Assembly: GCA_964434115.1 (NCBI GenBank) | Contig: CAYSSX010000005.1 | Span: forward strand, 95,063-159,062 | Length of the DNA: 64,000 nucleotides | Origin: an uncultured bacterium | Lineage (GTDB): Bacteria > Omnitrophota > Omnitrophia > Omnitrophales > Aquincolibacteriaceae | Direction: 5' to 3' | Shown: positions 1 to 64,000 of the stretch, piece after piece | Position numbering within the stretch: the first letter of the stretch is position 1 | How the letters are laid out: every line of letters starts with the position of its first letter | Position numbers and translations under genes: made by a program | Notes under the pieces: generated by a model | Database searches by the model: none | The model's input: the letters and a program-made list of their open reading frames with translations, nothing else | What the model was told of the DNA's origin: nothing

Positions 1-165
1 TTACTTCTTTTCCTTGAATGCCACATGCTTGCGCAGGGTCGGATCGTACTTGCGAAGTTCAAGACGTTCCGCGTTGTTACGTTTATTTTTGGAGACGTAG
101 TAAGAAAAGCTGCTTTCTGTGCTGCGCAGCTGAACATTGACGCGTGCTCCTTCTTTTTTTGCCAT
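1..165 (-). CDS. rpmG: 50S ribosomal protein L33 (54 aa)
   Basis: Reverse-complement translation is MAKKEGARVNVQLRSTESSFSYYVSKNKRNNAERLELRKYDPTLRKHVAFKEKK. This matches the L33 core (TTKNKRN...LELRKFDP..HV..KE.K). ATG is at 165 with AAGGAGG 8 nt upstream, and the TAA stop is at 1-3. The gene is missing from the supplied ORF track because it is shorter than 60 aa. Confidence 0.85.
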   Translation of the reverse strand: MAKKEGARVNVQLRSTESSFSYYVSKNKRNNAERLELRKYDPTLRKHVAFKEKK

Positions 166-189
166 GATGAGTTCCTCCTTTCCTGTGGC

Positions 190-783
190 TTACGCCAGAA
201 GTTTTTTTAACAGTTCCGAATGCTTCCGGACTACTGGAAGTTTCGGGAATTCTTTTACAATCACGGGCGGCGGGTTAAAAAGGATCCCCTCATCCGCGGC
301 GTGAATCATTGTCAAATCATTGTAAGAATCACCGGCCGCCTTCACATGAAAGTTGAGTTTCTTAAGCGCGCGGACCGCGTGTTCTTTCCCGTTCTTCAAA
401 CGAAGGTGATAATCCGAGACAAACCCTTTTTTATCAACACTCAGGTAATTACAGAAAAGGGTCGGCCAGCCGAGCTGCCGCATCAAGGGCCGGGCGAATT
501 CATAAAACGTATCGGAAAGAATAATCACTTCCCGCTGACTTCTCAGTTCATCCAGGAATTTTTTGGCTCCCGGAAGGGGCTTGATCGTCGCAATCACGCC
601 CTGAATATCTTTCAGTGTGATTTTCCAGTCGCGCAGAATAGCGATTCGGTATTTCATCAATTTGTCGTAATCGCGGATCTCCCGGGTTGTAAGCCGGAGA
701 TCCTTGATGCGGGTCTTTTCCGCCACCTTGATCCAGATTTCCGGGACCAGGACGCCTTCGAGGTCGAGACAGCAGACTTTCAT
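190..783 (-). CDS. HAD-superfamily phosphoserine phosphatase / homoserine phosphotransferase (ThrH-like)
   Basis: HAD motifs are present: DLEGVL (motif I), ILSDTFYEF, and AAGDSYND (motif IV). Overall similarity is to ThrH/SerB-like small phosphatases. The likely true start is the internal [10 protein letters not shown] at 783. The 24-aa upstream extension in the ORF track overlaps the sdhB stop. Confidence 0.7.
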
Positions 784-1523
784 GCCTTCGTTGAACCTTT
801 CAAATATTCGCGGTTCATTTTGGCAATGAAGTCGACACTGATCTCTTTCGGACACGCGGCTTCACATTCGTAATGGTTGGTGCAATTGCCAAAATTTTCA
901 TTATCCATCGTACGGATCATGTTTTTCACGCGTTCGGCGGCTTCCACCTTCCCTTGAGGAAGAAGCGCCAGATGTGAAACCTTGGCCGCGACAAAAAGCA
1001 TGGCCGAGGCATTGGGACAAGCCGCCACACAGGCCCCGCAGCCGATGCAGGCCGCGGCGTCCATGGCTTTGTCCGAGTCCGGTTTAGAAATCAGGATCGC
1101 GTTCGCGTCCGGAACTCCGCCCGTAGACGCAGAGGTAAAGCCGCCCGATTGAACAATGCGGTCAAACGCGCCGCGGTTCACCATCAAATCCTTCAGCACG
1201 GGAAACGCCTTGGCGCGCCAAGGTTCAATGTAAATGTCGTCGCCATTCTTGAATCGCCGCATGTGAAGCTGGCACACGGTCGTGCCGCCGTCCGGACCAT
1301 GCGGCCGGCCGTTAATCACAAGCGAGCACGCGCCGCAAATGCCTTCGCGGCAGTCATGGTCAAAAACGACGGGGTCTTCCCCTTTGGCCGTCAATTCTTC
1401 GTTTAAAGTATCCAGCATTTCAAGAAACGACATATGGTCGTTGATCCCTTTGACGGAATACTTCACCATACGCCCTTGGTCTTCACCGTTTTTTTGGCGC
1501 CACACATGGAGAGTCAGGTCCAT
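780..1523 (-). CDS. sdhB: succinate dehydrogenase / fumarate reductase iron-sulfur subunit
   Basis: The 2Fe-2S motif (CREGICGAC) and two 4Fe-4S cysteine clusters ([12 protein letters not shown] and [13 protein letters not shown]) are present. The AAGGAG SD lies inside the sdhA 3' end. The start overlaps the sdhA stop (TAATG). Confidence 0.93.
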
Positions 1524-3442
1524 TACTTGTAACTCCTTTGCGCGAGCTTCACGCTTTCATAGGCCAGCGGCTCCTTATGAAGCACCGGTGCCTGACCGTA
1601 CTTGGTATATTCCCAGGCGGCGACATAACAATAGTCGTCGTCATTGCGAAGCGCTTCGCCGTCCTCGGTCTGATGCTCGGTACGGAAATGGCCGCCGCAG
1701 GATTCCTTGCGGTGAAGCGCGTCATAGCACATGAGTTCACCGAACTCGAGGAAATCCGCCACGCGGCCCGCGCGTTCCAGCGCCTGATTGACTTCTTCAC
1801 CTTCGCCCAGGACCTTGACGTTCTTCCAGAATTCTTCGCGGATTTCAGGGATCTTCTTAAGGGCCTGCTTGAGGCCGGCTTCATCACGGGCCATACCGCA
1901 TTTGTCCCACAGCAGCTTCCCAAGCTCGCGGTGAAAATCATCCACGCTGCGCGTGCCCTTGATGGAAAGAAGTTTTTTAATTTTGTCCGAAGCCTCGGTT
2001 TCGCTCTTCTTGAATTCCGCGTGGTCTGTTTTTACGGCGCCCGGCTTTGTCTTGGCAAGATAATCGGCAATGGTAAAAGGGAGAACGAAATAGCCGTCGG
2101 CAAGCCCCTGCATGAGCGCGCTCGCGCCAAGACGGTTCGCGCCGTGGTCGGAAAAGTTGGCCTCGCCGATCACAAAAAGGCCGGGCACATTGCTCATCAG
2201 ATTGTAATCCACCCAAAGGCCGCCCATGGTGTAGTGAATCGCGGGATAAATTCTCATCGGCGCTTTGTAGGGGTCTTCGCCCGTGATCTTGGCATACATG
2301 TGGAAAAGGTTGCCGTAACGCTCGCGGATCACATTCTCGCCAAGGCGCTTAATGGCGTCGGCAAAATCAAGGTAAACACCCTGCCCGCCGGGACCGACAC
2401 CGCGGCCATCATCACAGGCTTCCTTGGCCGCCCGCGAAGAAATGTCACGCGGGGCGAGGTTGCCGTAGCTCGGATATTTGCGTTCCAGATAATAATCGCG
2501 CTCGCTGTCCGGAATTTCGTGCGGCAAACGCTGGTCGCCTTTTTTCAAAGGCACCCAAATGCGGCCGTCATTGCGAAGGGACTCTGACATCAGCGTGAGC
2601 TTTGATTGATAGTCGCCGCTGACCGGAATGCAGGTCGGATGAATCTGCGTAAAACACGGATTAGCAAGCAGCGCACCTTTTTTGTGGGCGCGGTAAATCG
2701 CGGTCACGTTGCAGCCCTTGGCATTCGTCGAAAGGTAAAACACATTGCCGTAGCCTCCGGTCGCGAGTACGACCGCGTCGCCTGCATGCGCCGAAATTTT
2801 TCCAGTCACCAGATCGCGCACGATAATGCCCTTGGCCTGACCGTCCACAACGACAAGGTCGAGCATTTCTGTGCGCGGATGCATCTTCACAGCGCCGAGA
2901 CCAATCTGGCGTGAAAGGGCCTGATACGCGCCAAGAAGCAGCTGCTGCCCTGTCTGCCCGCGCGCATAAAAAGTACGCGACACCTGCGCACCGCCGAAAG
3001 AGCGGTTGGACAAATAACCGCTGTATTCGCGGGCAAACGGAACACCCTGCGCAACACATTGGTCAATAATGCTCGAGCTGACCTGCGCAAGGCGGTACAC
3101 ATTGGCTTCACGCGCGCGGAAATCGCCGCCCTTAATGGTGTCATAGAAAAGACGCTTCACGCTGTCGCCGTCGTTCTGGTAATTTTTGGCCGCGTTAATA
3201 CCGCCCTGAGCCGCAATACTATGGGCGCGGCGCGGGCTGTCCTGAAAACAAAAGGACTCCACCTGATACCCCTGCTCTGCCAGCGTTGCCGCCGCCGAAG
3301 CGCCTGCTAAACCTGTTCCGACAACAAGCACCTTGTATTTGCGCTTGTTGGACGGACTCACCAGCTTCATGTCAAAGCAGTGTTTCTCCCATTTTAATTC
3401 GAGCGGTCCGGAAGGAATTTTGGAATCGAGTTTAATCGTCAT
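1523..3442 (-). CDS. sdhA: succinate dehydrogenase / fumarate reductase flavoprotein subunit (Bacteroides/Chlorobi-type N-terminus)
   Basis: A FAD-binding GxGxxG ([12 protein letters not shown]) follows a ~45 aa leader, [12 protein letters not shown]. Covalent-FAD His context ([14 protein letters not shown]) and catalytic-region motifs are present. The start was chosen at MTIKLDSK (3442) rather than the 20-codon longer ORF start at 3502. Confidence 0.92.
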
Positions 3443-3449
3443 AGGAGTC

Positions 3450-4133
3450 TCAGTGAACAAGCCCGAAAAGAATCGACAGTGGAATGGAAATGAAACCGGC
3501 AAAAAGCAGGGCCGCGAACCCGCGCGCCGCGCATTGCAGCTTCGCGCGGCAGCACTCGCTCTTCAATACACCGAGCGTTTGAAGAAGACTGGAAAGCCCA
3601 TGCGCCAAATGCATGGCCAGCAGGATCTGGGCCACAACATACGCCAGAACAATAAAGGGGTTTTGGAAACTCTTCACCACCATCCCGTAAACATCGTGAC
3701 GCCCAAGAGAATCCATGCCATGAGAAATATCGGGATTCGTAACTTTAAGCGTAAAGTGGAGGATGTGATAAATGATAAAAGCGAGAATAATCAAGCCGGA
3801 CATGGCCATGGTGCGCGCCGCATAAGTTGTGCGGACGGGTTCATAAGATTTATAAGCCACGGGTCTTGCGGCACGGTTCTCAAGGGTCAGCTGAACTGCC
3901 GTCACAATATGCGTGATCACCGTAGTCAAAAGGACAATGCGCGCGACCCAGAGAAGAGGTCCCAGGTTCCTCAAATGCTCTGCGTAGCTATTCATGGCAT
4001 TGGGTCCCAGATAGATCAAAAGATTGCCCAGAAGATGGGCAATAAGAAATCCCACTAAGAGGAAACCTGAAAACGCCATCAGAAATTTTTTGCCGACCGA
4101 AGTACGGAAAAGGCAAGAACTGGCATCTGTCAT
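3450..4133 (-). CDS. sdhC: succinate dehydrogenase cytochrome b subunit (5-TM, type B SQR/QFR)
   Basis: It is polytopic with conserved His residues in TM helices. It lies immediately upstream of sdhA, 8 bp apart. Its size matches single-subunit dihaem anchors of Bacteroides-type SdhCAB. Confidence 0.8.
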
Positions 4134-4242
4134 AAAGATGCGGAAATCCTTCTTTGATTTTTGTGGTTAAGTACTCTTTGAGGAAAAACTTAGGTAGTGT
4201 ATCACGGAACTCAAAAACCGTCATCCAGAGATACAAAAAAAA

Positions 4243-4674
4243 CTAAGCGGAAGGGCCCGGGGCCAGAAATAAGAGGGTGGGGCGGATAAACCCGCCTGCA
4301 GGAGCCCTCAAACCAAGCTTGTCCCCAGCCTGAACAGACTCTAAGTTACCGGCTCTAACCTCAAGCACAGCATGAGTTTGGCGTGGAGCGCCTACAGCTT
4401 TCCAGGGAGCTTCCCCCGCCCTCACCGCGAGGACGACACCCGCCTTATCGAGGAAAACGAGATCCAGGGAAAATCGCATAAAACAGGTGTGAATGGCGCC
4501 GCAAGGCACAAGCAAAAGACCCTGGCCTTTGGGAAGATCCCGTCTCAGCTGAAGCCCGGCAAAACGCGCCCAGAAGGAATCTGCGGTCCGGAGTTCCTGG
4601 ACAACAACCTCGGCGGTTCGGGTATTGATTAATTCATACCGTAATTTTTGTTTTCCCATCGCAATGCGGATCAT
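4243..4674 (-). CDS. DUF192 (COG1430) domain protein
   Basis: The central block ...GLQLRRDLPKGQGLLLVPCGAIHTCFMRFSLDLVFLDKAGVVLAV... matches the DUF192 signature. It sits upstream of and co-oriented with sdhCAB. Confidence 0.65.
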   Translation of the reverse strand: MIRIAMGKQKLRYELINTRTAEVVVQELRTADSFWARFAGLQLRRDLPKGQGLLLVPCGAIHTCFMRFSLDLVFLDKAGVVLAVRAGEAPWKAVGAPRQTHAVLEVRAGNLESVQAGDKLGLRAPAGGFIRPTLLFLAPGPSA

Positions 4675-4688
4675 ACCTGATCCCGGGC

Positions 4689-4707
4689 TTTATGCCCAGA
4701 GCATAAA
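4689..4707. promoter_or_regulatory. perfect inverted repeat TTTATGC-N5-GCATAAA in the divergent DUF192/peroxiredoxin intergenic region (candidate operator)
   Basis: Read directly from the sequence. It is a 7-bp perfect palindrome with a 5-bp spacer, AT-rich, 30 bp upstream of the predicted -35. Confidence 0.4.
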
Positions 4708-4738
4708 CCTTATCAGACCTTTTTTGTCTGCTTATTTC

Positions 4739-4766
4739 TAGACATCAATTTTCAGTGTGTTAGAAT
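4739..4766 (+). promoter_or_regulatory. sigma70-type promoter for the peroxiredoxin/sodB genes: -35 TAGACA, 16-bp spacer, extended -10 TGtTAGAAT
   Basis: -35 TAGACA is at 4739-4744. TGT plus TAGAAT is at 4758-4766. The predicted TSS is ~75 nt upstream of the ATG at 4848. Confidence 0.5.
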
Positions 4767-4847
4767 GGTCGCCCCGCTGGAACTTGGATTTCAACGCCCC
4801 GGTTTTTCAGCTGTCTTTTTACAACTTAATCACAGGAGGATGTACCC

Positions 4848-5411
4848 ATGGTCAAGATCGGCGAAAAAGTAACGGATTTTCAGGCAAAGGCTTATCACGG
4901 CGACGACATCAAAACGGTAAAACTTTCCGACTACAAAGGCAAATGGGTCGTCATGGTTTTTTATCCGGCCGACTTCACGTTTATCTGCCCGACCGAACTC
5001 GAAGAACTCGCCCTCAATTATGAGGCTTTCCAGAAGCTTGGAGCAGAGATTCTTTCCGTCAGCACCGACACAGTTTTCACGCACAAAGCATGGCATGATG
5101 TGTCACCGGCCATCAAGAAGATCAAGTACCCGATGCTGGCCGATGCGAGTCAGGCTCTTTGCCGCGAATTCGGAACGCTCATTGAAGGCGAAGGCCTTTC
5201 GCTCAGGGGTTCTTTCATCATTGATCCGGACGGCGTTCTGAAATGCATTGAAATCCACGACAATTCGATTGGCCGCAGCGCGGAAGAACTTCTGCGCAAG
5301 GTCCAGGCTGCGAAATTCGTGCGCGAGAACAAAGGCGAAGTTTGTCCCGCCAACTGGAAGCCCGGCAAGAACACGCTGAAGCCTGGCCTGAATCTCGTCG
5401 GCAAAATCTAA
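4848..5411 (+). CDS. 2-Cys peroxiredoxin (AhpC/Tsa family)
   Basis: Peroxidatic Cys (FTFICPTEL) and resolving Cys (VCPANW) are present. AGGAGGA SD is at 4834-4840. Confidence 0.93.
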   Translation: MVKIGEKVTDFQAKAYHGDDIKTVKLSDYKGKWVVMVFYPADFTFICPTELEELALNYEAFQKLGAEILSVSTDTVFTHKAWHDVSPAIKKIKYPMLADASQALCREFGTLIEGEGLSLRGSFIIDPDGVLKCIEIHDNSIGRSAEELLRKVQAAKFVRENKGEVCPANWKPGKNTLKPGLNLVGKI

Positions 5412-5496
5412 ACTTTACCTCCCCCGAAAACGGGACAGCTAAGACTGCCGCCGCAAATAAAGCGGGCAGTCCCAGCCCAACAAGAGGAGAAACTTT

Positions 5497-6102
<606 letters not shown>

Positions 6103-6129
6103 ACAAAAAGTTTTAAGGAATACAGCGGG

Positions 6130-6157
6130 GCGGGAGAAATCCTGTCCCGCTTTTTTT
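6130..6157 (+). terminator. rho-independent terminator after sodB
   Basis: GCGGGA / TCCCGC 6-bp GC stem with a 9-nt loop, followed by T7 (6151-6157). Confidence 0.7.
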
Positions 6158-6587
6158 ATGCCCGGGAACGGAGTTTCTTGATAACAGGAAGGGCCGTCTT
6201 TACAAATTCGCGGTCTTTGGGGTGGGTCAAATGTTTCGCCACGTCCTCGGGCTCAAACCATTTCAGGCCTGCAATGCTTCGGTCTTTCGGTTTTGTTTTT
6301 TTCTCGGACGTAAAAAAAAGAAAGATGTGCATGGTTTTAAGTTCGGCTAAATCGTCCTTGCCGTCTTTGCCGATTTTGTAACGCTTGTAACTGCCGAGTT
6401 CTTTCTTGAGTTCAAGCTTTGTAATTCCCGCCTCTTCATAAATCTCGCGGAGAGCAGCTTCCAGAGGAGTTTCTTTTCCCTCAAGATGGCCTTTGGGAAG
6501 CGACCAGACATTGCGCCGCTGTTCGACAAGAAGAACCTTGCCTTCATCATTCAGAATAATGCCGCCCGCGCTCTGTGTTTTCTTCAT
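6156..6587 (-). CDS. NUDIX hydrolase
   Basis: Nudix box GHLEGKETPLEAALREIYEEAGI is present. The start was chosen at MKKTQ (6587), 1 nt after the ClC stop. The ORF-track start at 6656 would overlap ClC. Confidence 0.85.
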   Translation of the reverse strand: MKKTQSAGGIILNDEGKVLLVEQRRNVWSLPKGHLEGKETPLEAALREIYEEAGITKLELKKELGSYKRYKIGKDGKDDLAELKTMHIFLFFTSEKKTKPKDRSIAGLKWFEPEDVAKHLTHPKDREFVKTALPVIKKLRSRA

Positions 6588-6588
6588 T

Positions 6589-8634
6589 TCAGGACTGCTC
6601 CTTAAAGGAGAGATAGATTTTATGCTCTTCCAGCCACTTGCGAAAAACCGCCTCATGGTTCAGCAAAACGGTTGCTGTAATTTTATCTTGCGGCTGAAAA
6701 ACGGTATTGCCATGCGGGATGATTGTTTCGCCATTCCGCAAAATCATATTTAAAACTACCCCCTCGGGAATCACAAGCTGCCGAAGCTCCTTTCCAGCCA
6801 AAGAAGACCGCCCCGACACACGAAAGCGAACCGTAAGAACTTTTCCGTCGCGGTGGTGTTCCATGCGGCTAAACAGTTCTTCACGTTTGACGGCAAGATT
6901 TGCAACGGCTCGGAAAACATCTTCCGACTTAAGAACACCTAGGGGTATCCCGTGTTTTTCCGGACTCATCACTGGAAGAACATCGAGCTCCTGGATTTTC
7001 ATCAAATGAACCGCGTCCCCAAGGGAATCGTCAGGGTAACAGCTTTCATAAATTGGACTCGCGAGATCCTCCACGATCACATGACTCATATTTTCTCCGG
7101 AAACCAGCACCTTCTCAAATATCTCAGGTGTTAGAATTCCGGTCACAGCGCCCTGTGCATTGACAGAAAAAAATGTCTTTCCCTGCAGCTGTGAAATTTT
7201 TTCCAGCACTTCCTTTGCGGTCATCTGGTTTGAAAACTTTTCAAACCTGAGGCTCATGGCATCCGCAACCCTCAAGACACTCAGGAAAGATGTGCTGTCA
7301 ACCGAATCAACATCGATCCCCTGTCTTTTCAGCTTTACTGTGTCGATCGGTTCGGGCTGGAATTTTTGGGAAAGTGCCGCGGCAATCACTGTTGCGGCCA
7401 TGAGCGGAAGGATCATCCGGTAGTCCCCCGTCATCTCAAAAACAAGAAGAATTGCCGTCACGGGGGCATGAAAGGCCCCGGCAAAAACACTGGCCATTCC
7501 CACCAGAGCATAGGCCCCTGGAGTTCCGGTAGGAAACGGCATATGGCCTTGAATCAAAAAACCAAAAGCCCCCCCTAGTGCGCCGCCGATAAAAAGCGCA
7601 GGTGCAAAGGTCCCTCCGGTACAGCCGGAACCCATGGAAATTGATGTCGCCAAAGCCTTCACTATAAGAACTGCCAAAAGAGTTTCAAGCACAAGCCGGC
7701 CATGGAGCATGCTTTCCATAGTGCTGAATCCCATGCTGGAAATTCCCGGAAGGTAAAACGCCATTCCGCCGACCACGAGACCTCCGATGGCGGGCTTGGT
7801 CCAGAAAGGCACTTTTATTTTTTCAAAAAATCGGTCGATGCGGTCAAAAACAAAAATAAAAGCGCAGGCCGAAAAGGCTGAAAGAACACCCAGCAGACAA
7901 TACAGAGGTATTTCAAAAGGATCCGCAAGGCTGTGAATGGGAATTGTGAATGCCGGAGACTGTCCTAAGAAAATGCGGCTGACGATACTGGACGAAACGG
8001 AAGCAATGACAATGGTGCTTAGTGCTTTTGCACCAAAATCACGGAAAATAATTTCAAGACAAAACATCACGGCTGTGATTGGCGCATTAAAAACGGCCGC
8101 AATTCCCGCCGCCGCACCGCAAGCCACAAGATTTTTAACTCTTACGGAATTCAAACCCAAAGTCCGGCCGATCTTTGACCCGATTCCGGCCCCGATGTGT
8201 ACCGCAGGTCCTTCACGTCCCGTTGAAAAACCTGCTCCAAGAGAAAGAATCGAAGTAAGAGCGCGGACGACTGTCGCGCGAAATGAGAGGTAGCCTCCCT
8301 TGAGTGCGAGTGCCTGAAGAACATCAGGGACGCCTTGAGCCTTACTCTCTGGAATGAAAAGACAAGTCAAGAGGCCAACGATAATCCCGCCAAAAGCGGT
8401 TACCAGGGCAAAGGAAACAGGGCTAGAAAAAAAGTGCTGGAAGGGGCCCTGTAGATTCTTGAAAAAATCCAACGCACCATTAACGCCCCGGACATAACCC
8501 ACAACCGCGAGGCCTGTCAAACCTCCAACAATCATCGCAAGCGTCAAAGGCACCGCAAGCCGGGAACTATGCAGGGAGGCCCCAAGATTACGCTTCCAGA
8601 CTTCAAAGAAAGAAGTCTTTGTTTTCAATTCCAC
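6589..8634 (-). CDS. ClC-family chloride channel / H+-Cl- exchanger with C-terminal CBS pair and TrkA-C-like domain
   Basis: ClC selectivity motifs are present (GSGIP-like GREGPAVHIG and GxFAPALFIGG), with about 10 TM helices. The C-terminal soluble CBS region ends in a TrkA-C-like segment. Confidence 0.88.
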   Translation of the reverse strand: MELKTKTSFFEVWKRNLGASLHSSRLAVPLTLAMIVGGLTGLAVVGYVRGVNGALDFFKNLQGPFQHFFSSPVSFALVTAFGGIIVGLLTCLFIPESKAQGVPDVLQALALKGGYLSFRATVVRALTSILSLGAGFSTGREGPAVHIGAGIGSKIGRTLGLNSVRVKNLVACGAAAGIAAVFNAPITAVMFCLEIIFRDFGAKALSTIVIASVSSSIVSRIFLGQSPAFTIPIHSLADPFEIPLYCLLGVLSAFSACAFIFVFDRIDRFFEKIKVPFWTKPAIGGLVVGGMAFYLPGISSMGFSTMESMLHGRLVLETLLAVLIVKALATSISMGSGCTGGTFAPALFIGGALGGAFGFLIQGHMPFPTGTPGAYALVGMASVFAGAFHAPVTAILLVFEMTGDYRMILPLMAATVIAAALSQKFQPEPIDTVKLKRQGIDVDSVDSTSFLSVLRVADAMSLRFEKFSNQMTAKEVLEKISQLQGKTFFSVNAQGAVTGILTPEIFEKVLVSGENMSHVIVEDLASPIYESCYPDDSLGDAVHLMKIQELDVLPVMSPEKHGIPLGVLKSEDVFRAVANLAVKREELFSRMEHHRDGKVLTVRFRVSGRSSLAGKELRQLVIPEGVVLNMILRNGETIIPHGNTVFQPQDKITATVLLNHEAVFRKWLEEHKIYLSFKEQS

Positions 8635-8692
8635 CCCCTTTTGTAAATCGGGACAAAGCCATTGAAAAATGAACTCAAAGAAACAGGAAAAT

Positions 8693-9808
8693 CTAGGGAC
8701 GAAGGATGAGAAGCACCGCGGCCGTTAAAACGAGGTTCGCGAGTGCGATAGGAAAGATGCCTTTCCAGCCAAGCTCCATCAGCTGGTCATAGCGGAAACG
8801 CGGCAAGGTCCAGCGGACGGTCATGAACAGCCAGCAGAAAGAAACCACTTTGAAAGCAAAAGACCCGATTTGAAGAGCCACCACACCCAAATGTGGCACC
8901 TGGCAAACCGCGCCCCATGGGAAATGGAAACCATCCGCGAAAAGATACGGGACCTGCCAGCCGCCGAAGAAAAGCGCGGTGGTAAGGGCCGCGATCAAAA
9001 TGGTCTCAATAAAATCCGCGAAAAAAAACATGCCGAATTTCATGCCGCTGTATTCCGTAAAATACCCGACAATTTCCGATTCCGCTTCCGGCATGTCATA
9101 GGGAATGCGTTTGGTTTCAGCGATCCCCGCGGCCATAAAAAGAAAAAATCCGACCGGCTGGACAAACACGCCCCATTTGGGAAGCCATCCCCAGAGAAGC
9201 TGACCCTGCCCGCGCGCAATGGCTTGAAGATCCGTGGATCCGTAAATCATCACAACGCCGAGGATCGTAAGGCCGAGCGTGATTTCGTAGGCCAGCATCT
9301 GGCTTGACGCGCGCAGCCCGCCAAGGAACGCGTAATTGCTGTTGGAGGCATACCCCGCAAGGATCACGCCATACACCCCCATGGAGGTCATGGCAAACAC
9401 ATACAGAATGCCGACGTTCACGGGCGCTACCTGCAGATTAATTGTCTGCGACCCCAGAATCAAAACGTCGCCGAAAGGAATCACGGCAAACCCCATAAGG
9501 GAAAAAGACAGTGAAAGGATCGGGGCCAGGGTGTGCAGGAATTTATCGCCATACGGAGGGATGTAATCCTCTTTCATAAACATCTTGATGGCATCGGCGA
9601 TGGGATGAAAAAGGCCAAGCTTATTAACGGGGGCGAGAAGAAAATTAAGCGGGGCCGCCCATTTTCCGGGAATGGTCACGCGCGCGCGGTTGGCCCCCAC
9701 GCGGTCCTGCATCACGGCGCTCTGTTTGCGTTCAATCCAGGTGTGCAGGGCGGCGAAATTGATCACCATGAAGAGCACGAGCCCGGCAAGAATAATCGTG
9801 ACCAGCAT
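8693..9808 (-). CDS. nuoH: NADH-quinone oxidoreductase subunit H
   Basis: NuoH/ND1 signature blocks are present (GxxRxGPxGxxQ, loop AETNRxPFDxxEAESELV-like IAETKRIPYDMPEAESEIV). Confidence 0.95.
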   Translation of the reverse strand: MLVTIILAGLVLFMVINFAALHTWIERKQSAVMQDRVGANRARVTIPGKWAAPLNFLLAPVNKLGLFHPIADAIKMFMKEDYIPPYGDKFLHTLAPILSLSFSLMGFAVIPFGDVLILGSQTINLQVAPVNVGILYVFAMTSMGVYGVILAGYASNSNYAFLGGLRASSQMLAYEITLGLTILGVVMIYGSTDLQAIARGQGQLLWGWLPKWGVFVQPVGFFLFMAAGIAETKRIPYDMPEAESEIVGYFTEYSGMKFGMFFFADFIETILIAALTTALFFGGWQVPYLFADGFHFPWGAVCQVPHLGVVALQIGSFAFKVVSFCWLFMTVRWTLPRFRYDQLMELGWKGIFPIALANLVLTAAVLLILRP

Positions 9809-9827
9809 TCAGAAAGCTCCTAAAAAT

Positions 9828-11456
9828 TTAGAGAATGTTATCGTATTGCTCAAGCGCCGGAATCGTCGGCGCGGCCATGGAACGGATATCTTCACCGCCG
9901 GTATCCAGTTTTTCGTACGTGAGATCCTTGAAAAAAGGCACCTTGAGAGAAAGTTCTTCGAAAATATCCCCGGCACATTCATAGGTCATGTGCAGGCCCA
10001 AACCGCGTCCCAAGGCTTCAAGGATTTGCCATTCGGCACGGGCTTCACCCGCGGGTTCAAGCACCTTGTCGAACTTCTGAATCACACCCTCGAAGTTGGT
10101 AAAGGTTCCTTCTTTTTCAATATGCGTGGCCGCCGGAAGCACATACGCCGCGGTCTCGGAAGTCAGGTTATGATTGGACCCGATAAAAAGCGTCCATGCC
10201 GCTTTCCCCATCGCTTTTTTCAATTTGGCTTCATCCAAACGCGCATTCAAATCCTGGCCAAAGACAATCAGGCCTTCCACGTCTCCCTCTGCCGCTTTCT
10301 CAAGCACTGCGTCCGCGCCGCCGGGCCGGAAGCCAAGTTCCTCGGCGCCTCGGGTATTCGGATTTTTATCCGCACGGATCAGGATGTCGTCCTGAAAGCC
10401 GTCGGCATTCGGAGACAGCAAAGCAATGTTTTCAAGTTTCAGATGTTCCTTGAAAATTTTGCGGGACAAATAAAGCTCTTCATTGGAGAGCTGCGGAGAA
10501 AGAAGCACACTGATCTTTTTTCCTGCCGTGGTCATTTTCGCAATCAGCTCGGTCATCACCTCATCCCAGGAGGTTTCCTGAAGACGCTTGTCGATAAACC
10601 TCGCGGGTGACGGAATACGGTTCGCGTCATGGTATTTGTACCCGTACCGTCCGTCATCGCACATCCACCATTTGTTGACTCTCGCATTGAAACGGGGCTT
10701 TAAACGCTTGACCCTCTCCCCTTTCCCATGATGCGGGCGGTCCAGGTTGTAGTGAACCTGAATATTGCAGCCGCGGGAACAACCCTGACAAATCGAGTTG
10801 CCTTCCTTGAGGTACCAGACGCGGATTTTAAAACGAAAATCACGGTCCGTCAGCGCGCCCACAGGGCAAATATCCACCGTGTTACCGGAATACTTGTTGT
10901 CGAGCTGGCGGCCCGGAGCAACGGAAATTTCCGTATGATCGCCGCGGTTGATGAAACCCAGCTCGGAAGTTTTCGAAACTTCATCGCAGAAACGGATACA
11001 GCGTGAACAGAGGATACAGCGCTCGGCATCCAGCATGACCGTAGGCCCGAGCGGAACGGCCTTGGGTTTTTTCAGCTTGTCTTCATTGAGGCGGCTGTCA
11101 TAAAGGCCGTGCTTCATATAATAGTCCTGAAGCCAGCATTCCCCGGCCTGGTCACAGACCGGGCAATCCACAGGGTGATTCAAAAGAAGGAATTCCAGAA
11201 CATGCTGGCGGGTCTTCAGGACTTTTTCGGTTTTGGTGTGAACCACCATGCCGTCCTGCGCCTCAATGTGGCAGGAGATTTGAAGCTTTGGCGTTTTTTC
11301 AACATCTACAAGACACATGCGGCAGTTGCCCGCGATGGAAAGCCCCGGGTGATAGCAATAATAAGGGACGTCACTGCCCGCCTTTTTCGCGGCCTCAATG
11401 AGGCGCGTCCCTTTCGGGACTTCCACTTCCATTCCGTCAATCGTCAGCTTTGGCAT
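9828..11456 (-). CDS. nuoG: NADH-quinone oxidoreductase subunit G (short form, 542 aa)
   Basis: An N-terminal 2Fe-2S ferredoxin is present (CYHPGLSIAGNCRMCLV), followed by the 4Fe-4S His-ligated cluster CPVCDQAGEC and CxxCxxC. The truncated molybdopterin-like C-terminus resembles Nqo3 short forms. Confidence 0.93.
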   Translation of the reverse strand: MPKLTIDGMEVEVPKGTRLIEAAKKAGSDVPYYCYHPGLSIAGNCRMCLVDVEKTPKLQISCHIEAQDGMVVHTKTEKVLKTRQHVLEFLLLNHPVDCPVCDQAGECWLQDYYMKHGLYDSRLNEDKLKKPKAVPLGPTVMLDAERCILCSRCIRFCDEVSKTSELGFINRGDHTEISVAPGRQLDNKYSGNTVDICPVGALTDRDFRFKIRVWYLKEGNSICQGCSRGCNIQVHYNLDRPHHGKGERVKRLKPRFNARVNKWWMCDDGRYGYKYHDANRIPSPARFIDKRLQETSWDEVMTELIAKMTTAGKKISVLLSPQLSNEELYLSRKIFKEHLKLENIALLSPNADGFQDDILIRADKNPNTRGAEELGFRPGGADAVLEKAAEGDVEGLIVFGQDLNARLDEAKLKKAMGKAAWTLFIGSNHNLTSETAAYVLPAATHIEKEGTFTNFEGVIQKFDKVLEPAGEARAEWQILEALGRGLGLHMTYECAGDIFEELSLKVPFFKDLTYEKLDTGGEDIRSMAAPTIPALEQYDNIL

Positions 11457-11464
11457 AAAAGGTT

Positions 11465-12796
11465 TTAAACTTTTTGAAATTCGCGTTGTCCGCCGCGCGA
11501 CCGTTCGGCATCTCCGTGATGGAGTTCCGACAGCACAGCGGGGTTGGATTTTCTTTCGGCAATATAAGATTCAAATTCGGCGCGGAATTTCTGAGGATAA
11601 CTGCGGAGCGGCATGGCCGCGCCATCCGCAAGCGCGCAAATCGTCGTACCGCCCATGAACGAACAAATATCGAGCAGATTATCGATGTCCTGCTTGCGGC
11701 CTTCTCCCCCGACCACGCGGGTCAGGATTTTATTCACCCAGCCTGTTCCTTCGCGGCAGGGCGAGCACTGGCCGCAGGATTCATGCGCGTAAAACCGCAT
11801 GGTCACCATCAGGGCTTCCACCATGGAAGTGGTTTCATCCATCACAATCACGCCGCCGGATCCGGCCATCGTGCCTTTGGCGCGCAGCTGATCAAAATCA
11901 AGCCCCACATCAATTTCATCCGCGGTAAGAATCGCGGCCGACAATCCGCCCGGGACAACGGCTTTGAGTTTCCGGTTTTCGCGGATACCGCCCGCATGGG
12001 TGTAAATGACTTCACGAAGGGAAATACCCAATGGAAGCTCATAAACGCCCGGCTTCTTCACATGCCCGCTCACGCACAGAAGCCGCATACCACCGTTCTT
12101 TTCAGAACCCAGTTTCGCGAACCATTCCGCGCCGCCTTTGAGAATAAAGGGAAGATAAGAAAGCGTTTCCACGTTGTTAATCACGGTCGGGCATCCAAAA
12201 AGACCGACCACGGCCGGGAAAGGCGGCTTCAGACGGGGATAAGCGCGCTTGCCTTCGAGGGATTCCAGAAGCCCGGTTTCTTCACCGCAGATGTAGGCGC
12301 CTGAACCGCGGTGAACGACAACTTCCAGATCAAAGTCGCGGCCGAAAATTTTCTTTCCGAGATAGCCTTTTTTCTTCGCCTCTTCCACCGCGCGGTCAAG
12401 GATGTCGGCGGGACCGGAGTATTCTCCGCGGATATAAACGTAAGCTTTATGCACGTTGTTGGCATACGCGGCAATAATAATCCCTTCAAGAAGCGCGTGC
12501 GGCACATGGCGGATAATATACTTGTCCTTAAAGGTCCCCGGCTCCCCTTCGTCGGCATTCACCGCAAGGTAAACAGGCTTGCCCGTGTTCTGCGCGACAA
12601 AACTCCATTTCATGCCGCACGGAAAACCCGCGCCGCCCAAACCGCGAAGGTTCGACTTTTTCACCTCTTCGATCAGAGCTTCCCGCGTGAAACGGTCAAA
12701 CACCGTGCGCGCCTGTTCATAGCCGCCGGTCTTTTCATACTCGTCGATCCAGAATGTTTTTTCCGGAACAAAAAAGTTGGAGAGGATTTTTTCCAT
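11465..12796 (-). CDS. nuoF: NADH-quinone oxidoreductase subunit F
   Basis: The FMN/NADH site (GLRGRGGAGFP-like LRGLGGAGFPCG and GSGAYICGEETGL) and 4Fe-4S ESCGQCSPCREG are present. Confidence 0.95.
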   Translation of the reverse strand: MEKILSNFFVPEKTFWIDEYEKTGGYEQARTVFDRFTREALIEEVKKSNLRGLGGAGFPCGMKWSFVAQNTGKPVYLAVNADEGEPGTFKDKYIIRHVPHALLEGIIIAAYANNVHKAYVYIRGEYSGPADILDRAVEEAKKKGYLGKKIFGRDFDLEVVVHRGSGAYICGEETGLLESLEGKRAYPRLKPPFPAVVGLFGCPTVINNVETLSYLPFILKGGAEWFAKLGSEKNGGMRLLCVSGHVKKPGVYELPLGISLREVIYTHAGGIRENRKLKAVVPGGLSAAILTADEIDVGLDFDQLRAKGTMAGSGGVIVMDETTSMVEALMVTMRFYAHESCGQCSPCREGTGWVNKILTRVVGGEGRKQDIDNLLDICSFMGGTTICALADGAAMPLRSYPQKFRAEFESYIAERKSNPAVLSELHHGDAERSRGGQREFQKV

Positions 12797-12798
12797 AA

Positions 12799-13362
12799 TT
12801 ATTTCGCGTTCATCCGGTGGGTTTTTTTGAAAGCGTCCAGCTTGCCCATTTTCGCGTCTTCAATCAGCTGCGCCATTTTTTCAGGCGTAAGCGGCCCGTA
12901 AAACTCTCCGTCATTGACCTGCAGCATAGGCCCGATCTCACAGGCCCCAAGGCATTCCACTTGATCCACGGAAAAAGCACCGTCCTTGGTCGACTCACCG
13001 CATTTGATTCCCAAACGTTCTTCCGCGCATTTCACGACTTTATCCGCGCCGAGCAGCGCGCAGGTCAGAGTGCGGCAGATATGAAATTCGGTTTTGGCGC
13101 GGGGCTTGGTGTGGAACAGCGTATAAAAGGTCACCACTTCATGAACGTCGATTTCGGGAAGCCCCAGATACTGAGCAACAGCCTTTTCGGCTTCCGGGCT
13201 GATATACCCGTGATGATCCTGGACCATGCGCAGAACCATGAGGATCGGAGCCCGTTTGTTTTCATATTTCGCCACGACTTCATCCGCTTTTTTACGGAGG
13301 TCGGGAGGAAAAATTTTATCCACCGAGTTCTGATTCTGGGCGGGCGCGGTTACGGGTGTCAT
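12799..13362 (-). CDS. nuoE: NADH-quinone oxidoreductase subunit E
   Basis: Thioredoxin-like 2Fe-2S motifs are present (CRTLTCALLGA and CLGACEIGP). Confidence 0.93.
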   Translation of the reverse strand: MTPVTAPAQNQNSVDKIFPPDLRKKADEVVAKYENKRAPILMVLRMVQDHHGYISPEAEKAVAQYLGLPEIDVHEVVTFYTLFHTKPRAKTEFHICRTLTCALLGADKVVKCAEERLGIKCGESTKDGAFSVDQVECLGACEIGPMLQVNDGEFYGPLTPEKMAQLIEDAKMGKLDAFKKTHRMNAK

Positions 13363-14711
13363 CGGTCAAGTTCTCCGCCAATCATGTTCACGGAACCAAA
13401 CGTCGAAATAATATCAGCCACTGTATCCCCTTTAAGCAAAACGGGCAATGCCGCCATAATCACAAAGCACGGCGGACGCACGCGCACGCGGTACGGTTTG
13501 TCCGTGCCGTCGCTGACCACATAAAAACCAAGCTCACCGTTCGCGCCTTCCACGGGGAAATAGGCTTCCCCTTTCGGAGGACGGATGCCGTGGCCCATCA
13601 TAATGCCTTTAAAGTGGTTCATCAGCCCTTCAATGTTTCCATACGTGTCTTCCTTCGCCGGAAGCACAATGCGTTTTTTGTCCGCGGTCTGGAGTTCCTT
13701 GAAATGTTCCTTGTTGTTGCCGTCCAGCGTGGGGTCAAACTGCGCGACCACTCCGCAATGACCGCCCGTGCGTCCCATTTTCGATTCATCAATCAGGAAC
13801 TCCGCGGGCACTTCCTTGCCTTCGGTATCCAGAAGCACGGGACCTCCGGGAATCTGGTCCAGCGCCTGTTCCACAATACGCATGCTCTGCTCGCATTCTT
13901 CCATGCGGCAAAGGTAGCGGTCATAGTTGTCGCCCGTGGAGCCCACAGGAATTTCAAAATTGAACCGGTCATAAACAAGGTAAGGGGAAGCGCGCCGCAC
14001 ATCATAATCAATGCCCGTGGAACGGAGAAACGGTCCGGTGATTCCATAGCCCGCGGCCGTTTCTTTTGTCAGGATCCCGATGTCTTTCATGCGGTCGACA
14101 AAAATCCGGTTCTTGGTCAAAAGCGCGTGGCACTCCAGAAGTACCTTGCGGGTTTCCTTCATGATGTCGCGGCATCGCGCATTAAAATTCTCCGGAAGAT
14201 CGCCCTTCACCCCGCCGATGCGGCAGTAAGAAATAGTAAGACGCGCGCCGGTGATTTCTTCCACCAGCTGATACAGCCACTCGCGGGCCTTGATCATATA
14301 AAGAAAAGCCGTAAAAGCGCCAAGCTCCATGGCCGTGGCACCGACGCAGGTCAAATGATCCGTCACGCGCGAAAGTTCGCTGACAATCACACGGATGTAT
14401 TGGGCGCGCTCCGTGACTTTAAGATCAAAAAGTTTTTCCACCGCGAGGCAGTAGCCCACGTTGTTAATCAAAGGGGAAACGTAATTCAAACGGTCGGTGT
14501 AAGGAATGACTTGGAGGTAACCGCCCTGTTCCGCGGATTTTTCAAACGCGCGGTGAAGGTAACCGATTTCCACATCCGTGTTCACCACAGTTTCGCCGTC
14601 GAGCTCGGTGATGAGGCGCACGATCCCGTGCATGGCCGGATGCGCGGGACCGATGTTGAGAAGCATCGATTCCTTGCGGAGTTTGACGGGTCCTTCTGCG
14701 GTGAATTCCAT
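13359..14711 (-). CDS. nuoD: NADH-quinone oxidoreductase subunit D (49 kDa)
   Basis: The NuoD N-terminus NIGPAHPAMHG is present, with 49-kDa subunit core blocks. It overlaps the nuoE start by 4 nt. Confidence 0.95.
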   Translation of the reverse strand: MEFTAEGPVKLRKESMLLNIGPAHPAMHGIVRLITELDGETVVNTDVEIGYLHRAFEKSAEQGGYLQVIPYTDRLNYVSPLINNVGYCLAVEKLFDLKVTERAQYIRVIVSELSRVTDHLTCVGATAMELGAFTAFLYMIKAREWLYQLVEEITGARLTISYCRIGGVKGDLPENFNARCRDIMKETRKVLLECHALLTKNRIFVDRMKDIGILTKETAAGYGITGPFLRSTGIDYDVRRASPYLVYDRFNFEIPVGSTGDNYDRYLCRMEECEQSMRIVEQALDQIPGGPVLLDTEGKEVPAEFLIDESKMGRTGGHCGVVAQFDPTLDGNNKEHFKELQTADKKRIVLPAKEDTYGNIEGLMNHFKGIMMGHGIRPPKGEAYFPVEGANGELGFYVVSDGTDKPYRVRVRPPCFVIMAALPVLLKGDTVADIISTFGSVNMIGGELDR

Positions 14712-14713
14712 AG

Positions 14714-15196
14714 TTAGTTCTTTGGTCCGATCAACGGCTGACGTTTGCTGTAGGGATAATCCTTGCGAAGCGCGTGCCCGGTAAATTCCGGATACATCAA
14801 AATGCGCCTCAGATCCGGATGGTCTTCAAAGCTGATGCCGAACATGTCCCAGGCTTCGCGCTCAAACCAGTTGGCAATGGGCCAAAGGCCGGTCAAGGTG
14901 GGCATGACCGCGTCTTTTTCTTCCACGCGGACTTTGATACGAAGACGATGGTTTTTCGCAAGCGACATTAAGTGATAGACCGCTTCAAAGCGCGGTTTCC
15001 AGCCCATCCCAAGACCGTCCACGGCCGTAAGGTCCATCAGCACATTGAAGTCAAACGCGGGGTCGGTCTTAAGAAACAGCATGATCTCAAGAAAAGACTC
15101 GCGCTTGACCACCGCGGTGGCGTCTCCGTGCGAGGCATGGGTTTCAAGCACCGCTTCCGGAAACTTTTCTTTTAGAAGTTCCTGCAATTCAGGCAT
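14714..15196 (-). CDS. nuoC: NADH-quinone oxidoreductase subunit C (30 kDa)
   Basis: The NuoC core is present (ERE.WDMFGI.F..HPDLRRIL). The start was chosen at MPELQELL (15196), downstream of the nuoB stop. The ORF-track start at 15328 would overlap nuoB. Confidence 0.88.
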   Translation of the reverse strand: MPELQELLKEKFPEAVLETHASHGDATAVVKRESFLEIMLFLKTDPAFDFNVLMDLTAVDGLGMGWKPRFEAVYHLMSLAKNHRLRIKVRVEEKDAVMPTLTGLWPIANWFEREAWDMFGISFEDHPDLRRILMYPEFTGHALRKDYPYSKRQPLIGPKN

Positions 15197-15249
15197 CTTG
15201 AACTTTCGTTTACGGGTTTGAAATTCAGGCTTGTGAAGGCTGGAAGTGT

Positions 15250-15732
15250 TTATTCCTGCTTTTGGCGCTGAATTTTTTCCTGGAGTTTCATGAGTCCATC
15301 CAGGACGTTTTCGGGGCGCGGGGGACACCCTGGGATATAAACATCCACCGGTATAAGCGTATCAATGCCCTGAACCGTGGCGTAATTGTCGTAAAACCCG
15401 CCGGTGCAGGTGCAAACCCCGAAGGCCACGACCCATTTGGGGTCCGCCATCTGATCATAAATCATTTTCAGAACCGGCGCCATTTTGTGGGAAATCGTTC
15501 CCACGACAAAAAGCACATCCGACTGACGCGGGGAAAAACGCGGGAGCCCTGCTCCGAAGCGGTCGACATCGTAATGGGAACAGGCGGTCGACATATACTC
15601 CATGCCGCAGCAGGCCGTCACAAACGGGTACTGAAAGATAGAGAACTTGCGCGCCCAGCCAATCATTTCATTGAGGCGCGAGGTCATGTACCCACCCTGG
15701 GAACTCTGCACTGCGGGTTCTGTCATGTCCAT
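15250..15732 (-). CDS. nuoB: NADH-quinone oxidoreductase subunit B (20 kDa)
   Basis: N2 cluster motifs are present (ACCGMEYM, GxCTCTGG-like GVCTCTGG, GCPPRPE). The start was chosen at MDMTEPAV (15732), which has AAGGGAG 7 nt upstream. The alternative ATG at 15753 has no SD. Confidence 0.9.
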   Translation of the reverse strand: MDMTEPAVQSSQGGYMTSRLNEMIGWARKFSIFQYPFVTACCGMEYMSTACSHYDVDRFGAGLPRFSPRQSDVLFVVGTISHKMAPVLKMIYDQMADPKWVVAFGVCTCTGGFYDNYATVQGIDTLIPVDVYIPGCPPRPENVLDGLMKLQEKIQRQKQE

Positions 15733-16079
15733 TGAAGAGCTCCCTTTTTCCATGCGTACACAAACCCAAGCTCAAAGAGTGTGAGAAAAAATAAAACCGC
15801 GAAAAAAACGGAAACGCCAAGATCCTGAAAAGCCACGGCCCAGGGAAAAAGGAAAATAATTTCGATATCGAAAATGACAAACAGAATACCGACCAGATAA
15901 AACTTCACCGCGTGACGCCCGGTCGGCTGTTCAAAGGGAACGATTCCGCATTCGTAGGGGGTGTCCTTGGCCTTGTTGGGTTTTTTCGGACCGAGTTTTT
16001 CGGCAAGAAAAATAAAAAGCCCGGAAACACCCAGCGCCATGACAAGAAGTGCCAAAATACCGAAGTAATCGCGAAGCAT
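15723..16079 (-). CDS. nuoA: NADH-quinone oxidoreductase subunit A
   Basis: It has three TM helices, the conserved PYECG motif and FDIEIIFLFPWA. The start was chosen at MLRDYFG (16079), with AAGGGGA ~10 nt upstream. Confidence 0.88.
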   Translation of the reverse strand: MLRDYFGILALLVMALGVSGLFIFLAEKLGPKKPNKAKDTPYECGIVPFEQPTGRHAVKFYLVGILFVIFDIEIIFLFPWAVAFQDLGVSVFFAVLFFLTLFELGFVYAWKKGALQWT

Positions 16080-16240
16080 AACCTTTAAGTCCCCTTGAAA
16101 GAAGGGGTTATGATACAACAACAAATCCCTTTCGCCAAATCATTCTTGCCTTGTTTTCAGGCCTCTAATGAACCCCTGAAAAAAAATCACTTATCTTGAG
16201 AAACGGCCGCTAGTTAGCATCCACTTTGAAACTCCGGGCA

Positions 16241-16269
16241 AAAAAAAGAGGGGGCTTTTCAGCCCCCTC
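16241..16269 (-). terminator. rho-independent terminator downstream of the small secreted-protein gene
   Basis: GAGGGGGC / GCCCCCTC 8-bp stem with a 6-nt loop. On the minus strand it is followed by T7 (A-run 16241-16247 on the plus strand). Confidence 0.7.
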
Positions 16270-16299
16270 TTTCAACTCATCAAATCAGCGGATAAAAAA

Positions 16300-16614
16300 C
16301 TAACCCGCCAGATTTACGCCGCCGTCCGGAATTGACATTTCTCCGGGAATCGGGAACGTCACCAAATTAAAAGCTCCGCCAACCGTTGACATCAAGCCAT
16401 CCACCAGGCCTTTTCCAACACCGGCCCATGGATTTTTCTTCTGCTGCTGATAGTCAAGCGGAACAGAAACAAGCTTGGTCCAGCCCAACAGAGTGTTGGT
16501 AAGACCATTCTGAAGTTTATGGCTTACACTGTCCGCATAAGTATCCGCCGCAAAAGCCGTTGCCGGAATCAAAAGCAGTGATAATACAAACGCGAGACCT
16601 AGTGTTTTCTTCAT
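16300..16614 (-). CDS. small secreted protein (signal peptide, ~104 aa), hypothetical
   Basis: Start MKKTLGLAFVLSLLLIPATAFA, with the GAGGGAGG SD 5 nt upstream. The ORF-track start at 16713 adds an unsupported 33-aa leader. Confidence 0.6.
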   Translation of the reverse strand: MKKTLGLAFVLSLLLIPATAFAADTYADSVSHKLQNGLTNTLLGWTKLVSVPLDYQQQKKNPWAGVGKGLVDGLMSTVGGAFNLVTFPIPGEMSIPDGGVNLAG

Positions 16615-16885
16615 GTTGCCTCCCTCGGGGGTTAAAAAAACGGCTTGATGCCGTCTCCTTAATTTTACTACCCTAGTATTATCGGCAGGGTACCAGGCTT
16701 TCATTGAGTTCAACTTTCCTGTAGAAAATTACAGGGTTCCAAGGGCGGCTTAAATTACACATTTCATCGAAAAAGGATTTGCTTTGTTCGTCTTGTTTTA
16801 TTAGGATTTCCCGCAAGGCCATTCCCCCAAACTTGTAACGCGGACCGGAGACCTAACGGCTCTTCCGCACAGGTTAAAAAAGGCT

Positions 16886-17530
16886 GTGCAAATCATGTCC
16901 TCTTGGAAAGACCTCTCTTTTTTACAAAAGCCGCTAAAGCCGCTTCATTTTTCCCGTTTTTCCAAAATTTTCTTCGCGCCTTTTCTGATTCTGACCCTGA
17001 CTTTTTCCGGATGTCTGAAGTTGAATCCACCCGTTCTGCATTCCAACGCTGATTCTGCTTCGCTGAACAACACGGCACCCCTGCCCAGTTATTTTACACC
17101 TACTGACCAGTATGAAAGTTATGAACTGGAAACCGTGCTTCCCGGAAGCTCTTCAACTTTTGATCCCTTTACTTATGGAAGAACCGGCAGCCCTTTTGGC
17201 CCGGGCCGGCTTTTCGCCGCGGGCATTCAGGGTTCGCGGTGCGGGCCCATGGAACTGCCTATGTCTCCGCAGTTCGCGGATCCGGGTGACACGCAGGCTG
17301 TTATCCTGATCGCGGGTAATGGGCTTGAGTGCGTCGCGGATATTGATCATGACAAACCCGGCGCTGCCATCACTTTTGCGGTTGTCGCGGGGATCTTCAT
17401 CAATCCTCCGTGGAGGATCGTTACGCTCACTGCAACCGCCGTCACCATTTCCAACGGAGTGGTCACGCTTCGCTTTACCTACAGGATCACAACCGCAACA
17501 ACTTTCATCACGAAAGTGGAGTACCTGTAA
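16886..17530 (+). CDS. lipoprotein, hypothetical (lipobox LTFSGC)
   Basis: A signal peptide precedes the FSGC lipobox Cys. There is no recognisable catalytic motif. It is the first gene of a three-gene plus-strand operon. Confidence 0.55.
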   Translation: MQIMSSWKDLSFLQKPLKPLHFSRFSKIFFAPFLILTLTFSGCLKLNPPVLHSNADSASLNNTAPLPSYFTPTDQYESYELETVLPGSSSTFDPFTYGRTGSPFGPGRLFAAGIQGSRCGPMELPMSPQFADPGDTQAVILIAGNGLECVADIDHDKPGAAITFAVVAGIFINPPWRIVTLTATAVTISNGVVTLRFTYRITTATTFITKVEYL

Positions 17531-17532
17531 TC

Positions 17533-18078
17533 ATGAGAAAAAAGAGCGCCCCCCTCGCCGCGCTGGTCTTGAGTCTGCTGTTCCTGCAGTCTCCGGTAAA
17601 AACAGAGGCGGGACAGGAATTCCGGAGTTTTGAAACCATCCCTTCACCCGCGGCCGAAGAAAGAACCGCCGAAGACCTTGCCGCGGAAGGTTATCAGCGC
17701 GTTTCCACCGCGCAGAACATTTCCACTCCCATGGTCGAGAAAATGGTGTATGACCTTTTTGAATCGTGGAACTCTCACACGCTCGACCAGAAGCTGTCGC
17801 GGGACTTTCCGAATAAAAACCGTCTCAAGGAAGCGATTCAAACCGGCGTTCCCCGCCACGTAAAGCTTCAGGTGCTGTCTGTTCAAAATCCCCGCATCGT
17901 GGAACAGTATGTGCGTCCGCATCCGTCCGGTGACGGCACGTACCAGCTCCTCAGCAAAGTTTCCGTGCGTGTTCATTCGCAGATCGCGGCAAGCTCCAGC
18001 ATCCGGAGACAATTTCAGCGCGTCGACGGCGTCAGTGACTACCTTTTCCATGTGACCCAAAAGGTTAAAGCCGCATGA
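17533..18078 (+). CDS. secreted/periplasmic hypothetical protein
   Basis: The start was chosen at MRKKSAPLAALVLSLLFLQSPVKTEA (signal peptide). The ORF-track start at 17410 lies inside the preceding gene. The stop overlaps the next start (ATGA). Confidence 0.55.
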   Translation: MRKKSAPLAALVLSLLFLQSPVKTEAGQEFRSFETIPSPAAEERTAEDLAAEGYQRVSTAQNISTPMVEKMVYDLFESWNSHTLDQKLSRDFPNKNRLKEAIQTGVPRHVKLQVLSVQNPRIVEQYVRPHPSGDGTYQLLSKVSVRVHSQIAASSSIRRQFQRVDGVSDYLFHVTQKVKAA

Positions 18079-20321
18079 GGAAACGCTCTCTCGTTCTAGC
18101 TATGGCCTTGCTTCCGCTGGGAATTCCCTTTGCGCAAGCCTCACAGGCCGGGGACCTGGTAGACTCCTCGCTGGATTCCCTTACCGACTGGCACATCGCC
18201 GGGCAGAACACCACCCGTTATGATCTGTATGATGAGAACGGCTACAAGCCTTCTTCGGTTTACCCCTATGATGCCAGCCAGGTTTACAATGAAACCCGTT
18301 TGTCTTTTGACCGGCAGCTGTCTCAGTATGAGTCCCTGACTTTTTCCTCCGCCGGGCTTCTGAACGGCTCTCAATACCGCAGTTCGGAACAAGGCTGGCT
18401 TTTTGAAGATATTCGCGCAAGCTGGCAAAAGGGAGACGGCTTTGTTCCTTTTCGCGCGGACCTCGGCGATTTCACCGCCAACTTCAGCTACCGCACCATT
18501 CAGCAGAACATCAAAGGAACCCAGATTGAAATTCAGCCGGACCTTAAGATCGGCAATCTGGAACAGCGGCACTCCCTCATCGGGTTTGCCGGCAGTCAGC
18601 AGCAGGATTACCGGGACTATCAGCTGGACCGCAATACTTTCAGCGGCGGCTCATGGCTTGTGGACCTTGCCAAGTACGGCGTCTGGGCCTTTCACTTCGT
18701 GGATAACTTCCGGGAAAAGGACAACACCAACGGCTATTTAAAGGCCCGTCATCAGAACACCATGGGCCTGACCTTTGAGAAAATTTTCAATCTCGCTAAT
18801 CAGAGAATCGGCGTTGAAAGCGAAGTCGACCGCTTCGGCGGGGATTATGATTCCTTCACGGACCCTTCAGGCGTTGAGCAGGACAAATCAGGCATGGGGT
18901 ATTTCTTTAAATTAAACGGCGCGAGCGGAGACCTTTTTGATTACGGCTTCCGTTTTGAAGATTACGCCGATCACTTTCGTCCGAATGGCGGCGTGATCAG
19001 TTCCAACCGGCGCACCGTGGCTTTCAAACTCGGCGGCAATGTCTACAAACAGCTCCGGCTCGACACGCGCTACGAGGCCTTCCGCGACAATCTTTATTCC
19101 TTCAATCACGTGGACACAAGTTCAGGCGGCCTCTCGCTCGCCGGTCCGATTGAAAACAAATACCTCCGCGATCTGAACATTTATCTGGATGTTTTTCGCG
19201 AGAGCATCGACAGCGAAGACCGCTTTTATAATGTACGCACCTGGTCCTACGTGGGGCATATTAATTCCGCGATTTACAAACAGTGGAACGGCCACATTGG
19301 CGGCAATTTCCGGAACGCGGACGATGATGTTTATCAGTACACCTCCATCACGCGCGAATACACGGTGGATGCGGGACACCCCTTCTCTTACAAGGGCGTC
19401 ATGGGAGATGCCCGGGGCGGTATCGTCTACCGGGGCATGGGCGGCCCGAATGAAGGTTTTCAGGTCGGCCCCTTCTCTTCCGTTTCGGCCACAAAAAACC
19501 GCCACAGCGTCAACCTCAACACCAAGCTTCTTGTGGATGACAGCCGCTCCGAGTTCGGGCAGGACGTTTCTTCTTTCAGTTTCAGCGGCGGCTATTCTTA
19601 CACTTACGGTCCGCACCGCTTGGCTTTTGACTTCGATATGTTCAACCGGAATCCTTATGAGTACGCGGGCGCAACGGAGGATTACCGGCTTGGTTTTACC
19701 TATACCTTCAGCTTCGACAAACCCGTGGGTACCAACATCCGCGACTTCTCACTCCGGCGCGGCTACAGCGCCCCGGATTCCGTTGTGGAAAGAATCTGGG
19801 CGGAGACAGCCCCCCGGGAAATTCTTTTCCTCGAAGGCACGGCCCCGGGCAAGACCTTGCTGGAGGCAAAAGCTTTTCTGGAATCGCAGGGCCTCAAATC
19901 CTCGACGGCCCAAGGCCAGCTTCTTATCTATGAGGTCCGGATTTTTCACGATGTGGATTGGCGCCAGCGCCTTGTGATTGAGCATGATGGCGAGCACGTG
20001 CTGCACACGGCCGTGCTTTTGGATCTGGATCCGGGTCTGAATCCATCACGTTCTGAAGAAGCTTATGAGCGGGTGCGCGGGTTCCTGCTTAAGCGCTACG
20101 CGAACCCGTCGACGGAAATCCGCGAAGGCGAATTTGGCCCGGATTATTCGAGCCTGATTAATTCCGGGCGTCTTGTCCGTGTTACGGAATGGACCACTCC
20201 GGCTGGCAAACTCCGCTTCGGTCTTCCTCATCGTTTTGGCCAGGCTGCCCGCATGGAAATTCATTACGCTCCGGAATTGCCCGAACCCCGCGAATCGCGC
20301 TGGGGTCTTGAAGCTGTTTAA
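18075..20321 (+). CDS. outer-membrane beta-barrel protein (porin-like, 748 aa), hypothetical
   Basis: A signal peptide (ALLPLGIPFAQA) is present. The body is Gly/Tyr/Asn/Asp-rich with alternating amphipathic beta-strand character throughout. The C-terminal aromatic-rich segment is typical of OMPs. Confidence 0.6.
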   Translation: MRKRSLVLAMALLPLGIPFAQASQAGDLVDSSLDSLTDWHIAGQNTTRYDLYDENGYKPSSVYPYDASQVYNETRLSFDRQLSQYESLTFSSAGLLNGSQYRSSEQGWLFEDIRASWQKGDGFVPFRADLGDFTANFSYRTIQQNIKGTQIEIQPDLKIGNLEQRHSLIGFAGSQQQDYRDYQLDRNTFSGGSWLVDLAKYGVWAFHFVDNFREKDNTNGYLKARHQNTMGLTFEKIFNLANQRIGVESEVDRFGGDYDSFTDPSGVEQDKSGMGYFFKLNGASGDLFDYGFRFEDYADHFRPNGGVISSNRRTVAFKLGGNVYKQLRLDTRYEAFRDNLYSFNHVDTSSGGLSLAGPIENKYLRDLNIYLDVFRESIDSEDRFYNVRTWSYVGHINSAIYKQWNGHIGGNFRNADDDVYQYTSITREYTVDAGHPFSYKGVMGDARGGIVYRGMGGPNEGFQVGPFSSVSATKNRHSVNLNTKLLVDDSRSEFGQDVSSFSFSGGYSYTYGPHRLAFDFDMFNRNPYEYAGATEDYRLGFTYTFSFDKPVGTNIRDFSLRRGYSAPDSVVERIWAETAPREILFLEGTAPGKTLLEAKAFLESQGLKSSTAQGQLLIYEVRIFHDVDWRQRLVIEHDGEHVLHTAVLLDLDPGLNPSRSEEAYERVRGFLLKRYANPSTEIREGEFGPDYSSLINSGRLVRVTEWTTPAGKLRFGLPHRFGQAARMEIHYAPELPEPRESRWGLEAV

Positions 20322-20332
20322 GGGCTTGGTAA

Positions 20333-23300
20333 TTACGCGGAAGCGGCAAAGGCGAACTGGTTGAGGTAGCTCGCCGCAAGATCTGCAAGAAAAGGTTTCA
20401 CCTCGTAAAACACTCCCCGCTTTTCAATCCCGCTTTGAAAGAGAATCTGATCCGGATCATAAGACAGCGCCACGGCAAATGTTCCCGGACGGTCTTCTGA
20501 AACTGCAAAAAAACGGATCGTCTCCAGCGCGCTGGCGCTGAAGGAAGTCAAATCCCGGTCCCTTCTTGCAAAGGCCACAATCCCGTTTTCCCGGAATTGC
20601 GGGCCCAGTGACCGGAAAACGTCTTCTCCCCCGGCCTGCGTCCAGACAACATTCGGGAAGGATTTAAAAAGATCCTTAAGCGCGAGCACGCGTTCGTGTT
20701 CGGGCATAACATTGTGAATCACAAACCGGACATCACTGCGCTGGCTCACCGTAATCGCCGCTTCACGGACCTCTTCCGTTGTAAATGTCACGAGGTCACG
20801 GAAATCAATCATGGCCGCGCCCGGTTTTTTCACCGGTTTATAAAAACTTTCCAGGGAATTGTCCTGAAACCTCAGTTCGGACCGCGCCGGGAGAAAAGGC
20901 GCGATCCGGGGGTCATCAACAATAGAACTCAGCGTCGGTTTCGCCCTTCCCTTGGGCCACCCGAATTTCATGCCCAGCTGGTTAGGACTTGTGATCCCTC
21001 CGCCGGCCAGAGCGCGGTAGCGCGCCGCAAACTCCGGCGCTATTCCAAGACCCCAGAGAACTTCCGAAATCGAAAAAACTTTTTCCTGAAGGTACGCGTG
21101 ATTCTGAAAGGCTTTATTCTTCAGCCCGTTCAGATTCGTCCATCCGGCCGCATCCAGCCACGCGAGAATTTCCTGCTTTTTTCCTTCCGGATTTTTTGCA
21201 TCCAGAACTTTTAGAAGACCGCCTGCCGGAATTTCGATTTTTGAAAAATCAACCTTTGCGGACTGCGCCATTCTTTTATAAGCCGGCGTTGTCACGCCTA
21301 GGCCTTCGGCCGCGTAATCAAGATGCCCAAGATGCGCGGCATAAGACTCCTCAATTTTCTTCTTCGCCTCTTCCTGAATGCCCAGAAGTTTGACCAGTTC
21401 ATCGTAACCGCGCGTCACCACCCAGGAAACTTCCGGATGCGCATCTGTAAATTTCTTCAAATTCCAGGCATATGTTTCTTCAAGCTCCTGAAGGACTTCT
21501 TCCTTCGTCATCGCAAGCGCTTTCAAAAGGTCAAAGGCCGAAGCTGTCTCAGGCTGTTTCTTTTTAAATTGCGCCAGCTCCTTCAGGATCCGTTCAATGT
21601 TCGCTTTGGCGGAGGGCGTGTCGAAACCAAAGGATTCTCCGACGCGAATCATAAGACCGCCGTATTTCGCTTTTCGATCCGACGCCTCATAAAGAAAATC
21701 CTCCGCGAGGTTAAGCCCCCACAGCAGCCGCGCGTAAGAGAAGCCCGGGCTTTTGAGAAATTGAAACCCCGGCTTCGCGGCAAGAAATTTTCTGAACTCC
21801 ACAAGATTGAAGGTTGTCCCGTTCTTTTCTTCGGCAAAGACCGCATAGAGTTCCTTGCGGATCGTTTGCGCGGGTTTCTGCCCGGTTTTTTCAAGCCTTT
21901 GAAGCAGGGTGCCCGGAGGAATTTCTATTTTTTCGAAATCAATCCCAAGGCTGGCCGTTTGATGATCATAGGTCTTTGGCGGAAGCCCCATCAAGCGGGC
22001 AGCTTCCCTTTTTCTTCCCACGGACTGCTGATAAGCCTGAATATAGGGGGACCTGATTTTATTCGCCCCTTCCTCGAGGCGTTTACCGCGCGCCTGGGCC
22101 GCCATCCGCACCGAGACATCCAGGGACCTAAGCGCTTCGGCATTCCACGCATTCAACAGACGAAAGGTCTTCATGTCTTTCTTAAGGATCCATGCCGCGA
22201 TCAAATACTCTGACGCCTGATCAAAGAGAATTCCGAGATCGCGGTAAACCGACTGCGCGGTTGACTCGCCCATTTCCCTCCGGAGAATTTCCCGGATATT
22301 TTCAAAATCAAGAATCATGCTCTCAAGGAGTTCCATTTTCCTTATTTTCTTCTGCGCCTCGCTGCCGGACCCGGGCATCTTCTCAGTGCCGTGCAAACGG
22401 TCAAGGTCACGGTAGATGTCTGCGGGGGCCGCCCATTCCTTTGCCCTCAGTTCAGAACGGAACGAAGGGTGATACTTTTGAATCTTCAAATCCTGAAATC
22501 CTTCGCCCATGACATCCACGCCCACAAGGACAAGTCCCGGGTTTTCAATTGCTGACCTTTTAAGCTTCAAGATCACGGATTGTCTTTCAGGTTCTTGCAT
22601 CCACGCCCACACATTGTTAAAACTGATAATCCCCGCTCCGGAAAATAATTTCTGCAGTTCTGCGGACTCGGCATTTCCTGTCACGACACGGATGGCGGCC
22701 GAAAAATCCTGCGGGCGGGCTTGCGATGCTTGCATCAGTTCAAAAGCAGAACGCATCACCTCTGCCGGGGCACCCCGGCTTGCGGCAACAACATCAAGGA
22801 TATCCAGTCCTCCGCCCGAAACCTTGCTCCTGGACCTTTGGGCCATTTCCTCAAATTTTTCATAGCCCACAATTTCATAGGTCAGATCACTGTAGCCGGG
22901 TACCCTCTTTATTCTTTGGAGAATCCAGGCCCAGAAGAAAAGCTCCTGCCCAAAAGACGGCCCCATCACAACCACAGCAAGATGCTTTGTCTTGAGCGCA
23001 TCAATCTGCCGGAGGACGAGGTTGAGGTACCAGGACTCATGCGACATGAACCGGTTTGCCAGCTCAGAGTAGGCGTTGAATTTCTTATAAGCAGCCCCTA
23101 GATCCTGCCGGCGGGTATAGCGGAACATCGCGAGCAGAAGCTCGTCTCCGCGAAGCAGGTCCGAAACCACTCCTGTGAAGCTTCCCCGGTATTGATCCCG
23201 GAAAAGACGCGTCACCGAAAAATGCGTCATAAAATCGAAAAATTCTTCGCCGCTGACTTTTCCTCCCGCGGCTTTTTCAAGAACCTTATAAATCGCAGAA

Positions 23301-26300
23301 AAGTCCTTCATATATGAACCGATATGATCCTCAAAAAGAAGCACCTCGGGAATTCCCGGTTTTCGCCACTCCTCCGCGGCCCGCAAGTCCCACTCGCTCT
23401 CAGCCCTAAGCTCGGCCCGCTGCCCCGGCTCAGCGGCAGCCGCCGATTTTTTCAGAAGTACTTTCCAGCCGATCAAAAAAGGCGTCTGCTCCGGCTGAGG
23501 GACTTCAAAACGCTCTAATTCTAAAACCGTGAAGCCGTGGGTCTCGAAAAGGGTTTTTAATTTTTCTTTCTCCGGATCTCCGAAAGCAGCCGCGTGTTCG
23601 AGGTAATATTTAAAAAGGCTTATATGGCTGCTGATGTCGCCGCGCATCTCTTCAAGGGCGGGAATGGCTTTTTCTCCAGCAATCAAGATCAGTTCCATCT
23701 GATCGATGACCTCCTGAACGGTATCGGTCTCCTTTCCGCTTGCGCTGCGAACAGTTTCTTGAAGCGCGCTATGAGCCGCGAGAACCCTTTCAGAAGTCTC
23801 AGGACCCGGGTCCAGGGTATAGTCCAGAAGGGCTTGAACAACCCCCGATTTCTGAATTTCCTCCATCTCCCACAGCCTTTCGCGGACGGATTCCGCGATA
23901 ATGGAGCCGCTGTGGTGAATCACCAGGGCCGCGGGCGCGCCCGGCTTCAAAACCTTATTAAGGGCTTCAAGGGCACGGCCGGGATCCTGCACATACTCCA
24001 GTCCATAAGAGGCTGTTGCGGCATCAAAAAACTCCGGCGGGAAAGCTTCTGCAGTATTTTCAATTCGGGTCTGATGAAAATAAATTCCCTGTCCGGCGGG
24101 AATGAAGGAAGGATCCAGAGGAGCGCTGTCCACTCCATGAAATTCGGCTGAGCTCCCGGAAATTTTCAGGGCCTCGGCGGCTCCGATCCTGGGAACAAAC
24201 AGGCGGCCCGTGCCGAGATCCAGAAACTTTGAACCCGGTTTGTTCTGAAGCACACCGGAAAAAAATTCTCCGAAAAACTTTTCAACCGCGGCCCTTTCCT
24301 CTTCAAAGCCTTCCCCAAGAATTGAAATCTGCCCTTCTTCGCGCCACTGCTCAGGCCAGACATTTCCGGACTCACTCTCGGTGCTCCTCAATTCTGAGCG
24401 GTGATTTTTTTTGAAATAGTCTTTGGCCGGTGCTTTGGCAGTCTCGTCCGAGCCCGGTGCGGAAACCCGGTTTTGGATCGCCGTCAGGATGAAGGATTCT
24501 ACGTCCTGGATTTCAACCGGCGAAATCAAAGAGCGGACCCGGACCTCGTCGCTTGCCGCATCTTTCCACATCAAAGCTTGCCAGCCCTTATGAACAGCGG
24601 ACTCAATACCAAACCAGTCGTGGAGATTCGTATCCAGATTCTCAAGCGTTGTCCTTAAAATCACGGGTTGAGCCCCACCTAAAACATCAAGCTGCAGGGC
24701 AAACGCCCCTTCATGGGGCCGCAGGTGAACAGCGCGAATAGTTTTAAGATCCGGAATCTCAGGTTGTGAAATACCGCTGTCTTCAGGGATCTCAAGTTTA
24801 AAGATGAGTTTTTTCAAAGACGGCGAGAACGGCTGGCTGATGGCGACCAGGTTGTAGCCCTCGTCTTTCAAAAGCAGCTGCGTGTGCAAATCCTGTTCAT
24901 CCACAGGAATCACAATTGAAGTGAGGCTGTCCTCTTCCGCAATTTCTCGAAGCTGCTGGAGCAAACGTCTGTCAACACCCCGAAAGTTCAACGCTGGAAG
25001 AATTCCCATACGCTCCACCATAAGACGCTGTCCTATCTGGTGATAAGCCAAATAGCCAGCGGAATTATGTTCATGTTCCGCGGTCAAAACACGGCCCTGT
25101 TCATTTTGCACAAAATCAAGAAATGCACTGAACGTCCAGGGCTCTTTCCGATCCACGCGCGCTGTTTCAATTTTGGATTCGAACAGATGAAAATCTTCGA
25201 CCTTATGATCCCGGACAGTGACTTCAAGCTGGCTGTAATCCCCGCCTTTGAGGCGAAGCCCGAGAAGGCCAGCAACTGCTTCAACTTTTTCCGCAGGGAG
25301 TCCAGAAGTTTTTGAAAATGCAAAGGCCGTCAAAGGCAGCTCGCGCCCTGATCCTTCAGGGAGAAGTTCCAGCATTCTCTCCTTTAGTTTTTGCTCGCGG
25401 ATGGGCATGAGAATGTGATCGGCATCGTAGGCCGGAATTTCCGGATAACGTGCAACCGCTTCGGCTGTCACCAGCTTTTCAAGCGGCTGCCGGAGAGCCC
25501 AGGCATGCATCTGATTACGCGGGTCCCTGACCCTGTCATGGCGGGCGGTTTCTTCAAAATCGATTTCTTCCGGATCTTGCCGGTATTCGAAAAGATACGC
25601 ATCCTCCCCTGTGTCTTCGAAATAGTCCCGGCTGACTTGCACAGCCGAAAAACCCTGAGAGCGCCAGAAAATCTGGGCGCGCAAATCGCTTTCACGGACG
25701 ACCACGCGCAGCCAATTACGCTGCTGGGCGGAAAGCTTTCCTTTTAACTTCTCAACCATTTCATGCCCAATTTTCCGGCCGCGGGTTTCCGGCTCTACTG
25801 CAAAATTTAAAATCTCGAGGCCCTTGCGATGAAGTGAATAGACCATGAACCCCTTCACAAAGTCGCCAATCTCCGCGACCATTCCGATGACGTTGCGCTG
25901 CCGAAGGGCCCGAAGAAAATCTTCGTCCGTCCAGGGCATCGAGAAACTTTTCCCTTCAATGTCAAGGACCTCAGGCATGTCCCGCCGGATCATCCAGCGG
26001 ATATGAAGCCCCTTAACGGGATCACGGCTGACATAAGGTCCTTCTTCTGGGAGTGTCCGGCTGGGAGCCGCGGGTTTCTCTGTCACAAGTGAAACTCCGT
26101 AATAGGCGAGTATCTTTTCAGCCTCTTTCGGGTTTAAACCAAATTCCTCGGCCTGGCTGATAAATGCCGTCATAGTTACCGGGGTGCGCTCCAGGCTTTG
26201 AGCCCATCGGCGGAAGTGTTTTTCACCTTCGGGAATTTTACGGATTGTTTTCTCCAGCAAGTAAAGGCTTTTACCGTCCTTCAACTCATACTCATCCAAA

Positions 26301-29300
26301 AACTTAAATCCGGCACGGGTACGAAAATTTCTTCCGCCGTCCGCGAAGTCTTCAACGGGAAGTTCCCACAACATCCGGTTAGGAGAAGCTGTTTTCGCTG
26401 CGTCTTGATCTTGAAGGTGTTCAGTGAACCGCCGAAGCATGGCGCCGGGAACAGTTCGCGCCGAAAAGGCGGCATCCAGAATCTCATACGTTTCTCCGCT
26501 TTCAGAATAAGCCAAATATCCGGTCAGCCGGCCGTAAGAACGAGCTTCCAGAATTTTTCCTCCACGATTCAGAAAATCCCTGAAGGCCTCACGGGTCCAT
26601 TCAAACCGCGATTGCTCTTTCGCAAAACTTGCAAGATCTTCGACTGAAGAGAGATCCGCCGCGCGAATCCGGGTTTTATAAGCTGGCTGTTTCACTGTTT
26701 TCGAGTCTCTCGTCCACGGGCTGACTTCCTTGCGCTTAAGGCTTTCCAGAACGCCTTTCGGGCTCGCGGCCATCTTGAGCTCCCGCTGCTCTTCCATGTA
26801 CTTTTTCATTTCACGGAGTTTGCGAAGAAATCTTGCGGCCTGTTCCTTGGATTGAAGCAGGTTCGCATCGATTTCCGGATGCCAAAAAACAAATTCGGTC
26901 ACAGACTTTTTCTGCCAGCTTTCATCCTGCTCCGAAAGCGAAACAAACCCTGCTTTCTTGAAAAACTCGCTCACGGGTTCGTTTTGCACGGGCACGTCTG
27001 CGGAAACAAATGAAAGGTTTTCCTTGTTCATGATCCACTTAATATGTTCCAGCATCTGGCTGCCGATGTAAGAGAAGCGGTGCGCGGGATCGACGGCCAT
27101 TTTCTGAATGTCGATGCGCTCTTCAAAAATCTGATACACGATATAACCCACCACACGGCCTTCTTCATCCACAGCCACAGTTTTAAAACGGTTAAAGCCT
27201 TCTTCCACTTCATCCATGAGTCCCCCGCCGGAGTCCTCGCGAGTCTCATCTTCTTTGGGTTTTTCCTGAAATCCCCAAGGCGACCAGCGGTCAGGAACCC
27301 GAAAGGCTGCGCTTTCAATCCGCATCACATCATCAAGGTCTTCATCGTTCATATCCCGTATCAAAAGGGCCTCGGCCGGATAACCGCCGCGCGGCTTGAG
27401 ATTATGCTCTCCGAGAATGCGCCGGACCATCAGAGCACTGAGCCCGGGATATTTTCCCCGGATGTCTTCAAAATTAAGGGAAAGCTCTGCTCCGGGCGTC
27501 TGGCGCAAAGCCCAGGCCCGAAGAAAAGTCATGGGTGATGGAACATACTCTTCGGGAATTTCTCCGCCTTCTTCAGGACGCCCGCCCCAAAGCGGTGAGT
27601 AATAATCGAGTGTGTAAAAATCTTTCTTTCCAGAAGACCTCGATTTTTGGACATGCTGATGCTTGGACTTTCCGAAATACTTTAAATCGCGGAAAGCAGC
27701 TTCGAGAGTCAGCACTTCTTTGCCGTCGTCACGGAGTTTTTTCTGGGCCATGCGCCAAAGCACCCGCAAGAGCATTCGCGGGCCTTGGGCAGGATCAACA
27801 GCATATTTCAAGACTTGCATGCCGGACTCTGTAGGCTGATACACAAGATAGGCTGCGATGGAACCGTTTCTAAGCGCAACGATCGCCCGCGCCCCGTAGG
27901 CCGTCTCCAGATGTTCCCAAAACGTTTCGCCCCAGGGATTTTTCAGGCGTGCATCAAAATCAAAAAACGTTTTCAACTGTCCTTCAGGAAGTTCCCGGAT
28001 CTCATAATTCTGTCCCCGGGCTGTCACGGCATGCGTTCTCGTGACCTCATAATTTTCATGCGTGCCTTGATTGGCCCAGTAAGGCCATGTTTTGCCGCCG
28101 TCCAGGGAGTACTGAAAAGTCAGTGTTCCGGAAAAATCACTTGGCAGCGTTACGCCAACCCTATATGTGCCGTTTTCAAAATTGTCGTACAGCGTCATCT
28201 CAAGGTCATTTTTCCACTCCACGTCTTTTTCGGTTTTGTAATGAACACGGGCCTTAATCCATTTCTCAGGATTTTCGAGAATGCGGTCGGTGTGGATATT
28301 GAAATAAAACGCCACCGGGGTCTTGTCTGTGGCTTCGATTTTCCGGCCTTGAACTTCCTGCGCTCCGGCCATGACGGCAAATTCGCCATACCCCTTCCCT
28401 GCAGGATGAACAGGCCCTTCTTCGAGCGGGGCCCTCAATTCGCTGCGGCCCTTATCCTGATCTCTGGGATCAAGAGACCGGAATTTCGTCACAAGCAATT
28501 TGGGAGAATCAGCAGGAGACTGCCCGGTAATTTGGTTGTACGTCTGCGCGGTTGAAACCCCTGAAATGCTATGGACGGGCTGCTGCCGCGAATAAGGGGG
28601 AACTGTTTTCGTCAAAGCGCCTCGATCATGGACGGTGATCATCACGACGTCCTGATCCCCAGAGGGCAGGGAGCCGAGACCGATTTCAACATCAAATGTT
28701 TTTTCCGGATACGCAAAGGCCAGATAATCCGCCGCCGCCTCAAGAGCTTCGTCCGCACCCTCTTCTGTTTTTACATAATAGATTTCATCTGCCTTCACAT
28801 CCGGATGCGCACGGACAGCGATGGCTCCGGCAGGACCCGGCGTGTGCACGGTGGTTAAATTCATACCCTGTGTTCCCTGCTGAAGAAAACGCGTGACCAT
28901 GATCGGTTTCCGGGGATCAGGCTGAGAGCCCTCAATCAGCGACCGCGCTTTTGAGAGAGTCTCTTCCCGCCCAAGGTTCTCTACAGGGGAAACTTCCGGA
29001 TAAGGGACATACTGTTCCAGGGAATGCTCCATGCCCCGCAGTTCGCTGCGGACCCCGTGCTCGCCGTTCAAAGGAAGAACATGGGTTTCTTTGAATTCGC
29101 GGAAAACATCCGCCCCGCCGGACGTGATGAAGGAATTTTCCAGCACCTCCTGCACTAAACGGAATCCATCGCGGACCTGCGCGAGATAGCCTTCCGGTTC
29201 ACGTCTGTACATGGCATGTTCAAGGCCCATCAAGTAACGCTGCCACGCGTGGTCAATCACATTCAGCTGGCGCTCGCGGGTCCATAGTCTCTCCTGCTTT

Positions 29301-32300
29301 GTCAGCTCAAGGAAAAGATCGCGGGCTTCATAAAAAACACGCCGGTAGGGATCCAGCTCGTCGTCATAAAAAAGAATCTGCCTGCGGCTTTGCCGGAGGA
29401 TCTCTTCGCTGCGGGCCTGGTCCCCGAAAAGACGGAACGATTCGTCTTCCTCTGATAAAAACCAGTAAACCTCACCTGGATCGCCGCGCCGTGCCGCACG
29501 CAGCTTTGCCTGGTCATCAATCCTCCGCGAACGGCTTTTACGCGTCATGATCACGGCAAGGCCGCCGAGCGCGCGGACATCGTCTTCGATTTTAATATTC
29601 ACGCCACGGCCCGCGACGCTGGTCGCGATTGTAATCTGGCCTTTTTTACCGGCATTCGCGACCGCCAGAACTTCTTCTTCCAGATCCAGCCCGTCGATCA
29701 CGGCCGCATCCAGAGATTCCTCTTCAAGCGCCCGGGCAAGAGCGCGCGCGTCCGAAATGCGTTTGACAAAAACAAGCACGGGCCTGCCGGCCGCGTGAAG
29801 TTCCGCGATTTTTCCGGCGATCAAACGGTCTTTCTCGTTTTTCGTGCGCGTCACGACCGGCGGATGTTCTACCAGCAGAGTCGGCGACTGCTTGGGAATG
29901 CTGATATAAGTCAGTCCGTAGGTTTTTTCAATTTCCGCGGCGTCATTGCCCATGGTTCCCGTGATAATGGAAAATCGGCTCCGCCGCTGCATCATGCGGT
30001 AGTAATTCTGGTACGTAATCAATCCGTTGTGAAAGGTGGGCTCAAGCAGTTCAGCCTCGTTTCCATGATAGGTTTCTTTCGCCGCGATAAACTGATGCCG
30101 GTGATTGCCGAGCACATGATGGGATTTAACTCTTCCCGTGAATTCATCCACCAGTTCAATTTTTCCGTTTCTCAAAATATAATCGCCGTCCCGTTCATTA
30201 AAATGCTTGGTCAGAAGCGCCTGGCGGAGCAGGTTTCCCAGTTCATGCTCACGCATCAGTTCAGTGAGCTTGAGCGTGTCAAACTGCAGGTATTTTAAAT
30301 AGTGGATCGCGGCCAGAAGCCCGTGCCGGTGAAGCTCCACCGATTCTTTTACGGGATCAATCTCGTAATCCGTGTCTTTGGAAAGGGCAAGCGCTGTTTG
30401 ATAAAGCATGAGGTAATCAACCTTTCTCAAACGGGCGGCTGAAAGAGCGTCAGGAGAAGCCAGAATCAGTGGATAACCCGATTCATCCAGAAGGGTCGCG
30501 TCCCCCTCATCAAGAATCACAATGGAGGGACCTCCGGGAGGCTGCACCTTCTGATCCAGCCGCTGTTTTCTCTGATCATAAAGAAAATCAAAAACAAACA
30601 AGTCTTTGACTCCATAAACAATGTCGCTGCGGTAAACGTCTTTCTTTTGAACTGGCTGACGATGGCCTTGGTTATCTTTGTAAGAGGAGGATAAATGCTT
30701 CTTTCCGGGACGCCTGGAGCCGCTTGACGCGGGATCAAAAAGATAAGGCTGGTCGGCTTCCGTCATAACACCGACGCGCATGCCAAGAAGGTCGAAGACA
30801 GGCCCCATTTCCTGGGCATCACGCCCGGCAAGGTAACTGTTAAACGTGTGAATGTGCGCAGCCCGGCCGCTCAGCGCGTTAATATACGCCGCCATCGCGA
30901 TAGAAAGCGTCTTGCCTTCTCCGGGCTCTTTCTCAACAGCGCTGCCGCGGTGAATCGCGATAGCCGCGGCCACTTGTTCATCCGACGGATACTGTCCGAT
31001 CCTGAAACGCGCAGCCGACTTAAAGACAGCGGCGGCCTCTGAAAAAATCGAATCCACAGTTTCACCGGCCGAGAGTCTTTCTCTGAAAGCTTCTGTCGCG
31101 GCCCGGAAATCCGCTTCTTTTTGAAAGCGCCCTTCACGGCGGTCTTCGTTTTCACGCTGAGTAATTTTAGCGGCAAGGTGCCAGATTTCAGCACGGCCAT
31201 CCGGCGCGACACCCAAAACTCTTTTAAGGTTTTTAAGGATTTCCGTATCCCGGACAAGATCAAAACGTGCTCCCAGGATATTCCTGATTTCTTCCGGGCT
31301 GAAGGCGAGCTTCACCTCTTCAGCAAACTTTCTGAGAAGCACTTCGGGAGTTTCTCCGCGAAGCATTTCAAATTCAGATTCCTCAACAAGATCATGCATA
31401 GTCCTGTAAGCAATCCCCGTTTTCCGGGTCGTTTCGCGCTGGTTACCCGCATGCAAAATGAGTGCTGAGATCGCATAGGCACGTTTTAGCTTTGCGAGAG
31501 TCGTCAATTTGAAGTCCCGTGGGAGCTCATGGCTGAATGAATCCTGAGGCAAACGGGCTTTGAGATACCGGGACAGCTTGGAACGGCTGATCCCGAGAAT
31601 TTTCACCGCGTCCGTCTGAACTCCGCGCGCATAGGTCATTACATCCCGGATATAATCTTTCTCCCTTTCGGCCCAGCTCCGGATAACCTGTTCGTCCGAA
31701 ATACCGGAGCGAAGTTCGGAGCGTACAGCTTCGCTTTGAGGATCGTCGCCGGTAATAACGGTCCACATGCCGGATTCTTCCTGAACTTTGTCCGCGAACT
31801 CTTCGAACTCGCGCCGGACTTGCGATTTGATTTGAAAAATATCGATCCACAGAACTGCGGCCGTACCCCATGCCAAAAACTCAATGAGCAAGCCGATCCT
31901 TCCCGCAGCCGGACCGAAAAGAAGGCTGAGTGCGGCTGTAAGAAGCGCCAGCACTGCGGTCTTTTTGTACGAAATCGAAAACCTTGCATGCTTGGCAAGC
32001 CATGGCCAGCGCTTAAAAAGATCGTTAACCCCTTTGAGCTCCGAAAGAAAATCCGCGGCAAGGGTCTGATCAATCACTGCCGTCAAGTAAGGGAAAGTAC
32101 GTGCGTCGGAACGGGGGTTAGAAATCGTCACCCGGACCTGATGATTCCACGGCACAACAAAATCAAGGCCCGCGTACTGTCCGGAAATTTCAAAGGCATT
32201 CCGGCTGTCTTCCGGTGACCAGGAGCGCACAGTTTCGCTCTTCCGGTAGCCGCGCACAATGAGACGGGTGCGCGAAAGAATTCTCTCCAAAGCCTCTCTG

Positions 32301-35300
32301 GCGAACTCTTCGCGGAAAAGATTCTGGTAAACGGCAGTCATGGCAAGAAAATGATCCCGGACATGGACTTTTGAAACTTCGGGAAAGTCTTCTTCCCAAA
32401 CCTGCCAGGACCGCAAAACACCCCGCTCGAGATTTTCTTTGATTTTCGCCCAGCTCTGCGTAACGCCGCTGTCAGAGGCAATCCAGTCCCTGAGAATCAA
32501 GCCTCCATTTTCGACATGAAAAGATGTTTCAAAAACATCGAGAAAGGCTTCGACGTTTCGGAAGCCCTCTTCCCGGGACACGTTCATTGCACTTCTCAAA
32601 ATTTTCCAGACGGCTTCATTTTCTTTCGCAGCCGCTTCATAACGTGCTTCAGCCTGCCGGGCCGTTTCATGATAGAGACGCGGTTCCTGCTTCCTGAGCG
32701 ACTCCGTCAAATAGTCTTCCGCGTAACCGCTGAAATCACGGAGTTCTGAGCGATCAAACGTCTCACCGCCTGCGGCCGCTTCGGGGAATGATTCGATTTC
32801 TGCAAGCAGGAGTTCGGGAAAGTTCAGCGGGTGCCCCTGAACTTTCTCGCTGCGAAGGGGCTTCCAGTGAGTTTTCACGATAAGCTGAATGCGTGTTTTG
32901 GGTTCCGTTTCCTCGCGGTAGCGGGCCAGTATTTCCCGCGCACGTTCCGATATCGCTGCCGCCGCCAGGGTTTCTTCATAATCAAGAGCGCCCGGAACAT
33001 CCTCTTCCGAAAGGGCCTGAATAAAAGCCGCTGCGATCATGCTTTCATATTTTCCAAACTTGGGAAGCAGACCGTCTGAATCAGAAAAACCGACCACGAG
33101 ATCGATATCCGAATCACGCCCCAGTTCAGGAGACACAAGCTGCTTGAGGGAGGCGCCCTGAACTCGTCCTCCGACCCACACCGCCTGAACCGGGTAAACC
33201 GGAAGCCCGGCCCCGCGCGCGGAATCCGCGTAAAGCTGAAGAGCCTTTGCGGACACGCGCCGAATCCCCCGGAATGTTCTTTTGTAGTTTTCCGCTTTCT
33301 CAGGCGTGATGGCGCCCGCGCTAAGGGCTTCCTCCACCCGCCGTTCATTCACGCTCACCACATCTTCATATGTTCTGATTTCCCGGTAGCGCCCAAAAGG
33401 CTCGTTGGTGCGCAGTTCGGAGCGGCTTTCTGAAATCCGATTGTCTTCAACAAGGGCAACCTTCTGCCCCTCCGTTGAAAAAAGGCGGCGGACAAGTTCT
33501 GCTTTTTTCCATTCACGGGGAACCAGCCGAACTTCCTGAACAGCCCAATCCCTGGGAATGGCCATCCCGCGGTAAGTTTTGTGTTCAAGATCAATCACCC
33601 AGATCTTGCTCCTGTGAATATCCACAGCAGCATAAATTTGCCCATACAGCCACCGGACGTTCTGAAGCCACTCTCCCAACTGAGCCGGGCGGGAGACGCC
33701 GGGCATTCCGTTCAGAGTGATTTCGCGCACGGGCTCAAATTTGCTGTCAAAGACCTGGAACTTTCCATCGCGTGTACTGGTCACCAAATAGTGGTTGTTC
33801 CCGATTTTTCTAAATCCATGCGGGCTTGAAAAACCGCTTAGGACTTTCAAGGTTTTCCCTGAGGCTTTGTCAACCACAAGGGTTTCGCCCCGATGGAAAA
33901 GAGAAATCAAAATCGTGTTGGAATCAAGAGCCATCGCGCTGTTCAAATGCACCGCTCTTTGACGCGTAGGAATGCCGAATTCCCCCCAGGTGGAAGGGTC
34001 TTTAACCCAAATAACCTCTCTGTGTTCCGCTTCAAGCTTCCGGGCTTCTTCTTGTGAACGGGTTAAAAAATTTCCAAACATCGACTGGTTGTAACCATGT
34101 TCCCAGGCGTTCCATTCCCAAACCACACGGTCACGATAGGTGTCAATTTCATAAACCGCATCAAAGCCGGTTGAAGCAGCGAGAAGGTATCGTCCGTCCG
34201 GAGAAAATTGAACCGTATGAATGTGTGCAAACCAGGGGTAAGTGTAAATTTTTGTGCGGCCCGTTTTGCGATTCAAAAGAGTAATCGTGTTGTTGCCCCC
34301 GACCGCCATCCGTGAACCGGAAAAATCCACATCGTGCGGCTCAAGAGCACGCTCTGACCAGAACGAACTTGCTTCGTCCATGCTGTCATTTTTCAGAGAA
34401 ACGGCGAGGATCCGGCCCTCTTTGTAAGGCCTCGACGCTGCCCCTCCTATCACTTGAGGTCCGGGTTGAAGCATGGATTGCAAGGCCCGCTCATCCGTTG
34501 CGGACTGTTCCATGCCCTTAACCGTCACAATAACGTTTTCATCCCGCGCAAGGCCGTTGTCGTATTGAAAACCGGAAAGCTGTTCTGGAATACCCGCCCG
34601 GAGCTCTGAGCGGACAGAATCATCCTCTTCCCCGTCATAAATTTTAAGAGCTGAGACGGGGAGATCAGGTTGTTCGGACACTCTCTCCGGCTCCTCTCCG
34701 GGAATAAAAAGCTGGGGCTTTTTTGGGGAATGTTCTTTCCATTTTTGAACCACTCTTTCGGCTCCGCTCATCAGAAGCCCTGCCGTAACAGCGATTAATC
34801 CGGCGCCTATTTCCTGCGCCAGGCTTAAAGACTTTCCCGCTGCGACTTGCGCGGCGGAAGCAAAAGTTAAAAAGGCCGCGGCATTAAGAAGGAAAAAACC
34901 TGCGCGCTTGATTCTTCCTTCAGCAACGGCAATCACAAAAAAGGCGCTCATCAAAAGCTGCATGCCGGCAATAAACTCTTGATGCTTTGCGGGCAGAAAC
35001 TGCGCGAACACTTGCCCGGCTTTTAAAGCCGTGAACGCGGCTCCTCCCTGCACCAGGAACCGCACCGTTTCCTGAAAACCGCTTTCTTCCTCATCGCCGG
35101 GTTCTTCCGGAGCGGTTCTCAGTTCCGAACGGACGCGGGGAATCAACAGCTTCACTTTTAATCCCTGCTTGTGCTTGATTTTTGAAACGCCTGTTTCCAT
35201 CCACGGACGCCCAATAATTTCACCTTCAATTCCAAAAATAGGCAGTGCAAAATGTTCACGCGTCCAGCGGTTGAGACTGCGGACCCAAACCAGAGAAGCA

Positions 35301-38300
35301 AACCAGCCCGAAAAGTACCTTTCACTTTTCTTGTCATACTGCACAATAACTTCCCCGCCGAGAATCCGCCGGATCACCGCGTCAATCGCATTGTGATAAC
35401 CGTGTTTGCGGACCCTGCCAAATTCATCAGGATATTCTTCGCCCATGATCGACCGCCGCACACCTTCCGCCCGGGAGGTCAACGCGCCGCCGTCCCGGAT
35501 AATGAATTGAACATTCTTAGGATCATCATCCAGCCGGTAAAAAAACATGGCGCCCATGGGGTCCACGTGCCGGATATTGGCAATCAGCTCCGAGAAAACC
35601 GGCGTCAGCTGGCCCGCCTTAAAAGAATCGCCCGGCCGGACAGAAAAATCGGGGACGTCCGATCCATACCGCTCGCGGAAGATTTTTTTCCCTTCTTTTG
35701 TGACAAGCTCTCCTTCAATCCCGGCATGATAAATAAACAGGTCTGTTGTGAGAGTTTTCAACTGGCTGAGCCGTTCCGACTCGGCAGCCACCGCTTCGTC
35801 GAGAATGGCGAGCAGCCCTTGATCAAACTCCGCGGCGGCTTTCATGTAGTTCGGCGTTCCCATCGGATGAGCCCTCAGCGTGCGGTCTTTTAAAGCTTCG
35901 ATAGCGGGGCCCATGCTGTGCGTCTTGCTTCGGTACCAGTGTTTCAAGAGCTTGGACACGATTTTGTCCGCACGCCTTTCGGGACTGGGCTCTTCCGTTT
36001 CTTCAAAGGGTGATTCATCCATTTCCGCGTCCGGATCAACGCGGAGTGCGGAGTGGGCCTGCTTACCCAAAGCGGCGTCATGAAGTTCGCGGCTAAAAGC
36101 ACCCGAACGGATTTTTTCATCAATGTCTCTCAACACTTCAATATTTGTGCTAAACCATCCGTAAACATTGCCATTACGGTCAATAATCGCCAGGGACTGC
36201 TCCAGCGGATCCACGGCCGATAAATCATAAAGATGGCGTTCCGACAGTTTTTCCGGGCGCACCATCCAGGTCATCATGTCAAGGACATGGCGTCTTGCCA
36301 TTTCAGGAATGGCCTGGATCTCTTCTTCCGTGAGCGCCTGGTTTTTTTGATACCGCTCGACTTCCTGCCGGAGTCCCTGAAGATTGAATGTCCGGTCGTC
36401 CGTTGTGATTTTAAAAATGCCTTTGAAAAAATCATAAATGCGGACTTCTTTTCGAAGATGGTCCCAGTCAAACACGGCCTTAACCTGGTCCCCTTCATAC
36501 GTCATGTTCCCGGGATGGAAATCGCCATGAACCAGAGTCTGAGGAAGACGGGCATAAACAGGCGGCGGAAGATTGAGATTTAAAAGGGAGATCTGTTCAA
36601 GGAGAAAGCTGGCGTTCTGCAGAAAAAATCTTTCCCCGCGCGTCAACACAGCGCTGGGATCGGCCTGTTTTTGAACCAGCCTTGCCTGAAGCTGCTTGAT
36701 GCGTTCTTTCTGGTTTTCAAAATCCAGAATGGAAGGGCGGGTACGCTTTCCCGTTACTTGAAAATCCCGCAGGGTTTTATGCATCGCAGCTAAGACGTCG
36801 ATGGAATTTTCAAACTGCTTCGTGTTCAAGGTCTCAGGCGTAAGATTTTGGCCTTCAACAAAATGATAAAGCAGGTAGATTTTCCCGTTTGCGGCTTCTA
36901 CAAAATAGCGGTCTTCATCAAATTCCCCTGCGGGTTTTGTCGTCGGCACCAAGTCCGCGGCCGGAATCCCTTTGCGCACCAGTTCCCGCACCACGGACAC
37001 TTCAAAACGAGCGCCTTCTGTCAGCTCGGGATAAAGCACACGGGTCAGCGGTTTAAGAATGTACTTGCCCTTGCTTGTGGTGACCTGAAGAGATTTGCCG
37101 TGCTCCCCGATCCCCCCGGCTGTGGGGCTTATTTTCTGAACTTCTCCGAGGGCATACTGCTTCAGGACTTCTGGCGCAGCTTCCAGATCTGCGCGGGCCA
37201 TCTCGGCCTGCCAGCGCGCGCTTCGCACATCTTCCCTGTCCGGATCTTCTGCCGTTTCTTCCATTCGAAGCTCGGCCCTGGCCGCTGTTTGACCGGAGTC
37301 ATTTTTTCTCGTCTTACGGAACCGGAGATCCGCTTCACGAGCCATTTCGGGCAGATCGCCGGATAAATTCCGGACAATTCCGCTCAGGCTGTTCATTTCT
37401 TCCGCAATCCGTTGACGCACCTCGGGTCGGCCTGAATTTTCCATTTCAAACAACGTGATAAGGCGGGCCATGCCCGAAGCAATACCCGAAGCAAAAATGC
37501 CTGACCCTGCGGCCATGCCCTGCCGGTAATATTCCTGGTGTCTTTCATCAAGGTGCGTGACCCGGGGCACGGCCACGGCATAACCCATACCCAGGTTTTC
37601 CAGAATGCTCCGGATGCGGTCCGAATGAAATCCTCCATACACCAGCACCGCGGTTTTCTCATCCGGAATTTTTGAGAATTCTTCCACAGCTTCACGGATT
37701 TTTTCGTCGCGTCTCATCGCGGTCTCATAAAAACCGCGCGCGCACTGAAGGCTTTCTTCCCACCGGCGCGGCAGCACAATCGTTTTCTTTCCTTCGCGCG
37801 CCAAAAAGGCGGCAAGGTCCTGAGTCTTGAAAGCGTCGAGGGTTTCCTTCGAGGCCTGGTATTCGGCGGGAGTGACTTCGAGTTTGTTCAAACGGTGAAA
37901 AAGGCGGACGGCTTTGAAATACTCATACAGTTGTTTTTCCCGAGGACTCTCAAGCAGGGCTTCGGCAAGGCCGTCTTCGAGCCGTTTCATTTCCAGAAGA
38001 AGCTCTGAGGCCCCCCGCTGATTCACGCGGTCTAAAAGATCGGCTTGCTTGGTGTCCAGCGCCCGCAGCATTTCAGCAGAGGCGGGGTATAAAATTTCAA
38101 ATTGTCCCCCTGCCGGCGAAGCAAGGTAAAGGCGGCAGACCTCCCTCAGATAAACCGCGAAGTCTGTTTTGGTTTCTTCAAAACGTTTCTTCGCACGCAG
38201 AAAATCCTGAAGCTTTTTCAAACCGAGAGAGCGTGTAAGATTCTCCAGCTCTCTTTCCACAGCCAGGAAATCCTCTTCCACATCTCCTTGAACACGCACC

Positions 38301-38845
38301 GCTTTGGAATACCAATCCACGTTTTCGAAATGGTCCTGAAGGCTGTCGGCACCGATCAGGCGGAAATCCCGGCTTCTATTAATATGCGCGTATTCCGCAC
38401 CGCCGATTTTTAATTGATCCAGAAAATAATAGGCCGTCTTGCGTTTCACTTCGGGGTCAGAAATGTTTTTGAACAAGGCGTCCGTGGGAACCGGCCCTTC
38501 ATAGCCTTCTTCGTAAACGGTTTTGACGCTCTGGTTTTCGACCAGGTGGGTGATCATGGCCGCGATATTTTCCTGCGCCTGCAGGACATCATGCGCGTCC
38601 TGGATAAAAATAACCGTTTTGCCGGTGCTGCCAGGGTGAAATTCTTCAATGTTTCCGAATTCAGATGGAAGGCTGATCGAGGCGGGAATGGGAATCCCGG
38701 ACGCTTCGGGCACCGCCGCGTCCGCGGCAGAGCCTGTGAGCAGGCAGACCGAGAGCATAAGCGAAATGACCTTATGCGCCCAGTTGGGGGGCTCTACAAA
38801 ATTTCTCTTATCAAACATAAACGGGGGCAGCGTCTCACTTTCCAA
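20333..38845 (-). CDS. giant multidomain protein (6170 aa) with the following recognisable parts: signal peptide, APH-type kinase-like domain, TM clusters, beta-propeller-like region, minimal nucleotidyltransferase, Fis-like HTHs, SecA-family DEAD ATPase motor, 5x GNAT, 2x SAM-methyltransferase, C-terminal repeats
   Basis: It is a single uninterrupted 18,513-nt frame.
- Signal peptide: N-region plus KVISLMLSVCLLTGSAADAA.
- Kinase-like: HGDFHPGNM...DWDH (Brenner motif, aa 773-798).
- NTase: GRDSDIDLVVGFSDSD (aa 1909-1924).
- SecA-family motor: Walker A AVEKEPGEGKTL (30905-30922), ILDEGD, TGTMG, ATSVAGRGVNI, and SRRIDDQAKLRAARRGDPG, which corresponds to the SecA motif VI RRIDNQLRGRSGRQGDPG.
- GNAT A-motifs: IQKMAVDPAHRFSYIGSQM and LNFAVEPETRGRKIGHEM.
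- Methyltransferase: motif I FLDLGTGR (24206-24223), plus a CheR-like VVVMGPSFGQE segment.
The start is uncertain. The ORF track begins at a TTG (38845). The first ATG (MFDKRN) is at 38818. Neither has a clear SD. Confidence 0.85.
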   Translation of the reverse strand: MESETLPPFMFDKRNFVEPPNWAHKVISLMLSVCLLTGSAADAAVPEASGIPIPASISLPSEFGNIEEFHPGSTGKTVIFIQDAHDVLQAQENIAAMITHLVENQSVKTVYEEGYEGPVPTDALFKNISDPEVKRKTAYYFLDQLKIGGAEYAHINRSRDFRLIGADSLQDHFENVDWYSKAVRVQGDVEEDFLAVERELENLTRSLGLKKLQDFLRAKKRFEETKTDFAVYLREVCRLYLASPAGGQFEILYPASAEMLRALDTKQADLLDRVNQRGASELLLEMKRLEDGLAEALLESPREKQLYEYFKAVRLFHRLNKLEVTPAEYQASKETLDAFKTQDLAAFLAREGKKTIVLPRRWEESLQCARGFYETAMRRDEKIREAVEEFSKIPDEKTAVLVYGGFHSDRIRSILENLGMGYAVAVPRVTHLDERHQEYYRQGMAAGSGIFASGIASGMARLITLFEMENSGRPEVRQRIAEEMNSLSGIVRNLSGDLPEMAREADLRFRKTRKNDSGQTAARAELRMEETAEDPDREDVRSARWQAEMARADLEAAPEVLKQYALGEVQKISPTAGGIGEHGKSLQVTTSKGKYILKPLTRVLYPELTEGARFEVSVVRELVRKGIPAADLVPTTKPAGEFDEDRYFVEAANGKIYLLYHFVEGQNLTPETLNTKQFENSIDVLAAMHKTLRDFQVTGKRTRPSILDFENQKERIKQLQARLVQKQADPSAVLTRGERFFLQNASFLLEQISLLNLNLPPPVYARLPQTLVHGDFHPGNMTYEGDQVKAVFDWDHLRKEVRIYDFFKGIFKITTDDRTFNLQGLRQEVERYQKNQALTEEEIQAIPEMARRHVLDMMTWMVRPEKLSERHLYDLSAVDPLEQSLAIIDRNGNVYGWFSTNIEVLRDIDEKIRSGAFSRELHDAALGKQAHSALRVDPDAEMDESPFEETEEPSPERRADKIVSKLLKHWYRSKTHSMGPAIEALKDRTLRAHPMGTPNYMKAAAEFDQGLLAILDEAVAAESERLSQLKTLTTDLFIYHAGIEGELVTKEGKKIFRERYGSDVPDFSVRPGDSFKAGQLTPVFSELIANIRHVDPMGAMFFYRLDDDPKNVQFIIRDGGALTSRAEGVRRSIMGEEYPDEFGRVRKHGYHNAIDAVIRRILGGEVIVQYDKKSERYFSGWFASLVWVRSLNRWTREHFALPIFGIEGEIIGRPWMETGVSKIKHKQGLKVKLLIPRVRSELRTAPEEPGDEEESGFQETVRFLVQGGAAFTALKAGQVFAQFLPAKHQEFIAGMQLLMSAFFVIAVAEGRIKRAGFFLLNAAAFLTFASAAQVAAGKSLSLAQEIGAGLIAVTAGLLMSGAERVVQKWKEHSPKKPQLFIPGEEPERVSEQPDLPVSALKIYDGEEDDSVRSELRAGIPEQLSGFQYDNGLARDENVIVTVKGMEQSATDERALQSMLQPGPQVIGGAASRPYKEGRILAVSLKNDSMDEASSFWSERALEPHDVDFSGSRMAVGGNNTITLLNRKTGRTKIYTYPWFAHIHTVQFSPDGRYLLAASTGFDAVYEIDTYRDRVVWEWNAWEHGYNQSMFGNFLTRSQEEARKLEAEHREVIWVKDPSTWGEFGIPTRQRAVHLNSAMALDSNTILISLFHRGETLVVDKASGKTLKVLSGFSSPHGFRKIGNNHYLVTSTRDGKFQVFDSKFEPVREITLNGMPGVSRPAQLGEWLQNVRWLYGQIYAAVDIHRSKIWVIDLEHKTYRGMAIPRDWAVQEVRLVPREWKKAELVRRLFSTEGQKVALVEDNRISESRSELRTNEPFGRYREIRTYEDVVSVNERRVEEALSAGAITPEKAENYKRTFRGIRRVSAKALQLYADSARGAGLPVYPVQAVWVGGRVQGASLKQLVSPELGRDSDIDLVVGFSDSDGLLPKFGKYESMIAAAFIQALSEEDVPGALDYEETLAAAAISERAREILARYREETEPKTRIQLIVKTHWKPLRSEKVQGHPLNFPELLLAEIESFPEAAAGGETFDRSELRDFSGYAEDYLTESLRKQEPRLYHETARQAEARYEAAAKENEAVWKILRSAMNVSREEGFRNVEAFLDVFETSFHVENGGLILRDWIASDSGVTQSWAKIKENLERGVLRSWQVWEEDFPEVSKVHVRDHFLAMTAVYQNLFREEFAREALERILSRTRLIVRGYRKSETVRSWSPEDSRNAFEISGQYAGLDFVVPWNHQVRVTISNPRSDARTFPYLTAVIDQTLAADFLSELKGVNDLFKRWPWLAKHARFSISYKKTAVLALLTAALSLLFGPAAGRIGLLIEFLAWGTAAVLWIDIFQIKSQVRREFEEFADKVQEESGMWTVITGDDPQSEAVRSELRSGISDEQVIRSWAEREKDYIRDVMTYARGVQTDAVKILGISRSKLSRYLKARLPQDSFSHELPRDFKLTTLAKLKRAYAISALILHAGNQRETTRKTGIAYRTMHDLVEESEFEMLRGETPEVLLRKFAEEVKLAFSPEEIRNILGARFDLVRDTEILKNLKRVLGVAPDGRAEIWHLAAKITQRENEDRREGRFQKEADFRAATEAFRERLSAGETVDSIFSEAAAVFKSAARFRIGQYPSDEQVAAAIAIHRGSAVEKEPGEGKTLSIAMAAYINALSGRAAHIHTFNSYLAGRDAQEMGPVFDLLGMRVGVMTEADQPYLFDPASSGSRRPGKKHLSSSYKDNQGHRQPVQKKDVYRSDIVYGVKDLFVFDFLYDQRKQRLDQKVQPPGGPSIVILDEGDATLLDESGYPLILASPDALSAARLRKVDYLMLYQTALALSKDTDYEIDPVKESVELHRHGLLAAIHYLKYLQFDTLKLTELMREHELGNLLRQALLTKHFNERDGDYILRNGKIELVDEFTGRVKSHHVLGNHRHQFIAAKETYHGNEAELLEPTFHNGLITYQNYYRMMQRRSRFSIITGTMGNDAAEIEKTYGLTYISIPKQSPTLLVEHPPVVTRTKNEKDRLIAGKIAELHAAGRPVLVFVKRISDARALARALEEESLDAAVIDGLDLEEEVLAVANAGKKGQITIATSVAGRGVNIKIEDDVRALGGLAVIMTRKSRSRRIDDQAKLRAARRGDPGEVYWFLSEEDESFRLFGDQARSEEILRQSRRQILFYDDELDPYRRVFYEARDLFLELTKQERLWTRERQLNVIDHAWQRYLMGLEHAMYRREPEGYLAQVRDGFRLVQEVLENSFITSGGADVFREFKETHVLPLNGEHGVRSELRGMEHSLEQYVPYPEVSPVENLGREETLSKARSLIEGSQPDPRKPIMVTRFLQQGTQGMNLTTVHTPGPAGAIAVRAHPDVKADEIYYVKTEEGADEALEAAADYLAFAYPEKTFDVEIGLGSLPSGDQDVVMITVHDRGALTKTVPPYSRQQPVHSISGVSTAQTYNQITGQSPADSPKLLVTKFRSLDPRDQDKGRSELRAPLEEGPVHPAGKGYGEFAVMAGAQEVQGRKIEATDKTPVAFYFNIHTDRILENPEKWIKARVHYKTEKDVEWKNDLEMTLYDNFENGTYRVGVTLPSDFSGTLTFQYSLDGGKTWPYWANQGTHENYEVTRTHAVTARGQNYEIRELPEGQLKTFFDFDARLKNPWGETFWEHLETAYGARAIVALRNGSIAAYLVYQPTESGMQVLKYAVDPAQGPRMLLRVLWRMAQKKLRDDGKEVLTLEAAFRDLKYFGKSKHQHVQKSRSSGKKDFYTLDYYSPLWGGRPEEGGEIPEEYVPSPMTFLRAWALRQTPGAELSLNFEDIRGKYPGLSALMVRRILGEHNLKPRGGYPAEALLIRDMNDEDLDDVMRIESAAFRVPDRWSPWGFQEKPKEDETREDSGGGLMDEVEEGFNRFKTVAVDEEGRVVGYIVYQIFEERIDIQKMAVDPAHRFSYIGSQMLEHIKWIMNKENLSFVSADVPVQNEPVSEFFKKAGFVSLSEQDESWQKKSVTEFVFWHPEIDANLLQSKEQAARFLRKLREMKKYMEEQRELKMAASPKGVLESLKRKEVSPWTRDSKTVKQPAYKTRIRAADLSSVEDLASFAKEQSRFEWTREAFRDFLNRGGKILEARSYGRLTGYLAYSESGETYEILDAAFSARTVPGAMLRRFTEHLQDQDAAKTASPNRMLWELPVEDFADGGRNFRTRAGFKFLDEYELKDGKSLYLLEKTIRKIPEGEKHFRRWAQSLERTPVTMTAFISQAEEFGLNPKEAEKILAYYGVSLVTEKPAAPSRTLPEEGPYVSRDPVKGLHIRWMIRRDMPEVLDIEGKSFSMPWTDEDFLRALRQRNVIGMVAEIGDFVKGFMVYSLHRKGLEILNFAVEPETRGRKIGHEMVEKLKGKLSAQQRNWLRVVVRESDLRAQIFWRSQGFSAVQVSRDYFEDTGEDAYLFEYRQDPEEIDFEETARHDRVRDPRNQMHAWALRQPLEKLVTAEAVARYPEIPAYDADHILMPIREQKLKERMLELLPEGSGRELPLTAFAFSKTSGLPAEKVEAVAGLLGLRLKGGDYSQLEVTVRDHKVEDFHLFESKIETARVDRKEPWTFSAFLDFVQNEQGRVLTAEHEHNSAGYLAYHQIGQRLMVERMGILPALNFRGVDRRLLQQLREIAEEDSLTSIVIPVDEQDLHTQLLLKDEGYNLVAISQPFSPSLKKLIFKLEIPEDSGISQPEIPDLKTIRAVHLRPHEGAFALQLDVLGGAQPVILRTTLENLDTNLHDWFGIESAVHKGWQALMWKDAASDEVRVRSLISPVEIQDVESFILTAIQNRVSAPGSDETAKAPAKDYFKKNHRSELRSTESESGNVWPEQWREEGQISILGEGFEEERAAVEKFFGEFFSGVLQNKPGSKFLDLGTGRLFVPRIGAAEALKISGSSAEFHGVDSAPLDPSFIPAGQGIYFHQTRIENTAEAFPPEFFDAATASYGLEYVQDPGRALEALNKVLKPGAPAALVIHHSGSIIAESVRERLWEMEEIQKSGVVQALLDYTLDPGPETSERVLAAHSALQETVRSASGKETDTVQEVIDQMELILIAGEKAIPALEEMRGDISSHISLFKYYLEHAAAFGDPEKEKLKTLFETHGFTVLELERFEVPQPEQTPFLIGWKVLLKKSAAAAEPGQRAELRAESEWDLRAAEEWRKPGIPEVLLFEDHIGSYMKDFSAIYKVLEKAAGGKVSGEEFFDFMTHFSVTRLFRDQYRGSFTGVVSDLLRGDELLLAMFRYTRRQDLGAAYKKFNAYSELANRFMSHESWYLNLVLRQIDALKTKHLAVVVMGPSFGQELFFWAWILQRIKRVPGYSDLTYEIVGYEKFEEMAQRSRSKVSGGGLDILDVVAASRGAPAEVMRSAFELMQASQARPQDFSAAIRVVTGNAESAELQKLFSGAGIISFNNVWAWMQEPERQSVILKLKRSAIENPGLVLVGVDVMGEGFQDLKIQKYHPSFRSELRAKEWAAPADIYRDLDRLHGTEKMPGSGSEAQKKIRKMELLESMILDFENIREILRREMGESTAQSVYRDLGILFDQASEYLIAAWILKKDMKTFRLLNAWNAEALRSLDVSVRMAAQARGKRLEEGANKIRSPYIQAYQQSVGRKREAARLMGLPPKTYDHQTASLGIDFEKIEIPPGTLLQRLEKTGQKPAQTIRKELYAVFAEEKNGTTFNLVEFRKFLAAKPGFQFLKSPGFSYARLLWGLNLAEDFLYEASDRKAKYGGLMIRVGESFGFDTPSAKANIERILKELAQFKKKQPETASAFDLLKALAMTKEEVLQELEETYAWNLKKFTDAHPEVSWVVTRGYDELVKLLGIQEEAKKKIEESYAAHLGHLDYAAEGLGVTTPAYKRMAQSAKVDFSKIEIPAGGLLKVLDAKNPEGKKQEILAWLDAAGWTNLNGLKNKAFQNHAYLQEKVFSISEVLWGLGIAPEFAARYRALAGGGITSPNQLGMKFGWPKGRAKPTLSSIVDDPRIAPFLPARSELRFQDNSLESFYKPVKKPGAAMIDFRDLVTFTTEEVREAAITVSQRSDVRFVIHNVMPEHERVLALKDLFKSFPNVVWTQAGGEDVFRSLGPQFRENGIVAFARRDRDLTSFSASALETIRFFAVSEDRPGTFAVALSYDPDQILFQSGIEKRGVFYEVKPFLADLAASYLNQFAFAASA

Positions 38846-39020
38846 AAAGCTGACTGGAGGTAAAAATTACATGGCAAAAGGCATGTTTTCAAACCGGCGG
38901 GAAAAATTTAAGAGAAGGTTAACGGGGGTGTTAGCGGATGATCGCTTTTGCAAATAGCGGCACTGGGAAAAAACGTCCCGCTTTTGACGCCCGCTTCAAT
39001 CTTTCGATTGAAGCGTTTTC

Positions 39021-39401
39021 TTATTCGGATGCTGCTATCTTGCCAAAAAAACTGGGAAACTTTTTCAAACACTCGATGGCGTAGTCCACAAACTGAACCG
39101 CGACGCCCGTGCCGTCACAGCGGACAACCCAGCCGCTGACCTCAAGGACGGGCGCATCTTTAAAAACATCGCCCAAAGCGAGACGGCATACACACCGCGC
39201 ACCCGTGGGGAATTGCTCGGCGCAAAGAATATAAGCACCCTTGACGCTGATATCACGGGTCCAGCCGCTGATCTGGCGCTCACCCGCTGCCACAACCTTT
39301 GTCTCAAGGCGGATCACCGCGCGGGAAAACTCGCGCCGTTCCCGTTTGTGATCACGGGGAAATTCCCTGCGGTCTTTATCATTATCAGAGGGTGTTGTCA
39401 T
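39021..39401 (-). CDS. PilZ-domain c-di-GMP-binding protein
   Basis: PilZ motifs are present (RREFPR / RREFSR, RxxxR type, and DISVKGAY, D/NxSxxG type). It lies 175 bp upstream of the giant gene in the same orientation. Confidence 0.7.
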   Translation of the reverse strand: MTTPSDNDKDRREFPRDHKRERREFSRAVIRLETKVVAAGERQISGWTRDISVKGAYILCAEQFPTGARCVCRLALGDVFKDAPVLEVSGWVVRCDGTGVAVQFVDYAIECLKKFPSFFGKIAASE

Positions 39402-39435
39402 TGTTCACACTCCTGTGCTGGCTGAAAATTTCCGG

Positions 39436-40035
39436 TTAAACAGCCCGGGTGTAATTAATTTCCATCACCTTATACTCCTGACCTTCGGGAGTATAGGAGT
39501 AGCTGGCGTAAGTGTTGTGGTCCGCATCCGTGACCGTCCAGTCGGAACGGCCTTTGCGGTCTTTTTCCCCGGTTAATGGGCAGGAGTTTTCGCCCGACAA
39601 GGAAAGTTTTTTGCGGTCGGGATTGTAATCACCCGCGGCCGTCATAATGCCCGTGGCCATGCTGTCGATCCAGATTGAAATGTACTCGCCCTTGATGTTG
39701 TCATACCCGGTGAACCCAAGGCCGTTGAATGTCTGCCCCATCCATGGGCCTTCAAATTCCTGTTTCAGAAACCGGCCGCCGTAAATCATCTCGTTAACGG
39801 CGGTGCCCGTCATTTCCTGAGCTTCGCTGTCCGGGGTCATCCAGAATTTTCCGGTGTACGTCCACTTGCCGGTAAAGGCCTCAAGCGCCTTATGGGCTTC
39901 TCCGGGAGACATCAGGGCCTGCATTTTCTGCATCGCGGCAGGATCCGCGGCCGGAACTTCGGCTTCAGCGGCTTGAACCGTGGAACCTAAAAGCAGCACC
40001 ATCGAAAACACCATCATCATTTGAAGCGGTTTCAT
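39436..40035 (-). CDS. secreted DUF1579-like protein
   Basis: A signal peptide (MVFSMVLLLGSTVQA) is present. The body GTWTYTGK...GYDN.KGEY.S.WIDSM resembles the DUF1579 family. Confidence 0.5.
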   Translation of the reverse strand: MKPLQMMMVFSMVLLLGSTVQAAEAEVPAADPAAMQKMQALMSPGEAHKALEAFTGKWTYTGKFWMTPDSEAQEMTGTAVNEMIYGGRFLKQEFEGPWMGQTFNGLGFTGYDNIKGEYISIWIDSMATGIMTAAGDYNPDRKKLSLSGENSCPLTGEKDRKGRSDWTVTDADHNTYASYSYTPEGQEYKVMEINYTRAV

Positions 40036-40148
40036 ACTCTCGTTCCCCTTGTTCTAAGTGCCCGCGGATGAGGCCTGGTTTTAAAGACGGTGTTTATTCT
40101 AATCATTTTCCGGTTTTTTCAAAACCAAACTACACGGAAAATCAAAAT

Positions 40149-40367
40149 TTATTCCCTCAAAATGCTGGGTTCCTGTGAGCGGGGGCCTGAAAAACCATTT
40201 CCCCGTCCCGCCTTGGTGATAACCTCCGAGAGCGCCTGCGCTGTTTTTTCCACCTGCTTAAGGTAATACCCGGTGAATTTATTCACCGGACCCGCGCGTC
40301 CTGCCGCAAGCGCAACCCCATACATAATCACAAGAAGCATCCCGGTCCACCGCAGAAACCTAAACAT
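40149..40367 (-). CDS. small membrane protein, hypothetical (72 aa)
   Basis: An ORF with one N-terminal TM helix. No homology is recognised. Confidence 0.3.
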   Translation of the reverse strand: MFRFLRWTGMLLVIMYGVALAAGRAGPVNKFTGYYLKQVEKTAQALSEVITKAGRGNGFSGPRSQEPSILRE

Positions 40368-40459
40368 TCCAGGCCCCCGGCCTTCCGGTTTTCCCAGCCC
40401 TTGCTTTCATTCCCCCGCCCGCTGGGGCATCCTTTAAATAAGGGAAAGTGAAGGCTGTT

Positions 40460-40825
40460 ATGAGCAAAAAAATCCTTATCGCGGACGATGAAGACGATCT
40501 CCGGCTTCTGCTCAAGGATATGTTCAAGGGACTCCCCTATGAAATCACGTTCGTGAGAAATGGCGAAGAAGCCATCAAGATGCTCAATAAACTAAAACTG
40601 GATTTGGCGATTCTGGACATTTCTATGCCCAAACTCGGCGGTTATGAAGTCTGCCGCCACATGAAAAGCGACTCCATCTTAAAACATATTCCGATCATTA
40701 TTCTCAGCGCCTTCACCCGTGACAAGCAAGGCAGTAAAGCGGACATTGCGGAGTGCTACATGCACAAACCCTTTGAGCAGGACACCCTGCTGGCCGAAGT
40801 CCATAAACTGCTGGGAGACCCGTAA
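40460..40825 (+). CDS. stand-alone response-regulator receiver (CheY-like)
   Basis: Receiver motifs are present: ADDEDD acidic pocket, phospho-acceptor D in LAILDISMP, T/S in IILSAF, and K in YMHKPF. The ATG at 40460 has GAAAGTGAAGG upstream. The GTG at 40448 is an alternative start. Confidence 0.85.
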   Translation: MSKKILIADDEDDLRLLLKDMFKGLPYEITFVRNGEEAIKMLNKLKLDLAILDISMPKLGGYEVCRHMKSDSILKHIPIIILSAFTRDKQGSKADIAECYMHKPFEQDTLLAEVHKLLGDP

Positions 40826-40957
40826 CCCGACCGGGCCGTACAAAGTTTTTTCACTTGCCTGCTGGAATAGGATTTTCGGCAAAAACCTGGGAAATCATCA
40901 GAAATTATCGGTTTTGCGGGGAGAGGCTTTCCGGAACGGAAATGCAGCGAAGGAAAT

Positions 40958-42310
40958 CTAGCCGCCGTCTCTTCCGGAATAAACGGCGCCCTTGGTCATA
41001 TCGGAGGGTTGTCCTGTGGCCTCAAGGACTGAGGTCCACAATTCACTTGCGGTATCCACATAACGCCTGCCGGAGCAAATGAGTTTCATCGGAAGATAAA
41101 CATACTGATTGTTTCTGCGCGCCACGACAAATTCGGTAAGCCCGGCCATGGCTCCATGCACCGCGTTATGCGCAAGCCGGAGACAAAAATAACTATCCTG
41201 TGAGGAAGCGGGAACTCCCCTCACCATGTAGCTGGGATCAATGTATTTCAGGTTGATTTCCATGCCGGCCCGCTGAAAGTGTTCCTTGATCTTGCGCTGA
41301 AGAAGAAGCCCGATATCCTTGAAGATAAGATTGCCCGACGCATCGGCCGACGCAGCTTCCTGATCAAAGAGATGCTGTCCCGCGCCTTCCGCGACAAGGA
41401 TCACGGCATGCTGGCGTTTTTCAAGGCGGCGGCGGAGATTTTCAAGAAATCCATTCTCGCCCTCCAGATCAAAGGGGACTTCGGGAATGAGAACAAAGTT
41501 CACATCGCTCTGCGCAAGGGCCGCATAACAGGCAATAAAACCCGAATGACGCCCCATGATTTTAACCAGCCCGATTCCATTCGGTGTTGAACGGCTTTCA
41601 TTGTGAGCAATGGCAATCGCCTTCACCGCTTCCGAAAAAGCGGTCTGGAATCCAAACGATTTATCAATATGCAGAATATCATTATCAATCGTCTTGGGAA
41701 TTCCCACGAAACTGATCTTGAGGTTGCGCTTTCGCGCGCATTCGGAAAGCTGAAGAGCGCCTTTCATGGTGCCGTCACCGCCGATGATAAAAAGCACCTG
41801 GATGTTATGGGTCTCAAGAAAATCCACCATACGCTCCGTGTCCTGCCCGCCCCGTGACATCGAAAGGATGGAACCGCCGCGCTGATAAATCTGAGAGACC
41901 CGTTCGGGCGTCAGGTCCATGACCTTAAGTCCATACTCCGGAATAAATCCCCGGAACCCTTGGGGAATTCCAAGAATGGTTTTCACTCCGTAGCGGGGTT
42001 GAAGCGTCAGGACAATCGAACGGATCACATCGTTGATGCCGGGGCACAAACCGCCGCAGGTCACAATCGCGCAGCGCGTCTCCGCGGGATTAAAATAAAT
42101 TTTCTGCCGCGGGCCGGCCAGGTCCGCCATCGGCGGTTCTTCCCCGCGCTGCTGGTAATGACGGATTTCCGAAAGCCGCGTATAAAAATAAGCGCGGTCA
42201 CCGGACACAAAACGGGCCGCTGTTCCCTGCTTTTGCATAAGCTCATCCAGCGGGGAATCGAACTGAGGCACGCCCAAGTTTGGAATTATCAAGTCCTGCT
42301 GTTGAATCAT
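40958..42310 (-). CDS. 6-phosphofructokinase (long PfkA/PFP-like group, probably ATP-dependent)
   Basis: PFK motifs are present (GGLCPGINDVIRS, GGDGTMKGA, MGRHSGFIA). Gly at the GGDG position favours ATP over PPi. Confidence 0.85.
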   Translation of the reverse strand: MIQQQDLIIPNLGVPQFDSPLDELMQKQGTAARFVSGDRAYFYTRLSEIRHYQQRGEEPPMADLAGPRQKIYFNPAETRCAIVTCGGLCPGINDVIRSIVLTLQPRYGVKTILGIPQGFRGFIPEYGLKVMDLTPERVSQIYQRGGSILSMSRGGQDTERMVDFLETHNIQVLFIIGGDGTMKGALQLSECARKRNLKISFVGIPKTIDNDILHIDKSFGFQTAFSEAVKAIAIAHNESRSTPNGIGLVKIMGRHSGFIACYAALAQSDVNFVLIPEVPFDLEGENGFLENLRRRLEKRQHAVILVAEGAGQHLFDQEAASADASGNLIFKDIGLLLQRKIKEHFQRAGMEINLKYIDPSYMVRGVPASSQDSYFCLRLAHNAVHGAMAGLTEFVVARRNNQYVYLPMKLICSGRRYVDTASELWTSVLEATGQPSDMTKGAVYSGRDGG

Positions 42311-42481
42311 AACCTCTCCCCGCGTTGTAAAAACTGGTGCTATGGTATCTCAATTAGGGGATAAAGACATCATGCCCATGTAAAAAGAAGGTAAAAAAAT
42401 GCCGGGGAAGGCAGCTTGGCTAAGGGGGACAGAAAGAAAGGCCGGTTTTCTGCAAGTTAAAGCAGAGGGATGGCGGGAAGC

Positions 42482-43549
42482 TCACTTTGTTTTCACGGCC
42501 CAGCGCAAAATGGCGCTTTTGGCCCGGGGATTATCGTAGCACTCTTCATAATCCGGCCTTATCGGATCGGTATTAAACCCGGAATAAATCCCAGACGCCA
42601 ATCCTTCCGTCAGGAATTTCATGACGCGGTTATCTTCTCCCGAATGAAACGTCAAAACCGCGGCCCGTCCGCCGGGCTTAAGACACACGGGCAAATTCCT
42701 CATGAACTGCTCAAGCGCTGAGAACTCATCGTTGACCGCAATCCTCAAAGCCTGAAAAGTCCTGCGGATGGATTTTGTCATTTCATTTTCCGGGTTGGGG
42801 TTTTTGCGAAGAACGGGGGTCAGGGTTTTCCGGATCGTATCTGCGAGCGCCGTGGTTGTGGTGATTTCATTGCGCTTCTCATGAATTGCCTTGGCAAGGA
42901 TTTTTGCGCGGGGTTCATCCGAATTCGTCCAAAGTATTTTCTCAAGCGCGCTTTCAGTCACGCCCTTGATCAGCGCGGCCGCGCTTTGCCCTCTTTGAGG
43001 ATTCAGCCTGAGGTCCAGCGGCCCTTCCCATTTAAAAGTAAAGCCGCGCGCGGGATTATCGAGCTGCATGGAAGAAACGCCGAGGTCCGCGAGAATAAAA
43101 TCAAATCCGCCTTCCGCTTCCCCAAGAAGTTTGGGAATGCCGGCAAAGTTCATACGCCGGATCACGAGTTCCTTTTCAGAAAAACCAAGGGCCCGGAGCC
43201 GCGTTTCGGTTTTGACGATTTCAACAGGGTCCACATCCAAGGCAAAAAGGCGCCCGCCCGGAGTAAGACACCGGAGTAATGCCTGCGTGTGCCCGCCGTA
43301 CCCTAATGTCGCGTCCACTCCGGTCTGTCCGGGCTTTGGGGCAAGCACTTCAAGTACGGCTTTGACCAGAATCGGACGGTGCATGCCCGCGGGTGTCTGA
43401 CCGCTCTTCAAAATTTTTTCAACATCAGCCGCGTACTTCTCAGGATTGTGTTCCTTGTACTTTTCCTCAAACCTTCGCGGGTGGGTTCCGGAGTACCGGA
43501 CACGGCGTTTTCTTTTCGGCGCTTCGGGATTGAAAGGGGTTTCTTCCAT
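42482..43549 (-). CDS. rsmH: 16S rRNA (cytosine1402-N4)-methyltransferase RsmH/MraW with ~55-aa basic N-terminal extension
   Basis: RsmH blocks are present: HRPILVKAVLEVL, GYGGHTQALL, LFALDVDP, FILADLGVSSMQLD..RGF(T)F, TFQALRIAVNDEF, and GGRAAVLTFHSGEDNRV. Confidence 0.85.
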   Translation of the reverse strand: MEETPFNPEAPKRKRRVRYSGTHPRRFEEKYKEHNPEKYAADVEKILKSGQTPAGMHRPILVKAVLEVLAPKPGQTGVDATLGYGGHTQALLRCLTPGGRLFALDVDPVEIVKTETRLRALGFSEKELVIRRMNFAGIPKLLGEAEGGFDFILADLGVSSMQLDNPARGFTFKWEGPLDLRLNPQRGQSAAALIKGVTESALEKILWTNSDEPRAKILAKAIHEKRNEITTTTALADTIRKTLTPVLRKNPNPENEMTKSIRRTFQALRIAVNDEFSALEQFMRNLPVCLKPGGRAAVLTFHSGEDNRVMKFLTEGLASGIYSGFNTDPIRPDYEECYDNPRAKSAILRWAVKTK

Positions 43550-43588
43550 GGATTGATGATGCTCTAGGCCCTAGCCGCTGCCGGCAGG

Positions 43589-44116
43589 TCAGGCATTCCA
43601 GCTCTGGGGAACTTTCTGGATTTTGGAAATGTCATAACCTTCGCGGGCAAGAAACACCAGGATGCGCTTGAAATCCGCTTCCGGAATCGAGGGGTTTTTC
43701 GACATGATCCAGACATAGTCGCGTTTCTGGCGTCCGATCACGGTCTGGGTGTAATCTTCATTTAAATACACAATTCGGAAATCGCCTTTAAACGGCCAGA
43801 CAAAACGCATGCCCCAAATGGCATTGGATTCTTTGTCACGCACAAAACCCTTGGGCGTATGCCGCTTGAGCTTGCCGTTAAAACCGCCTTTGCGGAACGT
43901 AAAGGTCGTGGCGATCGTGCCGTCCGGGTTCAGCCTGTAAGACTCCACCGCGTTATACGCCTTCTTTTCGACAAAGGTCGGAATATTCGCGATCACGTAC
44001 CAGTCACCCATAAAACGCGGAAGGTCCACATGCGGCACGGTGGTAATGGCGGGGTATGAAGCGCATCCGGCAGACACGGCCAGTAAAAATAAGAAGATAG
44101 GAATTTTCTTGTTCAT
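43589..44116 (-). CDS. blc: outer-membrane lipocalin (Blc-like lipoprotein)
   Basis: A lipobox (LAVSAGC) and lipocalin SCR1 (FMGDWYVIA) are present. The overall Blc architecture is recognisable. Confidence 0.8.
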   Translation of the reverse strand: MNKKIPIFLFLLAVSAGCASYPAITTVPHVDLPRFMGDWYVIANIPTFVEKKAYNAVESYRLNPDGTIATTFTFRKGGFNGKLKRHTPKGFVRDKESNAIWGMRFVWPFKGDFRIVYLNEDYTQTVIGRQKRDYVWIMSKNPSIPEADFKRILVFLAREGYDISKIQKVPQSWNA

Positions 44117-44826
44117 GCCTTTTTCTCCGCTTCTTTTTCCCGGGCCTGACGGATCAGTTGAAGCATTTGACCCGCGGGGGCATAGCCGGGATTCTCTTTC
44201 ATCAGCTGGGTAAGGATAGCTTCCGCTTCATCATAACGCTGTGCCGCGGAATAAGCCTCCGCCAGCCGGGCCTTGCGTTCAGGGTTTTGAGGGTCTGTGT
44301 CAGCCGCCATTTTGAAATACTCAATCGCCCGGGACGCGTCGCCCATTTCCATATATTCCGCGGCCAAATTTCCCATCACCTTGGCAGAAGCGGCGCTCAT
44401 TTTTCCGGCCATCGCAAAATTCTGCTCCGAGGATTTGAAGTCACCCTGTTTAGCGTAAAGAAGGCCCAGCGCCTGGTAGCCAAAAGCTATGTCCGGTGCA
44501 ACCGCAACGGCTTTATGAAAAGCATCTTCGGCCTTTGCGGGCTGGCTATTCTCTTCATAAACAAGTCCAAGACCAATAAACCCCCGGGGATCTGGTTTCG
44601 CGGCAAGACGTTCTTCCATTTTTGAAACCAGTTCTTCGTAGCCCGAAGTCTGTGTGGCCTGCATCATCGTGGCGGTCATTTCCTGTTTGTTTCCCAGAAT
44701 CGCGGACAAGGACCGCATAGCGCGCGCTTCGGAAAGGTCTTGAAAGCCGAGCAAAATCATGGCGCAAGCAATCATGAACACTGCGGGTTTTCCAGTCACA
44801 CAATCTCCCATTTGCTTAAACTTCAC
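44113..44826 (-). CDS. TPR-repeat protein with N-terminal signal/anchor
   Basis: Several 34-aa TPR units are present (AYSAAQRYDEAEAILTQL, GLLYAKQGDFKSSEQNF, etc.). The stop overlaps the blc start (ATGA). Confidence 0.7.
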   Translation of the reverse strand: MKFKQMGDCVTGKPAVFMIACAMILLGFQDLSEARAMRSLSAILGNKQEMTATMMQATQTSGYEELVSKMEERLAAKPDPRGFIGLGLVYEENSQPAKAEDAFHKAVAVAPDIAFGYQALGLLYAKQGDFKSSEQNFAMAGKMSAASAKVMGNLAAEYMEMGDASRAIEYFKMAADTDPQNPERKARLAEAYSAAQRYDEAEAILTQLMKENPGYAPAGQMLQLIRQAREKEAEKKA

Positions 44827-44909
44827 GTTTCCTTTTCAATGCGGATCATAGGTCAATCAGGCGCCTAAATAAATACATAATTTCGGCCGCCCCCGCGCGG
44901 ATCGGTCAG

Positions 44910-45230
44910 CTACAAAAGCCCCTCAAAGCCAGCCTGGTAATACTGCTGGATAGAGCCTAAAGCCTTGGCAAATAAGGCGCTTAAAAAATAACTCAAAACA
45001 GCAATGACCACCGTCCAGATGATTTTCGATTTCCGGCTGTAACGGGGATTCAGCCAGAGCAGCGGGAAGGCAAGCGGGCCCACCGCCAGAATGGCGGCAA
45101 TTAAAATCGAAGTCTTAAAATACCACGGTCCTTTTGGGGGGCGTGAGGATTCGAGAAGAAACTCCCCGCAGTGCTTACACTTCACGGCTTCAACCTGGAT
45201 TTCTTCTGCGCAGAACGGGCATTTTTTCAT
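44910..45230 (-). CDS. zinc-ribbon membrane protein, hypothetical
   Basis: CPFC...CKHC zinc ribbon followed by two TM helices. The start was chosen at MKKCPFC. Confidence 0.5.
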   Translation of the reverse strand: MKKCPFCAEEIQVEAVKCKHCGEFLLESSRPPKGPWYFKTSILIAAILAVGPLAFPLLWLNPRYSRKSKIIWTVVIAVLSYFLSALFAKALGSIQQYYQAGFEGLL

Positions 45231-45247
45231 AGGCTCCAGGGGGCGCG

Positions 45248-45610
45248 CTACTTGGCGGCGTGTTTTTTGAGTGCGGATAAACTGCAATGTTCAAGCGCGG
45301 ACACATGCGTGGCTTCAAGGTCCACGGGCGGCGCAACGCCGGCCTCATAAGCTTCCTGCCAGCGCGCCGCGCAAAGGCACCAGCGGTCTCCGGGTTTAAG
45401 GCCTGGGAAATCAAAATCCGGCTGAGGCGTTGAAAGGTCATTGCCGCGCGACATTGAAAACTCGAGAAATTCCGCGGTCATTTCCGCGCAGACCACGTGC
45501 ACGCCTAAATCTTCGGATCCTGTGGTGCATTTTCCATCCCTGTAAAAACCCGTTACCGGGGAAGAGCAGCAGCTTTTCAATTCTCCGCCTAAAATATTTT
45601 TTCCGCTCAT
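45248..45610 (-). CDS. DUF2237-like Cys-containing protein
   Basis: The conserved block GFYRDG.C..G..D.G.H.VCA.MT..FL.FS...GNDL is present. The start was chosen at MSGKN. Confidence 0.5.
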   Translation of the reverse strand: MSGKNILGGELKSCCSSPVTGFYRDGKCTTGSEDLGVHVVCAEMTAEFLEFSMSRGNDLSTPQPDFDFPGLKPGDRWCLCAARWQEAYEAGVAPPVDLEATHVSALEHCSLSALKKHAAK

Positions 45611-45732
45611 GGAAAATCCTCCGCATTTCATCAACAGACCTAAGGCTTATTCCTGGGCATTTTACGCCCCAAAAAACAAAAAAGCCACCGGGGGTTTACC
45701 CGATGGCTTTAGTAAGCTCTTTGCCGTTTTTC

Positions 45733-47082
45733 TTAAGTCTTGGCGGCGCCTTCTCCCGCCTGCAGGAGGTACTCGGCCACGAGCTTGAGTTTTTCTTCCC
45801 CGAGATACGACTGCGAGGGCATTTGAACCATGTTCTCACGCTTTTTTCCAGGAGCCTTGGCCCAAGCAACAATACCTGCCGGATTTCCTTTGTAAAGAGC
45901 TGCTATTTCGGATACTGAGGGCCCGACAAGAACCTTGTCCAAGGCGTGACACATGGAACAGCTTTCTGCGTAAACAGTTTTTCCCGCAGGCTCTGAGTCC
46001 TTTACAACCGCATCGAGCCCCGCCTGCTTGCGGATTTCAATGGCATATTCCATAGCCCTAAACTCATCCGTGTGACGCCGGATATACTGTTTTTGCTCTG
46101 CCAGACAAGCTTCCCGGTACATGTGCCGGCCCGTGCCCATCATCAGCACAATAGCCGAAAATAGAATAACTACCGGCCAATAAAAACGTCCTATTTTGCT
46201 GTCATGGGCTGTGATCTCCATAAATAACACAACGAGCACCAAAAGAGCGGCCATGACCCCGCCGCCGATCGTCCAGAGTAATTCAGAGGATAGACCATGT
46301 GTTGGGAGGGTTATGAGCACCACCGGCCCAAGAAAAAACTGCGCCAGTGTTACATAAAAAGCTACCCCGTAAAAAAGACGCCTGATCTCGGGCCTGCTAA
46401 ACTCGGGGAGTTCGTCCTGCACGGGATAGCCCGGCCGGCCAAGCCATCCTGTAAGAAACAACCCTGTAATGGCATTGCAGGCCGCAAGAAAATGCAAATA
46501 CCTGGGCAGTACATTCCCGATTTTCAGTGAAGAAAGAAAGCCCTTCACTTCGGACCATTTGTCGGGAAAAAGCATCAGATTGATGTTGGATAAAAATATC
46601 ACTGGAATGAGCAGAAAGAAGAGACAGGCCAAAGCACCCACCGCGAGATGCTGCGGCTTTTTTGAGCCGGCCCATTTTTCCCAGGTGTATTTATGCAGGT
46701 AAGTCAGCAAAAAAGCCGTGATCACCAAGGGAACAAGAGCTGCCCAGGCATGGCCTGTCATCACATTCGCCGCATAAAACTGGGCCGTATACAAAAGATT
46801 GATACAGAGCAGCGGGCCAATCCCCATCACAACCGCGAGGCTTTTATTCACCGTAACGGTTTCGGCAATTTTTCTCGCCAAACGGTCATACTTGGGATTC
46901 CTTAACCCTAGTATTTCAAAAATGATTGTCTGAAGCGACCCGCCAACCATCAGATTGACGAAAAAAATATGCAGCAGAAAAAATACAACGAGCAAAAATT
47001 TAAGATGCGCCTCCGGCAGCGGCAAAGGCAGCATGAGATCCCTTGGAACCGGGATCGAAGCAAACACTAACAAACTTTCCAT
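45733..47082 (-). CDS. polytopic membrane protein with C-terminal class-I cytochrome c domain (CSMCH)
   Basis: About 9-10 TM helices over 330 aa are followed by a soluble ~110-aa domain with a CxxCH haem motif and a downstream Met (VQMP). GGGAGAG SD is present. Confidence 0.7.
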   Translation of the reverse strand: MESLLVFASIPVPRDLMLPLPLPEAHLKFLLVVFFLLHIFFVNLMVGGSLQTIIFEILGLRNPKYDRLARKIAETVTVNKSLAVVMGIGPLLCINLLYTAQFYAANVMTGHAWAALVPLVITAFLLTYLHKYTWEKWAGSKKPQHLAVGALACLFFLLIPVIFLSNINLMLFPDKWSEVKGFLSSLKIGNVLPRYLHFLAACNAITGLFLTGWLGRPGYPVQDELPEFSRPEIRRLFYGVAFYVTLAQFFLGPVVLITLPTHGLSSELLWTIGGGVMAALLVLVVLFMEITAHDSKIGRFYWPVVILFSAIVLMMGTGRHMYREACLAEQKQYIRRHTDEFRAMEYAIEIRKQAGLDAVVKDSEPAGKTVYAESCSMCHALDKVLVGPSVSEIAALYKGNPAGIVAWAKAPGKKRENMVQMPSQSYLGEEKLKLVAEYLLQAGEGAAKT

Positions 47083-47115
47083 ATGGGTACTCTCCCGAAT
47101 TTAAAATGTTAACGT

Positions 47116-48585
47116 TCAAACCATTCCTTTGGTGATGTCCTTTTGATCCTCGCTGAGCGGTGCCGCGGACAGTCCAGTATCCTGGACGCCGGGAACCTTA
47201 CGCGGGTTTTCTTTCAGGTCTTCCAGGAAAGCAATGAGGGCTTCGGCCTCTTCCCGGGTACCCGGAAAGGGCGGCATGTACGGATGTGATTTGCCCATGT
47301 TCTGGATAAAAATCCCCATGCCGTCACGGTTCCATTCCTTCCCATACATACGGTTAAATTTATTCACAAGCCCGTTCATTCCGGATGAGGTGTGACAACG
47401 GGAACAGGCAATCATGAAAACATCGCCGCCGGCCTCAATTTTGTTCTGTTCGGTAACCTTATGATGTTTGACATAGGTGGCATGTGTCAGCATGCCGTCG
47501 CGCTGTAAAACAGGAAGTTCCGTTATGCGGATGCCATTGGCATACATGTAGCCGGAAATGATGTAGGGTTTGCGCAAAAATTCGCGAACCCTCTCAAAAT
47601 GACCAAGGACCCACAAACCGAAGAAAAAAGGGACAATCAGAGCCGCAGCCGGAAACTTTCTGGGTTTGAAGGAAGCCCACAAGGCTGTCACAAAAACGCT
47701 CACGATTAGACCAGCATCCACAAAAAAAAGTTTCTGGTGCCATCTTGAGAATGCTGCTCCAAACATCGCAATATCAACGTTGGCCTTCATATATCCGGGA
47801 ACGACATTCCAGTACCAAAGGGCTGCTGAAACAAAAAAGGGCAGCCAGAAAAGAATCCACCAGGAAATCCTGCGAATCGTTTCGGTTCTTAAGTCCGAGT
47901 CCTTTTTTGTAAAAAAAGACAAGAGGAACCATACGAGAAGGCCTCCGGTAACCATGGAATAAGTTGTCCTGAATGCCAGCTGCGGCAAGTAGATCGGGTT
48001 AAACACAGCAGCTGCAAGGTCAACGCCACCTACGATGCCGCTGTCTTTCCACCGTCCCGGATTCATCATGAAGCCCAGAATGGCGGTAATAATCGCCATG
48101 GTAATCCATGAGAACATGCTCAGCAGAAACCCGAGGAAAATGTGCATCCCTTTTTTGAGTCCAGATGTCCATTTTTTCCAGGTAAGGTAATATGCGAGGA
48201 TCAATACAAGCTCGATGATAAAAACAATCCACTCAATCGCCCAGGCCACAAAAAAAACTCTCAGCAGACTTCCAATCGCAAAAGGCGCGATAAGGGCGGA
48301 GGTCAGCCAAATTCCGACACCAGTCAAGGCGCCGATGGTCGTGGTGACAATAAAGAAAACAAAGGTGATGTTGTGCGTGAGGTCATCCACGTCCTTGTTT
48401 TTTGTCAGATGTCCCCACCGCTCAAGCAGCACCAAAAGCGGGTACCCTCCGACCGCAAAGGGATGATTCACAAGAACGTGCAAGATCGCAACAACAGCCA
48501 TCATCAGGCGGTTGCCGACATGATCGATAAAAAATAATGGGAAATCCAAGGTTCCCTCCCGTTTTATTTGAAGTTTCCCAAACAA
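47116..48585 (-). CDS. polytopic membrane protein with C-terminal cytochrome c domain (CSRCH), paralog of 45733..47082
   Basis: It has the same architecture, with CxxCH and downstream Met (PYMPPFPG). GGGAGGGAA SD is present. Confidence 0.7.
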   Translation of the reverse strand: MFGKLQIKREGTLDFPLFFIDHVGNRLMMAVVAILHVLVNHPFAVGGYPLLVLLERWGHLTKNKDVDDLTHNITFVFFIVTTTIGALTGVGIWLTSALIAPFAIGSLLRVFFVAWAIEWIVFIIELVLILAYYLTWKKWTSGLKKGMHIFLGFLLSMFSWITMAIITAILGFMMNPGRWKDSGIVGGVDLAAAVFNPIYLPQLAFRTTYSMVTGGLLVWFLLSFFTKKDSDLRTETIRRISWWILFWLPFFVSAALWYWNVVPGYMKANVDIAMFGAAFSRWHQKLFFVDAGLIVSVFVTALWASFKPRKFPAAALIVPFFFGLWVLGHFERVREFLRKPYIISGYMYANGIRITELPVLQRDGMLTHATYVKHHKVTEQNKIEAGGDVFMIACSRCHTSSGMNGLVNKFNRMYGKEWNRDGMGIFIQNMGKSHPYMPPFPGTREEAEALIAFLEDLKENPRKVPGVQDTGLSAAPLSEDQKDITKGMV

Positions 48586-48714
48586 GAGCCGGGGAGCCGC
48601 CGAAAGCCGTGACGGAGGACGGCAGCCGGGTTCTACTGCTCTGCGGAAATAAGTGAAACTGCCCCGGAAATGAGACGCGTCCAGGCCAGTCAGCGGATGG
48701 TTTGAAAACGGCAG

Positions 48715-49059
48715 CTAGAAGGTTCTTGGAGGAGGATCGGGAGGAACAAAAGCCAGTCCTTTAAAGACGGGGGGGAATGGCTTTAAAGAAAAAGAGGTTT
48801 CAGGTGAGAACAAGGAAGAACCTGTCCTTTCGGGGAGATCAAAGGGGTGAACGGACAGTGAAAACCCGCCGTAGACAAGCTGCGGGTGACTCGAATATTT
48901 CTCAAGCGATGTTTTTTTTCCAGTGCTGGATGCAGCGCTTTCCAGCACCTCACCTTTCCAGCAGGTTGTGCGGCTTTTGACAGCCCCTTCTGGGGCGTGA
49001 ATGTTGGAGCACATCAAAGTTAGGATCACTCCCATGGCTCCGACCCGGAAAATGTTCAT
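48715..49059 (-). CDS. hypothetical small protein (doubtful)
   Basis: The start overlaps the sco stop (ATGA). The N-terminus is hydrophobic. The tail is Pro-rich and low in complexity. It could instead be an untranslated leader. Confidence 0.2.
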   Translation of the reverse strand: MNIFRVGAMGVILTLMCSNIHAPEGAVKSRTTCWKGEVLESAASSTGKKTSLEKYSSHPQLVYGGFSLSVHPFDLPERTGSSLFSPETSFSLKPFPPVFKGLAFVPPDPPPRTF

Positions 49060-49670
49060 ACCTCACGCCTCAACTCGGCTCTACGCATTAAAACCTTCGC
49101 ATCTTGAATGATAAGCTCCATCTGCTGCGGATCCTCTGAATCATAATAGCCTCGAATGTGGCCCTGATCATCGACCAAAGCAAACCGGGTGCTATGAATC
49201 TGCGGGTTATCGGGTGTGGCCACCTTAAATGCAATTGCAACCTTTGTCACTTGCGCTTTATCACCTGTTAAAAATTGCCAATTTTCTGGTCCGGGATGCG
49301 ACTTCATGTACTCTGTAAGTTTTTCGGGCTTATCGTAGTCTGGGTCAGCCGTAAAGGAAACAAAGGTCATTTCGGGCAGCTTTTTGGACAATCCCGCCAG
49401 CTTTCCCACCATCAATGGGCATTGGCTTTGGCAACGCGTAAAAATAAATGATGCAATCCAGGGGCTTCCGTTAAGGGCTTTGGAATCAAACTCGGCGGCT
49501 GAGGCGTCCACAAGGCGGAAATCCGGAAGAGGTCCATAGTCGAGTAAAACTTCCGAATGACGGGATTTCTGAAGAAACGGGCCCAGGGTAAAAAGACCTG
49601 TCAGGATAAGCGCTATTGATCCGAGGACGGCAATAATAAGACCGCTATTGGTTTTCTGGAAATTACGCAT
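49056..49670 (-). CDS. SCO1/SenC family copper chaperone (thioredoxin-like)
   Basis: An N-terminal TM anchor, CxxxC (FTRCQSQCP) and a conserved downstream His region are present. Confidence 0.85.
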   Translation of the reverse strand: MRNFQKTNSGLIIAVLGSIALILTGLFTLGPFLQKSRHSEVLLDYGPLPDFRLVDASAAEFDSKALNGSPWIASFIFTRCQSQCPLMVGKLAGLSKKLPEMTFVSFTADPDYDKPEKLTEYMKSHPGPENWQFLTGDKAQVTKVAIAFKVATPDNPQIHSTRFALVDDQGHIRGYYDSEDPQQMELIIQDAKVLMRRAELRREV

Positions 49671-49779
49671 TGGCTATTTTGGGGTTACGAATTAATTGAA
49701 TTTTTGGGATTATATCATTTTCTTTTAAATCCTGCTTTTTCTTGCGCCCGGCAGGGAAATGCCGGGAAAAATAGCGCTT

Positions 49780-50352
49780 TTACGGCAGTTCGTTTTGAGG
49801 AATCGCTTGAAACGATGCTTTCCGGGGCCTTGTGCGCATGGCCCACAAAAAAAGCGACGGTACTGCAATTAAAATCAGGGAACTCTTCACCAATGCGGTC
49901 ATGGCCCATGACCCAAGCGGCATCGGCAGCATCAAGACCGCGTACGCGAGAACCAGAACCGCGGAAATCATCATGATTAATCCCGCGGCATACACCCAGG
50001 GTTTCAGACCCAGCGTCAATCCCGCCTGAGGGGAATGCTTCGCGATCAAATGAAGCGCAGCCAGAACAAAGGGCGAGTAATCTTTGGAACGGTCTTCACA
50101 CATCCCGAAGTTTTTGAAGTGAACATTGTCGATTTCAAGAGAAGAGCCGTTCCGGTAATGCACCTGAAAATAATGCCGCCAGGTCTGCGACCGCGTGGGC
50201 GAAAAAACCAGCCGCGCGTGAAGGACTTCGGCCCACGGCAAACGCCGTTCACTGCCCGCCGGCGATTTTTCCACCAGCACATCGGGCTGAAGGATCCACT
50301 CCCACTCCGCTTTTTCAAAAAAGTTCTTTTTTTTCCGGTAAATGTCCGGCAT
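49780..50352 (-). CDS. membrane protein, hypothetical
   Basis: An ORF with a C-terminal pair of TM helices. No motif is recognised. Confidence 0.4.
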   Translation of the reverse strand: MPDIYRKKKNFFEKAEWEWILQPDVLVEKSPAGSERRLPWAEVLHARLVFSPTRSQTWRHYFQVHYRNGSSLEIDNVHFKNFGMCEDRSKDYSPFVLAALHLIAKHSPQAGLTLGLKPWVYAAGLIMMISAVLVLAYAVLMLPMPLGSWAMTALVKSSLILIAVPSLFLWAMRTRPRKASFQAIPQNELP

Positions 50353-50374
50353 CGGATCCCAAATTATTTTTAAA

Positions 50375-50932
50375 TTAAAGCGTTCTGATGACGCGCGCGG
50401 GATTTCCTCCGGCGATCACACCGGGCGGAATGTCCTTAGTCACCACGGAACCTGCCCCAATCACACTCCCGGCACCGATAGTAACGCCCGGGCAAAGGAC
50501 CGAAGCCCCGCCCAGCCAGACATGATCTTCGACCGTCACCGGCTGCCCCAGTTCCAGCCCCCGGCTGCGCTCCATCGCGTCCAGGGGATGCGACGCGCTG
50601 TAAATCTGCACATTCGGACCGGCCATAACATTGTTTCCGATCTTGACCGGCGCGACATCCAGAATCACGCAGTTAAAATTAAAGTAAACATTGTTTCCCA
50701 GCGTGATATTTCGCCCGTAATCGCAGAAAAACGGCGGCTGAAGCCAAAGGTTTTTTCCCATGGATCCAAAGAGCATCTTGCATAGCGCGTAGGACTCGTG
50801 ATTTTCGCGAAGGTCTTCCAGATTCAAATTGATCCTCGCAAGCAGCTCGCGCGCCTCTTTCCGCATCCGGACAAGTTCGGGATCAAGCGCGTTATAGAGC
50901 TGTCCTGAAATCATTTTTTGATATTCACTCAT
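50375..50932 (-). CDS. maltose/galactoside O-acetyltransferase (hexapeptide-repeat, Maa/LacA family)
   Basis: Left-handed beta-helix hexapeptide repeats are present (IGNNVYFNFNCVILD, IGNNVMAGPNVQI, VWLGGASVLCPGVTIG). The Maa-type N-terminal helix is present. Confidence 0.85.
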   Translation of the reverse strand: MSEYQKMISGQLYNALDPELVRMRKEARELLARINLNLEDLRENHESYALCKMLFGSMGKNLWLQPPFFCDYGRNITLGNNVYFNFNCVILDVAPVKIGNNVMAGPNVQIYSASHPLDAMERSRGLELGQPVTVEDHVWLGGASVLCPGVTIGAGSVIGAGSVVTKDIPPGVIAGGNPARVIRTL

Positions 50933-50940
50933 GGGGGCCT

Positions 50941-51489
50941 CTAATGGTATTCCACGGTTTCGGGCGGAAGTTCTTCAACAGCAGGGGCGGCGGCAAGGAC
51001 AGGACGGTATTGAATGGAATTTTTAATGCTTTCCCATTTTTCAACTCCGGAATGAACCCCGTCCACACCCGCCACTCCGGCGTAGGTGTAAAAAGGCACT
51101 TGATGAACATCCAGGAATTCTTTTTTCTCAGCAGGGCTCACGGTTATGGCCCAGTTCAGGGTTTCGCCGGCCTTCACCACGGGGATCGTAATCCCGCTGC
51201 GGTGGAGAGAATTATTTCCCTCGGTCACAAAGCTGGCCTCCACAATCACGTTCTTCAAATCCGCGGGGAGAGGATTGAAAATTTTCCCTTTGATGAAAAG
51301 GGTGGCCGCGGTTCTTTCCTCCGACAGGTCCTGAAGCTCAAGGCTGAATTTCGCGCTCTTTCCGTCGAGGCCCGGTTCCGCCCGCTCAATCGAATAGGGG
51401 GCTTTGTCTTTGAGCGGGTCGGCGAAAGCGGCCGCGGCCGCGCAAACCGCCAAAATCAAAAACAAACAAAACAGCTTAGGTGTCCTCAT
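50941..51489 (-). CDS. secreted hypothetical protein
   Basis: A signal peptide (MRTPKLFCLFLILAVCAAAAAFA) is present. No other motif is recognised. Confidence 0.5.
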   Translation of the reverse strand: MRTPKLFCLFLILAVCAAAAAFADPLKDKAPYSIERAEPGLDGKSAKFSLELQDLSEERTAATLFIKGKIFNPLPADLKNVIVEASFVTEGNNSLHRSGITIPVVKAGETLNWAITVSPAEKKEFLDVHQVPFYTYAGVAGVDGVHSGVEKWESIKNSIQYRPVLAAAPAVEELPPETVEYH

Positions 51490-51518
51490 AAATCCTCCGT
51501 CTGCATTATTCTACTGTT

Positions 51519-51845
51519 TTACACGAGCAAAAGCCTGGGGAAAATAGCGCCTTCGGCAAAGCTCTCCCGGGTTTGCCTGAGCAAGTGATCAATATCCAGG
51601 CCCTGGTAAACCGGCCTGTACTTCTCAAGGTAACCGCGGGCGGTTTCCAAAATTTTTTCGCCTCCCCCAGGAGTTCCTTTTTGCAGATGTACAAACACGG
51701 CGGCAATTTGAATCAGCCCCTGGTAAAAATCCCTTGGCTCCCCTTTTTCCCGGCGCCACAAAAGTTCAAGCGTCTCATGCGCTTCGAAAAATTTCTGCTG
51801 GTTAAATAAATCCACAAATTCTCGAATTTCCTCCGGCGAGGTCAT
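51519..51845 (-). CDS. DUF309-domain protein
   Basis: FNQQKFFEAHETLELLW....YQGLIQIAAVFVH matches the DUF309 signature. Confidence 0.6.
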   Translation of the reverse strand: MTSPEEIREFVDLFNQQKFFEAHETLELLWRREKGEPRDFYQGLIQIAAVFVHLQKGTPGGGEKILETARGYLEKYRPVYQGLDIDHLLRQTRESFAEGAIFPRLLLV

Positions 51846-54241
51846 GATTTTCTTTCATGCGGAGCGCCGCCATGAGCCGGAAATGAAAAGTCAGCGGCCA
51901 CAGGCAGATGATCCGAGGCGGTACGCTCCAATGACGTTCGCGCGAGAAGGACCGGTTCCGCGGAAAAATTTCCCTTCTTTAAAATGTAATCAAGGCGGCG
52001 GACCGGCCATTGGCTGATCCAGGTTCGCCCGGGAATCCCCAAATCCCGGTGAACGTCTTCCCATCCGGCCAGTTTTTTGTAAAACTCAGACCCCGGACTG
52101 AAATTAAAATCCCCGCAAAAAATAACCGGCCCTTCTTCGCCTGCCTGAGACAGTCCTTTGGGTCCTAAAAGCGACGCCATCTGACGCTTGAGTTCAGGCA
52201 CCCAAATGCTTAAATGCGTGGTCAGCACCTGAACCGGCCGGCCGTTAAAATCGACTTCCACCCAGAGAACGCCCCGGGGCTCAAAAAGCACCGTCTTGGC
52301 CAACGCCGGAAGGTGCCAGGCCTGAATTTTTTTCACGGGATAACGGCTCAGGATCGCGTTGCCGAAGGCCTCGGTTTCTTCCCCGCAGACCGGGTGAAAG
52401 TGAAATTGCATTTCAAGTTCCCGGGCAATCGCGGCGGCCTGGTCGCACCCCAGGATCCTGCGTCCCGCGTCCAGCTCTTGAAGCGCAACCACATCCGGGT
52501 TTGCTTTCGCGATCACGCGGGCAATCCTCGGCACAGAGAGCAATCCATCGGTTCCCACGCAGCTGTGCACATTGTAAGAAAGCACGCGCAGTTTTGACAG
52601 ATCGCGGGACACGGTTTGAAAAGTGCCTGAGGCCTTGTCTCTCTTTTTGACCTTCCCCAAAACAATCTGCGCGCTCAAACGCAGATCGCTGGCGCGAATC
52701 ACGTCGTCTTCCTCAGGATCAAGCGGGGTGTCACTGGGCAGTAAGGCAAAGGCCTGCGTCTCGCGGGACGTGAGACCCGCGTGAGATCCGTTCTCGTTTG
52801 AAAAAGACACGGGGGCCGCTCCGGCGCACCATCCAAAAAGCATCAGATCTCCCCGGCTTTCATGACTCAGCAGGGAAACTAAATCCCGTGCCACCTTTTT
52901 CAAATACGGGTGTTCCGCCCCCAGCAGGGCTTCCGCGTCTTCGGGTAAGCGGCGCGTGCCGCCGTGCGTTTCAAAAAGGATTTCCCCGTTTTTCAGCGGA
53001 ACCGCGATGAGCGGAAGGGCGGGGTATTTTTGAAGAAGCGCCGCGGCAAAACTTTTTTTATCCTCATCCGCAAGCGGCTCGGGAAAATAGATCTGGCTGA
53101 TCGGTCCCAAAGTTGTGACCACGGGCCTGGCGGCATCCTCATTTTTTTCAGTGTTCGCGGAGTAGGCCGTACCCATCACGGTATCGCCCCAGGCTCTCCG
53201 GCCCCGCGAAGGGCGGTAAGGTTCATGCCCTTTCATGCTGGCCTGGGTCTCCTCAAAAAGTTTCTGAACCGCGTCCTGGATACGCAGGCCCGCGGCCTTT
53301 TCAAACGGTGTGACCTTGACCTGCCCATGGTCCGAATAAATCCAGACATCATAGGAACCCCTTTGGGAACTCATCGCGGCTTTCCAGATTTTCCGGATCG
53401 CCCGGTCAATACCGCTCAAGCTCCAGTAAGCAAAACGCGTGGAAGGCCCGCGGCGGTGCGCCTGCTCGTCATAACCTAAAAAATTAACCTGCACCACCGG
53501 CAAGCCCCGGTAAATATCCATGCGGGCATGGGCTGTGGCGAGTTCCCGCATGAGAATCGAGCCAAGGACGCGCATAAAAATAAACGACCACTCCATAAGA
53601 ACGTCCTGCCCCTTCACGGCGCCGCGGACAAAATCAAAAAAGGCCAGCACTGCTTCAATTCCGCACAGCAGCACGGCGCGCACCAGGGCAAAAGGACTCA
53701 TAATCCAGGTCACCAGAAGCGCGTACGGGTTCCAGGCTTTCAGCAGACTGACCCAATCCGCGGTCGATGCGCAGATGTGGGATTCGGCCGCGCCTCCTGA
53801 AAAAATATTGCCGTAGGCGCTGCCGCCCGCCATCAGGCCTTCCCCCTCAAGAAGCAGGCGTTTTTCCATTTCCCCCGCGCTGGCGTGTTCGAACATCGTG
53901 AAAACTTTTTGAGTTTTACGGTCACGGAATTGAAACGCGGGAACGCATTGGGCTTTTCCGAAAAAAAACTCTCCCTGAAAAGCGGGCGTATTGGAAGGAA
54001 TGCCAGAATACACGGGGTGCAGCCGGTAATGCTCGCGCCTTAGCAGCCAGGAAAGAAACGGCATGTGTCCTTTTTTCAAGGCTGCCTGAAGGTCCGGATT
54101 GGAGAGTCCGTCAATCTGAAGAAGCACGAGGCCGCGCCCGGCGCGCGGGGTTTCTGAAACCTTAAGCCCCAGCAGGCGCATCTGCCATTCGCGTAAAGAA
54201 AAACGAGCGCCTTGTTTTTTAAAATAGCCGCGAAGGTTCAT
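51842..54241 (-). CDS. fusion protein: alkaline-phosphatase-superfamily (type I phosphodiesterase/nucleotide pyrophosphatase-like) domain plus endonuclease/exonuclease/phosphatase (EEP) domain
   Basis: The N-terminal half has AlkP-core features (metal-ligand-like IYSDHGQ). The C-terminal ~280 aa carries the EEP signature (LRVLSYNVH, VVALQELD, THLS, SDHLPV). Confidence 0.65.
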   Translation of the reverse strand: MNLRGYFKKQGARFSLREWQMRLLGLKVSETPRAGRGLVLLQIDGLSNPDLQAALKKGHMPFLSWLLRREHYRLHPVYSGIPSNTPAFQGEFFFGKAQCVPAFQFRDRKTQKVFTMFEHASAGEMEKRLLLEGEGLMAGGSAYGNIFSGGAAESHICASTADWVSLLKAWNPYALLVTWIMSPFALVRAVLLCGIEAVLAFFDFVRGAVKGQDVLMEWSFIFMRVLGSILMRELATAHARMDIYRGLPVVQVNFLGYDEQAHRRGPSTRFAYWSLSGIDRAIRKIWKAAMSSQRGSYDVWIYSDHGQVKVTPFEKAAGLRIQDAVQKLFEETQASMKGHEPYRPSRGRRAWGDTVMGTAYSANTEKNEDAARPVVTTLGPISQIYFPEPLADEDKKSFAAALLQKYPALPLIAVPLKNGEILFETHGGTRRLPEDAEALLGAEHPYLKKVARDLVSLLSHESRGDLMLFGWCAGAAPVSFSNENGSHAGLTSRETQAFALLPSDTPLDPEEDDVIRASDLRLSAQIVLGKVKKRDKASGTFQTVSRDLSKLRVLSYNVHSCVGTDGLLSVPRIARVIAKANPDVVALQELDAGRRILGCDQAAAIARELEMQFHFHPVCGEETEAFGNAILSRYPVKKIQAWHLPALAKTVLFEPRGVLWVEVDFNGRPVQVLTTHLSIWVPELKRQMASLLGPKGLSQAGEEGPVIFCGDFNFSPGSEFYKKLAGWEDVHRDLGIPGRTWISQWPVRRLDYILKKGNFSAEPVLLARTSLERTASDHLPVAADFSFPAHGGAPHERKS

Positions 54242-54242
54242 A

Positions 54243-55862
54243 TCAGCGGGCAGGTTCTTTTTTATCCGCCGGGATCAGAGCTTCCTCCGGCGCGGGCGGA
54301 GTGCCGTTAATTTTCTCAAATTCTTTCTGAAGCTCGCTGTGCGCGCCGGCCATAAATTTCTCAAACTCATCACAACCGCTGAGCACTTTACGGTTGAGTT
54401 CCGCAAGATCACTCTCATAGTTCCGTATCTTTTGCGTCACGACCTCGGACACCGCGTCCAGCTTGACGCGCTCTTCCTCCGAAATGTCCTTGGATTCCCT
54501 GCGGATTTTCAGGAGCTTCTCCATCCACTCGGAGCGGAGTTTATCGATCTGCTTTTGGTAAGCCTGTGTAAGCACCTCTTTGGGATTCTTTTCAGAAACC
54601 GCGGTTTTGACAAGCGCGGAACCCGCGGCCCGGCCCAGATTGAGGAGCATGCCCAGCTCCGTCTTAAAGCGCCCGACCAGCCCGCCAAAGTGGTTTCCCT
54701 TGTCTTTTGTCTCCGCCTTGTATTCCCGGATCACCTGCGCGTAAATCTTCAGGGCTTTTTCCGCGCAGACATCTACGGAAAATTCTTTTGCGGTTTCAAG
54801 CGCCTCTTTCTGGATAAGCGTCCATTGCGGGCCCGTGCGGCTCGCGCACCAATCAAGCGCCGCGGAAAACCGCTTCCGCGATTCCGTCATCAGCAGCCTT
54901 CCGTTTTTCTTGTCACGCACCACTTCGCGGACTCCGGGAGCGTCAAGGCCCACCACCGGCAGCCCCGCGGCCATGGCTTCCGCGAGCACAATCCCCTGCG
55001 TCTCGCTTTTGGAGGCAAAGGCAAAAACATTCATGGAGTGATAGGCCGCCACCAGCGCCCGGCCTTTTTGCACGCCTGCAAAGTGAACGCGGCTCAGCAC
55101 ACCCCAGGAACGGAAGATTTTTTTCATATCGCGCTCGCTCGGACCCCGGCCCACCACAAGAAAATGCGCCTTTTTGTTGCGCTTCAGGAATTCCGCAGCC
55201 GCCTCGGTAAGAAAGGGCAGGTTTTTTTCCGGAGCCAGCCGGCCGACGTGCCCCGCCACAAAAGCATTCTTGGGAATTCCATGGAGCCGGCGGAACGTGT
55301 CCGGAGCTTCGGCAAAATGTTTCACATCAATACCGGTCGGCACAACCGCGATCGGACCTTTCACTTTGCGTTCTTCAAGAATACGGCCCACGCTTTCGCT
55401 CGGCACAATCACCTGGTCTGCCATTTTCGCGTACCCCGTGGCCAGCTCCACGACAAATTGCTGCATGGCCTGCTTGTCCATTGCGAAGTGATCGGTGTAA
55501 TGCTCAAACATCGTGTGATAAGTAAACACGAGCGGGATTTTCTTTTGCCCGCACAAACGCAAAGCAAGATCCCCCATCAAAAAAGGATGGTGGGAGTGCA
55601 CAATGTCCGGCTTAAAATCCTCTACCGTACTCTGGAGAAGTTCCGGCAGCGGCAGGGTGATAGAAAAATCCGTGCTGACGAATTTCTCGATGGAAGGAAC
55701 GCGGATGACGTCTCTTTCATTCTCAGGCATCTTGGGAAAAACAGGGGCCACAATTTTAACCTGATGGCCGCGCGCACGGAATGCGTCGCTGAAAGTCTGG
55801 ATGGATTTTTCAAGCCCTCCGACAATCGGCGTGTAGGTGTTCGTCATCATTAAAATCTTCAT
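54243..55862 (-). CDS. GT4-family glycosyltransferase with C-terminal coiled-coil extension
   Basis: MKILMMTNTYTPIVGGLE matches the GT4 N-terminus, and the E-x7-E region is present. The start was chosen at the internal ATG (55862), 3 nt after the upstream stop. The 146-codon extension in the ORF track is GC-rich and unsupported. Confidence 0.8.
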   Translation of the reverse strand: MKILMMTNTYTPIVGGLEKSIQTFSDAFRARGHQVKIVAPVFPKMPENERDVIRVPSIEKFVSTDFSITLPLPELLQSTVEDFKPDIVHSHHPFLMGDLALRLCGQKKIPLVFTYHTMFEHYTDHFAMDKQAMQQFVVELATGYAKMADQVIVPSESVGRILEERKVKGPIAVVPTGIDVKHFAEAPDTFRRLHGIPKNAFVAGHVGRLAPEKNLPFLTEAAAEFLKRNKKAHFLVVGRGPSERDMKKIFRSWGVLSRVHFAGVQKGRALVAAYHSMNVFAFASKSETQGIVLAEAMAAGLPVVGLDAPGVREVVRDKKNGRLLMTESRKRFSAALDWCASRTGPQWTLIQKEALETAKEFSVDVCAEKALKIYAQVIREYKAETKDKGNHFGGLVGRFKTELGMLLNLGRAAGSALVKTAVSEKNPKEVLTQAYQKQIDKLRSEWMEKLLKIRRESKDISEEERVKLDAVSEVVTQKIRNYESDLAELNRKVLSGCDEFEKFMAGAHSELQKEFEKINGTPPAPEEALIPADKKEPAR

Positions 55863-58159
55863 GCCTTCGTCCCCTTGGTTAGCAAAACTTCTTTTTGATG
55901 AGCGGCCGCCGTCACGGGGAGGTGTCCCGGCAGCCGGATTTCGATATTTACGGGAACCCCTGGACCTTCCAGTTCCCACGCAACATGAACCTGTTCGTTC
56001 TCCTGACTCACGCTCACTTCGATAAGCCCCCAGGGGGTCATGGTTTTTCCAAAAAACGCAGCCTTCCCCGGCGCGTACCATTCCGGAAGCACTCCGGAGC
56101 AAAGAATCAAACATCCGTTTTCTTCCCGCACAAAACAGGCGCGGATCATAAGGATCCATTCCGCGGCCGCCCAAACATGCTGGCCGTCCCCCATGCACCC
56201 GCCCAAGGTCTGGGGATGGATCGCCTCCGGCCACTGGCCCGTGGGTGAAGCGAGCTTTTGAATAGCCCGCACGATATCCGCGTACCGCGGATCGCCGCAC
56301 CTGAGAAGTATTTGCGCAATGCCGAGCGTCAGATAAGGATTAATTCCGGAGTGGCTCATCTCATGGAAAAATCCTCCCTTGATAAAATGCCGGCTCAGAA
56401 GGTATTCCGTGGTTTTCAAAACGCGCGCGTCATCCGCGGCCCACAGCGTCAGCGGATAACCCACGGCCAGCGACCCCACAGAACCCGTGTCCAAACGCCG
56501 GTAGGGGGAAGCAGGCATCGCGGAAGTTTTCAAACGCGCCGCGGCCCGCACAAGGCTTTCCTCAATGCAGCCCATAAAACGGGCAGCCGTTTCGTCATGC
56601 CGCGCGGCCTCTTCCGTTTCTCCGTACAAACGCATCAGAGCAGCCGCGGACCGGAGTCCCTCAACACCCCAGAAATCATCCCAGTAATAAAAATCATTAG
56701 GGCCAAGATGTTCGGCGCTGAATCCCGCGGGAAAAAGACCGGCGTGTTCCTCGTTTACTTTTTCCGAGATTCTTTTTTGTTCGATCCAGCGGGCGCCTTT
56801 ACGGATCGCATCCTTCCAGACATCCTTGGGCTTTGACCCGGTGAGTTCGCAATAACGCCTGAAAATCCACAGCGCCTGCCCGTTGGAATCCCATTCCCCG
56901 TCCTGTGACCGGAAGTGTCCGCCAAAAACCTGCCTCGCGGGGAAATGATCGAGGATTTTTTCCGCGCGCTGAGGAAGATTCGCGGCGAGCAGCGCGTGAA
57001 GAATAAACACCGAGTCACGGAACCAAAAATGCTTGTAGGTATAAGGGCCGGGAAAGGCCTCCGTCCCCGGCGTATGCAGAATCAGGGTTTTAACGGCCGC
57101 ATTATAAAGGTAGGCCGTTGCTGGATCGGCCGTACTTAGACGGCAATGCGCCGCGAGGGCTTTTTTCCAGCTCTGTTCCGCGCTTTCCGTATCAGGAGTT
57201 TCGGACGCTGAAGCCTCGGGCAGAACTTTGGGCTGCAAGGGAATGTGCGCCTTCACCTGGCGCGGGACACCCGGCATTAAACGAAACACCGCGGCGGCCG
57301 TGGCCATTCCGGCCTGGCACTCCATTTCCGGATGAAGGGAAAGCGCGTCTGAGAGCGGCGGATGATGCTGGATTTTTTGATAAACGTCGCCTTCGCGGTA
57401 ATTGGAAAAAAATTGCCCTTCCGGCGCCGGATCAAAACGGACATGATGCTTTTTATTGATTTCCCATCCGGTTCCATTTCCGGTCAGGGCGATGCGCTCC
57501 ACTTCACTCACACCTTCAGAATTAAACGGGCGCAGGGCCACGGCAAGCCAGGCTTCCTGATCCGACAACGCTTCGATCTCCTGAACACAACTGAGGTCCG
57601 CGCCGTTCCGGTGCACGGAAACCCGCGAAACCACACTCATGCCGCCGCGCTCAAACCGCGTGCGAAGCACAAGGTTGCTCGTGTCTTCCCACCTCTGAAG
57701 AATCTCTGGCGCCTGAGAAGGGAGAAGTGCGGCACCCTCCTTGGGAATCACCCAGACATCAAGCGACCAGCCGTCATAAAACGGCGTCAAAAGACCGCGC
57801 GGATCGATCAAGGGATAATGCTGGCTTCCGGGAACGCCGACAGCCGTCCAATTCCGGTTTGTTAAATTTATATGGGTCAGGGAAAACGCGCGCGGGATAA
57901 ACGAAACGTCCACAGGGTTGAACTGCCTCACCACCCAGTAGGGCCAGACCCAGTCAAGGTTGTGCTGAATGGCCTGGACATTCACGAGGCCCCGGGCCTG
58001 CAGAACCGTCGCAAGCCGGAGAAGTTCAATCGGCGCAGCCACCTCAGAGGGCTGGGCAAAACGCTGAATCTTGGACAGGAGAGCAATCGGGTCAAGAAAA
58101 CCCTGCCGGAGGGCAATCTTCTTGATGATCTTTCTCCAGGGAAACCACTTCCTCCACAT
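55859..58159 (-). CDS. six-hairpin (alpha/alpha)6 glycoside hydrolase, GH15/GDE_C-like
   Basis: The C-terminal half has a glucoamylase/debranching-enzyme-like toroid (ALWIFRRY, FWGVEG, acidic catalytic candidates). Confidence 0.55.
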   Translation of the reverse strand: MWRKWFPWRKIIKKIALRQGFLDPIALLSKIQRFAQPSEVAAPIELLRLATVLQARGLVNVQAIQHNLDWVWPYWVVRQFNPVDVSFIPRAFSLTHINLTNRNWTAVGVPGSQHYPLIDPRGLLTPFYDGWSLDVWVIPKEGAALLPSQAPEILQRWEDTSNLVLRTRFERGGMSVVSRVSVHRNGADLSCVQEIEALSDQEAWLAVALRPFNSEGVSEVERIALTGNGTGWEINKKHHVRFDPAPEGQFFSNYREGDVYQKIQHHPPLSDALSLHPEMECQAGMATAAAVFRLMPGVPRQVKAHIPLQPKVLPEASASETPDTESAEQSWKKALAAHCRLSTADPATAYLYNAAVKTLILHTPGTEAFPGPYTYKHFWFRDSVFILHALLAANLPQRAEKILDHFPARQVFGGHFRSQDGEWDSNGQALWIFRRYCELTGSKPKDVWKDAIRKGARWIEQKRISEKVNEEHAGLFPAGFSAEHLGPNDFYYWDDFWGVEGLRSAAALMRLYGETEEAARHDETAARFMGCIEESLVRAAARLKTSAMPASPYRRLDTGSVGSLAVGYPLTLWAADDARVLKTTEYLLSRHFIKGGFFHEMSHSGINPYLTLGIAQILLRCGDPRYADIVRAIQKLASPTGQWPEAIHPQTLGGCMGDGQHVWAAAEWILMIRACFVREENGCLILCSGVLPEWYAPGKAAFFGKTMTPWGLIEVSVSQENEQVHVAWELEGPGVPVNIEIRLPGHLPVTAAAHQKEVLLTKGTKA

Positions 58160-58317
58160 ATTTCCTCCTACGCGGGAGCAGCATTTGGATGGCTTTCAGA
58201 GGGAGTTGTCAGTCATTTTAAGAGAACCCCTATGAAATCCCTAGGGAAATGTTGCGGTCTTGAGTGCTGGGGTAGAGAAGATGCCGCGGGCCATGCCGGC
58301 ATCCGCGGCCTTAATCC

Positions 58318-58362
58318 AAAAAAAATGCCGGGCCTGGTAAGAAGGACCCGGCATTTTCATTT
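58318..58362 (-). terminator. rho-independent terminator downstream of the Cys-rich secreted-protein gene
   Basis: ATGCCGGGCC / GGACCCGGCAT imperfect stem, flanked by A8 on the plus strand (T8 on the minus strand). Confidence 0.6.
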
Positions 58363-58378
58363 TCACTTTTACTTTTGA

Positions 58379-58813
58379 TCAGCGGGTAGGAAGCTGTTCA
58401 CTGCACAGCGAGTAACGGCAGTTGGGGTCAGATGCCGTCATGGTCGCAGAAGTGTTGCCTCCAAAATCCCATTTGCACACATAACCCGGGTAACCCTGAC
58501 AGTGATATCCCGGAGGGCACTGATAACCGGCGCCGCGGAAAACAGGCCTCTGCTGATCACCGCTAAATTCGAAATCAGGACATGACGGCTGAGGCGGCGG
58601 CTGGACCGTCACGGACCCCTGCAATTTATTTCCCTCAGCCACAGCCGGCGGAGCGCTTCCAGTAACCGGCGGATTAAAAGCCGGGTCCGTTCCGGGCAAA
58701 GGCTTCCCGTATTTGTCATAACCCTTTTTGGGTGCCTCTGCGGCGTAAGAAAAAGATGCGGAAGTAAAAACGAGTGTGAGGAGAAGCGGCAAGACTTTCG
58801 TGAGGGGGCGCAT
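58379..58813 (-). CDS. secreted Cys-rich protein, hypothetical
   Basis: A signal peptide (MRPLTKVLPLLLTLVFTSASFSYA) and 8 Cys are present, with a Pro/Gly/Tyr-rich mature part. GGATGGAG SD is present. The ORF-track start at 58915 is unsupported. Confidence 0.5.
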   Translation of the reverse strand: MRPLTKVLPLLLTLVFTSASFSYAAEAPKKGYDKYGKPLPGTDPAFNPPVTGSAPPAVAEGNKLQGSVTVQPPPQPSCPDFEFSGDQQRPVFRGAGYQCPPGYHCQGYPGYVCKWDFGGNTSATMTASDPNCRYSLCSEQLPTR

Positions 58814-58985
58814 AAAACTCCATCCGTGTGAAAAAGCCAATGCGTTTGGGGGATTCTTGAACTGGGAAAAGCCTAACAAAAAAGGCCAGCCCGCGCAATC
58901 CGATTCTGGCGTCAAATAGAGCCTTACAGAGCTCTCCCTTCCATGGGTCGCGAAGACTTCCGGCAGACCTTAAACCCCGGCATAT

Positions 58986-59307
58986 TTAGGCTTTAAGAAA
59001 GGCCAGAAGATCCGCATTAAGCTTATCCTTGTGCGTGTCCGTCAAACCGTGCGGCGCGCCGGAATAGACAATCCATTTTGAATTTTTTACCAGTTTTGAT
59101 GACGCGAGACCGGCTGGCACCGATCGGAACAATCTGATCGTCATCGCCGTGAACAATCAGGGTAGGAACATCAAACTTTTTCAGGTCTTCCGTAAAATCC
59201 GTTTCGGAAAAGGCCTTGATGCAACAGAAGGCGCCAAGTACAGGCCGTGCTTGGCGCCTTGTCTTCTTCTGTTTCTTAACTGACCTTAACGGTGTGAATG
59301 TTTCCAA
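58986..59307 (-). pseudogene. remnant of an alpha/beta-hydrolase (non-haem haloperoxidase/esterase-like) gene: only the C-terminal ~100 aa remain, with a frameshift near 59105-59120
   Basis: Frame 1 reads [41 protein letters not shown] second frame reads [38 protein letters not shown]. Together they reconstruct a canonical hydrolase C-terminus. The ~200-aa N-terminal nucleophile-elbow half is absent. Confidence 0.6.
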
Positions 59308-59464
59308 TCAATCCAAACCCCTGCAGCAGCCATAGGGCCACCACAATCACAACCACAATGTTGAGCATGCTTTTGATCTTGGCATCCATGGGAATGTAAT
59401 TGTTAATTCCCCAAAGCAGAACACCCACCACGATAAGTGTGACAACCACTGTAATCAAATCCAT
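59276..59464 (-). CDS. small two-TM membrane protein (62 aa)
   Basis: AAAGGAG SD 7 nt upstream. It has two hydrophobic helices. Confidence 0.5.
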
Positions 59465-59561
59465 AGAAACTCCTTTAGTTGGGATTCCCGGATTTTTCTC
59501 GGGAATCGAAGGACAGAGGGAGTATAGGTTTTGCGGAAGGGGGCGGCTATGGGGTGTTACC

Positions 59562-60017
59562 CTAAGGCAGGGTTCTGCGGATGTTCTGAATGACCTGATC
59601 CAGACTGTGGAGAAAGCGCGAGCGGTCCTGTTTTTGAAACGCCGGCGGGCCGCCTGTCAAACTTCCGGCATCCCGGAGTTCCCGCATCAAGTCGCGCGTG
59701 GCCAGGATTTCTCCGATGTTCGCTTCTGAAAAAATTCGCCCCGTAAAATCCAAAGCTCGCGCGCCTGCCTTGACAGCCCTGTAGGCCAAAGGAATATCCG
59801 CGGTCAGTACAATGTCGTTTGGAGAAAGATGCTCCACGATCCAGTTGTCCGCGGCATCCGCTTGTCCTTCCACAACCACAAGTTTGGCCCCTTCCTGCTC
59901 CGGAATGCGCATACCGGAATTTGAAACATACGTCACGTTCAGCTCGCAGCGTTTCGCGACACGCGCGGCTTCCTCTTTAACAGGGCAGGCATCGGCATCG
60001 ACATAAATTTCAAGCAA
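59562..60017 (-). CDS. YaiI/YqgV (UPF0178, DUF188) family protein
   Basis: The N-terminus LEIYVDADACPVKEE matches the UPF0178 signature, and the size fits. Confidence 0.75.
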   Translation of the reverse strand: MLEIYVDADACPVKEEAARVAKRCELNVTYVSNSGMRIPEQEGAKLVVVEGQADAADNWIVEHLSPNDIVLTADIPLAYRAVKAGARALDFTGRIFSEANIGEILATRDLMRELRDAGSLTGGPPAFQKQDRSRFLHSLDQVIQNIRRTLP

Positions 60018-60079
60018 AGGAAAGTTTCCTTAATAAGGCCGGGAGGTCTTGTTTTTTCAGCCGCTTAATGCTGGCGGAA

Positions 60080-61003
60080 TTACTGTTTACTTTTTAGAAG
60101 CTCCTCAATATCTTTCCTGAAATTCTGCCGGGCAAGACTCAGGGCCGTCTCACCATCCGGCGACTGATACGCGGGATCAGCGCCTTGACTGATCAATAAC
60201 TCGACAAGGGCCGTATACCCGTACTGCGAGGCTTCCATCAGGGCCGTGTAATTTTCACTCGAAACGGCATCGATTCTCGCCCCGTCTTTAAGCGCGGTTT
60301 TCAAGGCCTCAAGGTCCCCGTTTTGAGAAGCCGCGATCAAGGCATCATCCGCTGAAGATTCTCCAGTTTCAAGCGGTAGTTCGGCCCCGCCATCGGAAAC
60401 AACTTTGAGATCCGCCGGCAGTTCTTGCTGATCTTCTTTCGAGACCGCACCCAAATGGAACGTGACGGCCGGCTTTCCCGTGTTCAAAAGGAGGTTCTGC
60501 TCACGGGTCTCTGTGACCGTTGTTTGATTTCCCGACGAGGAAATGCTAAAAGTCCTTTTCACTTTCGCGCCTTGGGTGAAGCCCTTCCCCGAGCCTTCAT
60601 CTTTGCCCAATTTTCCGGTCGCGGCTAAAAACCAAACATAAGGCCGGATCAGACAAGCCACTGCAGCCGCACTCACCACAACCGCCAAGGCGCGGGGGTC
60701 ATTACTGGAACTTTGTCCGGCTTTTCTGCTTTGGCGCCACTCTCCCGCGTAAAGAAAACTGCTGACAAGCACGACCACCAAAACACCGGCAACCGCCTGA
60801 ACAATAATTTCACGGCTTTTTGTGAAGGCATAAGGAATGATTCCGAGCGGCCAGAAAACCAGCATTAATAAGACATGCAGGACCTTCCACCCAAAACTCA
60901 TTGGATTTTTAACACAGCAGTAAAGGGCATACAGAGGGAAGAAGGCGATGAGCATGGACAAAATTGAAAGCAGCGGCGCCAGCATAAAATATAATTCCTT
61001 CAT
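60080..61003 (-). CDS. membrane protein with C-terminal ankyrin repeats
   Basis: About 5 TM helices are followed by two or three ANK units (GDLEALKTALKDGARIDAV, YTALMEASQYGYTALVELLISQGADP, GETALSLA). Strong AAGGAGGAGGGGAG SD. Confidence 0.65.
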   Translation of the reverse strand: MKELYFMLAPLLSILSMLIAFFPLYALYCCVKNPMSFGWKVLHVLLMLVFWPLGIIPYAFTKSREIIVQAVAGVLVVVLVSSFLYAGEWRQSRKAGQSSSNDPRALAVVVSAAAVACLIRPYVWFLAATGKLGKDEGSGKGFTQGAKVKRTFSISSSGNQTTVTETREQNLLLNTGKPAVTFHLGAVSKEDQQELPADLKVVSDGGAELPLETGESSADDALIAASQNGDLEALKTALKDGARIDAVSSENYTALMEASQYGYTALVELLISQGADPAYQSPDGETALSLARQNFRKDIEELLKSKQ

Positions 61004-61145
61004 AAACTCCCCTCCTCCTTTTCAAAAGTTCCTCTTAAAGCAGCGTTTTCAGAATTTATTTATCGGCGATTTTCGGAATTGCCCCAATAAAAAAAGCCGC
61101 CGCTTTTAAACGGTGGCCGTGTGTCACTTGTTCCGCAAACGCGGT

Positions 61146-61868
61146 TTAATAACGCCGTGCGGTTTTTGATTTTTTTTCAGCCGCGGGGGTGGGGATATGT
61201 TTTTTAGCCAGCCAAATCCAGTGATGTCCCCCGGCCTTTTGTCCCGAGCGCGCGCTGACCGGAATTTCCTTCACCGTAAACCCTGCCGCATGCAGACGCC
61301 GCGTAAAATCACGCGCCGGCACCGCGGACCAAACCGCTAAAACACCCCGGTTCTGCAAAGCCATGTACGCGGTGCGAAGGCCGTCCTTGTTGTAAAGCCG
61401 GTCATTGCCTCTCTGAAACAAACTCTCGGGGCCATTGTCCACATCCAGGAGAATCGCGCTGTACGACTCTTTGGCTTCCTGAATCTTCCTCGCAACATCA
61501 GTCTCATAAATCTTCACGCGCCGGTCCGTGAGCGGCTTGCGGGCCAAATGCGCGAGAACTCCCTGGTTCCATTTCACGACTTCAGGAACAAGCTCCGCCA
61601 CCACGACCTGGGATTTCACGGGAAGCACATCCAGCGCGGCGCGGAGCGTGAACCCCATACCCAGCCCGCCGATCAGAACTTTCGGGTCCGGAAATTTTTT
61701 AATTTCTTCGCAGGCAAGGCGGGCCAGCGCTTCTTCCGAGCCATGCATGCGGCTGTTCATCAATTCCGCGCTGTTAACCTTGATTGAAAAATCAGCGTCG
61801 TGTTTGTACAGCCGCAATTCTTTGCCGTCGGAAATTTTCGCGCTGTCCAGAAGGACCAGGGGTTTCAT
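61146..61868 (-). CDS. spermidine-synthase-like class I SAM methyltransferase-fold protein
   Basis: A PABS-like core is present (VLIGGLGMGFTLRAAL, ILLDVDNGP). Confidence 0.6.
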   Translation of the reverse strand: MKPLVLLDSAKISDGKELRLYKHDADFSIKVNSAELMNSRMHGSEEALARLACEEIKKFPDPKVLIGGLGMGFTLRAALDVLPVKSQVVVAELVPEVVKWNQGVLAHLARKPLTDRRVKIYETDVARKIQEAKESYSAILLDVDNGPESLFQRGNDRLYNKDGLRTAYMALQNRGVLAVWSAVPARDFTRRLHAAGFTVKEIPVSARSGQKAGGHHWIWLAKKHIPTPAAEKKSKTARRY

Positions 61869-62236
61869 AACATCAGCTTCTTGATTTCATCCGCGAGCGC
61901 GGCCGGGTCGAGCTCGGTGCCGATGAGGTGGGAATTCCAGTCCGTGCCTACAAGATAACCCGCGTCTTCAAGGTGCGGCAAAAGGCCGTTCAGGAATTCG
62001 TTCAGAGAAAAAACCTTGGGCGTGTAATCAATCCAGTCATCTTTCGCGCATTGCGCGGCATACTCTTCTTCCGACCAAAAGGGCACGACCATGGCCCCTT
62101 CGTGTTCCGCTTTCGAGCATTGGCTCGCGGCAAGGGTTTCGCCTTCCTTGTCCAAGGCCCAAACCCGCTGGGTCTCGATCACCCTTCTCACAAATCTCTC
62201 GTGTCGTTCCTTTACTGCAATGGGACTATCGGGCAT
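61865..62236 (-). CDS. hypothetical cytoplasmic protein
   Basis: An ORF translationally coupled to the downstream gene (ATGA overlap). No motif is confidently recognised. Confidence 0.4.
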   Translation of the reverse strand: MPDSPIAVKERHERFVRRVIETQRVWALDKEGETLAASQCSKAEHEGAMVVPFWSEEEYAAQCAKDDWIDYTPKVFSLNEFLNGLLPHLEDAGYLVGTDWNSHLIGTELDPAALADEIKKLML

Positions 62237-62354
62237 AAGATTCCTTTAAGGGGTCGCGGGGACCCTTGCGAATTCCGCAGAGAATAACACTTTCTGGGTA
62301 TTTCAGACAGGCCGAATTTCCAGCAGGGCATTCAGGAAGGTGGTTCGGAAAACT

Positions 62355-62588
62355 TTAAAGCGCCCGGTGGCTTCCGTCGCAGAAAGGTTTGTTCTTGGAT
62401 TCACGGCAGCCGCACCAGGCGACTTTTTTGGCTTCTGTAATTTCCACAATCACAGGAGACTTCCCGGCAGCCCTGGTTTTATGGCTGCCGTCACAATAAG
62501 GCTGATTGGCGGATTCCCCGCAGGAACACCAGGCTTTGCGCCCGGGGGTTTCTTCTCTTACATACGGTGATTTCTGAATTCCACTCAT
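62355..62588 (-). CDS. CDGSH iron-sulfur domain protein (two CDGSH motifs)
   Basis: CSCGESANQPYCDGSH and CGCRESKNKPFCDGSH are present. Confidence 0.9.
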   Translation of the reverse strand: MSGIQKSPYVREETPGRKAWCSCGESANQPYCDGSHKTRAAGKSPVIVEITEAKKVAWCGCRESKNKPFCDGSHRAL

Positions 62589-62641
62589 GGAAGCTCCTTC
62601 TGTTCAACTGCGGGGGAAGGGTGCATTTCCGACTCTTTGAT

Positions 62642-63577
62642 TTATCCGATAATAATCTGGTTTTTTCCGGATCGCTTGGCGGTCAAAAGGACGGCATCGA
62701 TTTTTTCAAGAAAGAGCTTCTTGTTAGCGCGGCACGTCTCGTCAAAAGCAACCAGCCCTATGCTGGCCGTGAGGGATCCCAATTCAGCCATCACCTGGTG
62801 TTGATAATGAATCACACTGCTGCGGATACGCTCAGCCACGGATTGCGCCTCATCCAGTGATGTTTCGGGAAGGATCAAAAGAAACTCATCACCGCCGTAG
62901 CGGCCGAGAATATCAATACCGCGGATGCTGTCTTCAAGAATACGCGCAAAAGTCTGCACCACCTGGTCGCCCACAATGTGCCCGTAGGTGTCATTGATTT
63001 TCTTGAAGTCGTCAATGTCAATCATCATGCCGGACAAAGGCCTGCCGTAACGGACCGCACGCTCCACTTCACGTTCCAGCTCGATAAAAATATGCCGTCT
63101 GTTGTAGAGCCCGGTCAGATCATCGGTGCGTGACTGGCGCTCAAGAGCGGCTTTTTCATTCAGAATATTTTCATCATTCCTTCTGCGGACGGTGATGTCC
63201 TGCCAGACGCCCACATAATGCGTGATCTCACCCGCGTCATTTTTAATCGGATTAATCACAATGGATTCCCAGTACTCTCCGCCGCTTTTCCGGCGGTTGC
63301 ACAGCTCACCGCGCCAGGGCTTTCCCGCAGAGATGGTGTTCCACAAATCCTGATGAATCAAAAGCGGGGTGTTGGGTGACTTGAAAACGCGGGGGGTCTG
63401 GCCTTTCAACTCGTCGAGTGAATAACCTGTAAGCGTGGAAAACACAGGGTTCACATACAGAATTTCCCCCTGTCGGTTTGTAATCAGGAAAGGACAGGAA
63501 CTGGCCCGGACTCCGTGGGCAATAAGAGGAAGCAGGGCATCGTCGATTTTGTGCGCATGATGAGAGGAACCGCTCAT
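62642..63577 (-). CDS. PAS-domain diguanylate cyclase (GGDEF)
   Basis: A PAS fold (ITNRQGEILYVNPVFSTLTGYSLDEL) is present, plus an intact active site RYGGDEF and an upstream RxxD I-site-like motif. Confidence 0.9.
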   Translation of the reverse strand: MSGSSHHAHKIDDALLPLIAHGVRASSCPFLITNRQGEILYVNPVFSTLTGYSLDELKGQTPRVFKSPNTPLLIHQDLWNTISAGKPWRGELCNRRKSGGEYWESIVINPIKNDAGEITHYVGVWQDITVRRRNDENILNEKAALERQSRTDDLTGLYNRRHIFIELEREVERAVRYGRPLSGMMIDIDDFKKINDTYGHIVGDQVVQTFARILEDSIRGIDILGRYGGDEFLLILPETSLDEAQSVAERIRSSVIHYQHQVMAELGSLTASIGLVAFDETCRANKKLFLEKIDAVLLTAKRSGKNQIIIG

Positions 63578-63744
63578 AAGATCTATTCTCCACCTTTCAA
63601 AACATTTCGGTAACTGATTACTTGAAATGATCCTTTAACTGCTCAAACTCACTCTGCATTTGCGCCATGGACGCAAACGCACTGCCGGGGAGAACCGGCA
63701 AAAGCACGCTTATCCCGCTCGAAAATTAACCCCGCACTTTTATT

Positions 63745-63984
63745 TTATTTATCACCGGTCTTAACAGCTTCAGCCGCAGCTTTTGCGTCAGAAGGTGCTT
63801 CAATACCTCTCTCCGGGGCATTTGAATTCTTGAACGTCCGGTAATCCTTGCGGTCCAAAATCTCCTGATACGCCTGACTCCTGCCAACAGAAAGCCCTGG
63901 ACCTTCCGGCTGCTGGGAAACCTTCTTCGGTATCTGGGTCATAACTGTCAGCGGCACAAAAACAGCCGCGGCCGCCAAAACCAC
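63745..63984 (-). CDS. small secreted protein, hypothetical (N-terminus may lie at the window edge)
   Basis: A signal-peptide-like N-terminus. No SD is visible before the window end. Confidence 0.3.
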   Translation of the reverse strand: MVLAAAAVFVPLTVMTQIPKKVSQQPEGPGLSVGRSQAYQEILDRKDYRTFKNSNAPERGIEAPSDAKAAAEAVKTGDK

Positions 63985-64000
63985 GAGCCATTTTCTGTTC

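Follow-up and report, generated by a model that had tools for sequence, protein, structure and literature searches.

A SecA-family motor was identified as one cassette of a giant protein encoded in the window, the whole 64-kb stretch of DNA that was analysed. This region is on balance probably a functional polypeptide-translocation ATPase, acting as a dedicated accessory SecA within a modular giant protein of the Omnitrophota type. The motor occupies residues 2559-3250 of a 6,170-residue ORF starting at TTG (nt 20333..38845, on the minus strand like all features below; ORF list and translation) and was the single SecA-like region found in the window. The database copy of this protein, P0055, is 100% identical and begins at an ATG (nt 38818), giving 6,161 aa. 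The ORF is made of 13 cassettes in series with R[S/A]ELR motifs between them. Profile searches and orthologue alignment delimited the whole cassette containing the motor as residues 2380-3270 (891 aa, nt 29036..31708), which aligned end to end with P0056 (73% identity) and P0057 (72%).

Profile and structure searches assign the motor to the SecA family

A first-pass annotation had proposed that this region is a SecA ATPase, and the searches bore this out with matches far beyond chance. Pfam returned SecA_DEAD (E = 1.1e-54), P-loop_SecA (2.1e-32) and SecA_PP_bind (1.6e-14), the generic Helicase_C reaching just 8e-5, and the NCBIfam SecA and SecA2 models matched at 1e-70 to 1e-120. The top PDB sequence match was Thermotoga maritima SecA (2.8e-87). 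The similarity therefore extends beyond generic SF2 motifs, since both the preprotein cross-linking domain (PPXD) and the SecA motif VI are present. An AlphaFold2 model of the cassette (pLDDT 82.8, pTM 0.83) retrieved SecA structures at Foldseek ranks 1 to 36, the first non-SecA match having a value of 2.6e-7. The best structural matches were SecY-bound forms of SecA (3din_A, TM 0.81; 6itc_A, 0.79; 5eul_A, 0.78). Collectively, the profile matches and the model establish the family identity, the domain order and the predicted fold of the motor.

The motor keeps the PPXD and a minimal scaffold but lacks the wing

NBD1 (SecA_DEAD, residues 2559-2972, nt 29930..31171; Pfam, model and alignment) carries the Walker A motif GEGKT (residues 2642-2646, nt 30908-30922) and the Walker B motif LDEGD (residues 2778-2782, nt 30500-30514). 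The longer Walker A string EPGEGKTL, previously placed at nt 30905-30922, is present, but that interval encodes GEGKTL alone and the full string reaches nt 30928. A variable insertion in NBD1 (residues ~2709-2725) was modelled with low confidence. The PPXD, inserted in NBD1 at residues 2812-2920 (nt 30086..30412), covers positions 7-109 of the 110 in the Pfam profile. It is followed by TGTMG (residues 2962-2966) and by NBD2 (P-loop_SecA, residues 2995-3144, nt 29414..29863; Pfam and alignment), which contains AGRGVN (residues 3078-3083) with the arginine R3080, and motif VI, RRIDDQAKLRAARRGDPG (residues 3107-3124, nt 29474-29527). The LDEGD, TGTMG, AGRGVN and motif VI strings quoted in the first-pass annotation were thus all found in the minus-strand ORF.

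MAFFT alignment to the SecA scaffold helix (...YDD..D.YR..Y..R...) placed a shortened version of this long helix at residues 3143-3184 (nt 29294..29419). Model and alignment placed a two-helix finger at residues 3187-3241 (nt 29123..29287), with a first helix containing IDHAWQRYL, a tip reading M-Y3213-R-R-E-P (nt 29186-29212) and a second helix. The tip, Y-RRE-P, is the counterpart of the canonical Y-xQ(K/R)DP, so that a minimal scaffold with the tip tyrosine is kept. No helical wing domain was found between scaffold helix and finger in either the model or the alignment. The ~30-residue joint between NBD2 and the scaffold, the C-terminal tail (Zn finger included) and the first 16-18 residues of canonical SecA were also absent. 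The N-terminal lipid-binding helix of canonical SecA falls within these first residues. The description of the motor as complete consequently holds for NBD1, PPXD, NBD2 and the catalytic motifs, and fails for the wing, the joint, the tail and the N-terminus.

Fis-type HTH elements accompany the motor

The Fis-like HTH elements predicted ahead of the motor were recovered. One HTH_8 element lies just upstream at residues 2392-2429 (nt 31559..31672; Pfam E = 1.4e-6, also matched by the NCBIfam Fis model). A second, judged by eye and below the Pfam threshold, lies at residues ~2464-2504 (...ALILHAGNQRETTRKTGIAYRTMHDLV..., nt 31334..31456), and the equivalent segment is conserved in P0006. All clade members examined had HTH_8 elements before or after the motor, as many as five copies reaching significance. 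An export role leaves this constant pairing unexplained.

The motor belongs to a distinct clade and is conserved

In neighbour-joining trees, a clade of 15 motors (from proteins of 940-5,684 aa) was separated from 67 mostly ordinary-length SecA proteins in 98 of 100 bootstraps. The relatives carried the name Candidatus Omnitrophota, and the motor belongs to a distinct clade of motors from large proteins of this lineage. Across eight clade members, GKT (K2645), D2779-E2780, R3080 and R3108/D3110/Q3112/R3116 were invariant. Comparison with the orthologue in locus L001 gave a dN/dS of ~0.11, or 0.09 when just the motor was compared; dS was saturated. These sequence comparisons indicate purifying selection on the motor, and the embedded SecA copy is genuine and apparently working.

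The host protein resembles a membrane-tethered chain of enzymes

The host had been described as a surface or secreted protein, a reading that the sequence does not favour. The cassettes recognisable by Pfam (an APH-like kinase, GNATs and SAM methyltransferases) are cytoplasmic-type enzymes that depend on ATP, acetyl-CoA or SAM. Hydrophobic segments are few, and two internal groups of them read as helical hairpins or bundles. From hydropathy and the positive-inside rule, we placed only the N-terminal domain of ~400 residues outside. Little of the 6,170-residue protein looks exported, and its overall appearance is that of cytoplasmic-type enzyme cassettes strung together and tethered to the membrane. 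The need for such cofactors, together with the lack of signal peptides on the recognisable cassettes, counts against an export role. Orthologues differ by the gain or loss of entire cassettes; the enzyme cassettes vary, whereas the SecA cassette is part of the core that the family conserves.

The cassette directly upstream of the motor (residues 2037-2379, nt 31709..32737) was assigned to no known family and terminates in a two-helix transmembrane hairpin (residues 2297-2337, nt 31835-31957), ~40 residues ahead of the RSELR border. This cassette adjoins the SecA cassette in three of three orthologues.

Proposed mechanism and alternatives

We propose that the two Fis-type HTH elements, NBD1 with its PPXD, NBD2 and the minimal scaffold with its finger are packaged as one unit serving as a dedicated accessory SecA. 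The upstream hairpin would hold the motor at the membrane, standing in for the missing lipid-binding helix and wing. In solved complexes the wing contacts SecY, and without it the grip on SecY might be weaker (PMC7503281). The motor would dock on SecYEG, the PPXD clamp would close on a polypeptide and ATP would drive the push of the finger. The likeliest clients would be parts of the giant family, either extracytoplasmic segments or cassettes released at RSExR borders, from the same molecule or from a sister one, with general secretory proteins remaining the task of a separate housekeeping SecA. Since the N-terminal outside domain is translated ~2,000 residues before the motor, it could not plausibly be exported in cis while the protein is being made. 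Self-translocation or an unfoldase activity of the motor, as suggested in the first-pass annotation, is put forward as a hypothesis.

The borders of the cassette suggest another arrangement, possible though rather doubtful, in which a protease cuts at R-S-E-x-R and frees the 891-residue HTH and SecA-like cassette as a soluble or peripheral, SecA2-like accessory SecA. The freed cassette would act in trans on released cassettes or other clients, and embedding would be mere co-expression. As the first-pass annotation had noted, RSELR stands on both sides of the motor, at residues 2375-2379 (nt 31709..31723) and 3266-3270 (nt 29036..29050). The two copies coincide exactly with the cassette borders and lie where the pLDDT is below 50. 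The giant ORF holds 10 (+2) R-S-E-x-R copies against 0.02 expected, which delimit the cassettes. Selection on the motif acts at the amino-acid level, since its codons vary. Its fourth residue is the same throughout one protein and specific to the lineage (L, M, A or V), a pattern that co-evolution with a recognition factor would produce. These borders are candidate polyprotein processing sites, in agreement with the end-to-end alignment of the cassette, the gain and loss of whole cassettes and the existence of stand-alone proteins with an HTH array and a SecA-like motor (P0062-P0066, 1,119-1,822 aa). In the sections consulted, the Omnitrophota preprint suspects cleavage of giants without giving cleavage points, and we did not find the motif count, the cassette delimitation or the lineage-specific residue in those searched of bioRxiv 10.1101/2023.11.21.568195 or 10.64898/2026.06.07.730766. 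However, Pfam found no protease domain in the giant ORF, the orthologous loci share no neighbouring gene and a released cassette would lose its sole obvious membrane tether. Such processing also overlaps partly with our preferred explanation and would not exclude an accessory-SecA role.

The HTH elements raise a further possibility, that a SecA-derived motor is re-used as a nucleic-acid-associated or regulatory ATPase targeted to DNA by its Fis-type array, for instance in tethering or remodelling where chromosome and membrane meet at a gene undergoing transcription, translation and membrane insertion simultaneously. The constant presence of HTH_8 beside the motor, a sigma-70 cassette that the close orthologue P0056 carries within its chain and the place of SecA within the SF2 helicase-like superfamily are consistent with this. 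Nevertheless, we consider it improbable: purifying selection has preserved every polypeptide-handling part (PPXD clamp, scaffold helix, and finger with the tip tyrosine), accessory domains of nucleic-acid helicases were not detected and helicase structures matched in Foldseek at least 30 orders of magnitude more weakly than SecA. That the region is an inactive relic, a decayed fusion kept as a structural spacer, seems very improbable. At 401 bits (vs 862) it scores far under the trusted cut-off of every SecA and SecA2 equivalog model, the wing, tail and N-terminal helix are missing, and such domains form very long branches in the published trees consulted (10.1101/2023.11.21.568195). Against decay stand the invariant ATP-binding and hydrolysis motifs, a dN/dS of ~0.1, a confident and complete fold prediction and the place of the cassette in the conserved core.

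Comparison with known systems

The first-pass annotation considered the fusion highly unusual, which is wrong for this lineage. In the sections consulted, most giant proteins of Omnitrophota are reported to carry SecA_DEAD and PPXD, without scaffold or wing, after transmembrane anchors (West-Roberts 2023, bioRxiv 10.1101/2023.11.21.568195; also 10.64898/2026.06.07.730766, which has a PF07517 architecture cluster), and the present motor falls within a clade of such motors that has 98% support. The 2023 study also advanced self-export by such divergent SecA domains and noted a normal SecA and SecYEG in the same genomes. Our protein shares with those giants SecA_DEAD and SecA_PP_bind without a Pfam scaffold or wing match, a motor just past transmembrane anchors within a very long ORF, co-occurring domains of methyltransferase, GNAT and kinase type, and a separate long-branch clade. 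It is much shorter, at 6,170 aa compared with >30,000 aa for the giants of the 2023 study and a minimum of 10,000 aa for those of the 2026 study. It also differs in keeping the scaffold helix and two-helix finger, and in having an HTH_8 array within the unit and R-S-E-x-R on both sides; these retained parts, array and brackets were not found in the searched sections of either preprint.

Housekeeping SecA (Escherichia coli, Bacillus subtilis, T. maritima; PDB 3din, 1tf5, 2fsf) shares with the motor the NBD1-PPXD-NBD2 order, the Walker A and B motifs, the GRG arginine, motif VI, the scaffold helix and the two-helix finger with its tip tyrosine, and the predicted fold of the motor superposes on the SecY-bound form (TM 0.81). 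Identity is ~31-33%, and the motor scores 401 bits against trusted cut-offs of 800-860. Unlike housekeeping SecA, it has no N-terminal amphipathic helix, NBD2-scaffold joint, wing, C-terminal tail or Zn finger, carries an N-terminal HTH extension and is not a free-standing gene.

The stand-alone P0062-P0066 of uncultured bacteria, including P0062 from an Omnitrophica MAG (locus L003), show the same HTH_8 and motor pairing and a scaffold remnant, seen as weak SecA_SW matches covering the first third of that profile. P0062-P0065 group with the motor in the 15-member clade and P0066 lies outside it; all five differ in being free genes without RSExR motifs.

MARTX toxins are long single chains of enzyme or effector cassettes with conserved termini, a mosaic, swappable middle and short linkers that serve as processing sites. 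By analogy, the giant protein resembles them in its cassette chain, conserved terminal regions, swappable middle and short linkers. It differs in having no detectable RTX repeats or cysteine protease domain and in having membrane hairpins and its own SecA-like motor.

Membership of SecA2 was rejected, as the motor scored 237-354 bits against cut-offs of 725-1,100 in all four SecA2 models. It also differs from SecA2 in having no wing at all instead of a shortened one, in being embedded, in its HTH elements and in its occurrence in Omnitrophota, not Gram-positive bacteria. SecA2 proteins generally have no C-terminal tail, and those of Mycobacterium and Corynebacterium export specific substrates despite a shortened wing (PMC7503281). 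By analogy, the accessory SecA2 of this type (PDB 4uaq), a paralogue with a reduced wing and no tail that handles restricted clients beside the housekeeping SecA (PMC7503281), is the closest functional counterpart of the motor.

The embedded motor matches SecA-specific profiles

The giant ORF is a single 18.5-kb open reading frame on the minus strand (20333..38845; 6,170 aa), and its SecA cassette (nt 29036-31708, minus strand; aa 2380-3270) lies between two flanking RSELR copies. The first-pass annotation had read a SecA motor in this protein from a set of peptides, all of which were found at the residues of 20333..38845 (minus strand) to which it had assigned them. Pfam searches placed SecA_DEAD on NBD1 (186.2 bits against a cut-off of 24.6, E=1.1e-54, profile positions 17-289 of 290), with the preprotein cross-linking domain (PPXD) profile SecA_PP_bind nested in this match (54.8 bits against 23.5, 1.6e-14, profile positions 7-109 of 110), and P-loop_SecA on NBD2 (112.8 bits, 2.1e-32). 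NCBIfam SecA and SecA2 models matched the cassette at 1e-70 to 1e-120, and the closest solved relative of the motor was T. maritima SecA (2.8e-87). The proposed family assignment was thus correct, and the HTH element and RSELR copies described around the motor were also recovered, with an HTH_8 match (1.4e-6) close to the N-terminus of the cassette and the pentapeptide on both flanks.

The first-pass annotation had further suggested a profile search, in case the similarity were limited to generic SF2 helicase motifs. Generic Helicase_C reached 8e-5 at most on the cassette. The SecA-specific profiles, with their nested PPXD, scored far above this, and the similarity therefore reaches beyond generic SF2 motifs. 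A generic SF2 helicase was rejected because the PPXD, the profiles and the structure matches are all SecA-specific.

All curated full-length models scored below their cut-offs. This applied to the housekeeping SecA models TIGR00963 (401 against 862 bits), PRK12904 (370 against 814) and PRK09200 (359 against 800), as well as to the SecA2 models TIGR03714 (350 against 930), TIGR04221 (261 against 725), TIGR04397 (354 against 1,085) and NF012136 (237 against 1,100). Only positions 19-552 of the 789 in the NCBIfam housekeeping model were matched by the motor. The 64-kb window contained no second SecA-like region and no rRNA or tRNA marker.

The motor is predicted to retain the ATP site, clamp and two-helix finger

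An AlphaFold2 model of aa 2550-3270, built on 21 sequences, had a pLDDT of 82.8 and a pTM of 0.83. Foldseek comparison with the PDB returned SecA at ranks 1-36, the following match being at 2.6e-7, and the top TM-scores were obtained with SecY-bound SecA (3din_A, 0.81; 6itc_A, 0.79; 5eul_A, 0.78). Across eight aligned clade members, the Walker A GKT (K2645), the Walker B residues D2779-E2780, the arginine of the GRG motif (R3080) and motif VI residues R3108, D3110, Q3112 and R3116 were invariant.

In the model, NBD2 leads into a helix of 42 residues (aa 3143-3184), behind which lies a helical hairpin (aa 3187-3241). The former was aligned by MAFFT with the SecA scaffold helix and the latter with the two-helix finger: IDHAWQRYL...MYRREP of the motor corresponded to the canonical LD..W..HL...GYAQKDP, the finger tip M-Y3213-R-R-E-P being the counterpart of G-Y-A-Q-K-D-P. 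SecA_SW gave no significant Pfam match in the motor. Judged from alignment and model, the motor retains both the helical scaffold and a two-helix finger carrying an aromatic residue at its tip, and this argues that polypeptide pushing, beyond ATP hydrolysis, is conserved.

Canonical SecA carries a lipid-binding helix among its N-terminal residues. In the motor, Pfam and NCBIfam matches indicated that SecA residues before about position 17-19, this helix included, are absent. In the alignment a joint of approximately 30 aa after NBD2 is also missing. The helical wing domain is wholly missing (about 100 wing columns are gaps in the alignment), and the C-terminal tail with its Zn finger (CxCxSGxKxKxC) is likewise represented by gaps. 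The motor had been described as complete, and checks of its subdomains had been proposed. The PPXD is present, inserted in NBD1, and the scaffold helix and finger were found, but the wing was not; given the missing parts, completeness extends to the motor, clamp and finger but not to SecA as a whole. Taken together, the profiles, alignments and model indicate that the cassette is a SecA-family ATPase with an intact ATP site, clamp and finger.

Comparison with the orthologue encoded at metagenomic locus L001 gave a dN of 0.19 and a dS of 1.75 for the SecA cassette (ratio ~0.11), and a dN/dS of ~0.09 for the motor alone. The cassette is under clear purifying selection.

Most of the giant chain is predicted to be cytoplasmic

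Hydrophobic segments are few in the giant ORF: aa 26-44, a bundle at about aa 1262-1368 and a hairpin at aa 2297-2337, the last of which, detected by a Kyte-Doolittle scan only, lies 43 aa upstream of the SecA cassette. By the positive-inside rule, most of the chain, motor included, is predicted to be cytoplasmic and membrane-tethered. Read in this way, the chain does not resemble the surface protein in which the motor had been suggested to sit.

Other recognisable parts include an APH-type kinase fold, three GNAT matches, a SAM-methyltransferase match within the cassette at aa 4821-5467, and weak WD40 repeat matches at aa 1417-1812, all under Pfam cut-offs, where a beta-propeller is possible. 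Permissive Pfam scans of unannotated stretches gave nothing credible for the N-terminal 530 aa, aa 816-1243 and aa 3472-3815, nor for the cassettes at aa 1813-2036, 2037-2379, 3271-3471, 5468-5992 and 5993-6170. PDB sequence searches with the cassettes at aa 2037-2379, 3271-3471 and 5993-6170 also returned nothing credible.

The N-terminal module (aa about 61-445; window about 37511-38665, minus strand) lies behind a signal-anchor-like helix (aa 26-44) and matches no Pfam family. Residues D83-A84-H85, E113, E151 and Y152 are invariant, and the module is possibly a hydrolase or protease. All of its homologues that bear a name are from Omnitrophota (P0207, P0212 and P0235 among them), some being free-standing proteins of 431-507 aa. 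A distant version heads the related proteins P0067 and P0068, both of which lack RSExR. At the other end, the last seven residues (window 20336-20356, minus strand) belong to a conserved, hydrophobic, alanine-ended tail, ...FAFAASA in the giant protein and in its orthologues P0056 and P0057. Comparison of the C-termini of P0056, P0057, P0213, P0221 and the ORF at L002, an Omnitrophota locus, revealed the variants ...LVILASA, ...LVFASHA and ...AVQWSA in relatives. The tail brings to mind a degron or sorting tag at the C-terminus.

The genes flanking the giant ORF are ordinary chromosomal ones (nuo operon, sdhA, CLC channel, PFK, MraW). A 748-aa ORF on the plus strand (window 18075-20321) runs towards the 3' end of the giant gene, with 12 nt between the two ends; it has a signal-like N-terminus, no Pfam match and no counterpart beside the orthologue in L001.

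RSExR pentapeptides punctuate the giant protein

Ten copies of RSELR (aa 1239, 1412, 1808, 2032, 2375, 3266, 3467, 4816, 5463 and 5988) and two of RAELR (aa 523 and 5143) occur in the giant ORF (minus strand), for which composition predicts 0.02 RSELR. The residue following the motif is usually S, A or T, and the downstream sequence is acidic-rich. AlphaFold models cover two of the copies, RAELR at aa 523-527 and RSELR at aa 3266-3270, and both lie in linkers predicted with low confidence. Elsewhere in the window, across other ORFs and frames, only one RAELR was found, in an unrelated ORF of 205 aa. An origin at the DNA or RNA level, such as a recombination site or an RNA element, was rejected, since the codons of the copies vary synonymously at all five positions and the motif is essentially absent outside the giant ORF.

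The motif stands on both sides of the SecA cassette in four chains (the giant protein, P0056, P0057 and P0058). In the N-terminally truncated P0061 it comes directly after the motor, and in the C-terminally truncated P0060 and P0006 it stands before the motor; other family members are punctuated as well. The fourth residue of the motif is mostly constant along any one chain and differs among lineages: L in the giant protein, P0056, P0057 and metagenomic locus L082; M in P0058 (locus L002) and at metagenomic locus L083; A in P0061; and V in P0060. The border motif of P0069 is different, with nine copies of [KR]R[KR]SPSG. P0059, P0067, P0068 and P0080 showed no punctuation motif, which is therefore not universal among large SecA-bearing proteins. 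Literature searches for "RSELR" surfaced only varSelRF software papers, and those combining Omnitrophota with polyprotein found nothing. From their sequence pattern, we propose the RSExR copies as candidate polyprotein processing or recognition sites.

The SecA cassette is part of a conserved core in a modular family

An exhaustive HMMER search for relatives recovered the giant protein as NCBI record P0055, encoded on a 248-kb contig, together with its orthologues P0056 (4,033 aa, 73% identity) and P0057 (2,465 aa, 72%); the closest orthologues, from metagenomes, are 72-77% identical. More distant motors sit in proteins of 940-5,684 aa, and relatives labelled Candidatus Omnitrophota include P0059, P0060, P0069, L002 and L003. 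By these labels and those of the N-terminal module's homologues, the window is putatively assigned to Omnitrophota. A scan of a genome collection, dominated by canonical Pelagibacter SecA, yielded three family loci, from two Omnitrophota/Omnitrophica MAGs and one MAG labelled deltaproteobacterium, and a metagenome scan added L082, L083 and L085.

When the three orthologues were cut at R[S/A]E-x-R, their cassettes aligned end to end. The N-terminal module, the hairpin cassette, the HTH and SecA cassette, a 201-aa cassette and the C-terminal module are common to all three, and each enzyme cassette is either there in full or missing altogether. This places the SecA cassette in the core that the modular protein family conserves. 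An assembly chimera was rejected because cassette order is equal in independent metagenomes (P0056/L001, L082 and P0057).

A simple neighbour-joining tree of 82 motors, in which canonical Omnitrophota SecAs were not specifically sampled, placed the window's motor in a clade of 15 from proteins of 940-5,684 aa (98/100 bootstraps), apart from 67 motors of mostly ordinary-length SecA. An "HTFN" signature was rejected as the definition of this clade: its bearers alone are not monophyletic (34/100 bootstraps), whereas the enlarged 15-member clade is (98/100).

Several relatives differ in architecture. One cassette of P0056 (L001 6001-18102) contains Sigma70_r2, r3 and r4 domains, thus joining a transcription factor to a SecA-like motor in one chain. 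Free-standing proteins of 1,119-1,822 aa (P0062-P0066; L003 7604-12463) consist of Fis-type HTH_8 arrays, with up to five significant copies, and a SecA-like motor without a wing domain; HTH array and motor therefore form a unit that has been conserved. In the Omnitrophota MAG nzgw329, a kinase-like cassette directly upstream of the SecA-bearing ORF P0058 is interrupted by one in-frame stop (L002 1785-1787), located between GDLHFGNILMDPF and LLANRD. A sequencing error is likely, because the coverage of this MAG is ~2.5x; a pseudogene or recoding is possible. The metagenomic relative L083 has an uninterrupted frame of at least 4,284 aa.

Discussion

What such a motor does inside the giant protein can be read in several ways. 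We lean slightly towards a dedicated accessory SecA, which the hairpin 43 aa upstream would tether to the membrane and which would push polypeptide through SecYEG, its clients being segments or cassettes of the giant protein family. The predicted hairpin and the modelled finger are consistent with this proposal. Several points count against it: judged by its sequence, little of the giant chain seems to be exported; its one sizeable extracytoplasmic candidate region is synthesised well ahead of the motor; the wing domain, which is lost here, is normally in contact with SecY; and the HTH array is unaccounted for. The array is a feature that a DNA-linked ATPase might accommodate, an improbable reading for a motor whose matches are all SecA-specific. 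An inactive relic, which the missing domains might bring to mind, is highly improbable for a cassette with invariant ATP-site residues under purifying selection.

Two further readings turn on the border motif. The cassette may be freed by cleavage at RSExR and act as a free SecA2-like protein; this is a tentative alternative that partly overlaps with an accessory SecA. The motif brackets the cassette in four chains, and the SecA2 models match it below their cut-offs. It is also conceivable, if rather doubtful, that the RSExR copies are the processing sites of Omnitrophota giant proteins, the 6,170-aa chain being a bacterial polyprotein or MARTX-like multi-cassette precursor, whose core would export a payload cut out by a lineage-specific protease. 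The core would comprise an EreA/ChaN/TIKI/RRSP-like hydrolase as N-terminal module, the TM-hairpin cassette, the HTH and SecA-like motor, the 201-aa cassette and the C-terminal module ending ...FAFAASA, together forming a built-in machine to unfold, export or deliver variable enzyme cassettes. The payload (kinase, propeller, GNATs and methyltransferases, with a sigma factor in relatives) would be excised at the motifs, and their fourth residue would co-evolve with the protease. Whole-cassette gain and loss is compatible with this scheme; the motif is missing from some large SecA-bearing proteins.

The motor itself is compact, complete, well conserved and of an already described class. With cassettes on a 6-kb scale, its tractability is far above that of giants of 40,000-147,000 aa, and the 891-aa cassette, made by itself or together with the hairpin cassette, could be assayed for ATPase and SecYEG-dependent translocation, which would bear on the role of SecA-like motors inside giant proteins. 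The larger potential value lies in the RSExR punctuation and in the gain or loss of whole cassettes between orthologues. A strict, lineage-specific border motif offers concrete candidate cut sites and a rational division of giants into units, and would gain in interest if RSExR proves to be a cleavage signal.

The occurrence of a SecA motor within a larger protein had been considered highly unusual. The accessible text of West-Roberts (10.1101/2023.11.21.568195) overturns this claim, as it reports divergent SecA DEAD and preprotein-binding domains, without scaffold or wing, in most Omnitrophota giant proteins. In the same text these domains come after transmembrane anchors, form a long-branch clade and coexist with normal SecA, SecYEG, SecB and SecD, and the giant protein itself is proposed as a possible export client. 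Its authors suspect proteolytic processing and state that the cleavage points are not known, which is said to block interpretation and structure prediction of giants. The accessible part of a 2026 preprint (10.64898/2026.06.07.730766) describes an architecture cluster for PF07517 and a class of giants termed "multi-enzyme", in which methyltransferase and GNAT domains abound. The border motif, the HTH pairing and the retained finger were not found described in the accessible portions of either source (10.1101/2023.11.21.568195; 10.64898/2026.06.07.730766). Relative to these portions, the RSExR punctuation and cassette-wise evolution may provide the first concrete candidate processing sites for such proteins.

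In Mycobacterium and Corynebacterium the wing of SecA2 is shortened, and the tail is missing from SecA2 proteins (PMC7503281); these are a precedent for reduced, client-specific SecA paralogues. Unlike housekeeping SecA, the motor lacks the helical wing, C-terminal tail and Zn finger and scores under the curated cut-offs. With its 6,170 aa, the host ORF does not reach the length of the giants studied in West-Roberts 2023. With their clade it shares SecA_DEAD and PPXD domains without a Pfam scaffold or wing match in a very long multi-domain ORF, a transmembrane anchor directly upstream of the motor (by Kyte-Doolittle scan only), and a motor phylogenetically apart from canonical SecA (98/100 in a simple NJ tree).
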